This document shows positions 1-43,550 of a stretch of 43,550 nucleotides of DNA, one piece after another; the first letter of the stretch is position 1; the number at the start of each line of letters is the position of its first letter. Origin of the DNA: a virus (lineage: Duplodnaviria; Caudoviricetes); IMG/VR virus record IMGVR_UViG_3300010376_000018, positions 1-43,550 of that record. The stretch is one strand, 5' to 3'. A program made the translations under genes and the position numbers. The notes beneath the pieces were generated by a model. That model was not told where the DNA came from and made no database searches. It saw only the letters and a program-made list of their open reading frames with translations.

Positions 1-64
1 GCTCTATCTGCTTTGCCAACCCGACACTAAGGCGCAAGGCGGCGGCGCCCGCGTCATCGCCGCC
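1..64. repeat. Terminal direct repeat, left copy (circular assembly overlap)
   Basis: 1-64 is identical to 43487-43550; an ORF reads continuously across the junction. Confidence 0.95.
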
Positions 65-141
65 TGCGGCACGCCGCCGGCAACGCTCGCTGTCGGTTCG
101 CTGCAAATCGTGTTCCAGAATATCCATGGTCAGGTGTGCCA

Positions 142-759
142 ATGAAAAAACTTCTGTATGCGCTGATTTGTTTGCTGGCCGGCACCGCAGGCGCGCACGC
201 GCAAGCGCAGGCCCAAGTCGTTGCCGTCTGCGGCTCGCCGCCGCCGCCCTATGCCACGGTTGGCGCGCTGTTGCCGCTGACCATGGATGTGACCGGCAAG
301 CTGTGCAACATCACCGGCACGCCCGGCCAGATTCCCGGCACCGCGACCAACGACAACGCCGCCGCCGGCAACGTCGGCGAGTTTATTTTTTCGACGGTGG
401 CCGGCGGCTCTGCCGTGCCGCTGACCACGGCGACCGGTGCCAACATGACCAGCGTGAGCCTGACGGCGGGCGATTGGGATTGTCAGGCCAACGTGGTGCG
501 GAGCTTCGGCGCAACCACGTCGATCACGACGGCGTCATCCGGCATTTCGACCACGTCGGCAACGCTCGGCTCGGCCGCCAACGCCACCACGCAATACGTC
601 ACGGCGGCGTTCGTGCCGAATGCGCAGATGTCCTGGCTGACGCCCATCGTGCGCGAAAGCTTGGCCGCGCCAACAACGATCTTTGCCGTGGCGCTCGACA
701 ACTTCACAGTGTCGACCGATAGCGTGTTTGGTACGCTGCGCTGCCGGAGGGTGCGTTAA
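142..759 (+). CDS. Signal-peptide-bearing virion fibre/decoration-type protein
   Basis: ATG 142 overlaps the TGA of the junction ORF (ATGA); N-terminus MKKLLYALICLLAGTAGAHA|Q is a Sec signal; C-terminal GTATNDNAAAGNVGE..SLTAGDWD..RRVR domain resembles phage fibre tip domains; 4 mature Cys. Confidence 0.7.
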   Translation: MKKLLYALICLLAGTAGAHAQAQAQVVAVCGSPPPPYATVGALLPLTMDVTGKLCNITGTPGQIPGTATNDNAAAGNVGEFIFSTVAGGSAVPLTTATGANMTSVSLTAGDWDCQANVVRSFGATTSITTASSGISTTSATLGSAANATTQYVTAAFVPNAQMSWLTPIVRESLAAPTTIFAVALDNFTVSTDSVFGTLRCRRVR

Positions 760-1085
760 TCCTTGTCAGAGCGCCTTGTCGTCGGCCGTTGCGGCGCCGA
801 AAGTTCGTCGGGCAACGGTTCCCGGCCCTGCACTTGCCTGATAATTTCTTTTACAGACATTGGCGGTATGCAGTCGGCCACAATGGCTTCTGCATCCCCC
901 AAAATTGATTCCAGCGCCGTCCAAACATTTCGCGCGGTATCGTGGTCAATTTCGCCGACTTTTTCGAGTTTTTCGACTTGGATTTGCGCCTCGCTGCATT
1001 TGACAAAGACGCTTCGCATGTCGCTGATAATGCGCAATCGTGCCCGCACAATCCGGTTCGGTCGCCGGTTTTCCTTCTTGGTCAT
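756..1085 (-). CDS. Hypothetical protein
   Basis: 109 aa, last gene of a coupled leftward operon. Confidence 0.65.
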   Translation of the reverse strand: MTKKENRRPNRIVRARLRIISDMRSVFVKCSEAQIQVEKLEKVGEIDHDTARNVWTALESILGDAEAIVADCIPPMSVKEIIRQVQGREPLPDELSAPQRPTTRRSDKD

Positions 1086-1330
1086 TGTTTGAGCCTGTCG
1101 CTGACCTTCACGTCGGTCTGTGGCCCGATCATGTCTTTGAAGCCTTCGGCAATGGCGGCCTCCGTTTCGGCCGCCGTTATCAGAATGTCGCAGTCAATGC
1201 CGATCTCGGCGCCGATGACCTTGATGAAGCCGTTGAGGCCATCGGCGCGGAGCTTATCCAGATTGCGGTGACTGAGGCCCAGCACCACGACATTGCGACC
1301 GTCTTTGCCCTTGGCGGTTATTTTTACCAT
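1082..1330 (-). CDS. Hypothetical protein
   Basis: 82 aa, 4-nt overlap with next gene. Confidence 0.7.
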   Translation of the reverse strand: MVKITAKGKDGRNVVVLGLSHRNLDKLRADGLNGFIKVIGAEIGIDCDILITAAETEAAIAEGFKDMIGPQTDVKVSDRLKQ

Positions 1331-1551
1331 GCAGCGCCACCTTCACTTTCCTTCGGGATGCGTTCGGCGATGACGACATGATCCATCGCGGAAAATCGCG
1401 AGACGTTGAAGCGGGCGCGGCATTTCGGATTCGCGCACTCGATATTTTGCGCCGCGCCGCCGCGCGGGCCAAGGCGAAAACCCTTCTCTGTGCAATCCGG
1501 GCAACGGCCTTGATTGAGCATGGCGATTGCCAGCCGATCAAGCCACGTCAT
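1324..1551 (-). CDS. Small Zn-ribbon protein
   Basis: MTWLDRL start coupled to upstream stop; CPDC...CANPKC. Confidence 0.7.
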   Translation of the reverse strand: MTWLDRLAIAMLNQGRCPDCTEKGFRLGPRGGAAQNIECANPKCRARFNVSRFSAMDHVVIAERIPKESEGGAAW

Positions 1552-1937
1552 TGTCCGGCACCCCATTCGCACAAATCGACAATCAGCGTCCGCAGCGAGT
1601 GGTCGCTGATGGCCGCGAACGCGACGCAGAGCCTGACACCCATCTTGGTCGATAGCAGATCGCCCCACGGATCGGGTTGCGCCTTGCGCGATCCGACATC
1701 CGGGCCGCCTTCAAAGAAGGCCGCGACCGGCATATGCAGCGCGTTGGCAATTTTTTGCAGCTTGCTGGCGCTGACCCGGTTCATGCCCTTTTCGTATTTC
1801 TGCAATTGCTGAAACGACACATCCAACGCTTTGCCAAGATCGGTTTGGCTCAGGCCGGCGATCATGCGAAACTTGCGGATCGCAGCGCCGACGTAAACGT
1901 CAGTCGGGTCCGGTTTGTCTTTCTTTTTCGTAGGCAT
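1548..1937 (-). CDS. XRE-family HTH regulator, PraR/PhrR-like alphaproteobacterial type
   Basis: DVYVGAAIRKFR..LSQTDLGKALDVSFQQLQKYEKGMNRVSASKL..FFEG signature; GGGAGA RBS. Confidence 0.9.
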   Translation of the reverse strand: MPTKKKDKPDPTDVYVGAAIRKFRMIAGLSQTDLGKALDVSFQQLQKYEKGMNRVSASKLQKIANALHMPVAAFFEGGPDVGSRKAQPDPWGDLLSTKMGVRLCVAFAAISDHSLRTLIVDLCEWGAGQ

Positions 1938-1958
1938 CGGTTCTCTCCCTCTGGGTTT

Positions 1959-2198
1959 TTAAAGCCACGTTTCAACAATCACAGGGTCATCGCTCGGATG
2001 TCGTGTCAGACACGTCAAGCCTTTGACCGCCATCAACTCGCGTAACGCTGTCAAATCAGGTGAGATAATCACGTCGCTTGTTGCCGCCGCGCCGGCAGCG
2101 GTCACGCTGAATTTGCGCGCGACAAAGCTTTTTGGGAAGTCGCGCGGGTGATCGTACACCGTCCACATGTAGAGTGGCTCAGTCATTTTTTTTGACAT
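1959..2198 (-). CDS. Conserved phage hypothetical protein
   Basis: WTVYDHPRDFP..FVARKF..RHPSDDPVIVETWL. Confidence 0.75.
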   Translation of the reverse strand: MSKKMTEPLYMWTVYDHPRDFPKSFVARKFSVTAAGAAATSDVIISPDLTALRELMAVKGLTCLTRHPSDDPVIVETWL

Positions 2199-2391
2199 CG
2201 ACGTGGGGAAACGGCGGATCGAGATTGTGCCGCAGCATGGTCGCCATGTCCTCCATGGTGATGTCGCCGCCGCCCATCACCACGGCGAAATGCACGCCGG
2301 GGTGCGCGGTATCGAAGTTGCGCAGATGCTGTAACCACTTCTGCACAAGATCGTCCGGCACGTGGCCCAAGCAAATTATCGTTGTGGTCAT
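2179..2391 (-). CDS. Hypothetical protein
   Basis: 70 aa, coupled to upstream gene. Confidence 0.65.
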   Translation of the reverse strand: MTTTIICLGHVPDDLVQKWLQHLRNFDTAHPGVHFAVVMGGGDITMEDMATMLRHNLDPPFPHVDVKKND

Positions 2392-2645
2392 GCCCGCCCC
2401 GACATTTTCGGCTGGCCCTCGAACCGGGCAAGCTGTTCCTTCAACAGCGTCACCACTTCGGCACGGTTGGCATTGCTGATGTAGTTGCAGCGGCCGGGCC
2501 CGTCACCGAAATCGAACATCATCAAACAGAAGCCGGTTTCTTTGTTTGTTTGGTCCGGGTTCAAGATTTCGTCCAGCGTCTGCGCCAGTCTCTGCATTTG
2601 CTCGCGGTATTTATCTTCAATCGGTGCATCGCCGAGTCCGGGCAT
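2388..2645 (-). CDS. Conserved phage hypothetical protein
   Basis: ATG with GAGG RBS; GFCLMMFDFG..CNYISNANR..EQLARFEG. Confidence 0.75.
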   Translation of the reverse strand: MPGLGDAPIEDKYREQMQRLAQTLDEILNPDQTNKETGFCLMMFDFGDGPGRCNYISNANRAEVVTLLKEQLARFEGQPKMSGRA

Positions 2646-2910
2646 TGTGACCTCGCATGGTTGTTGTTTGGTGCGGCCGGCGCCGGGCCGGTACAAGCGA
2701 TCTCTGACAGGCCCGGCCCGACGCACGACCCGCCGGCACCATAGATGCGCTTACGGACGGATGCCGGCGTCCAGCGCCGACATGGCGCCCGGTCGCAAGG
2801 GGGATTCAGGGATGCGGGGCGTTCGGTGCTTTCCCCGCAAAGACCCCGCGCCGGGTCAGTCGGACGCCTGGATTGCAGTGCGCCCAACTGACCACTCCCG
2901 CACCACGTGC

Positions 2911-2925
2911 GCAAGGGCCGCTTGA
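2911..2925. promoter_or_regulatory. Repressor operator (TCAAG-N5-CTTGA family)
   Basis: GCAAGGGCCGCTTGA in the divergent intergenic region. Confidence 0.6.
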
Positions 2926-2996
2926 TAAAAATCTGCCGCAATGTCTGGCACATAACACAGATCGGCGCTCGCGCCGGCCGTCCCCACCATCTGTAG

Positions 2997-3012
2997 TGTT
3001 TCACGTGAAACA
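2997..3012. promoter_or_regulatory. parS: parS centromere site
   Basis: Exact canonical palindrome TGTTTCACGTGAAACA, intergenic. Confidence 0.9.
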
Positions 3013-3053
3013 TGCCCACTACCCATAGTGTCTCGCCGTGATAAATTCGGCGC

Positions 3054-5204
3054 ATGGCCGAAGATCGCGACGACCGCGACGACGATGAGGGGCTTGAGCC
3101 GCCGCCGCAGACGGAGGAGCGCGACCGCGAACTGTCGGGCGATGAGGACATCGAAAAAGAATGCCTCAAGCTGTATGCCGACATCGAAAAGGGATTTTCA
3201 GATCAGTGGGACCGTGGCAACGCCCAAATGGATTATTGGGACATCTATAATTGTTTGCTCGGTCCCAAGCAATTTTACAGCGGCAACTCGAAAATCTTCC
3301 TGCCCATCGTTCACGACGCGATCAACGCGCGCAAGACGCGCTTTGTGAATCAGATATTTCCGCAGTCCGGCAAGCACATCGACGTGACGGCTTCCGAGGA
3401 CAAGCCGACCGCATTGATGTCGCTGCTTGAGTTTTACATCCGCAAGGCGCGGCTGCGCACCAATGCGATCCCGTCGCTGGTGCGCAACGGCGATGTCGAG
3501 GGCCAATACAACCTTTATATCCGCTGGGCCCGCAATCAGCGCCACGTCGCGATGCGGGTCAAGAAGCGGCACAAGGTTGATGATGTCGAAATCGACGGCG
3601 AGGAATACGATGACATCGTTGAGCAAACAATCGTGCATCAGTATCCGGTTGTCGAGGTCATCGCCGATGCCGACGTGCTGGTGCTGCCGCAAACCGCCAA
3701 CTCGATTGAGGAAGCCATCGACCAGGGCGGCAGCGTCACCATCGTCCGGCGCTGGTCAAAGACAAAAATCCGCCAATTGATCCGTGACGGTGAAATCGAC
3801 AAGGAGGCCGGACAAGAATTGTTGCGCACGATGAACCACAAGCAAAAACATCAGGTGCCCAACAAATCCAGCAATCTGACCCACGCCGCCGGCATCCAGA
3901 TCAGCGAAGGCAAGGCGATGGCGCTGGCCTATGAGACATGGACCACGCTGAAAGTCGAGGGCGAGCGCCGCATCTGCCGCGCCTTCTTTGGTGGCGAACC
4001 GCCGCTGCTTGGCTGCAAGCTTAATCCGTATTGGTGCGACAAAATCCCGTTGCTGTCCTCGCCGGTCGAAAAGGTGCAGGGCGCATTCAAGGGCATGTCC
4101 AAGCTCAAGTTTGTCGAAACGATCCAGTACGCCGCCAACGATGCGGTCAACGAGGGCATGGACTCGGCGGCTTATGCCTTGCTGCCGATCATCATGACCG
4201 ATCCTGAAAAAAACCCGCGCGTCGGTTCGATGGTGCTCAACGTCGCCGCTGTGTGGCAAACCTCGCCTAAAGACACGCAGTTCGCGCAATTCCCGCAACT
4301 GTGGAAAGAGGCGTTCGCCATCGTCGGATCGTGCAAGGATCAAATCTTTCAGACCATGGGCATCAACCCGGCGATGATGCCGCAACAGGCGACGGCGCCC
4401 GGCAAGAAACCGAACCAAGCGCAGATCGCCAACGAACAACAAGTCGACATTCTGACGACCGCCGACGCGGTGACCTCGCTTGAGGGCGAAATCCTCACGC
4501 CGATGCTGCAATGGTTCGTTTGGATGGACCATCAATTCCGCGACGATGACCTGTTGATCCCATCGTTCGGCGAGCTTGGCGTGCAGATTGCCATGGACCG
4601 CATTGAGCCGGTGCAGATGGATCGCCGCTTTGAGTTTCGCTGGTTCGGCGTCGAACAGGCGCGCAATCAGCAGCAAATGCAGATGCAGATGGCGGGCCTC
4701 AACATGCTCAAGGGCATCCCGCCGCAGATGTTTCCCGGCTATCGCATTCAGCTTGCGCCGGTCATCGCCAACTTTGTCGAAAACGTTTTTGGCCCGCGCC
4801 TCGCGCCGCGTGTGTTTGAGGACATCCGCAAGCAACTGACGCTTGAGGCCGACTTTGAGAACAAGATTCTCGCCGCCGGAATGCCGATGGAGGTTCATCC
4901 GCTGGACAACGATGCGGAGCATTTGCAGGCCCACATGCAAGAGTTTCAGCAGAACGGCGATCTCACCGGCTTCCTGCGCGAACACATGATGCGCCACCAA
5001 ATGCAGATGCAGCAAAAACAGCAGGCGCAGATGGCGGCGCAACAGGGCGCGATGCAGCAGCCGCCGCAGCCGCAAGGTGCCGGGGGGCCGGGACCGCGCC
5101 AAGGCGCGGCAACGCAGGCGCCACGTGGTAATCAGCTTCCGCCCGGCGCGGTGCCGCGCGATCAAATGGCGCTGGGCCCGCCACGCGTGCGAGGCGCGGC
5201 ATGA
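3054..5204 (+). CDS. Portal protein (podovirus type)
   Basis: 716 aa between TerL and scaffold/capsid; helical, Q/M/P-rich C-terminal tail. Confidence 0.85.
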   Translation: MAEDRDDRDDDEGLEPPPQTEERDRELSGDEDIEKECLKLYADIEKGFSDQWDRGNAQMDYWDIYNCLLGPKQFYSGNSKIFLPIVHDAINARKTRFVNQIFPQSGKHIDVTASEDKPTALMSLLEFYIRKARLRTNAIPSLVRNGDVEGQYNLYIRWARNQRHVAMRVKKRHKVDDVEIDGEEYDDIVEQTIVHQYPVVEVIADADVLVLPQTANSIEEAIDQGGSVTIVRRWSKTKIRQLIRDGEIDKEAGQELLRTMNHKQKHQVPNKSSNLTHAAGIQISEGKAMALAYETWTTLKVEGERRICRAFFGGEPPLLGCKLNPYWCDKIPLLSSPVEKVQGAFKGMSKLKFVETIQYAANDAVNEGMDSAAYALLPIIMTDPEKNPRVGSMVLNVAAVWQTSPKDTQFAQFPQLWKEAFAIVGSCKDQIFQTMGINPAMMPQQATAPGKKPNQAQIANEQQVDILTTADAVTSLEGEILTPMLQWFVWMDHQFRDDDLLIPSFGELGVQIAMDRIEPVQMDRRFEFRWFGVEQARNQQQMQMQMAGLNMLKGIPPQMFPGYRIQLAPVIANFVENVFGPRLAPRVFEDIRKQLTLEADFENKILAAGMPMEVHPLDNDAEHLQAHMQEFQQNGDLTGFLREHMMRHQMQMQQKQQAQMAAQQGAMQQPPQPQGAGGPGPRQGAATQAPRGNQLPPGAVPRDQMALGPPRVRGAA

Positions 5205-5671
5205 ACATCAATTTTCAGACGTGCCTGGAATATCTCATGTCGGACGGTTACACGCCGCCAGCGTGGGGCATCTGCCAAGCCGAATACGACGCATGGCGGC
5301 ACTTGTTTGGTTTGGCGCCGGCCGATGTCGGCGCCATGCCGCGCACCGAACTCATTGCCATCTATCGGCAACAGTATTGGGTTCCTGAGTGCGAAATACT
5401 GCCGACCGGCACCGACTATTTGGTGTTCGATCTCAAGGCCAAGGTGGGCCCGTATCTGGCGACCATGTGTGTGCAGGACGCGCTTGGCATCGACCGCGAT
5501 GGGCATTTTGGCATCATCACCATGGACAAACTGCGCTCCGCCGACGTGAAAAAACTCAACGACACGCTGTTGATCGCCAAGACCGATGTGCTGGGCGCCA
5601 GCGCGCCGAAAAATCTGCAACCAAAATCGGTGCATGATCGTGTGCTTGGAATGCTTGGGGTGCCGGCATGA
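5201..5671 (+). CDS. GH108-family lysozyme homolog, catalytic motif degenerate
   Basis: IYRQQYW..CEILPTGTDYLVFD..VQDALGIDRDGHFGIITM matches GH108; EGGY..DPGG motif replaced by SDGYTPPAWGI. Confidence 0.75.
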   Translation: MNINFQTCLEYLMSDGYTPPAWGICQAEYDAWRHLFGLAPADVGAMPRTELIAIYRQQYWVPECEILPTGTDYLVFDLKAKVGPYLATMCVQDALGIDRDGHFGIITMDKLRSADVKKLNDTLLIAKTDVLGASAPKNLQPKSVHDRVLGMLGVPA

Positions 5672-5982
5672 ATGGCGAACCAACAACATCGTGGCAGGAT
5701 ACGCAAAAGCTTCTGGCGTTCATTGTCGTTGTCGGTTTTCTCGGCGTGGTGTTCCTTTGGTTTTTTGATCCGCCGAAGGGCGATAACGCCGAACTGGCGG
5801 TGCTCAATACTTTGACGGGCGCGCTCGGCGGCTTCACCGGCATGATCGTGACCTACTATTTTGGGTCCTCGCGCTCGGCGGCCAACAAGGATGAAACCCT
5901 CAAGCAGATTGCGCTGGCTGCGCCACAAGCCGCAGCGGCACCGTCCGCGCCATCCGATCACCCGACGCCTCCCGCCGCATAG
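5668..5982 (+). CDS. Holin-like two-TM protein
   Basis: Two hydrophobic helices then YYFGSS motif; next to lysozyme homolog. Confidence 0.7.
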   Translation: MNGEPTTSWQDTQKLLAFIVVVGFLGVVFLWFFDPPKGDNAELAVLNTLTGALGGFTGMIVTYYFGSSRSAANKDETLKQIALAAPQAAAAPSAPSDHPTPPAA

Positions 5983-5991
5983 GAGTCCGAC

Positions 5992-6348
5992 ATGTTAGAG
6001 AACGAACGCACCGAAGCGGTCGCGCTCGCTGGCGCGCTACAAATCAAGGTCGATGATATTTTCGCCGAGAACGCGGAGCTTCGCGCCGAAACCGAGTCGT
6101 TGCGCGTCACCGCCGCGTTGCTGGTCGAGGAAACCACGACGCTGCGCAAGTCGTTGGAACAGGCGATCCGCCAGCGCGACGCCGCCCTGCGCCGCGCCGA
6201 TGAAGCGGAGGAAGCGGTGCGCAAGATCGCCGCGACCGCCAACGCGGTGCTGCGGCCGATCCAGCCGCCCAAGGATCGCTTGAGTGGCAAGCCGGCGCCG
6301 CCTGTGCTGCCGCACCCTACCATCCATAGTGTTGCGACCCCCCATTGA
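5992..6348 (+). CDS. Coiled-coil hypothetical protein
   Basis: AGGAG RBS; heptad-rich 118 aa. Confidence 0.75.
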   Translation: MLENERTEAVALAGALQIKVDDIFAENAELRAETESLRVTAALLVEETTTLRKSLEQAIRQRDAALRRADEAEEAVRKIAATANAVLRPIQPPKDRLSGKPAPPVLPHPTIHSVATPH

Positions 6349-6384
6349 CACAAGATGTTGTATGGCCGTACAAGCGTTGCTTGA
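6345..6384 (+). promoter_or_regulatory. Putative sigma70 promoter with overlapping operator for head genes
   Basis: TTGACA at 6345; ACAAGCGTTGCTTGA at 6370-6384. Confidence 0.55.
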
Positions 6385-6385
6385 G

Positions 6386-6436
6386 TTCGATTGGCGGGCG
6401 TAACCCGCCGCCTTCGATTGATGGGCGTTACCCATC
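6386..6436 (+). repeat. Tandem covarying hairpins in scaffold leader
   Basis: TTCGATT-GGCGGG-CGTAA-CCCGCC and TTCGATT-GATGGG-CGTTA-CCCATC, 27-nt period. Confidence 0.75.
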
Positions 6437-6448
6437 CATGGGGCACGC

Positions 6449-7204
6449 ATGGCCGACGATCCTGACGACGAGCTTGAACTTGAAGTCGATACGCCCGCCG
6501 AACCTGATTTGGAGGACGAGGGTTTAGACACCAACGAACAAGGTGACCAACCCCAAGACCAGCCCGAACAGGAAGCGCGCGGCGATCAACCGCAAGATCA
6601 AGAACGCCAACAGGATCAACCCGAACGACGGGCGCCCACGCGCGGTGAAAATCGCTTTCAGGCACTGCGGAACGACAATCAGCGACTCGACCGTGAGTTA
6701 GCCGATACCCGCCGCCGCCTGGACGAAATCACCCGCAGCATGGCCCGGCCAACCGGCGAGACGCCGGAAGCGCGTGCGCAGCGTCACGCCTTGATGACGC
6801 CGCAAGATGTTCTGCTTGAGTTGCAGCGCGAGTCTGAGGGTCGCATGACCCAGCAGATTCAACTGTTGCAGTTTCAGAACCTCGACACGGCGGACAGAAC
6901 GGCGTTCCAAGCAAAAGCCGCTGTTGATCCGCTTTACGCAAAGTGGGGTCCGAAGGTCGAAGGCAAGCTGGCCGAACTTCGCGCAAAAGGCCAAAGCGTT
7001 GAACGCGAAGTGATCCTGAAATTCCTCATTGGCGAGGCCGCCCTTGAGCGACGCGGGACCAAAGAAGGCCGGCGGGACGTGGCACAGGCAGCGCAGCGCG
7101 TGCGCGGCCAGCGGGTCCGTCCATCGAACTCAGGCTCCGATACGACGGCAGATCGTCGGCAGCAAAGCAGCGTGGAACGTCGGCTCGAAAACGTCCAAAT
7201 TTGA
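6449..7204 (+). CDS. Capsid scaffolding protein
   Basis: Acidic QDQP-rich N-terminus, coiled coil, directly upstream of major capsid. Confidence 0.8.
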   Translation: MADDPDDELELEVDTPAEPDLEDEGLDTNEQGDQPQDQPEQEARGDQPQDQERQQDQPERRAPTRGENRFQALRNDNQRLDRELADTRRRLDEITRSMARPTGETPEARAQRHALMTPQDVLLELQRESEGRMTQQIQLLQFQNLDTADRTAFQAKAAVDPLYAKWGPKVEGKLAELRAKGQSVEREVILKFLIGEAALERRGTKEGRRDVAQAAQRVRGQRVRPSNSGSDTTADRRQQSSVERRLENVQI

Positions 7205-7216
7205 CGGAGCGACGCC

Positions 7217-8560
7217 ATGCCCACGAACGTCTCGACCAGCTTTTCGGCTGACATCGAATCCTATATCGCCGACAAGACCCTGCCGCTGACGCGCAAGCAG
7301 CTTGTCGTTTATCAGTTCGGCGACCCGCTGACCTTGCCGAAAGGGCGCGGCGTCACCTACACCGCCACCCGCTACAACCGTGTGCCGCTGCCCTATGCGC
7401 CGCTGTCCGAAGGCGTGCCGCCGGTTGGCGAGTTGATGACCATCCAGCAGGTCACGGCAACCGCGTTGCAGTGGGGTGACAAGATCACCATCACCGACGT
7501 TGCCGAACTCACCATCAAGCATCCGCTGTTCAAGAAAGCGATTGAGTTGATGGGGTTGCAAGTCGCGGAAACGCTTGAACGCAATACCTTCAACAACCTG
7601 ATGGGTTTCACGCAGGTCAACTACGTGAACTCGCGCGGTTCGCGCGGCGCGCTGGTGGCCGGCGACGTGATGAATACCCATGAACTCAATCGCAGCTATG
7701 CGATGCTGCAAAATATCGGCTCGCCCCGCTACATGGGCGATGAACTGACCGACACCAAGCTTGATGCCAATGCCGGCGGCCAGCGCGCGTCCTCAAACCC
7801 GCGTGCGATGCCGCACTATGTGGCGGTGCTGCACCCGTTCCCGGTCGCCGATCTTCGCGAAAATCAGGCGATCCAATATGCGTGGTCGCAGTCCGACATC
7901 AATCGCCTGTACAACTTTGAACTCGGCGAGTGGTCCGGCATCCGATTCACGTGGTCGAACATGTGTCCGACGTGGACCGGCATCGCGGCGCCGACTGCAA
8001 CATCGTCGGGCACTGGCGGCTCGCTGCCGACTGGCACCTATCAGGTCATCGTCACCGCGTCGGACACGCAGAACCAATACGAGGCGCTGGTGTCGCAGAC
8101 GCAGACCGGCTTGTCGGTCACCAGCCCGGCCAACATTTTGCTGACGACGCCATCGACGCAAGGCTACACCTACAATGTCTATATCGGCAACGGTCAGTCG
8201 CCGGTCAATCTTGGCGTGACCACTGCCGGCCCGACTTCGGGACCGTTGCAGGGCCAAGCCGTGCAGATTCCGCCCAACACCGCCATCACCATCAGCGGCA
8301 TTGGCGCGTTCCAGATTCCGCCGGCCGCGCCGGCAACCGGCGTGACCGTCTATCCGACGTTCATCTTTGGTCGCGGCTCTTACGGCCAAGTGATGCTCGA
8401 TGACGTGAAGTTCACCTATCTGAAAGACGCCGACAAATCCGATCCCCTGAATCAGTTGCGCGTGGTGGGCTGGAAAGCCTTTTACGGCACGCTGATTCAG
8501 AATGTGCAATTTGCCATGCGGATCGAAAGCACATCGGCGTTCAACGCCACCTTTGGGTAA
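7217..8560 (+). CDS. Major capsid protein, N4-gp56 family, with inserted beta-rich domain
   Basis: QFG..LPKGRG..LSEGVPP..QWG..ITD and DPLNQ..VGWKA motifs; T/G/P-rich insertion near 7980-8340. Confidence 0.9.
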   Translation: MPTNVSTSFSADIESYIADKTLPLTRKQLVVYQFGDPLTLPKGRGVTYTATRYNRVPLPYAPLSEGVPPVGELMTIQQVTATALQWGDKITITDVAELTIKHPLFKKAIELMGLQVAETLERNTFNNLMGFTQVNYVNSRGSRGALVAGDVMNTHELNRSYAMLQNIGSPRYMGDELTDTKLDANAGGQRASSNPRAMPHYVAVLHPFPVADLRENQAIQYAWSQSDINRLYNFELGEWSGIRFTWSNMCPTWTGIAAPTATSSGTGGSLPTGTYQVIVTASDTQNQYEALVSQTQTGLSVTSPANILLTTPSTQGYTYNVYIGNGQSPVNLGVTTAGPTSGPLQGQAVQIPPNTAITISGIGAFQIPPAAPATGVTVYPTFIFGRGSYGQVMLDDVKFTYLKDADKSDPLNQLRVVGWKAFYGTLIQNVQFAMRIESTSAFNATFG

Positions 8561-8574
8561 TAGGAGGCACAGCG

Positions 8575-8850
8575 ATGCCGTATCGACTCCGTTGGAAAAT
8601 CTCGGTCGATTTCGTGCCTCCGGGCGAAGGACTTGGCCAGAACGCCCTGCCGCCACTCGCCGATACCGGCGGCAATGCGCAGACCCTAACCATCTTCGGT
8701 TCGGGCGGATCGCAGACGCCGGTATCGAACACCTTCACCAACTCGGACGTGACCGCGTTGATGGCGACGCTTTCGGCCGACGCGACGGCGCAATTCGACA
8801 ACGCCGCCCTGCAAGCGCGCGTCCAAGGCTTTGCGACCGGAGGCGGTTGA
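8575..8850 (+). CDS. Small virion-associated protein ending in GGG
   Basis: AGGAGG RBS; immediately after capsid; C-terminus QGFATGGG. Confidence 0.8.
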   Translation: MPYRLRWKISVDFVPPGEGLGQNALPPLADTGGNAQTLTIFGSGGSQTPVSNTFTNSDVTALMATLSADATAQFDNAALQARVQGFATGGG

Positions 8851-9203
8851 TGGCACTGCGCACGCTCGGCTCAAACGCAACGACCTCGCTGTCGGCGTTC
8901 GTTGTCGGCTTCAACGACATCATCCCGGCGGACCTCGCGACGCTGATAACCCAGCTTCGCGGCGATCCGCCCGGTTACACCGCGCCGCAGGGCAACGTTG
9001 CCACGACCGGCCTGATTACCGGCCAGGGCACCAACCGGCCCCGGATCAATGCCGCCTACATCAAGCAGGGCCTGCTGACCATCCCGAACCGGGGCCAGCT
9101 TGTGTGTCGGCCCGGCGACTTTGTTTGCTGGGACACCACGACCGGCTGGCCGATCCTATTGTCGGGCGACGCTGCCGCTAACGGTCCCTACACGCATTCG
9201 TGA
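8850..9203 (+). CDS. Putative virion structural protein
   Basis: ATG 8850 coupled (TGATG), MALRTLG...; GGAGG RBS. Confidence 0.75.
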   Translation: MALRTLGSNATTSLSAFVVGFNDIIPADLATLITQLRGDPPGYTAPQGNVATTGLITGQGTNRPRINAAYIKQGLLTIPNRGQLVCRPGDFVCWDTTTGWPILLSGDAAANGPYTHS

Positions 9204-9209
9204 GGCTCC

Positions 9210-9683
9210 ATGGCTCGCACCAAAAACGAAATCCTCAAAGACATCGAAAAACGGATCATGGCCGCCGAAATCCTCACCGATGAGGAGAAAGCGGAAATCC
9301 GCAAGCGGGCCCGCGAACAGGTCGCCGAGTCGCGCAAGAAAGACGCGACCGAAGCTTATCTGAAAGCCGCGATCCGCGAGGAGCAACGCGAATACGAACC
9401 GCAGGAGGTTTTGGAGGATTTTACGGTCGACCTCGCCGAGTATGCGCCCTACATCGCCATCAACGGTTCGCTGTACTTTCACGGCGTGACCTATGAAGTG
9501 CCGTATTCGCAGGCGCGCTGCATGGCGGAAATCCAGCAAGCGACGTGGCGCCATGAGCGCGAATGGCGCGAAGGCAAATCGCGGCTCACGCTGAACGCGC
9601 TGCACCGGCAGATGTCGATGAAAACCGGTCAGGTCATCACGCCGCACGGCAACGTCACCACGACCGGAAACATGCGGCAATGA
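9210..9683 (+). CDS. Hypothetical protein, head-completion region
   Basis: 157 aa with GAGG RBS. Confidence 0.75.
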   Translation: MARTKNEILKDIEKRIMAAEILTDEEKAEIRKRAREQVAESRKKDATEAYLKAAIREEQREYEPQEVLEDFTVDLAEYAPYIAINGSLYFHGVTYEVPYSQARCMAEIQQATWRHEREWREGKSRLTLNALHRQMSMKTGQVITPHGNVTTTGNMRQ

Positions 9684-10117
9684 CCGACGAAAAAAACGGC
9701 GCAGCGCCGGCATTCGTGTTTCGTCTCGGCGGCCAAGTCGGGCCGAACAACACCATGGAAGTCACGTTCGGCGTGCCGGCCGACATGATGCCGGCCGACA
9801 TGGACAAATACATCGACAAGGTGCGCGCTCGGCTGGATCGGCAAAATGACATTCAGATTCTCGAAAGCGCGCACATCCAACTCCGCAACGCTGAAAAGCA
9901 GCTTGCCGACGAACGCGAACGGCGCGCGGTGGCGGAATCCTCGATGCGTGGTCATTGGGCGACATCCGGCCGCAAAGGCGACTTTAAGCCGACTGGATCG
10001 CAGGCGGCGGCGCTCGACAACCACGACCAAAACCTCAAGCGACTGATTGAGGATGTGATTCCGGGGTTCAAGGCGACCATCGCCGAACTTGAGCGAAAGA
10101 TTGCCGGGGATGCGTGA
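9680..10117 (+). CDS. Hypothetical coiled-coil protein
   Basis: ATGA-coupled start MTDEKNG. Confidence 0.75.
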   Translation: MTDEKNGAAPAFVFRLGGQVGPNNTMEVTFGVPADMMPADMDKYIDKVRARLDRQNDIQILESAHIQLRNAEKQLADERERRAVAESSMRGHWATSGRKGDFKPTGSQAAALDNHDQNLKRLIEDVIPGFKATIAELERKIAGDA

Positions 10118-10887
10118 TGCCGCTGACCAGCGCGCAAATCGTTTCGCAAGCGTGTCAGATAGCGCGGGTGCCGGGCTTCACGTCGCAGGCCGGGCAAATC
10201 CTCAATAAGACGCTTTCCGATCTCTGTCAGACTTACGACTTCGCGCTGGCGCGCAAGCAGTTCAATTTCACGCTGCCGACATCGCAGATCAACAGCGCCG
10301 GGCAGGCGTACATGAACCTGCCGCCGGACTATCTGCGCTGCATTCGCAACGGCAACTATTACGTCATCAGCGGCGTCCCTTACCCGATGATCCCGTGCGA
10401 TCAGGTCGAGGAGTTCAACATGTTGGTCGAACAGGCCGGCTTGTCGAACTTCCCGGTGTTTTTTGCGACCGATATGAGCCTGACCGGCGCGGCAAATTCG
10501 CAGACCGGATCGGGCGGCGCCTTGGTGCCCGTCATGCTGTTTTGGCAGGTGCCGTCCGGCGCCTATCAGGCGTTCCTCTATTACTTCTCGCAAATGCCCG
10601 ACATCGCCACGCCGGAAACCTCAAGCGTCATTCCGTGGTTTCCCAACCAAACTTATTTGGTCACGGAAACCGCCGGGCGGCTGATGCAGCTATCGGACGA
10701 TGAGCGCGCCGACGCGATGCTATCGGCCGATGAGGACGCGCACCCGCAAGGGTCCGCCGTGATCCTGCGAAAGTATCTGCAAATGAAAGACGACAAAGGC
10801 GACCGCGCCCAACAGGTGACGCTGGATCGCCGCCGCTTCGGCACATCGTTTGACCGGCTGCGCAACACCAAGAGCATCGGATGGTGA
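10117..10887 (+). CDS. Head-tail adaptor (tail tubular A-like)
   Basis: MPLTSAQIVSQACQIA..LNKTL..YMNLPPDY pattern and position. Confidence 0.7.
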   Translation: MPLTSAQIVSQACQIARVPGFTSQAGQILNKTLSDLCQTYDFALARKQFNFTLPTSQINSAGQAYMNLPPDYLRCIRNGNYYVISGVPYPMIPCDQVEEFNMLVEQAGLSNFPVFFATDMSLTGAANSQTGSGGALVPVMLFWQVPSGAYQAFLYYFSQMPDIATPETSSVIPWFPNQTYLVTETAGRLMQLSDDERADAMLSADEDAHPQGSAVILRKYLQMKDDKGDRAQQVTLDRRRFGTSFDRLRNTKSIGW

Positions 10888-10888
10888 C

Positions 10889-12847
10889 ATGAGAAAGCTT
10901 CTGGCCGCGCTGTTGCTGTCGCTGTTGCCGTCCGTCGCGCTGGCACAGACCGGCAGCGTCATGACGCAAAGCCAACTCAATACGCTCATTGGCACGACCG
11001 GTTGCACGCAACCGACGTGCTTGCTGCCGGACAATAACGTCGGCGCCATTACGCCGTTCGACGTGCGGCAAGTGTTGCTGAATATGAACGCGACCATGTT
11101 CGGCGGCGCGTCGCGCATTCTGATGCTGGCCGACACCACGTTCTATGTGAACCCGAACACAGTCGGTTCGGCGACGTGTGGCATCACGGGCGCGCTGACC
11201 TGCGGCCCCGGCAGCAATTCGGTGACGGCGATCCAGGCGGAAAATCCGGCAACGCCGTTCGCCACGTTGCAGGTCGCCATGGCGGTGATCTCCAACACGT
11301 TCGACTATGGCGGTCATACCCCGACCATCAACCTTGCGCACGGCACCGACCCCGGCGGCGCGCAATGTTCCTCGACCGGTGCCAACATCGGCCGCAACGG
11401 GCTGTTTATTAACGGCGATAACAACGCGCCCACGGCGGCGCAAATCCAAGCGGTCAATGGCGGCGCGGCCATCGTCGCCAGAGACAAATGCAGCTTGGTC
11501 CTGACCAGCCTCGAAATCGTTGACCAAGGCTCGGCGTTGATCGGCGTCGGCGTCGATCAACAAAGTGTCGTTGACCTTTCCGGCGTGTCGTTTGGTGCAT
11601 TCAACGCGTCCGCCGCGCAAGTGTTTTTGATGCAGAACGGCAGCATGAACGTTGCCGCGACCTGCGGCGCAACGCTGTTGGGTGGCGCCGGCAATTTCCT
11701 CAAGATGCAGGATAACGCGACCTTTGCGCTTTCGACCGGCACGCCGCCGACTCTGCCGCAAACTATCTGTGTTCCGCCGGCCACTGCCATCACCTATACG
11801 GCGACCGTCAATCTCAGTGGCAATGCCACTGTGACCGGCGCGAACGCCAGTTCCTTTACGCTTGGCGGCGGCGCCAGCGTTACCGGCGTGCGCGCCGCGC
11901 TGTCCGGCTCAAGCAACGTGCAGACGGCTGGCGCCGGCATCAACGCGGTGTTTCCCGGCAGCTTGCCGGCAACGCTTGTCGGCTTTGCCACGACCGACGT
12001 ACTGACTGACTATCTGACGACGGCGATCCCGCCGCAAAGCGGCGGCACCGGCACCAAGACGCAATTCACGCAAGGTTCGGTGCCGTTCGCGGGCGCGGGT
12101 GGCGTGTACAGCCAAGACAACGCCAATCTTTTTTATGACGCGACCAACCATCGGCTTGGCGTTGGCACGGCAGCACCGGTCACCGGGCTTGAAATTTTTG
12201 AGAACGCGACCCCGACCGAACGCGGGACCGGCATTGCCGGCGGTGTCTTGACCTTGCCCGATGCGACCAGCGGCGGCTGGACGGCAATTTCTTTTGGCCT
12301 GCAAGCCGTCACCGGTCACGTGCGCTTTGACGGCACCAACGCATCGCCGCTGGCGCTTGGTGCCAACGAGGAAATCGGCCGCCTGTCGTGGGGTGGCTGG
12401 ACCGGCAGCACCATCGCCAGCAACAAGGCGCGCGTTGCTTGCTTCACTGCGGAAGCGTTCACGCCTTCGGCTAACGGCACTTACTGCGATGTGGTAGCAA
12501 CCCTGCCGACCACAACCAACTTTTTCAGCGTGGCTCGTTTTCACGGCGACGGCCATTTTCTCAATATCTTTTCCGGGGCAGCGCCGACAATCAGCACATG
12601 CGGCACCACGCCATCGGTGTCCGGCAATGACAATGTGGGCAGCATCACAGCCGGTTCCGGCGCGCTGTCCTCTTGCGTCATGAACTTCGCCAAGCCGTGG
12701 GGCACCGCCCCGGTTTGTACCTTCTCAAGTCCGACCGCCGTCGCGGCGCCAACGGTCAATACCTCGACCACGCAACTGACCATCGGCGGGACCTCGCTGA
12801 CCAGCTTGACGCTCAACTACATCTGTCAATCGAACGGGGCGTCATAG
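10889..12847 (+). CDS. Tail fibre/spike with Sec signal peptide
   Basis: MRKLLAALLLSLLPSVALA|Q; LPDNNVGAITPFDVR anchor-like motif; beta-helix-like FYVNP..PFATLQ segment; NLFYDATNHRLGVGTAAP fibre motif; 14 Cys. Confidence 0.8.
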   Translation: MRKLLAALLLSLLPSVALAQTGSVMTQSQLNTLIGTTGCTQPTCLLPDNNVGAITPFDVRQVLLNMNATMFGGASRILMLADTTFYVNPNTVGSATCGITGALTCGPGSNSVTAIQAENPATPFATLQVAMAVISNTFDYGGHTPTINLAHGTDPGGAQCSSTGANIGRNGLFINGDNNAPTAAQIQAVNGGAAIVARDKCSLVLTSLEIVDQGSALIGVGVDQQSVVDLSGVSFGAFNASAAQVFLMQNGSMNVAATCGATLLGGAGNFLKMQDNATFALSTGTPPTLPQTICVPPATAITYTATVNLSGNATVTGANASSFTLGGGASVTGVRAALSGSSNVQTAGAGINAVFPGSLPATLVGFATTDVLTDYLTTAIPPQSGGTGTKTQFTQGSVPFAGAGGVYSQDNANLFYDATNHRLGVGTAAPVTGLEIFENATPTERGTGIAGGVLTLPDATSGGWTAISFGLQAVTGHVRFDGTNASPLALGANEEIGRLSWGGWTGSTIASNKARVACFTAEAFTPSANGTYCDVVATLPTTTNFFSVARFHGDGHFLNIFSGAAPTISTCGTTPSVSGNDNVGSITAGSGALSSCVMNFAKPWGTAPVCTFSSPTAVAAPTVNTSTTQLTIGGTSLTSLTLNYICQSNGAS

Positions 12848-14604
12848 TGCAACGCAATTCTAAACCCGTCACTTGGCGCGGTAAGGGCCTGTCCGATGCA
12901 CTCGACGCGTCGGATGCCTTCGATGGCTCGATGCTGTCGCTGCAAAACTTGATCCCCGACCCCTCGACGGCGCGGCTGTGGCAATGCCGCCCAGCGGCGC
13001 AAAAGATTTTCGACTTCTTTGGTGGCGCATTTTCCGGCGGCTTCTCTGGCGGCTTCTCTGGCGGCTTTGGCGGCGGCCCCACGACGCGCGGCCCGATCTC
13101 GGTCATGAAGCAAGTCGGCGGCATTGTGTACGGCATGGTTGCCAATCCATCGGGTGGCCTCGCCGGCTTTGACTCGCCGTTCGCCTTCAACCTTGTCACC
13201 AACACGCAAATCCCGGTGACCGGCACACAGAACGCCACGACGCTGCCGCAAACGCTGGCGGCGACGGGTGCGTGGGTGCCGCCGCAAATGGACGTGATCG
13301 GCACCAAGCTGATGGTGTGTCACCAAGGCTTTGTCGGCACCGGCGGCAACTTTGTTGGTTGGTTCGATATTTCGACACCGACTGCGCCGGTTTGGAATGC
13401 CGGCAACCTGACGCTTGGCGGCGCTGGCGGCTCGGTGTTCACCATTGCACCTATCGCGGTGAGGCAGTTTTTCAATCGCGCCTATTACATTCACAACGCC
13501 ATCAATGCGCCGGCTGTGCTGTTCTCTGACGCGCTCAATGCCACGATGTTCACGTCAACTGCGACCGTCGCCACCAACGTTCTGACCTTCAACGACAACG
13601 TGCCACTGACCGCACTCGGCGCGCTGCCGCTGTCGAACCAACTCGGCGGCATCATTCAATCGTTGATCGTGTTCAAAAACACAACGGTCATGTATCAGAT
13701 CACGGGCGATCCGATCTTTGGGTCGCCGACCAACGCACAAAATTTCAGCGGGCCGCCGCTGGCAATCAACACCCTCAACGTCGCGACCGGCACGCTGGCG
13801 CCAAACAGCATTCATGCGACGCCGAAGGGCCTCGCCTTCATGGCGCAGGATGGCGTCCGCATTATCGACTTCAACGCCAATGTCAGCGACCCCATCGGCC
13901 TCGATGGCAAAGGCATCTGTGTGCCGTTTATCTTCTCCGTGGTGCCGTCTCGGGTGTGTGCGGCGTGCAATGCCAACGTCATGCGGATCACCACGCAGAA
14001 CGGCAACCTGTCAAACAATCCGCAGCAAGAGTATTGGTTTGACTTCGGCCGTGGCATCTGGACCGGGCCGCACACGTCAACCGCGTCGCTGATTGTCCCC
14101 TATCAGCAGACGTTCATCATGCAGCCAACCGCTGTGCCGGGTCAGCTTTGGCAGTCCGACGTGTATCAATCGGCCACGTCGCAGTTTGTGGAAAACGGCA
14201 CAAATTTGCAATGGACGTTCGGATCAACGTTGCTGCCCGACACCGACGAAATCACCAACAACTGCATGACCGAATCGACGCTTGATTTGGCGCTGCCGCC
14301 GACCAGCCCACCCATCGTCATCAATGCGGCCGATCAAAATGGCTCGGTCATGAATCAGGTGTCGATCTCGCCGGTCACCACGTCGGCAGTCATTTGGGGC
14401 GGCTTTACATGGGGTTCGGCAACATGGGGCGGCGGTGCCGTTTCGGTGCTGGCGCCCTACCAACTGAAATGGACGCTGCCGATTGTATTCGCGCGCATGA
14501 CGGTGACGGCGACCGGGCAATCGGCCGCGACGTTGCGCGTCGGCGCGCTGCACATGCGCTATCAACCCTTGCGTCAACTCACCAACACACAGGCCGCAGC
14601 ATGA
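12847..14604 (+). CDS. Tail nozzle / tubular protein B-like
   Basis: GTG 12847 coupled to upstream TAG; ~585 aa beta-rich; WGGFTWGSATWG motif; FSGG repeats. Confidence 0.75.
   Translation: MQRNSKPVTWRGKGLSDALDASDAFDGSMLSLQNLIPDPSTARLWQCRPAAQKIFDFFGGAFSGGFSGGFSGGFGGGPTTRGPISVMKQVGGIVYGMVANPSGGLAGFDSPFAFNLVTNTQIPVTGTQNATTLPQTLAATGAWVPPQMDVIGTKLMVCHQGFVGTGGNFVGWFDISTPTAPVWNAGNLTLGGAGGSVFTIAPIAVRQFFNRAYYIHNAINAPAVLFSDALNATMFTSTATVATNVLTFNDNVPLTALGALPLSNQLGGIIQSLIVFKNTTVMYQITGDPIFGSPTNAQNFSGPPLAINTLNVATGTLAPNSIHATPKGLAFMAQDGVRIIDFNANVSDPIGLDGKGICVPFIFSVVPSRVCAACNANVMRITTQNGNLSNNPQQEYWFDFGRGIWTGPHTSTASLIVPYQQTFIMQPTAVPGQLWQSDVYQSATSQFVENGTNLQWTFGSTLLPDTDEITNNCMTESTLDLALPPTSPPIVINAADQNGSVMNQVSISPVTTSAVIWGGFTWGSATWGGGAVSVLAPYQLKWTLPIVFARMTVTATGQSAATLRVGALHMRYQPLRQLTNTQAAA
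13030..13077 (+). repeat. 12-bp coding tandem repeat (FSGG x3 + FGGG)
   Basis: TTTTCCGGCGGC TTCTCTGGCGGC TTCTCTGGCGGC TTTGGCGGCGGC. Confidence 0.9.
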
Positions 14605-15692
14605 AATACGTTCTCGCGTTGCTGCTATCGCTTCTCGCCTCACCCGCGCTCGCTGGGGTGTCGTGCGTGCTGCCATTCAACATTCAGAACGGCCAGCCCG
14701 CCGACGCTACGCAAGTCATGGCGAACTACAACGCGTTGGTGGCGTGCCTGGGCAACGCCGCTGCGGCCGGCGCTAATTCCGACATCACGTCGCTCAACGG
14801 CCTGACCACGCCGATCCCGAAGTCGGCCGGCGGCACGCCGGTTTATGTCGGCGGCACGTCGACCGGATCGGCCAATGCGCAGGTTGTTGGTTCGACTGTG
14901 CCGGGCTTTGTGCTGTCGCCGGGCAACATCGTCACCTTCTTTGCTGGATTCAGTAACACCGGAAATTTCACGCTTAACGTCGGCGGGACCGGTGTACTGA
15001 CGGTGTTCCGTCATACCCAACTTGGGCCGCTTAATTTCGTCGGCGGCGAAATCAACGCCAACGATCAGGTGATGGTACAATATGACGGCACGCAATTTCA
15101 GTGCCTGTCCTGCCATCGCGACATGGTTGGCGAGGTCATGGACTACACCGGCACGCCGCCCGCCGGCTGGCTGGTGATGGACGGTAGCTGTGTGTCGCAG
15201 ACAAGCTTTTCGGCGCTGTTCGCGGTGATTGGCACGAACTTTGGCTCTTGCGGCGCCGGATTGTTCGCGCTGCCGGACGGTCGCGGCAACGCCATGGTGG
15301 GGCTCGATAACCAGGGCAGCAATGGCAACGCGAACCGGCTGTCGATTTGCGCCGCCCAACATACGGTGTTGGGCGCGTTGTGCGGCGTGCAGCAACAAAC
15401 AATCTCGCAAGCGGAGTTGCCGGTTGTCACCATCCCGGCCACGGGCCTGACTGGCAGCTACAATCCGACCGTCGCGATCTGCAACACCCTGACCACGACC
15501 GGCTGTTCCAACGGCGACTCGAATTTGGTGGTCAGCGGCACCAGTCGCGGCACCGATCCGTGGTCGAACTACGTCGGCACTGGCGCCGGCTTGCAAGTCA
15601 CCATGGGCGGCAATGTCACGCTGCCCGGCGGCGCCGCCGGCTTGCCTACAATTCAACCCCTTCAATTTGTGTACAAAATCGTCAAGCTGTGA
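14601..15692 (+). CDS. Tail fibre with phage tail-collar domain and Sec signal peptide
   Basis: ATGA-coupled MKYVLALLLSLLASPALA|G; collar motif GEVMDY..PPAGWLVMDGS..FSALFAVIGT..FALPDGRG; 10 Cys. Confidence 0.85.
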   Translation: MKYVLALLLSLLASPALAGVSCVLPFNIQNGQPADATQVMANYNALVACLGNAAAAGANSDITSLNGLTTPIPKSAGGTPVYVGGTSTGSANAQVVGSTVPGFVLSPGNIVTFFAGFSNTGNFTLNVGGTGVLTVFRHTQLGPLNFVGGEINANDQVMVQYDGTQFQCLSCHRDMVGEVMDYTGTPPAGWLVMDGSCVSQTSFSALFAVIGTNFGSCGAGLFALPDGRGNAMVGLDNQGSNGNANRLSICAAQHTVLGALCGVQQQTISQAELPVVTIPATGLTGSYNPTVAICNTLTTTGCSNGDSNLVVSGTSRGTDPWSNYVGTGAGLQVTMGGNVTLPGGAAGLPTIQPLQFVYKIVKL

Positions 15693-15788
15693 TTGTAAGG
15701 CCCCATATCTTGTGGCTTCGGCCATTGCCGACACAACAGGTGGGGTCTATAGTCCGGCAAAACCGCCTGCCAGCGATGGGGTGATGTC

Positions 15789-16013
15789 ATGGTCCTCGAC
15801 CGAATCGACGCACTTGAAGCCGACATGCGCAAGCTCAAGGCCAACCCTGCGGTCGCCAAGGTGATCGCCGATGGCGAGGCGCAGCTTGCGGCGGAGGCCA
15901 AGAAAGCCAAGGACGCGGCCGACAAAGCGGCGGCCGAACAACAGAAGGCGGAGAAGGCCGATGAAGCGCAGCAGCAACCGCAAAGTCAGCGGTCGAAACA
16001 AAGCGCCGCGTAA
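15789..16013 (+). CDS. Small A/K/E-rich helical protein
   Basis: 74 aa, GGGGTGA RBS. Confidence 0.65.
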   Translation: MVLDRIDALEADMRKLKANPAVAKVIADGEAQLAAEAKKAKDAADKAAAEQQKAEKADEAQQQPQSQRSKQSAA

Positions 16014-16131
16014 AGGCGGCACGGGCGGCGGCGGCTTCATCCCGCCGGCCAAGTACGACGAACCGACGCGCGGCAACCGCAGCAAACAAACATCCGCGCG
16101 CAACAAGCGACTCGAAAAGGCGGCGCTATGA
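15961..16131 (+). CDS. Small basic protein (56 aa)
   Basis: GGAGAAGG RBS before ATG 15961; stop coupled to next ATG; ends ARNKRLEKAAL. Confidence 0.55.
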   Translation: MKRSSNRKVSGRNKAPRKGGTGGGGFIPPAKYDEPTRGNRSKQTSARNKRLEKAAL

Positions 16132-16313
16132 GTAGCAATTCAGGCAAAGGCAACACGGCGTCACAAACAACCTTGCATCAAAGCGGAATGCGCAAGACCG
16201 CACCATCCGCCGATGACGCCTCGACACGATGCAAGGGCGGGAGCGTAAACAGTGAGTCAACCCGCAGCGGCACGGCGCAAACGCCCGGCACCATCGGCCC
16301 CCGCGAAGCTTGA
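16128..16313 (+). CDS. Small S/T/G-rich protein
   Basis: 61 aa, ATGA coupling. Confidence 0.6.
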   Translation: MSSNSGKGNTASQTTLHQSGMRKTAPSADDASTRCKGGSVNSESTRSGTAQTPGTIGPREA

Positions 16314-16776
16314 ACTTGTTCGGCCGACACTGACGGCGCAAGAGGAGCTATTTCCGCAAATAGCGCGCGAACTGCCGCCGCTGTTCCTCCGTCACTATGA
16401 GGAATTGTCAGACAAGGCGTTCCCGCTGGCGCCCGATTGGGACCGCTATTATGCGCTGGGCCTCACCGGCAATCTGAAAATCACCACAGCGCGGTTCGGC
16501 AACGTATTAGCCGGCTACATCTTCAACATCATCTGCCGCCATCTGCACTACGCCGAACCGCACGCCGACATGGAAATGTTTTGGCTCGATCCGGTGTATC
16601 GCGGCGGCCTGTTCGCGTTGCGCTGGTTTCGCTTCAACGATGACATGTTGCGCGAGGCCGGCGTTCGCAAGGTCAGCGCCGCGATCAAGACAGGTTATCG
16701 CGATGGCCGCGTCGAGTTGATCTTTCAGCGGCTCAAATACCGCAACGTCGAAAAAATCTATTCCAAGGTGCTGTGA
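16252..16776 (+). CDS. GNAT-fold acetyltransferase-like protein preceding ejection genes
   Basis: TAR..LAGY..HLHY..FWLDPVYRGG..YSKVL; usual position in podoviruses. Confidence 0.8.
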   Translation: MSQPAAARRKRPAPSAPAKLELVRPTLTAQEELFPQIARELPPLFLRHYEELSDKAFPLAPDWDRYYALGLTGNLKITTARFGNVLAGYIFNIICRHLHYAEPHADMEMFWLDPVYRGGLFALRWFRFNDDMLREAGVRKVSAAIKTGYRDGRVELIFQRLKYRNVEKIYSKVL

Positions 16777-17798
16777 TGGGTATCAGCGGCATTCTGGGCG
16801 CAGTCGCGGCCGGCGGTTCGCTGATGTCGGGCCTTGGCGGTTTGTTTGGTAACAGCGGCGCGCAAGCCCCGCCGCAGTTTCAGATGCCTGGACTCGGCGA
16901 GGCGTCGGGCGGCGCGCTCGGCGGCATCGGCAACCTCAACAGCTACAATCTTTATCAGCCGAACATTCCGCAGGCGACAGGCATCACGCAAAACTTGGTC
17001 AACAATCCCTATGCCGGCGGCTATCTCGGCGGATCGGTGACGGCCGGCGGTCTTGGGCAATTGCAGGCGCTGGGTCAGTACGGCCAAGGCCAGAACCTTA
17101 TCAACACCGGGCAAAGCCTCACGCCTTACGCGGGCTCGGTGCTGCAAACCGGCTTCGATCCGCAGCAACAACTTTATCAGCGCACGCTGGCGACAACGCT
17201 GGGGCAACAGCAGGCGGCGAATGCGCTGTCTGGCGTCGGCACAACGCCGTATGGCGCCGGGCTCACCGACGCCAATCTGCAAAACTTCAACATCGACTGG
17301 CAGAATGCGCAACTCAATCGCCAGATACAGGCGCTACAAGGTGCCGGCGGCGCGCTGCAAACCGGCGGCGGCTTGATCGGTCAGGGCGTCAATATGCAGG
17401 CGGCAGCGCCCGCGCAATATCTCACGGCATCGTCCTACCCGTATTCGGCTTATCAACAAATTGGTGGCAATCAGCTTGGCGCGCTGACGAACTTGGGTCA
17501 GTTCGGCATGGGCGCGTCGCAGCTACCGCAGCAACAAATCGCCGACTATCTGAATTATATTCAGGCCGGCAATCAGGCGAACCAAGTCGCCAATCAAAAT
17601 GCGACGTTGCAGGCGCAGATTCAGAACATGTATCAGGGCCAAATTGGTCAGGGCCTTGCCGGGTTTGGCAATCTCGCCAGCAAGTCCAATTTTAATTTTG
17701 GCGGCGGCGCGCTGCCGAACGCGGTTAACCCCGGTTTCAACTTCGCGCCGACGCAATACACGTCGGGCGGCTACCTCAACTATGGGCCGGGGTACTGA
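16776..17798 (+). CDS. Ejection/pilot protein 1
   Basis: G/A hydrophobic N-terminus, G/Q/N-rich body, follows GNAT. Confidence 0.75.
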   Translation: MGISGILGAVAAGGSLMSGLGGLFGNSGAQAPPQFQMPGLGEASGGALGGIGNLNSYNLYQPNIPQATGITQNLVNNPYAGGYLGGSVTAGGLGQLQALGQYGQGQNLINTGQSLTPYAGSVLQTGFDPQQQLYQRTLATTLGQQQAANALSGVGTTPYGAGLTDANLQNFNIDWQNAQLNRQIQALQGAGGALQTGGGLIGQGVNMQAAAPAQYLTASSYPYSAYQQIGGNQLGALTNLGQFGMGASQLPQQQIADYLNYIQAGNQANQVANQNATLQAQIQNMYQGQIGQGLAGFGNLASKSNFNFGGGALPNAVNPGFNFAPTQYTSGGYLNYGPGY

Positions 17799-17800
17799 GG

Positions 17801-19738
17801 ATGGCGGACCTCACCGGACTCGGCGTTGGCGGATTTTACGGGCCGTGGCTTGCGGCCAGTGAAGGTTATCAGGACCTTCTAAAAAAGCAGTACGCCAACC
17901 AACAAGATCAAGAGGGCGATGTCCTCTTTCAACAAAGCGTGCCCGGCATCCTGCAATCGCTGGGCCCCGGTGGCTTGGCCGCGCTCGGCGGCAGCCGTGG
18001 TTTCATGCCGCCCGGTGCCCCGCCTCCGGGCGCTCCGCCGGGTCCGCTGCAGCCGCCGCCCGGCCCCGGCGACCCGCAGCTTGGGTTCAACTATCAGCCG
18101 CCATCGCAGCCGAACGTGATGCAGCCAGCGGGGCCGATGCAGGTCGGTCGCGGCCCGCCGATGTTCGGCAACACCAACTTTCCGCCCGTGCCCGGCGGTG
18201 GCCCACCCGGTAGCCAACCGGGTAGCGGTCAACCGCCGCCGAATCCAATCGCGTTGCAGCGGGTCGCGCCGCCGCCACAGCCGCCGCCTGTGCCGCCGCA
18301 GCAACAGGCCGGGGCTGCACCGCCCGGCCAGCAAACGCCTCCCGGCGGTCAACAGCAGCCCGCCATGCCGCAGGGCCTGGACTGGCGCATGATCCTGCAA
18401 AAGACCATGGAGGCAAACCCGCACGCCTCGCCGGCCGCGTTCGCGGCGGCGGTGTCGCGTTGGCTTCCGCTGATGAACAGTCAGTCGCAGATCGAATGGA
18501 AACAGGTCGAAATGCAACTGCGCCAAGATGAATTGAACGTGCAACGTGGCCGGCTGCGGGAGGAGCAACGCAAGGACGATATTTTGTATGGCACCGGGCA
18601 AGGTGCTGTTGGTCAGGCTGACCAAACACAAATCGAGGCCATCGGCACCTATCGGGCGCCGCCGCTTACGATGTCGGTTCGTAATCCACAGAACCGCGCG
18701 ATCATGGATGAAGTTTATCGGCAATACCCGGACTATCAGGTCAGTGAGTATTACAAGAAGCACACGCAGGCCGGCACCGAAGGCCGCGCGGCGGCGACCG
18801 CCGAACCTGATGAGGATCGCGCCCAGAAGATCGCCAAGCTTGAACTGCCGCCCGTGCTGGGCAGCAATCCCAAGGATCGCGCGACCATGGATCGCGTGGT
18901 GCAGATCAAGCCGGATTACAACATTGACGATTATTACAAGGGAAAAACCAGCGCACAGACAACGGGCCGCGCCGATGCGCCAGTGACCATTGATGAGGAT
19001 CGCGCCCAAAAAATCGCGCGGCTTGAAATGCCGCCGATGCTGGGCACCGATCCGGTCAGCCGCGCGACGATGAAGCGCGTTGCGGAGATCAAGCCCGACT
19101 ACAACGCGACCGACTACAACAAGGAGCGTTCGGGTGCGACCACAACCGGGCGCATGGAGGCGATGACCACGCCGCCGGCCGGCGGCCACGCCACACCCGA
19201 GTCGAAGCTGATGACCGAAAAGGCGTTCGCGCCGCAGGGTCCGAATGGCAAGATCGTCACCGCCATGAACAACGTGGTGGGCCACCTGTCGCTGTTGCGC
19301 GGTGTGGCTACCGCGCTGGACAACAAAGAGCCGAAAGCCATCAACGCGGCCAAGAATTACTTTGAGGAGAATTGGGCCGGGCAGACGGCACCCGCCAGTT
19401 TCAACGCCGTGCGTGACATCGTTGGCGACGAATTGGTCAAGGCCATTGTCGGCGGCGGCGGTGTGTTTGATCGCGCCGAAGTGCAGGAACGTCTTGGGCG
19501 GGCCCTCAACTACAAACAATTGAACGATGTCATCAACCACTATATGGGCTTGGCGGAGCGCCAATTGCAGTCGCAGAAACAGACGTACACGGCCAACTCG
19601 GATCGCACCGACTTTGACCGCTTTCTGTTGCCGGACACGGTTTCGGCGATGCAGCAAGCAAAGCGGGAGTTGGACTCCGGGGCCTCCGGGGTGCAGAAAC
19701 GGTTCCGTTATGAGGGCGGGCAGTTGGTCCCGCAGTGA
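17801..19738 (+). CDS. Ejection protein 2 with Pro-rich region and ~61-aa repeats
   Basis: 645 aa; DEDRAQKIA.LE.PP.LG..RATM.RV..IKPDYN repeats. Confidence 0.75.
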   Translation: MADLTGLGVGGFYGPWLAASEGYQDLLKKQYANQQDQEGDVLFQQSVPGILQSLGPGGLAALGGSRGFMPPGAPPPGAPPGPLQPPPGPGDPQLGFNYQPPSQPNVMQPAGPMQVGRGPPMFGNTNFPPVPGGGPPGSQPGSGQPPPNPIALQRVAPPPQPPPVPPQQQAGAAPPGQQTPPGGQQQPAMPQGLDWRMILQKTMEANPHASPAAFAAAVSRWLPLMNSQSQIEWKQVEMQLRQDELNVQRGRLREEQRKDDILYGTGQGAVGQADQTQIEAIGTYRAPPLTMSVRNPQNRAIMDEVYRQYPDYQVSEYYKKHTQAGTEGRAAATAEPDEDRAQKIAKLELPPVLGSNPKDRATMDRVVQIKPDYNIDDYYKGKTSAQTTGRADAPVTIDEDRAQKIARLEMPPMLGTDPVSRATMKRVAEIKPDYNATDYNKERSGATTTGRMEAMTTPPAGGHATPESKLMTEKAFAPQGPNGKIVTAMNNVVGHLSLLRGVATALDNKEPKAINAAKNYFEENWAGQTAPASFNAVRDIVGDELVKAIVGGGGVFDRAEVQERLGRALNYKQLNDVINHYMGLAERQLQSQKQTYTANSDRTDFDRFLLPDTVSAMQQAKRELDSGASGVQKRFRYEGGQLVPQ

Positions 19739-19741
19739 GCC

Positions 19742-21868
19742 ATGGCCGACGATGACATTGTGGTTACGGCCAAAGACGGCGCCGAAATTTCCTTCCCGAA
19801 GGACACGCCGCACGCTGACATTCTCAAGCAGATGCAGCAATACGAAATGCAGCATCGCCCGTCGCGCGGTCAGGAAGCGCGCTACGGCATCACCGATATT
19901 CCGTTTGAGATCGGCCGTGAGTATCAGTCGGCTTACCAGCCGATCAAACAATTCGGCGAATGGGCCCGTGGTGCCGGCGCCGAAACCGTGCCAAGTCCGC
20001 TATCCGATCCGCGCGGCTTTATCTCGCGCGTGCCGGAAATCGGGCGCGGCATCGGGCGCGGCGTCGAGGCGCTGGGTTCGGCCATGTACATGGGCAGCCT
20101 CTTGCCGCCGATTACGGGCGCGCTGAAATCGCTGTACGGCCATGAGGCCGAAGCGATCCTGCAAACGCCGGGCGGTTACGAACAAACAAAGCAGGACGTT
20201 GACAAGGCGATGCTGGCGATGAAGCCCGGCCCGCGTCCGGCTGTGGCAATGCCGGAACGTCCGCATTTCGGCGAATTTCGCGTGCCGACGCCGCAAGGCG
20301 AGGTCCCGCAGATCGTCGGCACCGCCGGCAAGGAACACATCGGAGCCTATCAGGATCAGACCAAAGATTTGCTTGAGGCCGCCAAGGGCGATGTGTCGAA
20401 ACGGCTCGATTATCTGTCGCAATTCCATGAAGGCCAGCGCGTCGCCACGACGCCATCGGAAGCCGGCGAAATTATTCAAAAGGGTGTGCAGCGCAAGGCG
20501 GCGGCGGCCCAGCAAGCCGCGACGGCGGCTTACGAGAATGCCAAGCTGTTCCCCGGCGAAATCAGTTCGACCGCTTTTGAGGACATGGGCGGCAACATCA
20601 AAAACGATCTCACCAACCCGACAAAGCGCGGACAACAGCCGGTCATCATCAACAACGATGCCGGCGACATGCCGGTTGCGACCCGCATGATCGGACACAT
20701 TGACGATAGCGTGTCGCGTTTGAAGATTCAGAACCTCGCCGATCCGCAGGCACCGCCCAAGCCGGTTACACCGGGCAGCGAGTCGACGCCGGGCCTGTAC
20801 TGGCCGCCCGGCACCAAGCCGAAACCGCCGCAGCAGATCGTCGGCGTCAGCCTCAAGGGCGTCGACCAGATGCGCAAGACTCTGGTCAGCATGAATGCCG
20901 ATGCGCAGGCAGCGCGCCACGTGCGGCCGGCGGACGCGCGGGCGACGCAAGCGATCCTCGACGCCTTCGATCAGCGGGTGCATCAGGCCGTCAACTCCGG
21001 ACTGTTCCGGGGCGATCCGCGCGCCGTACAGGCATGGAATAATGCGCGCAAGATGTGGGCGAAGTACCGCGGCACCTATTCGGGCGGCCGGCGCAACACG
21101 CCGGTTGGCAACATCGTTGAACAGATCATCGGCAACAAGACTGACGCCATGGCAACCGGGCACGATGTCGCCAACTTCGCCTATGGCAGCAACGACACGG
21201 CGATTGCGCGCGGCACCAACGTTGGCGTGCTCAAGCGGCTCAAGGGTATTTTCGGCGAACACTCGCACGAATGGGCGGCGACGCGGCAGGGACTTTTTGA
21301 GAAGTTGGTGACGCCGACACAGGGCGAATGGAATAAGCCGCGCAAAGTCGCCGAACGGATCGAACGATTTTTGGACGGCGACGGTCGCGAAATGGCGAAC
21401 GTGGTTTACACGCCGGAACAGCGCGACATGCTGCGGCGCTTCGCGCAACTGCATCGTCAAGTCGAAATCACGCGCGGCGGCCCGGATGAGGGTTTCGCCA
21501 AGGCGCTGACCGACAAGATCAGTCACTACATCGGCCTGATTATCGGCGGCGGCTTGGCACACGGCGGCCTGCACGGCGTCGCGCGCATCGTGCCCGTGGT
21601 CGCCGCCGGCCGCATGGCCTCCGTGCTACAGGGCGCGCAGGAAGCCAAGACCATCGCCGAAAAGCTACCGCTGGTGACGCAACGCATCGCCGACTGGCAG
21701 CGCGCCACCAAGCTGGCGCAAACCTACAACAAGGCGCGTTTCAAGGTGCAGGCGATGGCGGCGCAGGCGGCGGTCGGCCGCGCCATCAGCGAACTTGGCA
21801 TTCCCGGCGAAGCGCCGCCCGACAGCGAGGAGGAGGCCGCACCGCAGTACGGCGGCCCGCAACAGTAA
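19742..21868 (+). CDS. Ejection protein 3
   Basis: 708 aa helical protein with C-terminal G-rich hydrophobic segment. Confidence 0.7.
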   Translation: MADDDIVVTAKDGAEISFPKDTPHADILKQMQQYEMQHRPSRGQEARYGITDIPFEIGREYQSAYQPIKQFGEWARGAGAETVPSPLSDPRGFISRVPEIGRGIGRGVEALGSAMYMGSLLPPITGALKSLYGHEAEAILQTPGGYEQTKQDVDKAMLAMKPGPRPAVAMPERPHFGEFRVPTPQGEVPQIVGTAGKEHIGAYQDQTKDLLEAAKGDVSKRLDYLSQFHEGQRVATTPSEAGEIIQKGVQRKAAAAQQAATAAYENAKLFPGEISSTAFEDMGGNIKNDLTNPTKRGQQPVIINNDAGDMPVATRMIGHIDDSVSRLKIQNLADPQAPPKPVTPGSESTPGLYWPPGTKPKPPQQIVGVSLKGVDQMRKTLVSMNADAQAARHVRPADARATQAILDAFDQRVHQAVNSGLFRGDPRAVQAWNNARKMWAKYRGTYSGGRRNTPVGNIVEQIIGNKTDAMATGHDVANFAYGSNDTAIARGTNVGVLKRLKGIFGEHSHEWAATRQGLFEKLVTPTQGEWNKPRKVAERIERFLDGDGREMANVVYTPEQRDMLRRFAQLHRQVEITRGGPDEGFAKALTDKISHYIGLIIGGGLAHGGLHGVARIVPVVAAGRMASVLQGAQEAKTIAEKLPLVTQRIADWQRATKLAQTYNKARFKVQAMAAQAAVGRAISELGIPGEAPPDSEEEAAPQYGGPQQ

Positions 21869-23202
21869 TGCGCCTCCTCGTTATCGACGTGCAAGGCAAT
21901 GCGTTGGATTTTTGCTTGCGCGAACAGGCCGCCGGCCATGAAGTGAAATGGTTCATCCGGCAGACGCCAAAGACCGAACACGTCGGACGCGGCCTGATTG
22001 ACATCGTGCCCGAATATCAGAAGTGGTTGCTGTGGTCGGATTGCATCTTTTGCAGCGACAATACCATGTACCTGCGGGACCTCGACGCGTTTCGCAAGGA
22101 GCATGGCGGCGCCGTGATCGCGCCGTCGCAGGAGGCGGCACAATGGGAAATCGACCGCAAGGCAGGGCAGGATGTGTTCAAGAAAGCCGGCATCGCCACG
22201 ATAGCCGGCAAGGAATTTACCGACTACGACTCGGCAATCGCTCACGTCAAAAGGCGTGATGAACGCTTTGTGTCGAAACCGTCCGGCAACGTCGAGGATA
22301 AGGCGCTATCGTATGTCAGCAAATCGCCGTCCGATATGGTGTATATGCTTGAGCGATGGAAAAAGCTTGGCAAGCTGAAAAGCTCATTCATCCTGCAAGA
22401 GTTTGTCGGCGGCACCGAAATGGCGGTCGGCGGTTGGTTCGGGCCGCACGGTTTCAGCGCCGGCTGGTGCGAAAATTTCGAGTTCAAGAAGTTGATGAAC
22501 GGCGATCTCGGCGTGGCGACCGGCGAACAGGGCACGGTGTTGCGCGTGGTCAAGGCATCGAAGCTCGCTCGCAAGGTGCTTGAGCCACTGACCGACGCCC
22601 TGCACAAACTCGATTACGTCGGCTATGTTGATGTCAACACCATCATTGACGACAAAGGCCAGCCGTGGCCGCTTGAGTTCACCATGCGCCCCGGCTGGCC
22701 GACGCTCAACATTCAGCAGCCGCTGTATAACGGGAGTTTCGCGGAATGCCTCGCAAATTTGGCGCAGGGGATAGATCAAAAAAACTGGATCATGGACAAG
22801 ATCGCCGTGGGCGTGGTGCTGTCGATTCCCGATTACCCGTACAGCCACCTGACCCGCCGGGAAGTGGTGGGGATTCCGATTTACGGGTTGACACAAGCCT
22901 TATGGAAGCATTGGCATCCAGGGGAGATGAAGCTCGGCGAGGACGTGCCGCAGGTCGCGGGCGGTCAGTACCTGAAAACGCCGATGCCGGTGACGGCGGG
23001 GGATTACATCGGCGTGATGACGGCGGTGAGCGACAACGTGAAAGACGCGGCCCTGACCTGCTACCGCCGCCTCGACAAGCTGATAATCCCCAACTCGCCG
23101 ATGTGGCGGACGGACATCGGCAAGAAGCTGGCGAAGCAGTTGCCGAAGATTCAGACGCATGGCTTCGCGACGGCGATGGAATACTCGCGACCAAACTCGT
23201 AG
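21868..23202 (+). CDS. PurD/GARS-like ATP-grasp ligase (divergent)
   Basis: WEIDRK..FKKAGI, VSKPSG, ILQEFVGGTE, KKLMNGDLGVATGEQG, PLEFTMRPGWP; TAATG-coupled to ejection gene. Confidence 0.85.
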   Translation: MRLLVIDVQGNALDFCLREQAAGHEVKWFIRQTPKTEHVGRGLIDIVPEYQKWLLWSDCIFCSDNTMYLRDLDAFRKEHGGAVIAPSQEAAQWEIDRKAGQDVFKKAGIATIAGKEFTDYDSAIAHVKRRDERFVSKPSGNVEDKALSYVSKSPSDMVYMLERWKKLGKLKSSFILQEFVGGTEMAVGGWFGPHGFSAGWCENFEFKKLMNGDLGVATGEQGTVLRVVKASKLARKVLEPLTDALHKLDYVGYVDVNTIIDDKGQPWPLEFTMRPGWPTLNIQQPLYNGSFAECLANLAQGIDQKNWIMDKIAVGVVLSIPDYPYSHLTRREVVGIPIYGLTQALWKHWHPGEMKLGEDVPQVAGGQYLKTPMPVTAGDYIGVMTAVSDNVKDAALTCYRRLDKLIIPNSPMWRTDIGKKLAKQLPKIQTHGFATAMEYSRPNS

Positions 23203-23435
23203 AAGGCGCGCGTCTGTCGCTCGATTGGTGCAATGAGATTTTGCAGCGCCCGCTGCCGCGATCCGGCAACGATCCGACATTCGCGGGCATCGTGCGGGCC
23301 AAGAGCGCGGCGGCGCAGACGGTGCTGACATTGGTGGGGCGGGTCAACGACCAAGAATTGCGCAAGCGTGCCCTTGATCGTTTGCCCGACTTGTTGAAGA
23401 TCATTCAGCAAGAGGAATTGAAGGCGGTCAATTAA
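23103..23435 (+). CDS. Helical hypothetical protein (start uncertain)
   Basis: Protein-like C-terminal frame LATKLVEGARLSLD..EIL..DRLPDLLKII; GTG 23103 assumed. Confidence 0.55.
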   Translation: MADGHRQEAGEAVAEDSDAWLRDGDGILATKLVEGARLSLDWCNEILQRPLPRSGNDPTFAGIVRAKSAAAQTVLTLVGRVNDQELRKRALDRLPDLLKIIQQEELKAVN

Positions 23436-23683
23436 AGCTGGGCAAGATCGTCGCTAAACTCTTGATCCCGGATTTTGTGCCACTCGGCGGCGGTTAGCTT
23501 GACCTTGGCGCCTTCCTCACGGGTCAACTTACGCGGCTTGAGAAGATGCTTTTTCCGTGCCCGCAGCTTATCGATGGCCGCAACGGCGCGGCTCAACTTG
23601 GCGTGCCAGCGTTCCAGACTGTCGGCGATGTGCGATAGCTCGGCGTTTTGTTTCTCAAGTCGCTTGGTGATCTTGTCGTCCAT
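23432..23683 (-). CDS. Coiled-coil hypothetical protein
   Basis: GGAG RBS, MDDKITKRLEK. Confidence 0.7.
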   Translation of the reverse strand: MDDKITKRLEKQNAELSHIADSLERWHAKLSRAVAAIDKLRARKKHLLKPRKLTREEGAKVKLTAAEWHKIRDQEFSDDLAQL

Positions 23684-23826
23684 GTCTCGCTCCGTTGTTT
23701 GACGATGCGAGAGTCTAACACGAAAAAAATGGCGACCCTTCCAAACACGGTTGAGTCGCCAAGTCAGCCTCTGATTCAACAAGCAAACAAATTTCCAAAA
23801 CGATGAATTACTCGGTTGTGTGCAAC

Positions 23827-24009
23827 CTACTTTTTGGCAAGGTGCCCGCCGAACTCTTGATCCTTGAAGCCAAGCGGATAGAAGTAGTCGACCCAACGCG
23901 CGGGCCCGCCCCCGAAGATCAAAAGAGGGGTGAACAACAACAAGATAATGATGATCGGCAGCAGCCAGAATTTTTTGCGCACCCGCAGGAAGCGCCACAG
24001 TTCAAGCAT
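23827..24009 (-). CDS. DUF5989-like small membrane protein
   Basis: MLELWRFLRVRKKFWLLPIIIILLLF signature; GGAGGAG RBS. Confidence 0.75.
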   Translation of the reverse strand: MLELWRFLRVRKKFWLLPIIIILLLFTPLLIFGGGPARWVDYFYPLGFKDQEFGGHLAKK

Positions 24010-24011
24010 CG

Positions 24012-24119
24012 TCACCACCACACTCCTCCTCCGTAAATTGCCGGAAACCATTCCAGTTCGATGATCGCCACGCAAAGCAACGCCCAAACCGCGACGATCA
24101 GGGCGAGGTCGCGGATCAT
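24012..24119 (-). CDS. 35-aa membrane peptide
   Basis: MIRDLALIVAVWALLCVAIIELEWFPAIYGGGVWW, ATGA-coupled; below ORF-track cutoff. Confidence 0.5.
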   Translation of the reverse strand: MIRDLALIVAVWALLCVAIIELEWFPAIYGGGVWW

Positions 24120-24502
24120 GTTTTGTGTCCGTTGGTTTTCTTTTTCCGTTGCCTTGCCCGCTGTTCGGCGGTGCGCAACAGCCAATTGGCTTGCTTCTCG
24201 GCCTCCTCTTTCGGGTCGATGTCGCGCGCCTTTTTGTAGCCGGGTACGACCGTGCCGTCCGCTTTCATTTCATCGTGGCGGACATAGCCCAGCGCGGCGG
24301 TGACGGCGGTTGCGGTCGCATTCTGCGGCCGCTGTGTGGTGCCATCGAACCAATTGTCGAGGGTTGCCGTCGCAACGCCGCTGACCGCATGAACGTCGGA
24401 ATTTTTTAGATGTTCCTCGCGCTGCACGACTGACCGCAGCGCGTCGATAAGTGGGTCCTTATCAATGAAGCGATATGTCCGATAGAGCGACACGCGCGCC
24501 AT
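24116..24502 (-). CDS. XRE-like HTH protein
   Basis: SGVATATLDNWFDGTTQRPQNAT. Confidence 0.75.
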   Translation of the reverse strand: MARVSLYRTYRFIDKDPLIDALRSVVQREEHLKNSDVHAVSGVATATLDNWFDGTTQRPQNATATAVTAALGYVRHDEMKADGTVVPGYKKARDIDPKEEAEKQANWLLRTAEQRARQRKKKTNGHKT

Positions 24503-24505
24503 GGG

Positions 24506-24949
24506 TTATTCCTTCTTTTGGTTGACTTGTGCTTGGCCTTTGGTGGTGAGGGCGTAAAGGTGATTTTCGTCCGCCTTTTTAAGTAGACTCGAATGCTGCA
24601 ATAAGTGCAAAGATGATGGGACCGAACCGGGCGCGCGGCCGTCGCGCTCAAAAGCCGTTTCCATTTGTTTTTGCGTCATTGGCCCGTTGGCGCCCAGCGT
24701 CCGAAGCAAAAACTTGGCGCCGGTTTCGCCGCCATGTTTGGTTGTCTTTTTCGGCTTGCGATTTGCCCGGCTGGGCGGGGGCAGGGCCAGCGGCTCGCGT
24801 CCCTGGCGCTTGCGCCCCTGCCCGTTCGGAAGCAGTTGAGTAAAATCCGCTTCGATGTCTTTTGCCCACGGCATCCGGTGCAGCACCCGCAATGCCCCGA
24901 TCACGTCGGTATCCTCAACCTTGAGGACGATTTCAAAAAGCTTTGCCAT
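24506..24949 (-). CDS. Winged-helix domain protein
   Basis: C-terminal LLRTL..GPMT..YALTTKG. Confidence 0.65.
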   Translation of the reverse strand: MAKLFEIVLKVEDTDVIGALRVLHRMPWAKDIEADFTQLLPNGQGRKRQGREPLALPPPSRANRKPKKTTKHGGETGAKFLLRTLGANGPMTQKQMETAFERDGRAPGSVPSSLHLLQHSSLLKKADENHLYALTTKGQAQVNQKKE

Positions 24950-24972
24950 CGTTGTACCCTCTCAAAAGCCTA

Positions 24973-24987
24973 TAAAGGAAAGCTTTA
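24973..24987. promoter_or_regulatory. Operator variant
   Basis: TAAAGGAAAGCTTTA upstream of 24949. Confidence 0.45.
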
Positions 24988-25017
24988 CAGGAATATCAAC
25001 CGCAATTCAAACGGGAA

Positions 25018-25039
25018 CAGGCGGCGCCTTCGCCGCCTG
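25018..25039 (-). terminator. Hairpin terminator
   Basis: CAGGCGGCG-CCTT-CGCCGCCTG after stop at 25072. Confidence 0.55.
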
Positions 25040-25071
25040 GAACTTTGTCTGATGGCCGACATTGGCGCGAA

Positions 25072-25743
25072 TTAACCGGCCGGCAACAATGGCATGGCGC
25101 GGTCGCGCTGCTGGGCGAGGGCGGCGATGGCTTCGCGGCCTTCGCGCTCCGCCATGTCCTGCAACAGCGGGTAGCCACTTTCAATCGCGACCATCACTTC
25201 GGCGCGCGTCGCCTCACGGCCTTGCGTGTACCAAATCGTTCGTTCCGGTTCGCCCAGCGCGAACAGCACGCCCGCATTGCCGGCGTGCGGCCGGAACGGC
25301 TTGTAGCTCCGTGTCACCCACACGCACATGACGCCGGGGTTGCGGTCGATATGCAGCCCAGCCGCCGGCACGCCTTGCTCTGGCAAGTCTTTCTCGTTGC
25401 GCCTCATGCGCGGGCGCGTCAGGAACGGGCACGCCGTCGCCGAGAAGATCGCGCAATCCAGATGGCTCGGAGGCTCGCTGATGATGCGGTTGATCGCACA
25501 CATCGGGCCGATGACGAACGCCTTGTGGACACCCATTGTCTCGCCGCAGACCCAGCAGCGATTTTGATTGACCGCGACCGGTATCTTGCGGGCGTCGATG
25601 ACGCGGAAATCCGGCTCGCCGTCGCCGTAGCTGGTCGGCTCGCCGTCCTTGAACCACTGCACGAACCACGGCACCGGAAAGCCGCGATGGTCGACGGGCA
25701 GCTTGACGATGCGGATCGGCAGCGGCGGCAGCGGCTGGGTCAT
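25072..25743 (-). CDS. Conserved Cys/His (Zn-binding) hypothetical protein
   Basis: RGFPVPWF..CWVCG..PPSHLDCA..CPFL. Confidence 0.8.
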   Translation of the reverse strand: MTQPLPPLPIRIVKLPVDHRGFPVPWFVQWFKDGEPTSYGDGEPDFRVIDARKIPVAVNQNRCWVCGETMGVHKAFVIGPMCAINRIISEPPSHLDCAIFSATACPFLTRPRMRRNEKDLPEQGVPAAGLHIDRNPGVMCVWVTRSYKPFRPHAGNAGVLFALGEPERTIWYTQGREATRAEVMVAIESGYPLLQDMAEREGREAIAALAQQRDRAMPLLPAG

Positions 25744-26015
25744 GGCGTGTTCCTTGCGGCGTCGGCGGCGCGGTCGAACAGTTTCGACACCACGTCATAG
25801 AAGTCGGTCGGGCCGCCCGGCGGGACCGGCGGCGGCACGTAGCGGGCGCTTTCATACCCGGTGCCCTTCATCGCCGCCCAGAAGGCCAAGGGTGCGCGAA
25901 CGGTGTCAAGGCCGATCAGATGGCTGTCGCGCCACACCACCATCGCAGCGGCGCTGTGGGCCCGGCGGAAGCGGTCGCCGCAGGCAGTGATGTGCGTGCG
26001 CTCGCGCTTGTTCAT
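25740..26015 (-). CDS. Hypothetical protein
   Basis: 91 aa, coupled to 25743. Confidence 0.55.
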   Translation of the reverse strand: MNKRERTHITACGDRFRRAHSAAAMVVWRDSHLIGLDTVRAPLAFWAAMKGTGYESARYVPPPVPPGGPTDFYDVVSKLFDRAADAARNTP

Positions 26016-26062
26016 TTATGACACTAACCTATTTGAGCAAGCTCATGTGTCCAATTTGCGAA

Positions 26063-26187
26063 GCGGATGACTGGCAACGACATTGAAGTAACTGAGGTTT
26101 TCCGTTTCGACATATTTGTAGGATGGCGATTTTGCCGTTGTTTTCGTTGAAGTTTTTCGGCCTGCCAGTCATTTGCCAGTCATCCGC
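26063..26187. other. attP-like region with integrase arm-type repeats
   Basis: 15-bp inverted repeat GCGGATGACTGGCAA (26063-77)/TTGCCAGTCATCCGC (26173-87), extra TGCCAGTCAT (26163-72), AT-rich core, just downstream of int. Confidence 0.7.
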
Positions 26188-26207
26188 GTTCGCGGTGCGT
26201 TTTACGA

Positions 26208-27497
26208 CTATTCCGTCTCGGTTTTGTTCAGCGCAGCCAACACTTCATCAATCGCCGCGTTGCTGCCTTTCCAGTAGTGATTTTGGATCATCTGTTCGCT
26301 GCCGTGCGTCGAAAACGCCTGCACCTTTTTGGTTGCCACGTCGGCGTTGATGGCGGCGGTAATGGCGCCGTGGCGGTTGTGGCGATTCTTGACGCTATCC
26401 GGCACGCCGGCCGCCTTCTTGATCTTGGTCCAACACTTGCGAAAGCCACTTGCATCGTAAGGCAGGCCGGTCGCTGAATTGACGATAACGGGGCCGGCGG
26501 ACGGCAACGGTTGCGGCAATCGTGCAAGCTCCGCCATGATCGCATTGGATAGGCGGACGTTGCCTGCCCATCGTTCGCCGGTCTTGGATGTTTTAACATC
26601 CAAGATCAGCTTGTCGCCAACCTCGCGAAACTTATTCCAGCGCAGGCCGCGCATCCATTTGAGGTCGCCGCGCACGATGTCACTCACGCCGGGGTCGGAC
26701 TTCGGCACCCACTCGCCGATGATGTCTTTCTGACGCAGGCCGGTTTGAAACTGGATCGCCTGCGCCAGCGCAATGACGGGGTAACCCATTTCGTGTGCCT
26801 TGCGCCGGATCGCATCAGACTGCGCCGCTGTCATAAAATTTTCGTCGGCAGGGCTGTTGGTGTCATCCTCGACGGATGCGATTTTCTGTTTCGGCATCCG
26901 CTTGAGTTTCAGCAGCGCGACGGCGCAGCCGTCATCTTCAAGATAGCCAGCGCCGAAACCAAGCAAGATGTTGACCATGGAAAGTCTCTGCCCAACCATC
27001 GACTCGCCGGTAACGCCGTCGCGCTTGGCGCGCTCGCCGTCGCGGATTTTGGCAAGCCACGTTTCGCGCCAAGCATCCAACACGCTTGGCTTGATGTCGG
27101 CGGCGCGAAACGTGGCGTGATCGTCAACGAGTGTTTTGTTGAGCGCCGCATAATTTTGCCGTGTTGACAAGCGGCGATCTTTGTAAGCCCGGCTTGCTTC
27201 ATACAAGATAACAAGGCTCTTGATCGAACCATCGAAGCCGGTCGGGGCCGGCGGGGGCCCGCCGTTAGCAAACTCCAACATCGCGCGCTGCAACGCGTTG
27301 CAGCGATCTTTTATTTGTTCGATTTGACTCGGCGTCGGTGTGTCGCCGCAGACAAGGATACGCTCGCTCTTGGGAACAAATTTGCGCTTGGCGATGTCGG
27401 TGCGGCACTGCCATGTCGCGGTCCAGCCGTTGGCGGACTTGCGCCAGATCAGCCCCGGCGCGTTGTCGATTTTTGGCTTGTCGTGACTGTTCGTCAT
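26208..27497 (-). CDS. int: Tyrosine integrase
   Basis: TGLR, KTSKTG, HNRH, STH and Y catalytic residues. Confidence 0.9.
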   Translation of the reverse strand: MTNSHDKPKIDNAPGLIWRKSANGWTATWQCRTDIAKRKFVPKSERILVCGDTPTPSQIEQIKDRCNALQRAMLEFANGGPPPAPTGFDGSIKSLVILYEASRAYKDRRLSTRQNYAALNKTLVDDHATFRAADIKPSVLDAWRETWLAKIRDGERAKRDGVTGESMVGQRLSMVNILLGFGAGYLEDDGCAVALLKLKRMPKQKIASVEDDTNSPADENFMTAAQSDAIRRKAHEMGYPVIALAQAIQFQTGLRQKDIIGEWVPKSDPGVSDIVRGDLKWMRGLRWNKFREVGDKLILDVKTSKTGERWAGNVRLSNAIMAELARLPQPLPSAGPVIVNSATGLPYDASGFRKCWTKIKKAAGVPDSVKNRHNRHGAITAAINADVATKKVQAFSTHGSEQMIQNHYWKGSNAAIDEVLAALNKTETE

Positions 27498-27509
27498 GGT
27501 GGTATCTCC

Positions 27510-27776
27510 TCAAGGTTTCTTACCTTGCGAGAATAGCCCATTTCCGTATCGGGCATCAAGCCACTCTTTACATGCCGGCCAGTACCGGCGACCGCCCCAA
27601 AACCCTTGTTTTTGCGGGAATCCTTGCCGGCGGTCGCCGTCCAGTGTGCGCAGCGCCTGCCGCGCGATTCGTGCCGGCACGCCCAACCGTTCGACAAGTT
27701 CGGCGTCGGTGACGAACAGGCCGGTGCGGTGCTTGCGGCCAGTTGGCGGGGTTGGCGGGGCGCTGTCGTCAGCCAT
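27510..27776 (-). CDS. Excisionase-like winged-helix protein
   Basis: TDAELVERLGV..GFP..GRRYWPACKEWLD directly upstream of int. Confidence 0.7.
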   Translation of the reverse strand: MADDSAPPTPPTGRKHRTGLFVTDAELVERLGVPARIARQALRTLDGDRRQGFPQKQGFWGGRRYWPACKEWLDARYGNGLFSQGKKP

Positions 27777-28563
27777 CCTTAACCTCGCCGGTTTCCTTGT
27801 CGTAATTCTCAAACTCGCGCATTTCGTTTTCGAGGTCGGCGCGCTTTTCGTTGAAGCGTTCGCGCAAGATGCCCTGCCAATCGCGCGGCAGCGTCTTGAG
27901 CCGTTCGTTGTTGCTTGAACCCCATTCGTCCAACGCCATCACAGATGCGGTGTTGTCGATTTCCTTCTGCATCTTCTCGTAAATGTCGCGGGCGTTTTTC
28001 TTGGGCAGCGCGTGGGTGTCCTCGACTGGCACATCGTCAATGATGATCTTGAATTGTTTGACGCAGAAAAACTTCTCGGCTTGCGTCGCGCATTTGGTGG
28101 CGGCCTTGTCATCGGTGACGCCCTTTTGGTCGCGCAAGCGGGCGATGCCGGTCCACGGCACCGGCGGCCACGTCTCGCCAGTCTCGGCGTTCATCCATGT
28201 CATTTCATAGACGATGGCGAGCACCGATCCCTTGTCGTTTTCCTCAAGCAGACTGCGCGACTGTTCGGCCTGGATCAGCACAAGATTGTTTTCGACCAGC
28301 AGCGGCGAAAGTTTTTCGTTGATGTCCTCCCACTTGGCATAGGCGTAATTCTGAAACGTGTTCTTGCCTTCCTTCTGTATCACGCCAACAGCTTGCGACA
28401 CTTTCAGGATCGCCTTGGCGATGCTGGCGGCATAGACCGGCGTGGCGCGGTTGCGCGGCGTCGGCGGCTTGCGGGTTTGTGTCGCCGGCAACTGCGGCGC
28501 GGGCGCCTCGCGTGGTACGTCAGTTTCGGTCGCAACCTTGTCGGCGGTCGCTGTGTCAGCCAT
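27769..28563 (-). CDS. erf: ERF-family ssDNA annealing protein
   Basis: IQKEGKNTFQNYAYA..EDI..DDKAATKCATQAEK. Confidence 0.85.
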   Translation of the reverse strand: MADTATADKVATETDVPREAPAPQLPATQTRKPPTPRNRATPVYAASIAKAILKVSQAVGVIQKEGKNTFQNYAYAKWEDINEKLSPLLVENNLVLIQAEQSRSLLEENDKGSVLAIVYEMTWMNAETGETWPPVPWTGIARLRDQKGVTDDKAATKCATQAEKFFCVKQFKIIIDDVPVEDTHALPKKNARDIYEKMQKEIDNTASVMALDEWGSSNNERLKTLPRDWQGILRERFNEKRADLENEMREFENYDKETGEVKDG

Positions 28564-28750
28564 GGCGCTTCTCCTCCTCGACCGCGATTTCGTAGTCGTG
28601 AATCATCGCCTCTATGCAGGCGATCTCATGCACCATCCGCCCGGCCGACATTTTGCCGCTGGCGCGGTAGTGCGGATAGACCCGCTTGCGGAACGCGAGT
28701 TCGCGCTTGGCGCAGTTAAGCTTGTCCTTGGCGGTGATGATGTCGGTCAT
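28556..28750 (-). CDS. Conserved phage hypothetical protein
   Basis: CAKRELAFRKRVYP..GKM..EIA. Confidence 0.8.
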   Translation of the reverse strand: MTDIITAKDKLNCAKRELAFRKRVYPHYRASGKMSAGRMVHEIACIEAMIHDYEIAVEEEKRHG

Positions 28751-28905
28751 TCTGGGTTCCGCAGATTTTTCCACTTCCGCATGATGGACTTTGCCCAGCG
28801 CAGCCATTCGATAATGTCGTCAATGTCGCATTCGTTTTCGACATCGAACCAAAGTTCAACCTCGGTGTGCCCGTCGCCATGCGAGTCGATTTTGAGCATT
28901 TTCAT
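28747..28905 (-). CDS. 52-aa hypothetical protein
   Basis: MKMLKIDSHGDG...; ATGA overlaps at both ends; not in ORF track. Confidence 0.65.
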   Translation of the reverse strand: MKMLKIDSHGDGHTEVELWFDVENECDIDDIIEWLRWAKSIMRKWKNLRNPE

Positions 28906-29123
28906 CCGCCGCCTCGCGTCCAATCGTCATAGTCGCGCTCGGTCATGCCGAGTTCCTCGCGATAGCGATCATGATCGAATTGATGGGTCGCCGCCGTGTC
29001 GGCGGCCAGCGCGGCGCTCAGATCGGTTGCGTCGATGTACAGGTCAGGGTGTGCAGCCGCCAAGGCGTCGCGTTCGTCCCTGGTCGCTGCGATCCACCAG
29101 CCCAAGGGAACGCGGAAACCCAT
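28902..29123 (-). CDS. Hypothetical protein, first leftward early gene
   Basis: AGGAGG RBS, MGFRVPLG. Confidence 0.7.
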   Translation of the reverse strand: MGFRVPLGWWIAATRDERDALAAAHPDLYIDATDLSAALAADTAATHQFDHDRYREELGMTERDYDDWTRGGG

Positions 29124-29152
29124 AAAACCTCCTACACGGGGTAGGAGGCTAC

Positions 29153-29190
29153 TCAAGCCGTCATTGAGTCAGTGGTCAAGCCCGGCTTGA
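29153..29190. promoter_or_regulatory. OL-like operator pair
   Basis: TCAAGCCGTCATTGA (29153-67) and TCAAGCCCGGCTTGA (29176-90). Confidence 0.75.
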
Positions 29191-29541
29191 GGCGCGGGGC
29201 GCCTTCTTGCCGGATCGGATCGCCGTGCCGTTCAACTTCGGGCGGCCCATCCTAATCCGCACGCGGGGCCGTGGGGCGGCCATTCCGTCTTGGCTGTCAT
29301 CATGGGCAACGCGCGGATCGTGCTCACCAGGGCAGTCGCCAGCCCCGGTATGCAGCCACGCAAACGTGATCCGCAGCGCGCGGCGGATCATCACGTACTT
29401 GTCGGGCTCCGGTTCGCCGTTGCCGCGTTCCCATTCGCTGATGGCCTGCGGGGTAATGTGCAGTTGATCGCCCAGCCACTTTTGCGTGGCGTGAGTTCCA
29501 AGCCTTGTTCGCGCAATGCGAATGCGTTCGCCAATTCTCAT
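29176..29541 (-). CDS. cI: CI-like XRE repressor, no S24 peptidase domain
   Basis: IGERIRIAR..TQKWLGDQLHITPQAISEWERG..WLHTG; divergent from cro. Confidence 0.85.
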   Translation of the reverse strand: MRIGERIRIARTRLGTHATQKWLGDQLHITPQAISEWERGNGEPEPDKYVMIRRALRITFAWLHTGAGDCPGEHDPRVAHDDSQDGMAAPRPRVRIRMGRPKLNGTAIRSGKKAPRASSRA

Positions 29542-29551
29542 GTGGGTAGTA

Positions 29552-29613
29552 TAAACCTCGGCTTGATGAAGGCAAGGGCCGTCAAGTTGACCAGTGACTA
29601 AAGGGGTGCTTGA
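29552..29613. promoter_or_regulatory. OR-like operators between cI and cro
   Basis: TAAACCTCGGCTTGA (29552-66), TAAAGGGGTGCTTGA (29599-613). Confidence 0.7.
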
Positions 29614-29623
29614 GTCGGGCGCC

Positions 29624-29836
29624 ATGGTAGTCCGGTTGACCCGCAAAGGCCGCGTGGCCGCTTTGAAGCGCGCGATTATTGCTGTAGGCGGCCCATCGGC
29701 GCTCGCCGAGTTTCTCGGGCTATCGGTGCAAGCTGTGTCGCAGTGGAATGAGGTTCCGCCTTTGCGCGTCCTCGACGTGGAAAAGGCGACCGGTGTTCCG
29801 CGCACGGAACTGCGGCCGGACCTGTACCCGGACTGA
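29624..29836 (+). CDS. cro: Cro/YdaS-like repressor
   Basis: GGPSALAEFLGLSVQAVSQW..VEKATGV..LRPDLY. Confidence 0.9.
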   Translation: MVVRLTRKGRVAALKRAIIAVGGPSALAEFLGLSVQAVSQWNEVPPLRVLDVEKATGVPRTELRPDLYPD

Positions 29837-29907
29837 GGGAAACAAACTACTTCGCCCATCGGTCAACCCCGTTGTGCTGTCGGCGCGCTGTGTCGGATGG
29901 CGGACAT

Positions 29908-29922
29908 TAAAGCGAAGCTTGA
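29908..29922. promoter_or_regulatory. Operator overlapping a TTGACA -35
   Basis: TAAAGCGAAGCTTGA. Confidence 0.6.
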
Positions 29923-29992
29923 CAGTTCCGTGAAGCGGGATTGACGCAAATGTGATTGGCGCGCGGAACCGGGGCGGGAGGATCGGGGCACG

Positions 29993-30298
29993 ATGAAGCC
30001 GCTGGATAAATGCCCGCACTGTGGTCAGCCGATGCGAATGCGTTGCGGCGTTCGCCTGCGCCGCACCGAAATCGAAATCTTCGATGTGATTGCGCGACAC
30101 CCTGGCGGCGTCGACATGGAAACGCTTATCGCTGCGGTCTATCCCGGCAAGCCACGACAAAAAGCGTGCAACGTTGTTCACACTCACATCTGCAACATCA
30201 ATGATCGGCTGGTCGAAACCGACTACCGCATCCGCCGTAAGCCCCGCATCACCGGACGGTTTTATTTGGTCACCGAACTGACGCGGGCGGTCGCATGA
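29993..30298 (+). CDS. CxxC + OmpR-like winged-helix protein
   Basis: CPHCG; EIFDVI..VHTHICNINDRL. Confidence 0.75.
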   Translation: MKPLDKCPHCGQPMRMRCGVRLRRTEIEIFDVIARHPGGVDMETLIAAVYPGKPRQKACNVVHTHICNINDRLVETDYRIRRKPRITGRFYLVTELTRAVA

Positions 30299-30840
30299 GT
30301 TTGGTCATCACCGCAGCATTACGCGAGTTGATGGCGGCCGGCGTGACCGGTGATGACCTTATCGCTGCGGTTGAACGGATCGAACGGGCCATTGTTCCAC
30401 AACAAACACCCGGCGCGCAACGTCAGGAGCGTTATCGCGACCGCAAGCGTCACAAAGCGTCACAAAGCGTCACAAGTGACGCCCCGGAACCGGAACCCAA
30501 GCGCAAGCGCCGACAATCACTGCCGGTTGAATTGACCCCGGAGTTCATGCCGGACCTGAGCTATGCGACCGGCTTGGGCTGGTCGATGGATCGGGCGCAG
30601 GCGGAGGCGCAGCGGTTCCTCGACCACGCCGAAGCGCACGGCGCTAAATACTGCGGGGCGCGCGGCTGGCGCGCGGCATGGCGCAATTGGTGTACGTCGC
30701 CGTACCAAAAAAACGGAGGCCGGCATGGCAAGCCTCAAACCCTTGGCGAGCGCGCCCGCGAGCTTGCGCAACAAGCCCGCGACGCGGAACAGCGTGCAAC
30801 AGATTTTGGCGGAGAGGATGGCAATTTCGGAAGCCATTGA
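30295..30840 (+). CDS. Replication initiator (lambda O/DnaT-like)
   Basis: RQERYRDRKR, internal iterons, C-terminal F.DH..WRAAWRNW. Confidence 0.75.
   Translation: MSLVITAALRELMAAGVTGDDLIAAVERIERAIVPQQTPGAQRQERYRDRKRHKASQSVTSDAPEPEPKRKRRQSLPVELTPEFMPDLSYATGLGWSMDRAQAEAQRFLDHAEAHGAKYCGARGWRAAWRNWCTSPYQKNGGRHGKPQTLGERARELAQQARDAEQRATDFGGEDGNFGSH
30445..30482. repeat. Iterons / replication origin inside initiator gene
   Basis: AAGCGTCACA x3 followed by inverted GTGACGC. Confidence 0.75.
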
Positions 30841-31285
30841 AGCGGCCGGCGCGATTGTTGATCGCTTCCCCAACGGCGGCTACCGCGCGGGCGATGGCTA
30901 CATCGGCTCGCTGGCCTCGACGCTGATGAGCTTCCCGCGCTCGGTCGCGCAACGCTGTGCCGACTTCCCGATCCGGCCCGGCGCTCCGCTGCAAGGCATC
31001 TGCAAGACCGCAAAATTTTTACCCGTGCCCGCCGACTTGATCGAATGGTGCGAGCGCGAGGCAGCGTCGCTGCATGACGATGCCGCGCGGCAGGCTCGCA
31101 TCGCCGCAGCGCAGACGTTGCGCGATGCCGGCGGCGAGGGGTCGCGTCTGTCATACGCCGAACTGAAACAAAAATATCCGTGGCCCGAACCGGCCGCACA
31201 GGCGCCGCGCGGTTTGTCGACCGACGATCTTATCAAAATCTGCGGCGCCGAAGCATGGGCGAAGATTCCCGATGCCAAAGTTTGA
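30818..31285 (+). CDS. Helicase loader/inhibitor-like protein
   Basis: GGAGAGG RBS; follows initiator; KFLPVPADL motif. Confidence 0.6.
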   Translation: MAISEAIEAAGAIVDRFPNGGYRAGDGYIGSLASTLMSFPRSVAQRCADFPIRPGAPLQGICKTAKFLPVPADLIEWCEREAASLHDDAARQARIAAAQTLRDAGGEGSRLSYAELKQKYPWPEPAAQAPRGLSTDDLIKICGAEAWAKIPDAKV

Positions 31286-31329
31286 CGCCTTCACCCGCCG
31301 CGCACTGCGGCCCAACGAGGAGCTTTACC

Positions 31330-31539
31330 ATGGCAAGAGCGAAGCCAAAGACCAAGGCCGGCAAGAAAGCCAAGATGGAAAAGACCATGAGCGAATACAA
31401 GGAAGGCGACCTGAAAATCGGCAAGAGCGACAAGCCGGTGAAGTCGCGGGCGCAGGCCATCGCCATCGGCCTTAATCAGTCCGGTCAATCCCGCAAAACC
31501 AAAGCCCGCGACAAGCGGCTGGAAAGCGCCAAGCTGTGA
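31330..31539 (+). CDS. DUF6496-like small basic protein
   Basis: GAGGAG RBS; KMEKTMSEYKEGDLKIG..VKSRAQAIAIGL. Confidence 0.8.
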   Translation: MARAKPKTKAGKKAKMEKTMSEYKEGDLKIGKSDKPVKSRAQAIAIGLNQSGQSRKTKARDKRLESAKL

Positions 31540-31859
31540 ACGAAAAAGTCTACGACCCGCAGCGCGACAACGCAGAGCGCGCCGCCGCGCCGCCATTGCG
31601 CGCGGCACCGCCAAAGGGCGCGACCAAGCCGACACCGCATGACGCACCGGGGGCGCCGGCCGAACCGCAGGCCAAGCCCGAACACTGGCCCGAACCGACA
31701 TCGCAAAGCAGCGCACAGCTACGCGAGGCGTTGCGGCAGTCGGTTGCGTTGGTCAATCCCGATCCACTCGACGCCATCCGCGACATCGCCGACGTGTTGC
31801 GGCCGTTCGACGCCGATACCCGGCGCAAGATCATCGAAACCTTGGCGGACCTGACGTAG
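31536..31859 (+). CDS. Hypothetical protein
   Basis: 107 aa, coupled. Confidence 0.65.
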   Translation: MNEKVYDPQRDNAERAAAPPLRAAPPKGATKPTPHDAPGAPAEPQAKPEHWPEPTSQSSAQLREALRQSVALVNPDPLDAIRDIADVLRPFDADTRRKIIETLADLT

Positions 31860-32378
31860 TTGCGTATCACGCTACAAAGCGACCATATTGCATTTGCTGA
31901 TGCGGTTGCGCGGCGGCGGCAAGCCGATGCGGTTGGGCGCGGCTACAAGGAAGCCAACAACGCGCCGACTGATTATGAGAAAGCCTTGGCGCTGCACATT
32001 CAGGGCGCGCGTTGCGAATGTGCCGCTTACCTTTGTTACAGACCGGTCGGTTGGAATCTTTATCAGTCCGCCAAGCCGGACCTGGGCGGCTTCATCGACG
32101 TGAAGGGCATCGAAAGCGCACACCATTGTCTTGTCGTACAAAAGGCCAAGCTGCGCACGGATCGCGCTTACCTATTGGTGCTGGCGGACCCGCATCCCAG
32201 CTACGTGCTGTTGGGTTGGGAATGGGGCGGCAGTTGCACGCGGCAAAAATACTGGCGCGATCCGGTTGGCAATCGCCCGGCGTTTTTTGTTCCGCAGAAT
32301 GATACTCTGTTCCATCGCGATCCGCGCGACTTGTTGGACATTCTGCGCTATCGCCAGCAACACAAGGAGTCTGCATGA
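31860..32378 (+). CDS. PD-(D/E)xK nuclease-like protein
   Basis: GARCE..KPDLGGFIDVK. Confidence 0.6.
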   Translation: MRITLQSDHIAFADAVARRRQADAVGRGYKEANNAPTDYEKALALHIQGARCECAAYLCYRPVGWNLYQSAKPDLGGFIDVKGIESAHHCLVVQKAKLRTDRAYLLVLADPHPSYVLLGWEWGGSCTRQKYWRDPVGNRPAFFVPQNDTLFHRDPRDLLDILRYRQQHKESA

Positions 32379-32587
32379 AACTCGCCCGCCTGTTCTACTC
32401 GCTGACCCCGGAAAAGTGGATCGACTTCCCGATTGCCGAAGGCAATACCTTTGCCAATTTCATGTTGCAGGTCCGCACTCAGGGATTTTGCCTCGACGGC
32501 ACCCTCAACGCCTATATACCGGCCGCCGAAATCAAATGCGCGTTCCAGCTTGAAGCCGAGACGGTCACGGGGATGACCAAGCAATAG
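32375..32587 (+). CDS. Hypothetical protein
   Basis: AAGGAG RBS, 70 aa. Confidence 0.75.
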   Translation: MKLARLFYSLTPEKWIDFPIAEGNTFANFMLQVRTQGFCLDGTLNAYIPAAEIKCAFQLEAETVTGMTKQ

Positions 32588-32641
32588 CGGAATCGCCCGC
32601 CGGTTTGCGGATTTTTGCAAATTTTGGCGCGTCAATCGCGA

Positions 32642-32899
32642 TCACAGTCGATGCAGAAAGTCATCGGCCAGCGCGCGGGCGGCGGCGGCTGGATCGGCCG
32701 CGTCGCCTTGGATGTACAGCGCCACGAACTCCGCCGCGTCCGCCAGGGCGGCGCGTTCGATCTCCTCACCTGTGGGCCCGCCATCGTCCGCGCCCTGGTG
32801 CGCCGCATAGGCCGCGTCATAGGCCGGATGTTCGTGGTTGAAATACAAATCCGACAACAAGCCGCCTGATACGCACAGGCAAAGATCAGCAAGCCGCAT
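32642..32899 (-). CDS. Acidic hypothetical protein
   Basis: AAAGGGA RBS, MRLADLCL. Confidence 0.65.
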   Translation of the reverse strand: MRLADLCLCVSGGLLSDLYFNHEHPAYDAAYAAHQGADDGGPTGEEIERAALADAAEFVALYIQGDAADPAAAARALADDFLHRL

Positions 32900-33011
32900 G
32901 GCGCAGGTCCCTTTCGCTGGTGGCGGACGATGCTGCACCAGGGCGCCGCCCAAATGCAAACGGGCCCCACTGTGGGGCCCGTTGTCGTGGTCGCTGGTGC
33001 GTCGTCACAGG

Positions 33012-33146
33012 CTACCGCCTGTGACGATGCCGGCGCCGTTCCGGGCCCACCAGCAGCCCCGCCGTGACTGCCAGCACGCAAGCCAGCAGGAACAGGCAGG
33101 CGGTATAGACCCAGCGGCGCGGCGCGCGTGGTGTACCGCGCATCAT
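33012..33146 (-). CDS. 44-aa single-TM peptide
   Basis: MMRGTPRAPRRWVYTACLFLLACVLAVTAGLLVG..., ATGA-coupled. Confidence 0.45.
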   Translation of the reverse strand: MMRGTPRAPRRWVYTACLFLLACVLAVTAGLLVGPERRRHRHRR

Positions 33147-33352
33147 GCCGCACCCGTGAGCCGCAGCAGGCCCTTGCGATGGCAGGCCACAATAAGCCGC
33201 AACAGCTTGGCTACCGGTTCCGGGACCTCCCGCTGGCCGTCCGCATAGTGATAAGTTGAGCGAAGGCAAAGGCCCAGCAAATCGGCCGCTGCCTTGGATC
33301 GCGGGTTCATTTTCAGATCATCGAAAAGCTTGTTGTACTCTTTCGCTTTCAT
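33143..33352 (-). CDS. Small HTH protein
   Basis: AAADLLGLCLRSTYHYADGQREVPEPVAKLLRL. Confidence 0.8.
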   Translation of the reverse strand: MKAKEYNKLFDDLKMNPRSKAAADLLGLCLRSTYHYADGQREVPEPVAKLLRLIVACHRKGLLRLTGAA

Positions 33353-33423
33353 TGTCGCTTCCATTCGTTGTCGCGTTGATGCTGGCTGGCTTGGTTCCTT
33401 GGTCGGCATTGCCGACAACGATA

Positions 33424-33453
33424 GGGCCCCGGAGGCAGCAGACTCCGGGGCCC
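33424..33453. terminator. GC hairpin with CAGCAG loop, possibly bidirectional terminator
   Basis: GGGCCCCGGAG-GCAGCAGA-CTCCGGGGCCC. Confidence 0.65.
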
Positions 33454-33461
33454 GCCTGTTT

Positions 33462-33896
33462 TCACGCGGCATCGGTTTTGAAGTGAGCCGCCATGGCCTG
33501 CCGCAGTTCGGCAATGTCGCGCGCAAAGTTGCGCTCCGCCTGAGCGATGCCCGCAACCGTCACCGCGTGTGCGTCGGTTTCACCAAGCGCCGCCCACATC
33601 GCCTTGGTAGCTTGGTGACGGGTGCGGAAAGCCTGTTCCAGTTCGGGACGTTGCAGGCAGGTCCCGAACACATCAAAGATCGCAAAACGAAAGCCACGCC
33701 GCGTGTTCTCAAAGTTGAGCGAGTCGGACGTGACAACAGCAAACAATAAGCCGCCATCCGTCACGTGTGACGACATCACGCGCGACTTGTGAAACCGCAG
33801 CGTATCAGCATCAACAAAGTGCGTGCGCCACGAAAGATTGCGTTGCGCGTTTAGCGTCGCGTCGCTCGCCTCGTCGCGGTACAGTTCGATTTTCAT
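33462..33896 (-). CDS. Early-region hypothetical protein
   Basis: AAAGGA RBS; THFVDADTLRFHKSRV. Confidence 0.8.
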   Translation of the reverse strand: MKIELYRDEASDATLNAQRNLSWRTHFVDADTLRFHKSRVMSSHVTDGGLLFAVVTSDSLNFENTRRGFRFAIFDVFGTCLQRPELEQAFRTRHQATKAMWAALGETDAHAVTVAGIAQAERNFARDIAELRQAMAAHFKTDAA

Positions 33897-33987
33897 TTTC
33901 GGTTCCTTTGTGTTGTGGCCCAGCAGGGCCGGTTTAGTTCACTGTGGCAAATTGCCCAAACGCGCCGCATTCGCGCGGCGCAATGAG

Positions 33988-34218
33988 TCACTGTCCAATG
34001 CTCTGCATGATGTCGCTGTAATCAGCGAAACGGTCCTCGACGGCATCAACAAAAAAACCGTCGGGGCCCATGGTGTTGTCACGGAAGGCTTGCGCGTCAT
34101 CATCCTGAAACCACGCCGATTTGCGCGACATGGTATCGACCAAGCTGTACGCCCAGCCGTTGCCGTATGACGTGACTTGCCAACCATGACGGTCATAGAT
34201 TTTGACAAACGATGGCAT
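33988..34218 (-). CDS. Early-region hypothetical protein
   Basis: GGAGGA RBS; VTSYGNGWAY..WFQDDDA. Confidence 0.75.
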   Translation of the reverse strand: MPSFVKIYDRHGWQVTSYGNGWAYSLVDTMSRKSAWFQDDDAQAFRDNTMGPDGFFVDAVEDRFADYSDIMQSIGQ

Positions 34219-34221
34219 GGC

Positions 34222-34533
34222 TTATTCCTCCTCCGTTTGCTGGTCGCAGAGATCGCCGCAAGCCAACCACAGCACGCGGCGCAGATTTTGGTCATGGTCG
34301 GCAAGTTCATCACCATCCCATGCGCCATACTCTTTCAATTCCTCACATAGCCGCCACGAGTCGATACGAGCCAATTGTTCGGCGATGTACGGCACGCAGC
34401 ACAGCGATTCTACATCATCATCGCAAGCGCCCTGGTGGTAACCGCAGTGGGCGTCATCCATGGTGATGGCAAGTTCAATGCGGCCACTGCCCGTCGACCA
34501 CCATTGCGCATTGGTTGGGATTTGCGCGGCCAT
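34222..34533 (-). CDS. Early-region acidic protein
   Basis: HQGACDDDV..ELKEYGAWD..VLWLAC. Confidence 0.8.
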   Translation of the reverse strand: MAAQIPTNAQWWSTGSGRIELAITMDDAHCGYHQGACDDDVESLCCVPYIAEQLARIDSWRLCEELKEYGAWDGDELADHDQNLRRVLWLACGDLCDQQTEEE

Positions 34534-34887
34534 CTATTCGCCCTCCTCGTTGTCGCTGAAATCGTCCGCCGCGTTGTCGCGAGCATCCTGCAAGGCCGCC
34601 GCTGCCGACTCGAACGGGCCGTAGGCATCGGAGTCGGGCATACAGCCGGGAAAGCAGTACCAATAAAACCATCCGCCCGTGATGTTGTTTTCAGCGATCA
34701 TCGCATCAAACATCTGTTCGCGGACTCGGCTGTTCATTGGTGCCAAGCGGTATTCGTGGCGCTTGATGTATTCGTAAATCAGGTCCTCATCACGTTCGGC
34801 TACTTCGGACGCGGTGAGGTGGAAAATTTCCAGATCGGGCAACGCGTGCGGGTCATGTTTGCGCTTGGGATTTGAGTAGGCTTGCAT
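34534..34887 (-). CDS. Early-region hypothetical protein
   Basis: GWFYWYCFPGCMPDSDAYGPFES. Confidence 0.8.
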   Translation of the reverse strand: MQAYSNPKRKHDPHALPDLEIFHLTASEVAERDEDLIYEYIKRHEYRLAPMNSRVREQMFDAMIAENNITGGWFYWYCFPGCMPDSDAYGPFESAAAALQDARDNAADDFSDNEEGE

Positions 34888-34929
34888 GGTATCGGTTCCT
34901 TTGTTTGTTTGATGTCCCAGCAGGGACGG

Positions 34930-35181
34930 TTAGATCGTGAACGCGTTTTGATAGGCGGTGAACGCAGCGGCAAGCTGTTTCAGCTTGGCTTCATACATCC
35001 GCTTTTCGATTGGATCGCTGGTGTTGCGGATGGCCCGATCTATCTGACCTTCAATCGCGCCGATAACAATCATAACCGGATCGCAGATATTGTGCGGCAG
35101 CATCGGACGCGACTCGCGCATCTGTTCACAGAGTCCGATAAATCGCAGCGCGAAAGTGTCGTGATTTGTTTGTTTGGTCAT
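34930..35181 (-). CDS. Early-region hypothetical protein
   Basis: AAAGGA RBS, 83 aa. Confidence 0.7.
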   Translation of the reverse strand: MTKQTNHDTFALRFIGLCEQMRESRPMLPHNICDPVMIVIGAIEGQIDRAIRNTSDPIEKRMYEAKLKQLAAAFTAYQNAFTI

Positions 35182-35205
35182 TTGGTGTTCCTTTGTTTGA
35201 TGTGA

Positions 35206-35442
35206 TTACAGCGCGGCGATGCGCGCCTTGTGTTCGGCGATTTCAGCAGGAGTCGCCAAACGTGTTTCGATGATGCGGAAAAAGTTGCGGCGCTGCGGCG
35301 GGATATGCCGCCGCACTGTTTCCCATGCGTCCGCTTCGGTGTGCAGAAACAGAATACGCGTGATGTCGGCGCCAGTCAGGATACAGCGGTATTTGATGCT
35401 GTAGCCTTTGCGGCGCGGCTTGGTGACGATGGTGGTTATCAT
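35206..35442 (-). CDS. Early-region hypothetical protein
   Basis: AAAGGAACC RBS, MITTIVTK. Confidence 0.65.
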   Translation of the reverse strand: MITTIVTKPRRKGYSIKYRCILTGADITRILFLHTEADAWETVRRHIPPQRRNFFRIIETRLATPAEIAEHKARIAAL

Positions 35443-35489
35443 TGCTGGTTCCTTTCGGTTGCGCGGCAGCAGCGCCGCAGCCCCATTTA

Positions 35490-36075
35490 TTGCACGTTGT
35501 GCAAGCGGAACCAAGCGTTATTTGCACGTTGTGCAAGCCACCAGGGGGCAATGGTTACAAATGCAATTACCGTAACAAAGCGTCACAAAGCGTCACGCGT
35601 TACGGTTAGCGCCGCGCCGCGTGTCACAGAGGTTAACGCGTTGATATTGCTAAAGAAGTCAAAACCTCAAGAAAGCGTGTCAAGAGGGAAAATGCACGGA
35701 ACCGAAAGTTTGTTTGGCAATGAAAACAAAGGGCCATCGCACCAGGGTTTTTGCTGCGACGCGATGCAACCGAAACCCTGTGGTATGCTCAATCCTTCAC
35801 TGACATGGCGCAAGCTGTCAGTCACTTGCTGATCTCTCCGCCTTTTCCCGCCATTGCACATTGTGCAACACAAACCTATCGCGCCGCCGAGCACGCCGAA
35901 GGCAGCGCAGGCGGGTGCAGAGCCTTTCGGCTTGGTCATTCCGTCTCGCCATCTCGCGATGTGTCGGCGACTCTGCCTGCGGCAGACTCTTGCTGCGCTT
36001 TCATTGCACGGCGTGCGGCGGCGTGTTTTCGGCGCATAATCCAAGCTCGTTTAAGATTGTTTGCACTCCGTGCAA
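35490..36075. repeat. Four copies of palindrome TTGCAC-N3-GTGCAA
   Basis: 35490-504, 35522-536, 35854-868, 36061-075. Confidence 0.8.
35571..35604. repeat. Second iteron cluster
   Basis: CGTAACAAAG CGTCACAAAG CGTCACGCGTTACG, same unit as 30445. Confidence 0.7.
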
Positions 36076-36313
36076 GTCCCTCTGCTGTTTTTGGTCCCGT
36101 GCTGGCGCCGCCATGGTAGCGGCAGCGTGTCCGCCCAGCGGCGCAACGGTTGCGGCAATGGGATCGCCGCAGGTACTTTGCCAACGCGTCAGGGCCCCGC
36201 GCTGCGGCGTTGGCAAGCCGTCCAGGTGACTTTGCCAGTCGTGCGCCGCATAACCGTTTGTTTTTGTTTGCTCTGCTGGTCATGCCGTATGACCGGGCTG
36301 TCTTCCGTGGCAT
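35936..36313 (-). CDS. HGGxSTG-domain protein
   Basis: LCGAR..C..RCRYHGGASTGPKTAEG. Confidence 0.85.
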   Translation of the reverse strand: MPRKTARSYGMTSRANKNKRLCGARLAKSPGRLANAAARGPDALAKYLRRSHCRNRCAAGRTRCRYHGGASTGPKTAEGLARSANNLKRAWIMRRKHAAARRAMKAQQESAAGRVADTSRDGETE

Positions 36314-36488
36314 GGATCGGGCCTCCGTGGTGTCGCTGGGCGGGCGGACGCTGCGCCCTGGTGGCGAGGCGTCAGTGATGTTGACCTATCGGGCCCGCCG
36401 CGCCGCCGAACTCAGGAACGGGCCCTCCCCGCCAGGGCCAAGTTAAATTTTTATCCGCCTCCCCCGCAACCGCATTCGATTTCAAAAC

Positions 36489-36518
36489 TTGACCTATGAC
36501 TTATCAAGCGTACCTTGA
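36489..36518 (+). promoter_or_regulatory. Rightward promoter with overlapping operator
   Basis: TTGACC at 36489, TACCTT at 36511; TCAAGCGTACCTTGA at 36504-18. Confidence 0.65.
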
Positions 36519-36538
36519 GCCCACAAGGAGGCGCACAG

Positions 36539-36748
36539 ATGCCACTCACCAAGCAGGACAGGCAGCGCGCCGAGACGCCGATGATCGCGTTCACCGCGCT
36601 CGCCATGGGGCTTATCGACCTGGGCCATGAGCCGGCCGTGGTGCTCGCCGCGATGGATGTCATGGCCGGGAACCTGCGGGCCAAGTTCGTGGCGCGGGAG
36701 CGCCGGCTGACCAAGCGGAGCCGCAAGCGGCCACGGAGGAAGCGGTGA
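36539..36748 (+). CDS. Hypothetical protein
   Basis: AAGGAGG RBS. Confidence 0.7.
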   Translation: MPLTKQDRQRAETPMIAFTALAMGLIDLGHEPAVVLAAMDVMAGNLRAKFVARERRLTKRSRKRPRRKR

Positions 36749-36963
36749 CGATCCGCTATGACGCGCCGCTGACCAGGGCGCAGGCCACGGAGGTTTTGGT
36801 GCGGGTGCAGACCGCGTTCTATGCGGTCGATGAGGCTATCGAACACGCGGCGCCCAATAGCTGTGAGCTTCACACCCTGCGGGTGGCGCGCGGCTTGCTG
36901 CGCAAGGTCGAGGCCAGCGCCCAGCGAAGGATTGATCTCCGCACAACCATGCGAGGAGATTGA
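36745..36963 (+). CDS. Hypothetical protein
   Basis: GTGA coupling. Confidence 0.6.
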   Translation: MTIRYDAPLTRAQATEVLVRVQTAFYAVDEAIEHAAPNSCELHTLRVARGLLRKVEASAQRRIDLRTTMRGD

Positions 36964-37172
36964 AAGCAATGACGCTCACCGTGTTGCGTGGCTGGCGCAG
37001 TCGCCTTGACGCCGCCAACAGGAAGGCGATGGACGTGCTGCGCGAAATCGAGTGCAGCCAGGACCGGGCGCAGGCGGATCGGCTGCTGCGCAAGGCCCGG
37101 CAGCGCCGCAATCACTATGACGCGACGTTGGTGCTCCGCGCACTCGACAAGGAAATCAACCGCAGTGGTTAG
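36960..37172 (+). CDS. Hypothetical protein
   Basis: GAGGAG RBS. Confidence 0.6.
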   Translation: MKAMTLTVLRGWRSRLDAANRKAMDVLREIECSQDRAQADRLLRKARQRRNHYDATLVLRALDKEINRSG

Positions 37173-37176
37173 GCCG

Positions 37177-37467
37177 ATGCACACCCGCACCATGTCGCAG
37201 GCCCAGCGCGACCGCTGGCAACGCTGGCGCCGCGAGCGTGAGCGCGGTACCGGCGGCAAGGAGAAGCCGAAAGAAATCGAGTTGCCGCCGCCGCGCGGCT
37301 GGCCCGATCATGAGTTCGCCTGCGGCCCCGGTCATTTGATCGGCCGTCACGATGGCCGCATGGTCGCCGCCTGCAAATGCGGCGGCTGGGCGACGTTCGA
37401 CCGGGTCAGCGAGCTTGAGGCCAAGATAAGATTCTACGATCATCTGGACAGTGTGGGGGTGCCGTGA
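37177..37467 (+). CDS. Hypothetical protein with H..CKCG..H motif
   Basis: Possible Zn finger; coupled to next gene. Confidence 0.55.
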   Translation: MHTRTMSQAQRDRWQRWRRERERGTGGKEKPKEIELPPPRGWPDHEFACGPGHLIGRHDGRMVAACKCGGWATFDRVSELEAKIRFYDHLDSVGVP

Positions 37468-37676
37468 GCCGCAGCCTGACCCGCCAACCGGACGATAAGC
37501 CGGGCCACAAGGTGCCCAAGGTGACGGTGAACTATCGGCGCGGCTCCAAAGAGGCCGGCTATTGCCGCACCTGTTCGATGTTTTTGCCGGAACGAAACCG
37601 GGCCGGCACCTGCACCCACGTTGCCGGCCTGATCTACCCGGAGGACACCTGCGACGATTGGGAGGCCAAGAAATGA
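37464..37676 (+). CDS. HiPIP-like four-Cys protein
   Basis: VNY..CRTCSMF..CTHVAGLIYPEDTCDDW. Confidence 0.7.
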   Translation: MSRSLTRQPDDKPGHKVPKVTVNYRRGSKEAGYCRTCSMFLPERNRAGTCTHVAGLIYPEDTCDDWEAKK

Positions 37677-37840
37677 GTACGCCTGAGCTTGAATTTAGGT
37701 CATTGGTCTTGCGCGGCATTTGGATTTTGATAGTGCTGGTTTTGCGCGCGGGCCTCCGCCGCCCTGGTTCTTTCGAATATCAGTGGCGGCAGGATGCGAT
37801 GAAATGTCTCAATGCCGATGCAGAGGGGTTTCCCGAATGA
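37673..37840 (+). CDS. Small membrane protein
   Basis: GGAGG RBS; one hydrophobic segment. Confidence 0.6.
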   Translation: MSTPELEFRSLVLRGIWILIVLVLRAGLRRPGSFEYQWRQDAMKCLNADAEGFPE

Positions 37841-38163
37841 TGAAAGATCTGAAACGCGTGTACGAACACCGCTACTTTGCCTTTGGTTTTTGCGTCATCG
37901 CCGCAGCGTTGACGGCACTCAACGGCTTCGACGCGTTCCGCGACGGTCGCGCTGCCGTGGCATGTTTCAGCTTCTTTGCATCCGGCGTCAATGTCGGCGT
38001 CGCGTTGTTTCTGTTCATGGTCTCCCAGCCCCGCTTCAATGCCCGCCAGCGCGCCGAAGTCGAGGCCGAGTTGCGCAAAATCTTCAACGACGTGTTTGCC
38101 GACGCCAAGCGGCGCGGCTTGGTGCCGCCCGATGCCGAAGTGGAAAACTTCACGCTGCAATGA
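37837..38163 (+). CDS. Two-TM membrane protein
   Basis: ATGA-coupled; two hydrophobic helices. Confidence 0.65.
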   Translation: MMKDLKRVYEHRYFAFGFCVIAAALTALNGFDAFRDGRAAVACFSFFASGVNVGVALFLFMVSQPRFNARQRAEVEAELRKIFNDVFADAKRRGLVPPDAEVENFTLQ

Positions 38164-38210
38164 GACGCGCTGTTCATTTTTCGCGGCGACCAGCTTGAAC
38201 TGGCGGCGAC

Positions 38211-38516
38211 TTGGGAGGAGTTGGCGTGACGCAGTGGTATCCGCTGGCGTTGTTGTTGCTGGCGCTGATGCAGGCTGGCGTTGCCGAAGGCTTGCGCCGT
38301 CGCCGCCGCTTGGTTGCCGCCGCTGTCTTGATGTTGTCGGCCGGATTGTTGGCGGGTAGCAGCGCGGGGCTAATCGCCAGTAACGCGCTCGCCGGCTGCT
38401 GGCCGTGGTCACCCAAGGTGGTTGAATTTTACCAGGGCATGACGCTGTGTCCCGGCCAGCGGGCCGTGTTTCGCGGCGTCATCAAATTTGATGGGCCGCC
38501 CGGCAAGGACATCTGA
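38211..38516 (+). CDS. Membrane protein (start approximate)
   Basis: Two hydrophobic segments; GGAGGAG RBS precedes a GTG near 38227. Confidence 0.55.
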   Translation: MGGVGVTQWYPLALLLLALMQAGVAEGLRRRRRLVAAAVLMLSAGLLAGSSAGLIASNALAGCWPWSPKVVEFYQGMTLCPGQRAVFRGVIKFDGPPGKDI

Positions 38517-38576
38517 CATGGTGGAGAAGGTGTGATGCCGTTCGTCATCCGACTGTGGCGGCTGGGCGGAAGCCCG

Positions 38577-38837
38577 ATGGCCCCGAAGCCGCACGCCAAG
38601 ACGGCGGCGCTGGCCGATGCGGTCAAGCACACGCTCGCCGGCAAGATTGACGACATGCTGGGCGAATATCTGCAAAGCTTCGATGTCGAGGCCCATGACG
38701 GACGCGGCGAGGCGAATTTTACCACCGACATCGCCAGGCGATGCGGTTCGAGGATCACGCCGCCGCATTCGAGGCGTGGACGATGCAAAGCAAAAAACGC
38801 CCGCAGCGACCTGACGGTCGACCAAACAAGCCACTGA
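38577..38837 (+). CDS. Hypothetical protein
   Basis: MAPKPHAK ORF. Confidence 0.45.
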   Translation: MAPKPHAKTAALADAVKHTLAGKIDDMLGEYLQSFDVEAHDGRGEANFTTDIARRCGSRITPPHSRRGRCKAKNARSDLTVDQTSH

Positions 38838-38911
38838 CCGCATTCAATGTCACGTTTGAGAAGGTGGAATGATGGGGGCACCGCCGACGAACACTGGGAG
38901 GCGATGAGGGC

Positions 38912-39124
38912 GTGACCGAAATGCTGGCCGTGATTGAAGCCCCGCATTTTTACGCGGGCATCGTGTTGCGCATTGGCCGCACTGCGGATGATGATCGCGT
39001 GATCGCGGCGGCCGATATTATCAGATACATGCGCGGCTGGTCGCGCGGCCGGGTCCGCGACTACTGCCGTCGCAAGGGTTGGAGGGTGTCGGTTGTCAGT
39101 TCCAGTTCCATCGCCAAGCCGTGA
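38912..39124 (+). CDS. Conserved phage hypothetical protein
   Basis: APHFYAGIV..AADIIRYMRGW..YCRRKGW. Confidence 0.75.
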   Translation: MTEMLAVIEAPHFYAGIVLRIGRTADDDRVIAAADIIRYMRGWSRGRVRDYCRRKGWRVSVVSSSSIAKP

Positions 39125-39131
39125 CTGGCGC

Positions 39132-39146
39132 TCAAGGTGCGCTTGA
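39132..39146. promoter_or_regulatory. Repressor operator
   Basis: TCAAGGTGCGCTTGA, intergenic. Confidence 0.65.
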
Positions 39147-39369
39147 GGTAAGCTTTCGACCGTCGCGGCGGCTAACGTCCGAAAATCGACCGATGACCGG
39201 GCGCGCTGTGTACGCCGCACAGGTCGCCGCGACACAGTTACCGGCAGGGGATGTTCACGTCGGTCAGCGGGCGGATCGGCGCAGCGAAACGTGGCTTGCG
39301 GCCCCTGTTGGGATGGCATGATCGTGACCGTTCAAAGCCACGGACGCCCGCGCCTATTTGGAGTGCCGC

Positions 39370-39699
39370 ATGTTCGGCTATCGGGTCCAGGGCCGCGCCT
39401 CACCGGGTTTTAGCGCCGGGCCGTGGCGGTGCAGGGGCGAGGCGCGCAAGGGCCGCCGCCGCATCCCTGTCGACGCCGTGCTGGCGCTGTGGCGCGACGG
39501 CCTGTCGTGCCGGGAAATCTCGCGCCGACTCGGCCGGGTGCGTGGCATGTATTTCTGCCCGGATCGCATCAGCGTGGTCATCTGCAATCAGCGCAAGGCG
39601 CGCGGCGCCGCGTCGGTGCCGTTTCATCGCGTGCTGATTGACGATAATTTTGTTGATCGCGGCATCAGCACCTTCAAACAGCGGGCGCTGGGCTTGTAG
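39370..39699 (+). CDS. HTH protein with GcrA-N-like helix
   Basis: LALWRDGLSCREISRRLG; GGAG RBS. Confidence 0.55.
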   Translation: MFGYRVQGRASPGFSAGPWRCRGEARKGRRRIPVDAVLALWRDGLSCREISRRLGRVRGMYFCPDRISVVICNQRKARGAASVPFHRVLIDDNFVDRGISTFKQRALGL

Positions 39700-39712
39700 G
39701 AGGATTTTTGCC

Positions 39713-39916
39713 ATGCTCACGGCGTTGCAATACGTCGGCACCTTCGCGCTTGGCCTGTGGTGCGGCTATGTGCTGTGCTATGAACTGACCATGGCGCGCA
39801 TCGAAACCATAACCAACGTCGCCTTGGGCTTTGACGATTGCGAGAAACCCGATGACCGAAGCCGAACAGGAAATGCTACGTCTCGCCGAACTATTGGTGA
39901 CCCTCGGTCCCGTTGA
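39713..39916 (+). CDS. Small membrane protein
   Basis: AGGAGG RBS; N-terminal TM. Confidence 0.6.
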   Translation: MLTALQYVGTFALGLWCGYVLCYELTMARIETITNVALGFDDCEKPDDRSRTGNATSRRTIGDPRSR

Positions 39917-40265
39917 GGCGATCCGCCTGGGCGAGCGTGAGCGCGGCTTTGAGCCGATCTTTCCCGGCGAGAGGGTATGGTTTCCGGCGGCCGATTGGTC
40001 GCCGCGCGACATCGCATCGGTTAAGGGCCATGAGGTCCGTATCGTCGCGATCATGGCGCGGCATCCCGGCTCTGGCGCGTTCTCCCGGCTGATAACCAAC
40101 ATTGCCAAGCGCCAGCTTGTGCCTATTGTGGTCGAGCCGCTGTTCCGGCGGATGCCGGATATTCTGCTGCGCTGGGGCTGGAAACAAACAATCGTCGGCG
40201 ACGGCCGGGCCCGGCAAGAGACGTGGCGGCCGACTGCGGAATGGATCAAACAACGCGCCGGGTAG
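39852..40265 (+). CDS. GNAT-like protein
   Basis: IVAIMARHPGSGAFSRLI..LLRWGW. Confidence 0.55.
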   Translation: MTEAEQEMLRLAELLVTLGPVEAIRLGERERGFEPIFPGERVWFPAADWSPRDIASVKGHEVRIVAIMARHPGSGAFSRLITNIAKRQLVPIVVEPLFRRMPDILLRWGWKQTIVGDGRARQETWRPTAEWIKQRAG

Positions 40266-40267
40266 CG

Positions 40268-40591
40268 TCAGCGTCCAAGCATCAAATTTATTTGCTGTAG
40301 CTCGATTTGCTGACGGTTCAATTCGCCGGCCAACACCGCGCGTTCGTTGACGTTCCATGTCCGGCGCAAGATGCGCTGTAGTTGCTCGATCTGCCGGATG
40401 ATCTGGGCGCGGCGGATTTCCAGGGTTTCGGCGTCGCCGATACTGAGGCGTTGTTCGACCGGCGGCGCCGCTTCCTCGAAACGCGCGGTGTCGACGCCGA
40501 CATCGAAGCCGCGCACCAGCGAACAGCCGCCCAGAATAAAAAAGCTGGACAGACGCGCGACCGTCCAACCAAATCCCTTGACGATTGACAT
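40268..40591 (-). CDS. Putative lipoprotein on opposite strand (moron-like)
   Basis: GAGGA RBS; FFILGG|C lipobox; coiled-coil C-terminus. Confidence 0.55.
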   Translation of the reverse strand: MSIVKGFGWTVARLSSFFILGGCSLVRGFDVGVDTARFEEAAPPVEQRLSIGDAETLEIRRAQIIRQIEQLQRILRRTWNVNERAVLAGELNRQQIELQQINLMLGR

Positions 40592-40656
40592 GGCTTGTGA
40601 TCCTCGCCGAGTCGAACCGCCCCGTTCCGTCCCCGTTCCCACAGCACTCTATCATG

Positions 40657-40688
40657 AAAAAGCCCGCCGCAAGGGGGTGCGGCGGGCT
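40657..40688 (-). terminator. Intrinsic terminator
   Basis: AGCCCGCCGCA/TGCGGCGGGCT stem with T-run on minus strand. Confidence 0.7.
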
Positions 40689-40753
40689 CAGTTGTCCGAA
40701 CCGTTGTTTCCCAGAAAGGATACCCGTAACTCACCAGGACGCCGGCAGTGTAC

Positions 40754-40768
40754 ACAAGCGCCGCTTGA
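40754..40768. promoter_or_regulatory. Repressor operator next to TACAAT
   Basis: ACAAGCGCCGCTTGA. Confidence 0.6.
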
Positions 40769-40781
40769 GTTACAATGGGGC

Positions 40782-40964
40782 ATGGCAAGCGACGATTGGG
40801 ATGTGAAGTACGAGAACAAGCAGGGCGAACAGGCGCTGCTGGTGACGTTCCCGAACGGGCGCAGCTACCGCTATGACGGGGTGCCGCCCGACATCGCCCA
40901 GCGGTTTGCCGAGTCCGATGACAAAGGCGGCTTCTTCAATGCGTTCATCCGCAAGCAATACTGA
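40782..40964 (+). CDS. KTSC-domain protein
   Basis: LLVTFPNGRSYRYDGVP..KGGFFNAFIRKQY. Confidence 0.9.
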   Translation: MASDDWDVKYENKQGEQALLVTFPNGRSYRYDGVPPDIAQRFAESDDKGGFFNAFIRKQY

Positions 40965-41170
40965 CCATGACCGACCGCTTGGTGCTGACCACACAGCCGA
41001 CACCGCGCTGGCGGGTGTGGCTGCGCCGGCTGTTGGCGGGCGCGATGATCGTCCCGGAGTACGATCAAGTCACCATCCTGTATCGCTGGGGCAGGCGCCC
41101 CAAGGTAATCTCGCGCCGTCCGGCGTGGTGAACGTGGCGCGCATGTTTGCCGCCGACATCGGGTGACGCC

Positions 41171-41359
41171 ATGGCCGACATCATCGAACTGCGCAAGGCG
41201 CCGGGCGCCAAGTTTCTTGGGCCCAACGCGCTGCAAACCGTCAGACAGTATTTCGACGGCGACCTGGGCCGCCAGTTCAACAACAGGCTACCGCCCGGCG
41301 ACCGCTTCATCACCTATCTGTGGCTGATGGGTTTCAAGGTGGTGCCGTTGGATGAGTGA
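41171..41359 (+). CDS. Hypothetical protein
   Basis: MADIIELR..LWLMGFKVVPL. Confidence 0.65.
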   Translation: MADIIELRKAPGAKFLGPNALQTVRQYFDGDLGRQFNNRLPPGDRFITYLWLMGFKVVPLDE

Positions 41360-41483
41360 ACAACAGCAACGCGTCATCGCCTCGATTGTCCGTTGTTTTG
41401 CTGACGGCGTGGTGGTCCTGCAATTCGGCCGCGCCTCCATCGTTTACGGGCGTAACCCTGCATCCATGGTGCATTGGGTATGA
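41352..41483 (+). CDS. 43-aa hypothetical protein
   Basis: MSEQQQRVIASIV...; stop overlaps TerL ATG (ATGA). Confidence 0.45.
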   Translation: MSEQQQRVIASIVRCFADGVVVLQFGRASIVYGRNPASMVHWV

Positions 41484-43516
41484 CGCCCGAAACCGAAGCC
41501 GCCATCCTCAAGCTCGGGCGCGACCGCTACTTGGCGCACCAAGCATTGTTTGGTCATCGCCATCCCGACAAGACGCCGCCGTTCCATCGCGACCTGATAG
41601 ACATGTGGCACAGCCGCGACCCGTATGGCTTGGCGATGGTGTTTCGCGAGGGCGGCAAATCGACCATCGCCGAAGAGTCGTTCGTGATCGGCGCCGGCTA
41701 TCAGCTATTCCACAACGCGATGATTATCGGCTCAACGGAGAAACGCGCCTGTGAGCGATTGCGAGCAATCAAACACGAAATAGAACACAACGAACTCGTT
41801 TCGGTCCTGTTCGGTGATCTCGTTGGCGACACATGGAATGAGGCGGAAGTCATCATGTCCAACGGCGTCCGCATCATCGCCCTTGGGCGAGGTCAGAGTC
41901 TACGTGGCACGAAACATTTACATTTCCGGCCCGACTTCTGCTTCTGTGACGACATTGAGGAGGAGGAGAACGTCAAGGACGCTGATGCGCGCGAGGAAAC
42001 ACTTTCTTGGTTCATGCGCGTCGTTGTGCCTGCCATGGATAAGTGGGGCCGCATCCGCGTCAACGCCACGCCGCTTGACCGCGAAGCCTTACCGTTCGCC
42101 TTGCAGCGCCGGCTGGGCTGGAAAACCCTGACCATTCCGATTGAGTATGTTGATGAACACGGCGACCGGCGGCCGACGTGGCCGTCGCGCTATCCGCTGG
42201 AATGGATCGACAAGAAGCGCCGCGACTTTGAGGCGGTGGGCAAGCTGGACGATTACATGAGGGAATACATGTGCGTCGCCGACGACCCGAAACGCAAATC
42301 GTTTACCGCCGACATGTTCAAGGTTGAGCCGCGCGTCCGCACGTGGCACCCGACTTATGCGTTCATCGACCCGGCGCGCACCACCAAACAAACATCGGCG
42401 CTGACTGGCTGGGCGGTGTGGTCATGGATCGGCAATCGCCTGATTGTTTGGGACGGCGGCGGCGGGCTGTGGAAGCCCGACGAAATCGTGTCGCATATTT
42501 TCAAGTTGGATGAAGATTACCGCTGCCTGAGCATCGGCGTCGAGGAAACCGGCCTCAACGAATTTCTGCTGCAACCGATCCGCCACGAAATGCTGCGCCG
42601 GGGCGCCCTGGTGCCGGTACGGCCGATGAATGCGCCGCGTGACAAGATGCGTTTCATCGAAGCATTGCAGCCGTTTTTTGTCGGCGGCGAAATCACCTTC
42701 GCCAAGGATTTGGCGGAGCTTCGCGCGCAATTCCTCAACTTCCCATCGGGCCGCATCGACGGCCCGAACGCGTTGGCCTACGCGCTGTTGATGCGCGCCG
42801 GTCAGGCGGTCTATGGCGAATTTTGCGGCGATCACGTCGCCATCGACGTGCGGCTGCGCCGCGACGAACCGGCTCACCTGTGTCTCGGCGCCCGCAACGG
42901 CGTCACCACGGCGGCGCTGTGCCAGTATTCGCACGGCACGTTGCGCATTGCCCGCGATTGGGTGCGCGAAGGCGAACCGACCGCGACCGTCGAGTCCATC
43001 GTCAAGGAGGCCCGCCTTGTCCAGCAAAATCTCAGGCTACTGGCTACCGGCGATCATTGGTCTGGCTTTAATCATCTTGGCCTGCGGGGTGCTGTGGCAA
43101 AGATACCGGACGAACTGCAACGCGGCGCCGCCCCCGAAATGGGGCGCAACGAACTTCGGGAGTTGCTTCGCCAGCGCACCGGCGACATCGCCCGGCTTCA
43201 AGTTTCAATAGACGCGCGCTGGGTCATCAACGGCTTTGCCGCCGGCTACTGCTACGGCATCGGCCGCAACGGCGCGCTGACCTCACAGCCGACCGATGAC
43301 CACTATCGCACGCTCATGGAGTCAATCGAAAGCCTCGCCGGCTTGCTCAAAGCCGGCCTCACCGACACCCCCAACTATGCGCGCACGGCCGGCGGGCAAC
43401 TGTACGTGTCGGCGCTGCCGGGGCAACGAGGAGTCACCGATGCGAAAGATAGCTTTCTTAATCCTGGCAACGTCACTGACGCTGGCGCTCTATCTGCTTT
43501 GCCAACCCGACACTAA
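41480..43516 (+). CDS. terL: Terminase large subunit with C-terminal extra domain
   Basis: Walker A REGGKST, LRG..RPD..DDIEE Walker B, NATP, nuclease FIDPA..EETG..DGPNAL. Confidence 0.92.
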   Translation: MTPETEAAILKLGRDRYLAHQALFGHRHPDKTPPFHRDLIDMWHSRDPYGLAMVFREGGKSTIAEESFVIGAGYQLFHNAMIIGSTEKRACERLRAIKHEIEHNELVSVLFGDLVGDTWNEAEVIMSNGVRIIALGRGQSLRGTKHLHFRPDFCFCDDIEEEENVKDADAREETLSWFMRVVVPAMDKWGRIRVNATPLDREALPFALQRRLGWKTLTIPIEYVDEHGDRRPTWPSRYPLEWIDKKRRDFEAVGKLDDYMREYMCVADDPKRKSFTADMFKVEPRVRTWHPTYAFIDPARTTKQTSALTGWAVWSWIGNRLIVWDGGGGLWKPDEIVSHIFKLDEDYRCLSIGVEETGLNEFLLQPIRHEMLRRGALVPVRPMNAPRDKMRFIEALQPFFVGGEITFAKDLAELRAQFLNFPSGRIDGPNALAYALLMRAGQAVYGEFCGDHVAIDVRLRRDEPAHLCLGARNGVTTAALCQYSHGTLRIARDWVREGEPTATVESIVKEARLVQQNLRLLATGDHWSGFNHLGLRGAVAKIPDELQRGAAPEMGRNELRELLRQRTGDIARLQVSIDARWVINGFAAGYCYGIGRNGALTSQPTDDHYRTLMESIESLAGLLKAGLTDTPNYARTAGGQLYVSALPGQRGVTDAKDSFLNPGNVTDAGALSALPTRH

Positions 43517-43550
43517 GGCGCAAGGCGGCGGCGCCCGCGTCATCGCCGCC
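43440..43550 (+). CDS. 63-aa secreted protein spanning the circular junction (continues to TGA at 143-145)
   Basis: GAGGAG RBS; MRKIAFLILATSLTLALYLLCQPDTKA|QGGGARVIAACGTPPATLAVGSLQIVFQNIHGQVCQ. Confidence 0.75.
   Translation, partial: MRKIAFLILATSLTLALYLLCQPDTKAQGGGARVIAA
43487..43550. repeat. Terminal direct repeat, right copy
   Basis: Identical to 1-64. Confidence 0.95.

Follow-up and report, generated by a model that had tools for sequence, protein, structure and literature searches.

Predicted Sec export and paired cysteines of the tail fibres in a clade of soil podoviruses

Tailed phages are held to complete their particles in the reducing cytoplasm ahead of lysis, and the fibres of T4, A-1(L), Pa193, SU10 and PhiM1 are made in the cytoplasm without leaders. 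The Sec pathway is used by filamentous-phage coat proteins, spanins, SAR endolysins and the Lom, Bor and Cor proteins, the last three being exported products of genes located in tail operons, and spanins depend on host Dsb. To our knowledge, the exported phage proteins of these kinds do not include a tail fibre from any tailed dsDNA phage.

In phage Pa223 the hub gp59 holds the trimeric fibre gp60 by three tryptophans in one loop; in the available part of the report the fibre model begins at residue 2 and neither a signal nor a disulfide is mentioned (10.1101/2025.06.11.659172), whereas the fibres described below have predicted leaders and paired cysteines. Disulfides in virion proteins, including receptor-binding proteins, are known from the Agrobacterium phage Milano (PMC10811340) and the Mycobacterium phage Jabs, where the cross-links extend over capsid, neck and tail, and the accessible parts of the two sources do not describe any export; the Jabs preprint calls the site of virion disulfide formation an open question (10.64898/2026.07.24.740622). 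No description of Sec-exported tail fibres of a tailed phage was found in the full-text literature (main texts, mostly outside subscription papers); the mentions of 'signal peptide' in the accessible portions of PMC3556154, PMC3517404, PMC9144972, PMC13314943, PMC3357383 and 10.64898/2026.03.17.712343 concern references, spanins or pilin. The cultured Burkholderia podovirus BcepC6B (NC_005887) has an annotated tail fibre, gp19, with a leader and four mature cysteines, as here, but belongs to another phage group, and a leaderless fibre, gp18, adjoins gp19, unlike in the DNA studied here.

The window, that is, the whole stretch of 43,550 nt analysed (positions 1 to 43,550 of record IMGVR_UViG_3300010376_000018), is the complete genome of an uncultured soil podovirus (Caudoviricetes), likely temperate, with a 64-base terminal repeat. 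No cultured clade member was found among 50,697 phage records; fibre 1, the nozzle and the protein encoded at 142..759 had zero matches there, those of fibre 2 were confined to its collar and repeat parts, and capsid and terminase stayed below 30% identity to cultured phages. We infer an alphaproteobacterial host, likely of the Hyphomicrobiales, because the integrase matches Methylobacterium and Tritonibacter and a relative's porin gene matches Rhizobium, Bradyrhizobium and Ochrobactrum. Prophages were not trusted as a guide to the host, since just three MAG contigs with mixed labels were obtained.

Fibre genes and their leaders

Two fibre genes flank the nozzle gene; these and all other features given here lie on the plus strand. 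Fibre 2 (14601..15692, 363 aa), near-universal in the clade, contains a putative docking domain (14655-14879) and a tail-collar domain (15129-15293; PF07484, E 9e-14). Its fold matches the PF07484 collar fibres T4 gp12, the T4 gp37 tip, A-1(L) (8kec) and Pa193 (9b45) at Z 7-9 and, weakly, the collar-type fibre of Pa223 (PDB 9nwi, 9nxk) at Z 4.8; a GANSDI repeat is common to a fibre of the window and those of SU10 (7z47) and PhiM1 (gp47, 8vbx). By collar domain and fold, fibre 2 is thus a tail-collar fibre, but one with a predicted leader instead of the leaderless, cytoplasm-made kind, and searches of the complete genome, Pfam and PHROG among them, revealed no candidate for a leaderless fibre. 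Among the database hits the name 'microcystin-dependent protein' occurs commonly. Fibre 1 (10889..12847, 652 aa), optional in the clade, starts its mature chain with a conserved putative docking domain (about 10946-11131). Pfam and PHROG searches gave no match for it, and its look-alikes in the ESM Atlas, with feature matches all below 0.9, are leads only.

Both genes begin with predicted Sec leaders, of 19 residues in fibre 1 (10889-10945) and 18 in fibre 2 (14601-14654). The ATG of fibre 1 sits one base past the adaptor stop and that of fibre 2 overlaps the nozzle stop, exactly as the earlier note had described when it placed Sec-type signals at starts abutting or overlapping the upstream stop. 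With our own signal-peptide score, used in place of SignalP, fibre 1, fibre 2 and the 142-759 protein reached 4.5-4.8; portal, scaffold, capsid, adaptor, nozzle, three likely ejection proteins and terminase scored none or below 1.5. By itself the score is not specific, because dozens of shadow-frame starts were also marked, and the assignment of leaders rests on their position at real gene starts together with their conservation. Leaders were predicted in 118 of 120 fibre-2 homologs (the window's own counted) versus none of 120 nozzle homologs. At the clade loci, 68 of the 74 genes 3' of the nozzle gene had one; 10 portals, 51 capsids, 71 adaptors and 65 nozzles did not. The view that portal, capsid, adaptor and nozzle lack a signal therefore holds. 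Across homologs the sequence of the fibre leaders drifts, yet the basic n-region, the hydrophobic h-region and the A-x-A cut at the true gene start are retained, and the fibre genes are predicted to encode substrates of Sec and signal peptidase I.

An internal start of fibre 1 at ATG 10961, which would skip the signal, was rejected: no ribosome-binding site was visible by eye, and its Met does not recur in any of the 34 further rows aligned for fibre 1. A single DNA run, which may be that of the source sample, spans both leader regions with zero differences and does not count as independent support.

The third leader-bearing protein (142..759, 205 aa) is fibre-tip-like, matches phrog_11393 (tail fiber, E 9e-16) and has four mature cysteines; a docking site for it was not found. 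A junction ORF of 63 aa (43440..43550 and on across the terminal repeat to 145) consists of a leader or membrane anchor and a two-Cys module, and could be membrane-anchored. Its C38...C62 module matches C30...C55 of the 142-759 protein (0 of 1000 shuffles as high), and similar leader-bearing modules occur at L020 and L045. A leader with an even cysteine number had been ascribed to both; this applies to the 142-759 protein and less surely to the junction ORF, which has three cysteines in all, needs a cut after residue 27 for a mature count of two and is cut at 16 according to our score. Calling the two 'decoration proteins' is unproven, as the 142-759 protein matches a tail-fibre family and has no docking site.

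Cysteine pairs and leaderless relatives

Mature fibre 1 has 14 cysteines and mature fibre 2 has 10, so that the even series 14, 10, 4 and 2 proposed earlier stands, its last member, the junction ORF, being less certain. Even mature counts were found in all 118 leader-bearing fibre-2 homologs, compared with 72 even and 48 odd nozzle homologs, which confirms that signal peptide and cysteine pairs co-occur across homologs. In 97 aligned fibre-2 homologs the cysteine columns co-occur without exception: both partners of 22-49 are present in 87, of 197-217 in 73, of 168-171 in 19 and of 186-360 in 10, and in no case was only the first or only the second partner found. For fibre 2 we infer the disulfide pairs 22-49, 168-171, 197-217, 250-261 and 294-302. 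Judged from the alignments, the fibre cysteines are gained and lost as fixed pairs. Even mature counts, pairs that come and go together and a tie to the leader are the marks of Dsb-oxidised proteins, and all three were found.

The tie to the leader is seen among representatives of 50% clusters. The 103 full-length leader forms comprise 96 with even, one with zero and six with odd counts, at 1.26 Cys per 100 aa, versus two even, eight zero and ten odd among 20 leaderless forms, at 0.27 Cys per 100 aa; in other counts the odd leader forms were 6 of 71 and 4 of 31. The Met of the leaderless forms falls at the predicted cut site. In the nozzle tree, calculated with FastTree, the leaderless fibre-2 genes of L059, L088, L103 and L122 are nested in clades with leader and pair, and the 22-49 pair is missing in each.

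The core proteins behave differently from the fibres, with 24 even and 27 odd counts for the capsid, 41 and 30 for the adaptor and 27 and 38 for the nozzle. Capsid and nozzle are thus random in parity, and paired cysteines throughout the core virion proteins, as in the parts of the Milano and Jabs accounts available to us, were not seen, pairing being confined to the leader-bearing proteins, although parity cannot exclude bonds between chains.

Nozzle loops and adaptor fusions

The nozzle or hub (12847..14604, 585 aa, no leader; AF2 model with pLDDT 86) has the predicted structure of a beta-propeller nozzle. As the best Foldseek match the Pa223 tail hub 9nwi was obtained (E 1e-14, TM 0.61), followed in order by Pan3, PhiM1, VP1, T7 and P22. 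Two aromatic loops stand out in the chain. A Trp loop (W517, W522 and W527; 14395..14427) is invariant in 62 aligned nozzles and present in 138 of 144 full nozzle matches, and a Phe-repeat loop with F-S-x-G-F repeats spans residues 57-74 (13015..13068). By analogy with Pa223, the Trp loop is the likely dock of the fibre-2 trimer and the Phe loop that of the fibre-1 trimer; as far as the Pa223 report could be consulted, its loop extends from a propeller blade, whereas the two loops of the present nozzle have other positions in the chain, which makes the likeness one of analogy only.

With the strict Phe motif, 27 of 79 loci had both loop and fibre 1, two the loop only, six the fibre only and 44 neither; a relaxed motif, picked after the data had been seen, gave 31, 3, 3 and 42, fibre-1 absence being judged within the fetched DNA. 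For the relaxed motif, about 12 of 14 independent pairs were concordant and none opposite (sign test, p about 0.0005). The Phe loop accompanies leader-bearing and leaderless fibre 1 alike, and fibre 1 occurs without it at three loci (L008, L048 and L074). Loop and fibre might travel together by linkage, as fibre 1 usually adjoins the nozzle 5' end; only L017, L046 and L065, with fibre 1 about 8 kb off, counter this.

A complex prediction of the nozzle with three fibre-2 N-domains, a job unlike those of the calibration, gave weak support with a score of 0.55 (best control 0.03), no interface being given, at least 82% of contacts agreeing between runs and a partner pLDDT of at least 79. In the calibration this mark was attained by 116 of the 157 solved pairs and by 2 of the 215 mismatched ones; at 0.60 or below there were only 18 solved pairs and both mismatches. 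The score may pass through likeness to solved tails.

The head-to-tail adaptor (10117..10887; PF24175, SU10 adaptor, E 1e-6; no leader) stops at ...IGW in the window, whereas 12 relatives have an adaptor frame that continues, by way of a signal-like linker, into fibre 1 (10 of the 11 longer adaptor homologs as well as L003 and L050). The linker is hydrophobic and scores as a signal, and the number of cysteines after it is even in 11 of the 12. Profiles of the fibre-1 N-domain, the nozzle and the adaptor gave nothing significant against PDB sequences.

Proposed route and alternatives

We consider it probable, at roughly three chances in four, that the fibres are exported, oxidised by the host and docked onto the particle at lysis. 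Fibre 1 and fibre 2, the likely receptor-binding proteins, would be carried by their predicted Sec leaders into the host periplasm, where the Dsb enzymes of the host would oxidise them; a phage-encoded Dsb-type gene or thioredoxin was not found in the genome. Leader cleavage would yield the N-terminus with which the leaderless relatives are made from the outset. The nozzle would be built in the cytoplasm, and the fibres would plug onto its aromatic loops once lysis mixes the compartments, fibre-2 trimers taking the three-Trp loop and fibre-1 trimers the three-Phe loop with one aromatic residue per subunit. The lysis genes (5201..5982) comprise a GH108 endolysin (5201-5671; PF05838) and a two-helix holin-like gene assigned by sequence and position (5668-5982). 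Docking would most likely follow the opening of the inner membrane by the holin and precede the outer-membrane break, when concentrations are still high. Disulfide-stabilised fibres for life in soil may be the gain, with Sec and Dsb serving as host assembly factors.

Export, host oxidation and late joining had been put forward in the earlier note, and this part gained comparative support from the paired gain and loss of cysteines, the leaderless counterparts, the loops tracking the fibre and the adaptor fusions. Its further suggestion of superinfection exclusion found no support, because start-to-stop coupling ties the fibre genes to the late operon, and there is no sign that a lysogen expresses them. 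How fibres and particles meet efficiently at lysis is not accounted for by the proposed route. A deliberately split assembly would go further, with the core at the cytoplasmic face (tethered in some members by a signal anchor that the adaptor retains), oxidised fibres across the membrane, the closed outer membrane as mixing chamber once the holin has opened the inner one, modular aromatic sockets on the nozzle, and Sec, signal peptidase and Dsb as obligatory host factors of morphogenesis in a widespread clade of soil phages; we put this forward tentatively, as somewhat unlikely.

In vitro, P22 tailspikes and T4 fibres can be added to particles that are already complete. With this precedent, and since sequence does not fix the timing, exported fibres could also dock only after the burst, bare particles maturing in the medium, but dilution would be expected to slow docking there. 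Spanins are frequently missed; even so, the empty lipobox scan, with no lipoprotein spanin recognised in the window, and a lipobox gene in only 3 of 26 related lysis regions fit, weakly, a lingering outer membrane, and we find docking after the burst quite improbable. Alternatively, the exported proteins might never join the particle, being former fibres that act as receptor decoys, superinfection-exclusion factors or lysogen adhesins. They would then resemble Lom, Bor and Cor; the late region of three relatives (L010, L020 and L021) does contain genes for plain outer-membrane beta-barrels, and gp19 of BcepC6B, next to a leaderless fibre, could be dispensable for that virion. The window itself gave no outer-membrane beta-barrel or lipoprotein match in Pfam or PHROG. 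The phage would also be left without a recognisable fibre, the Phe loop of the nozzle tracks fibre 1, next to closely related nozzle genes the same position is occupied by leaderless versions, and start-to-stop coupling links the fibre genes to those of adaptor and nozzle. A fate off the particle, which suits the 142-759 protein and the junction ORF better, is therefore improbable for the two fibres.

The leader might instead be a membrane tether or folding aid, the fibres staying on the cytoplasmic side and joining normally, with oxidation of their cysteines following lysis, the course suggested for the Milano and Jabs virions. Virion disulfides do occur elsewhere with no export described: the accessible text of the Jabs preprint proposes their formation during or after lysis (10.64898/2026.07.24.740622), that of the Milano paper mentions neither signal peptides nor periplasm (PMC10811340), and adaptor-fibre fusions could hold a fibre on a cytoplasmic particle. 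But the leaders keep their three parts, including A-x-A, despite the drift, no phage protease was recognised with Pfam and PHROG among the searches run, and leaderless fibres, which also meet air after lysis, are Cys-poor and unpaired. The random parity of the core proteins likewise speaks against a tether, which we regard as quite improbable.

If export and late docking are correct, annotation pipelines would be expected to mislabel such fibres as host-type secreted proteins, for example as 'microcystin-dependent protein', and the natural pairs of leader and leaderless forms, together with the co-variation of loop and fibre, point to the exact residues of interest. The route would offer one testable answer to where virion disulfides form. 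In a large clade of soil phages the infectious particle would be completed with components from two compartments. The export and disulfide enzymes of the host would become part of phage morphogenesis, and lysis would be a step of assembly.

Leaders and paired cysteines of the fibres

Both plus-strand fibre genes of the window (fibre 1, 10889-12847; fibre 2, 14601-15692) carry predicted Sec signal peptides, and genes, leaders and cysteine counts were as the earlier note had reported. A simple home-made n-h-c score gave 4.5-4.8 for both fibres and the fibre-tip-like protein at 142-759, and below 1.5 or no value for 17 other reference proteins. Since this score also flags many shadow-frame starts, conservation was used as the mainstay of the leader claim. 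Among the 120 best fibre 2 homologs 118 have a leader; the others are one leader without a basic start and one truncated gene call. The number of mature cysteines, those after the predicted cut, is even in all 118 leader-bearing homologs (range 2-10). None of 120 nozzle homologs has a leader, and their cysteine counts are even in 72 and odd in 48. In 80 viral loci, near-duplicates included, the gene after the nozzle scores as leader-bearing in 68 of 74 cases, and no core gene does: portals (0/10), capsids (0/51), adaptors (0/71) and nozzles (0/65). The leader-bearing, cysteine-paired fibre is a real and conserved feature. The wider claim of leaders with even cysteine counts was borne out for the fibres; for the junction ORF (43440 across the terminal repeat to 145) it is weak, the even count hinging on the cut position.

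In an alignment of 97 of the 120 fibre 2 homologs (23, mostly long, were omitted) the cysteines of columns 22 and 49 are both present in 87 rows and never singly. The same holds for 197-217 (73 rows), 168-171 (19), 294-302 (5), 115-151 (2) and 186-360 (10 rows; absent from the window). Disulfides would be expected to leave such a pattern of joint presence.

The N-terminal domain of fibre 2 was also found without a leader. Among the best 150 cluster representatives (12 repeat-only matches were dropped; two had truncated starts), cysteine counts of the 103 full-length leader forms are even in 96, zero in one and odd in six, whereas those of the 20 leaderless forms are even in two, zero in eight and odd in ten. 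The cysteine density of leaderless forms is about one fifth that of leader forms, and the methionine of the former sits at the predicted cut. Most leaderless representatives, which are sequences without genomic context, resemble a leader subtype likewise devoid of the 22-49 pair. In the loci, after five long leaders had been assigned by hand to the leader class and one HNH false match removed, 7 of 98 non-redundant fibre 2 domains are leaderless; the 22-49 pair occurs in none of these seven as against 68 of the 91 with a leader. Four of the seven are nested in well-supported leader-plus-pair clades of the nozzle tree. Fibre 1 follows the same trend in smaller numbers (with leader, 27 of 31 even; without, two even, one zero and three odd of six). 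These contrasts and the nesting argue that leader and cysteine pairing, whose co-occurrence across homologs the earlier note had proposed to test, are coupled, and that exported and leaderless fibres look interchangeable in one gene slot.

Adaptor-fibre 1 fusions

In two of 78 non-redundant adaptors (window adaptor, 10117-10887), at loci L003 (7034-9469) and L050 (3924-5747), the adaptor continues in frame into fibre 1, the two being joined by a hydrophobic stretch with A-x-A at its end. The same fusion was found in 10 of 11 longer adaptor homologs (P0241, P0242, P0244-P0251). The internal linkers score as signals with the basic end of the adaptor as n-region, and cysteines past the predicted cut are even in 11 of the 12 fusions. 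Ten fusions group together by adaptor identity; L003 and L050 stand at 40-47% to this group and to each other, so there are probably three lineages. In the fusion, fibre 1 and a core tail protein share a single chain. The FbcH precursor of Bradyrhizobium is a chain that is cut; if the fusion chain were cut likewise, the adaptor would keep a membrane tail. A further five adaptors (L034, L083, L104, L128, L152), or two by a stricter count, extend past the usual end into a hydrophobic tail of 17-25 residues and then stop, a possible membrane tether or fusion relic. The adaptor homolog P0243 has a repeated N-terminal extension of about 280 residues.

Nozzle loops and proposed fibre attachment

Fibre 2 has a tail-collar domain, with fold matches to fibres of A-1(L), Pa193 and T4 and weakly Pa223; no leaderless fibre was recognised elsewhere in the window. 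The best structural match of the nozzle model (12847-14604) is the Pa223 tail hub. According to the accessible text on Pa223 (bioRxiv 10.1101/2025.06.11.659172), one loop holds each trimeric fibre, three tryptophans giving a pseudo-three-fold surface. The window nozzle has two three-aromatic loop motifs of this kind, but both lie elsewhere in the chain, so the likeness to Pa223-type attachment would be one of analogy. All 62 aligned nozzles have W517, W522 and W527; this tryptophan motif, found in 138 of 144 full matches, parallels fibre 2, which is near-universal. Not every nozzle has the F-S-x-G-F repeat (residues 57-74), and its presence goes with that of fibre 1, likewise optional: in 79 loci the strict motif gave 27 with both, 44 with neither, two loop only and six fibre only. 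A relaxed three-aromatic pattern, picked after the data had been seen and with L017 replacing L016, gave 31, 42, three and three, the loop-only contigs being 2.8-7.8 kb. A tree from which the loop had been left out gave 14 independent pairs that differ in loop presence; in about 12 of them fibre 1 differs the same way, and in none the opposite way (p ~0.0005). The loop accompanies leader and leaderless fibre 1 equally. Linkage is a real alternative for this co-occurrence, yet the loop is also present in L017, L046 and L065, where fibre 1 is about 8 kb upstream.

A predicted complex of the nozzle with three fibre 2 N-domains scored 0.55 against 0.03 for the best control, in a job unlike the calibration and with no interface returned. 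Contact agreement was at least 82% and partner pLDDT at least 79. The model may pass through likeness to solved tails. Of 157 solved pairs 116 reached the mark, as did 2 of 215 mismatched ones; at this level stand only 18 solved pairs and both mismatches. The prediction lends docking weak support.

A leader-bearing tail-region protein (L029:2273-4021) has at its end an intramolecular chaperone domain of the S74 type; this hallmark of fibres would need to act in the periplasm. A leader-bearing, even-cysteine family without a Pfam match follows fibre 2 in many relatives (L045:15145-16380, L015:6510-7109, L136:8772-9290 and about 25 similar), and is absent from the window. By eye, some 120 residues rich in Thr and Gly (~255-375) are inserted in the major capsid protein (7217-8560), possibly as a site for the 142-759 protein. 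The nozzle homolog P0150 is extended C-terminally by about 270 residues.

Phage, host and proposed assembly route

The window covers an entire phage genome of 43,486 bases and a further 64 of terminal repeat; the virus record has direct terminal repeats. It encodes terminase, endolysin, capsid, SU10-type adaptor, nozzle, GNAT, integrase, repressor and Cro-like genes, from which a temperate podovirus is likely; no cultured relatives were found. The portal is likely by size and position, and three genes likely encode ejection proteins. The GNAT gene (16252-16776) precedes these, a GARS-like ATP-grasp gene kept in relatives (21868-23202) lies at the late-operon end, and the large terminase (41474-43516) extends at its C-terminus about 240 residues past the PHROG match. 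We infer an alphaproteobacterial host with an outer membrane. Leader-bearing outer-membrane beta-barrel genes (PF13505) lie upstream of head genes in three loci (L010:3104-3829, L020:2910-3620, L021:4264-4941); the one searched is nearest to rhizobial porins.

The fibre genes are coupled in layout to adaptor and nozzle, and late-operon translation would yield all of them together. Sec would export the fibres, signal peptidase I would free a docking N-terminus, and, as no phage-encoded oxidase was found, host Dsb would make the disulfides. Fibre trimers would wait in the periplasm during assembly of heads and tail cores inside, until holin opening mixed the compartments and fibres plugged onto the nozzle loops. 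We give this reading, export, host oxidation and docking at lysis with assembly divided between the two sides of the inner membrane, a probability of about three in four. The best evidence here for an exported protein on the particle is a nozzle, made in the cytoplasm, that keeps a socket only with an exported-fibre gene. That the exported proteins are not part of the virion is improbable. Slightly less probable still is that the leader tethers fibres in the cytoplasm and oxidation follows lysis, and docking of exported fibres only after the burst we consider the least likely. A lipobox was not detected anywhere in the window, and a lipobox gene occurs in 3 of 26 related lysis regions, a scarcity that weakly fits a lingering outer membrane. 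The lysis cassette (5201-6348) lies between portal and scaffold; a lipoprotein spanin was not recognised in it, and inspection by eye showed no membrane helix in its coiled-coil gene (5992-6348). The suggestion that exported fibres give superinfection exclusion found no support.

BcepC6B gp19 has a leader and four mature cysteines; the cysteines of the P22 tailspike are reduced in the native trimer. The accessible text of the Milano paper (PMC10811340) mentions neither signal peptides nor the periplasm, and that of the Jabs preprint (10.64898/2026.07.24.740622) treats where virion disulfides arise as an open question. No account of Sec-exported tail fibres was found in the literature covered, main texts mostly outside subscription journals. 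The parts of the fibre system are of known kinds; for the putative route, in which assembly would be split across the inner membrane, no description in tailed phages was found in this literature.
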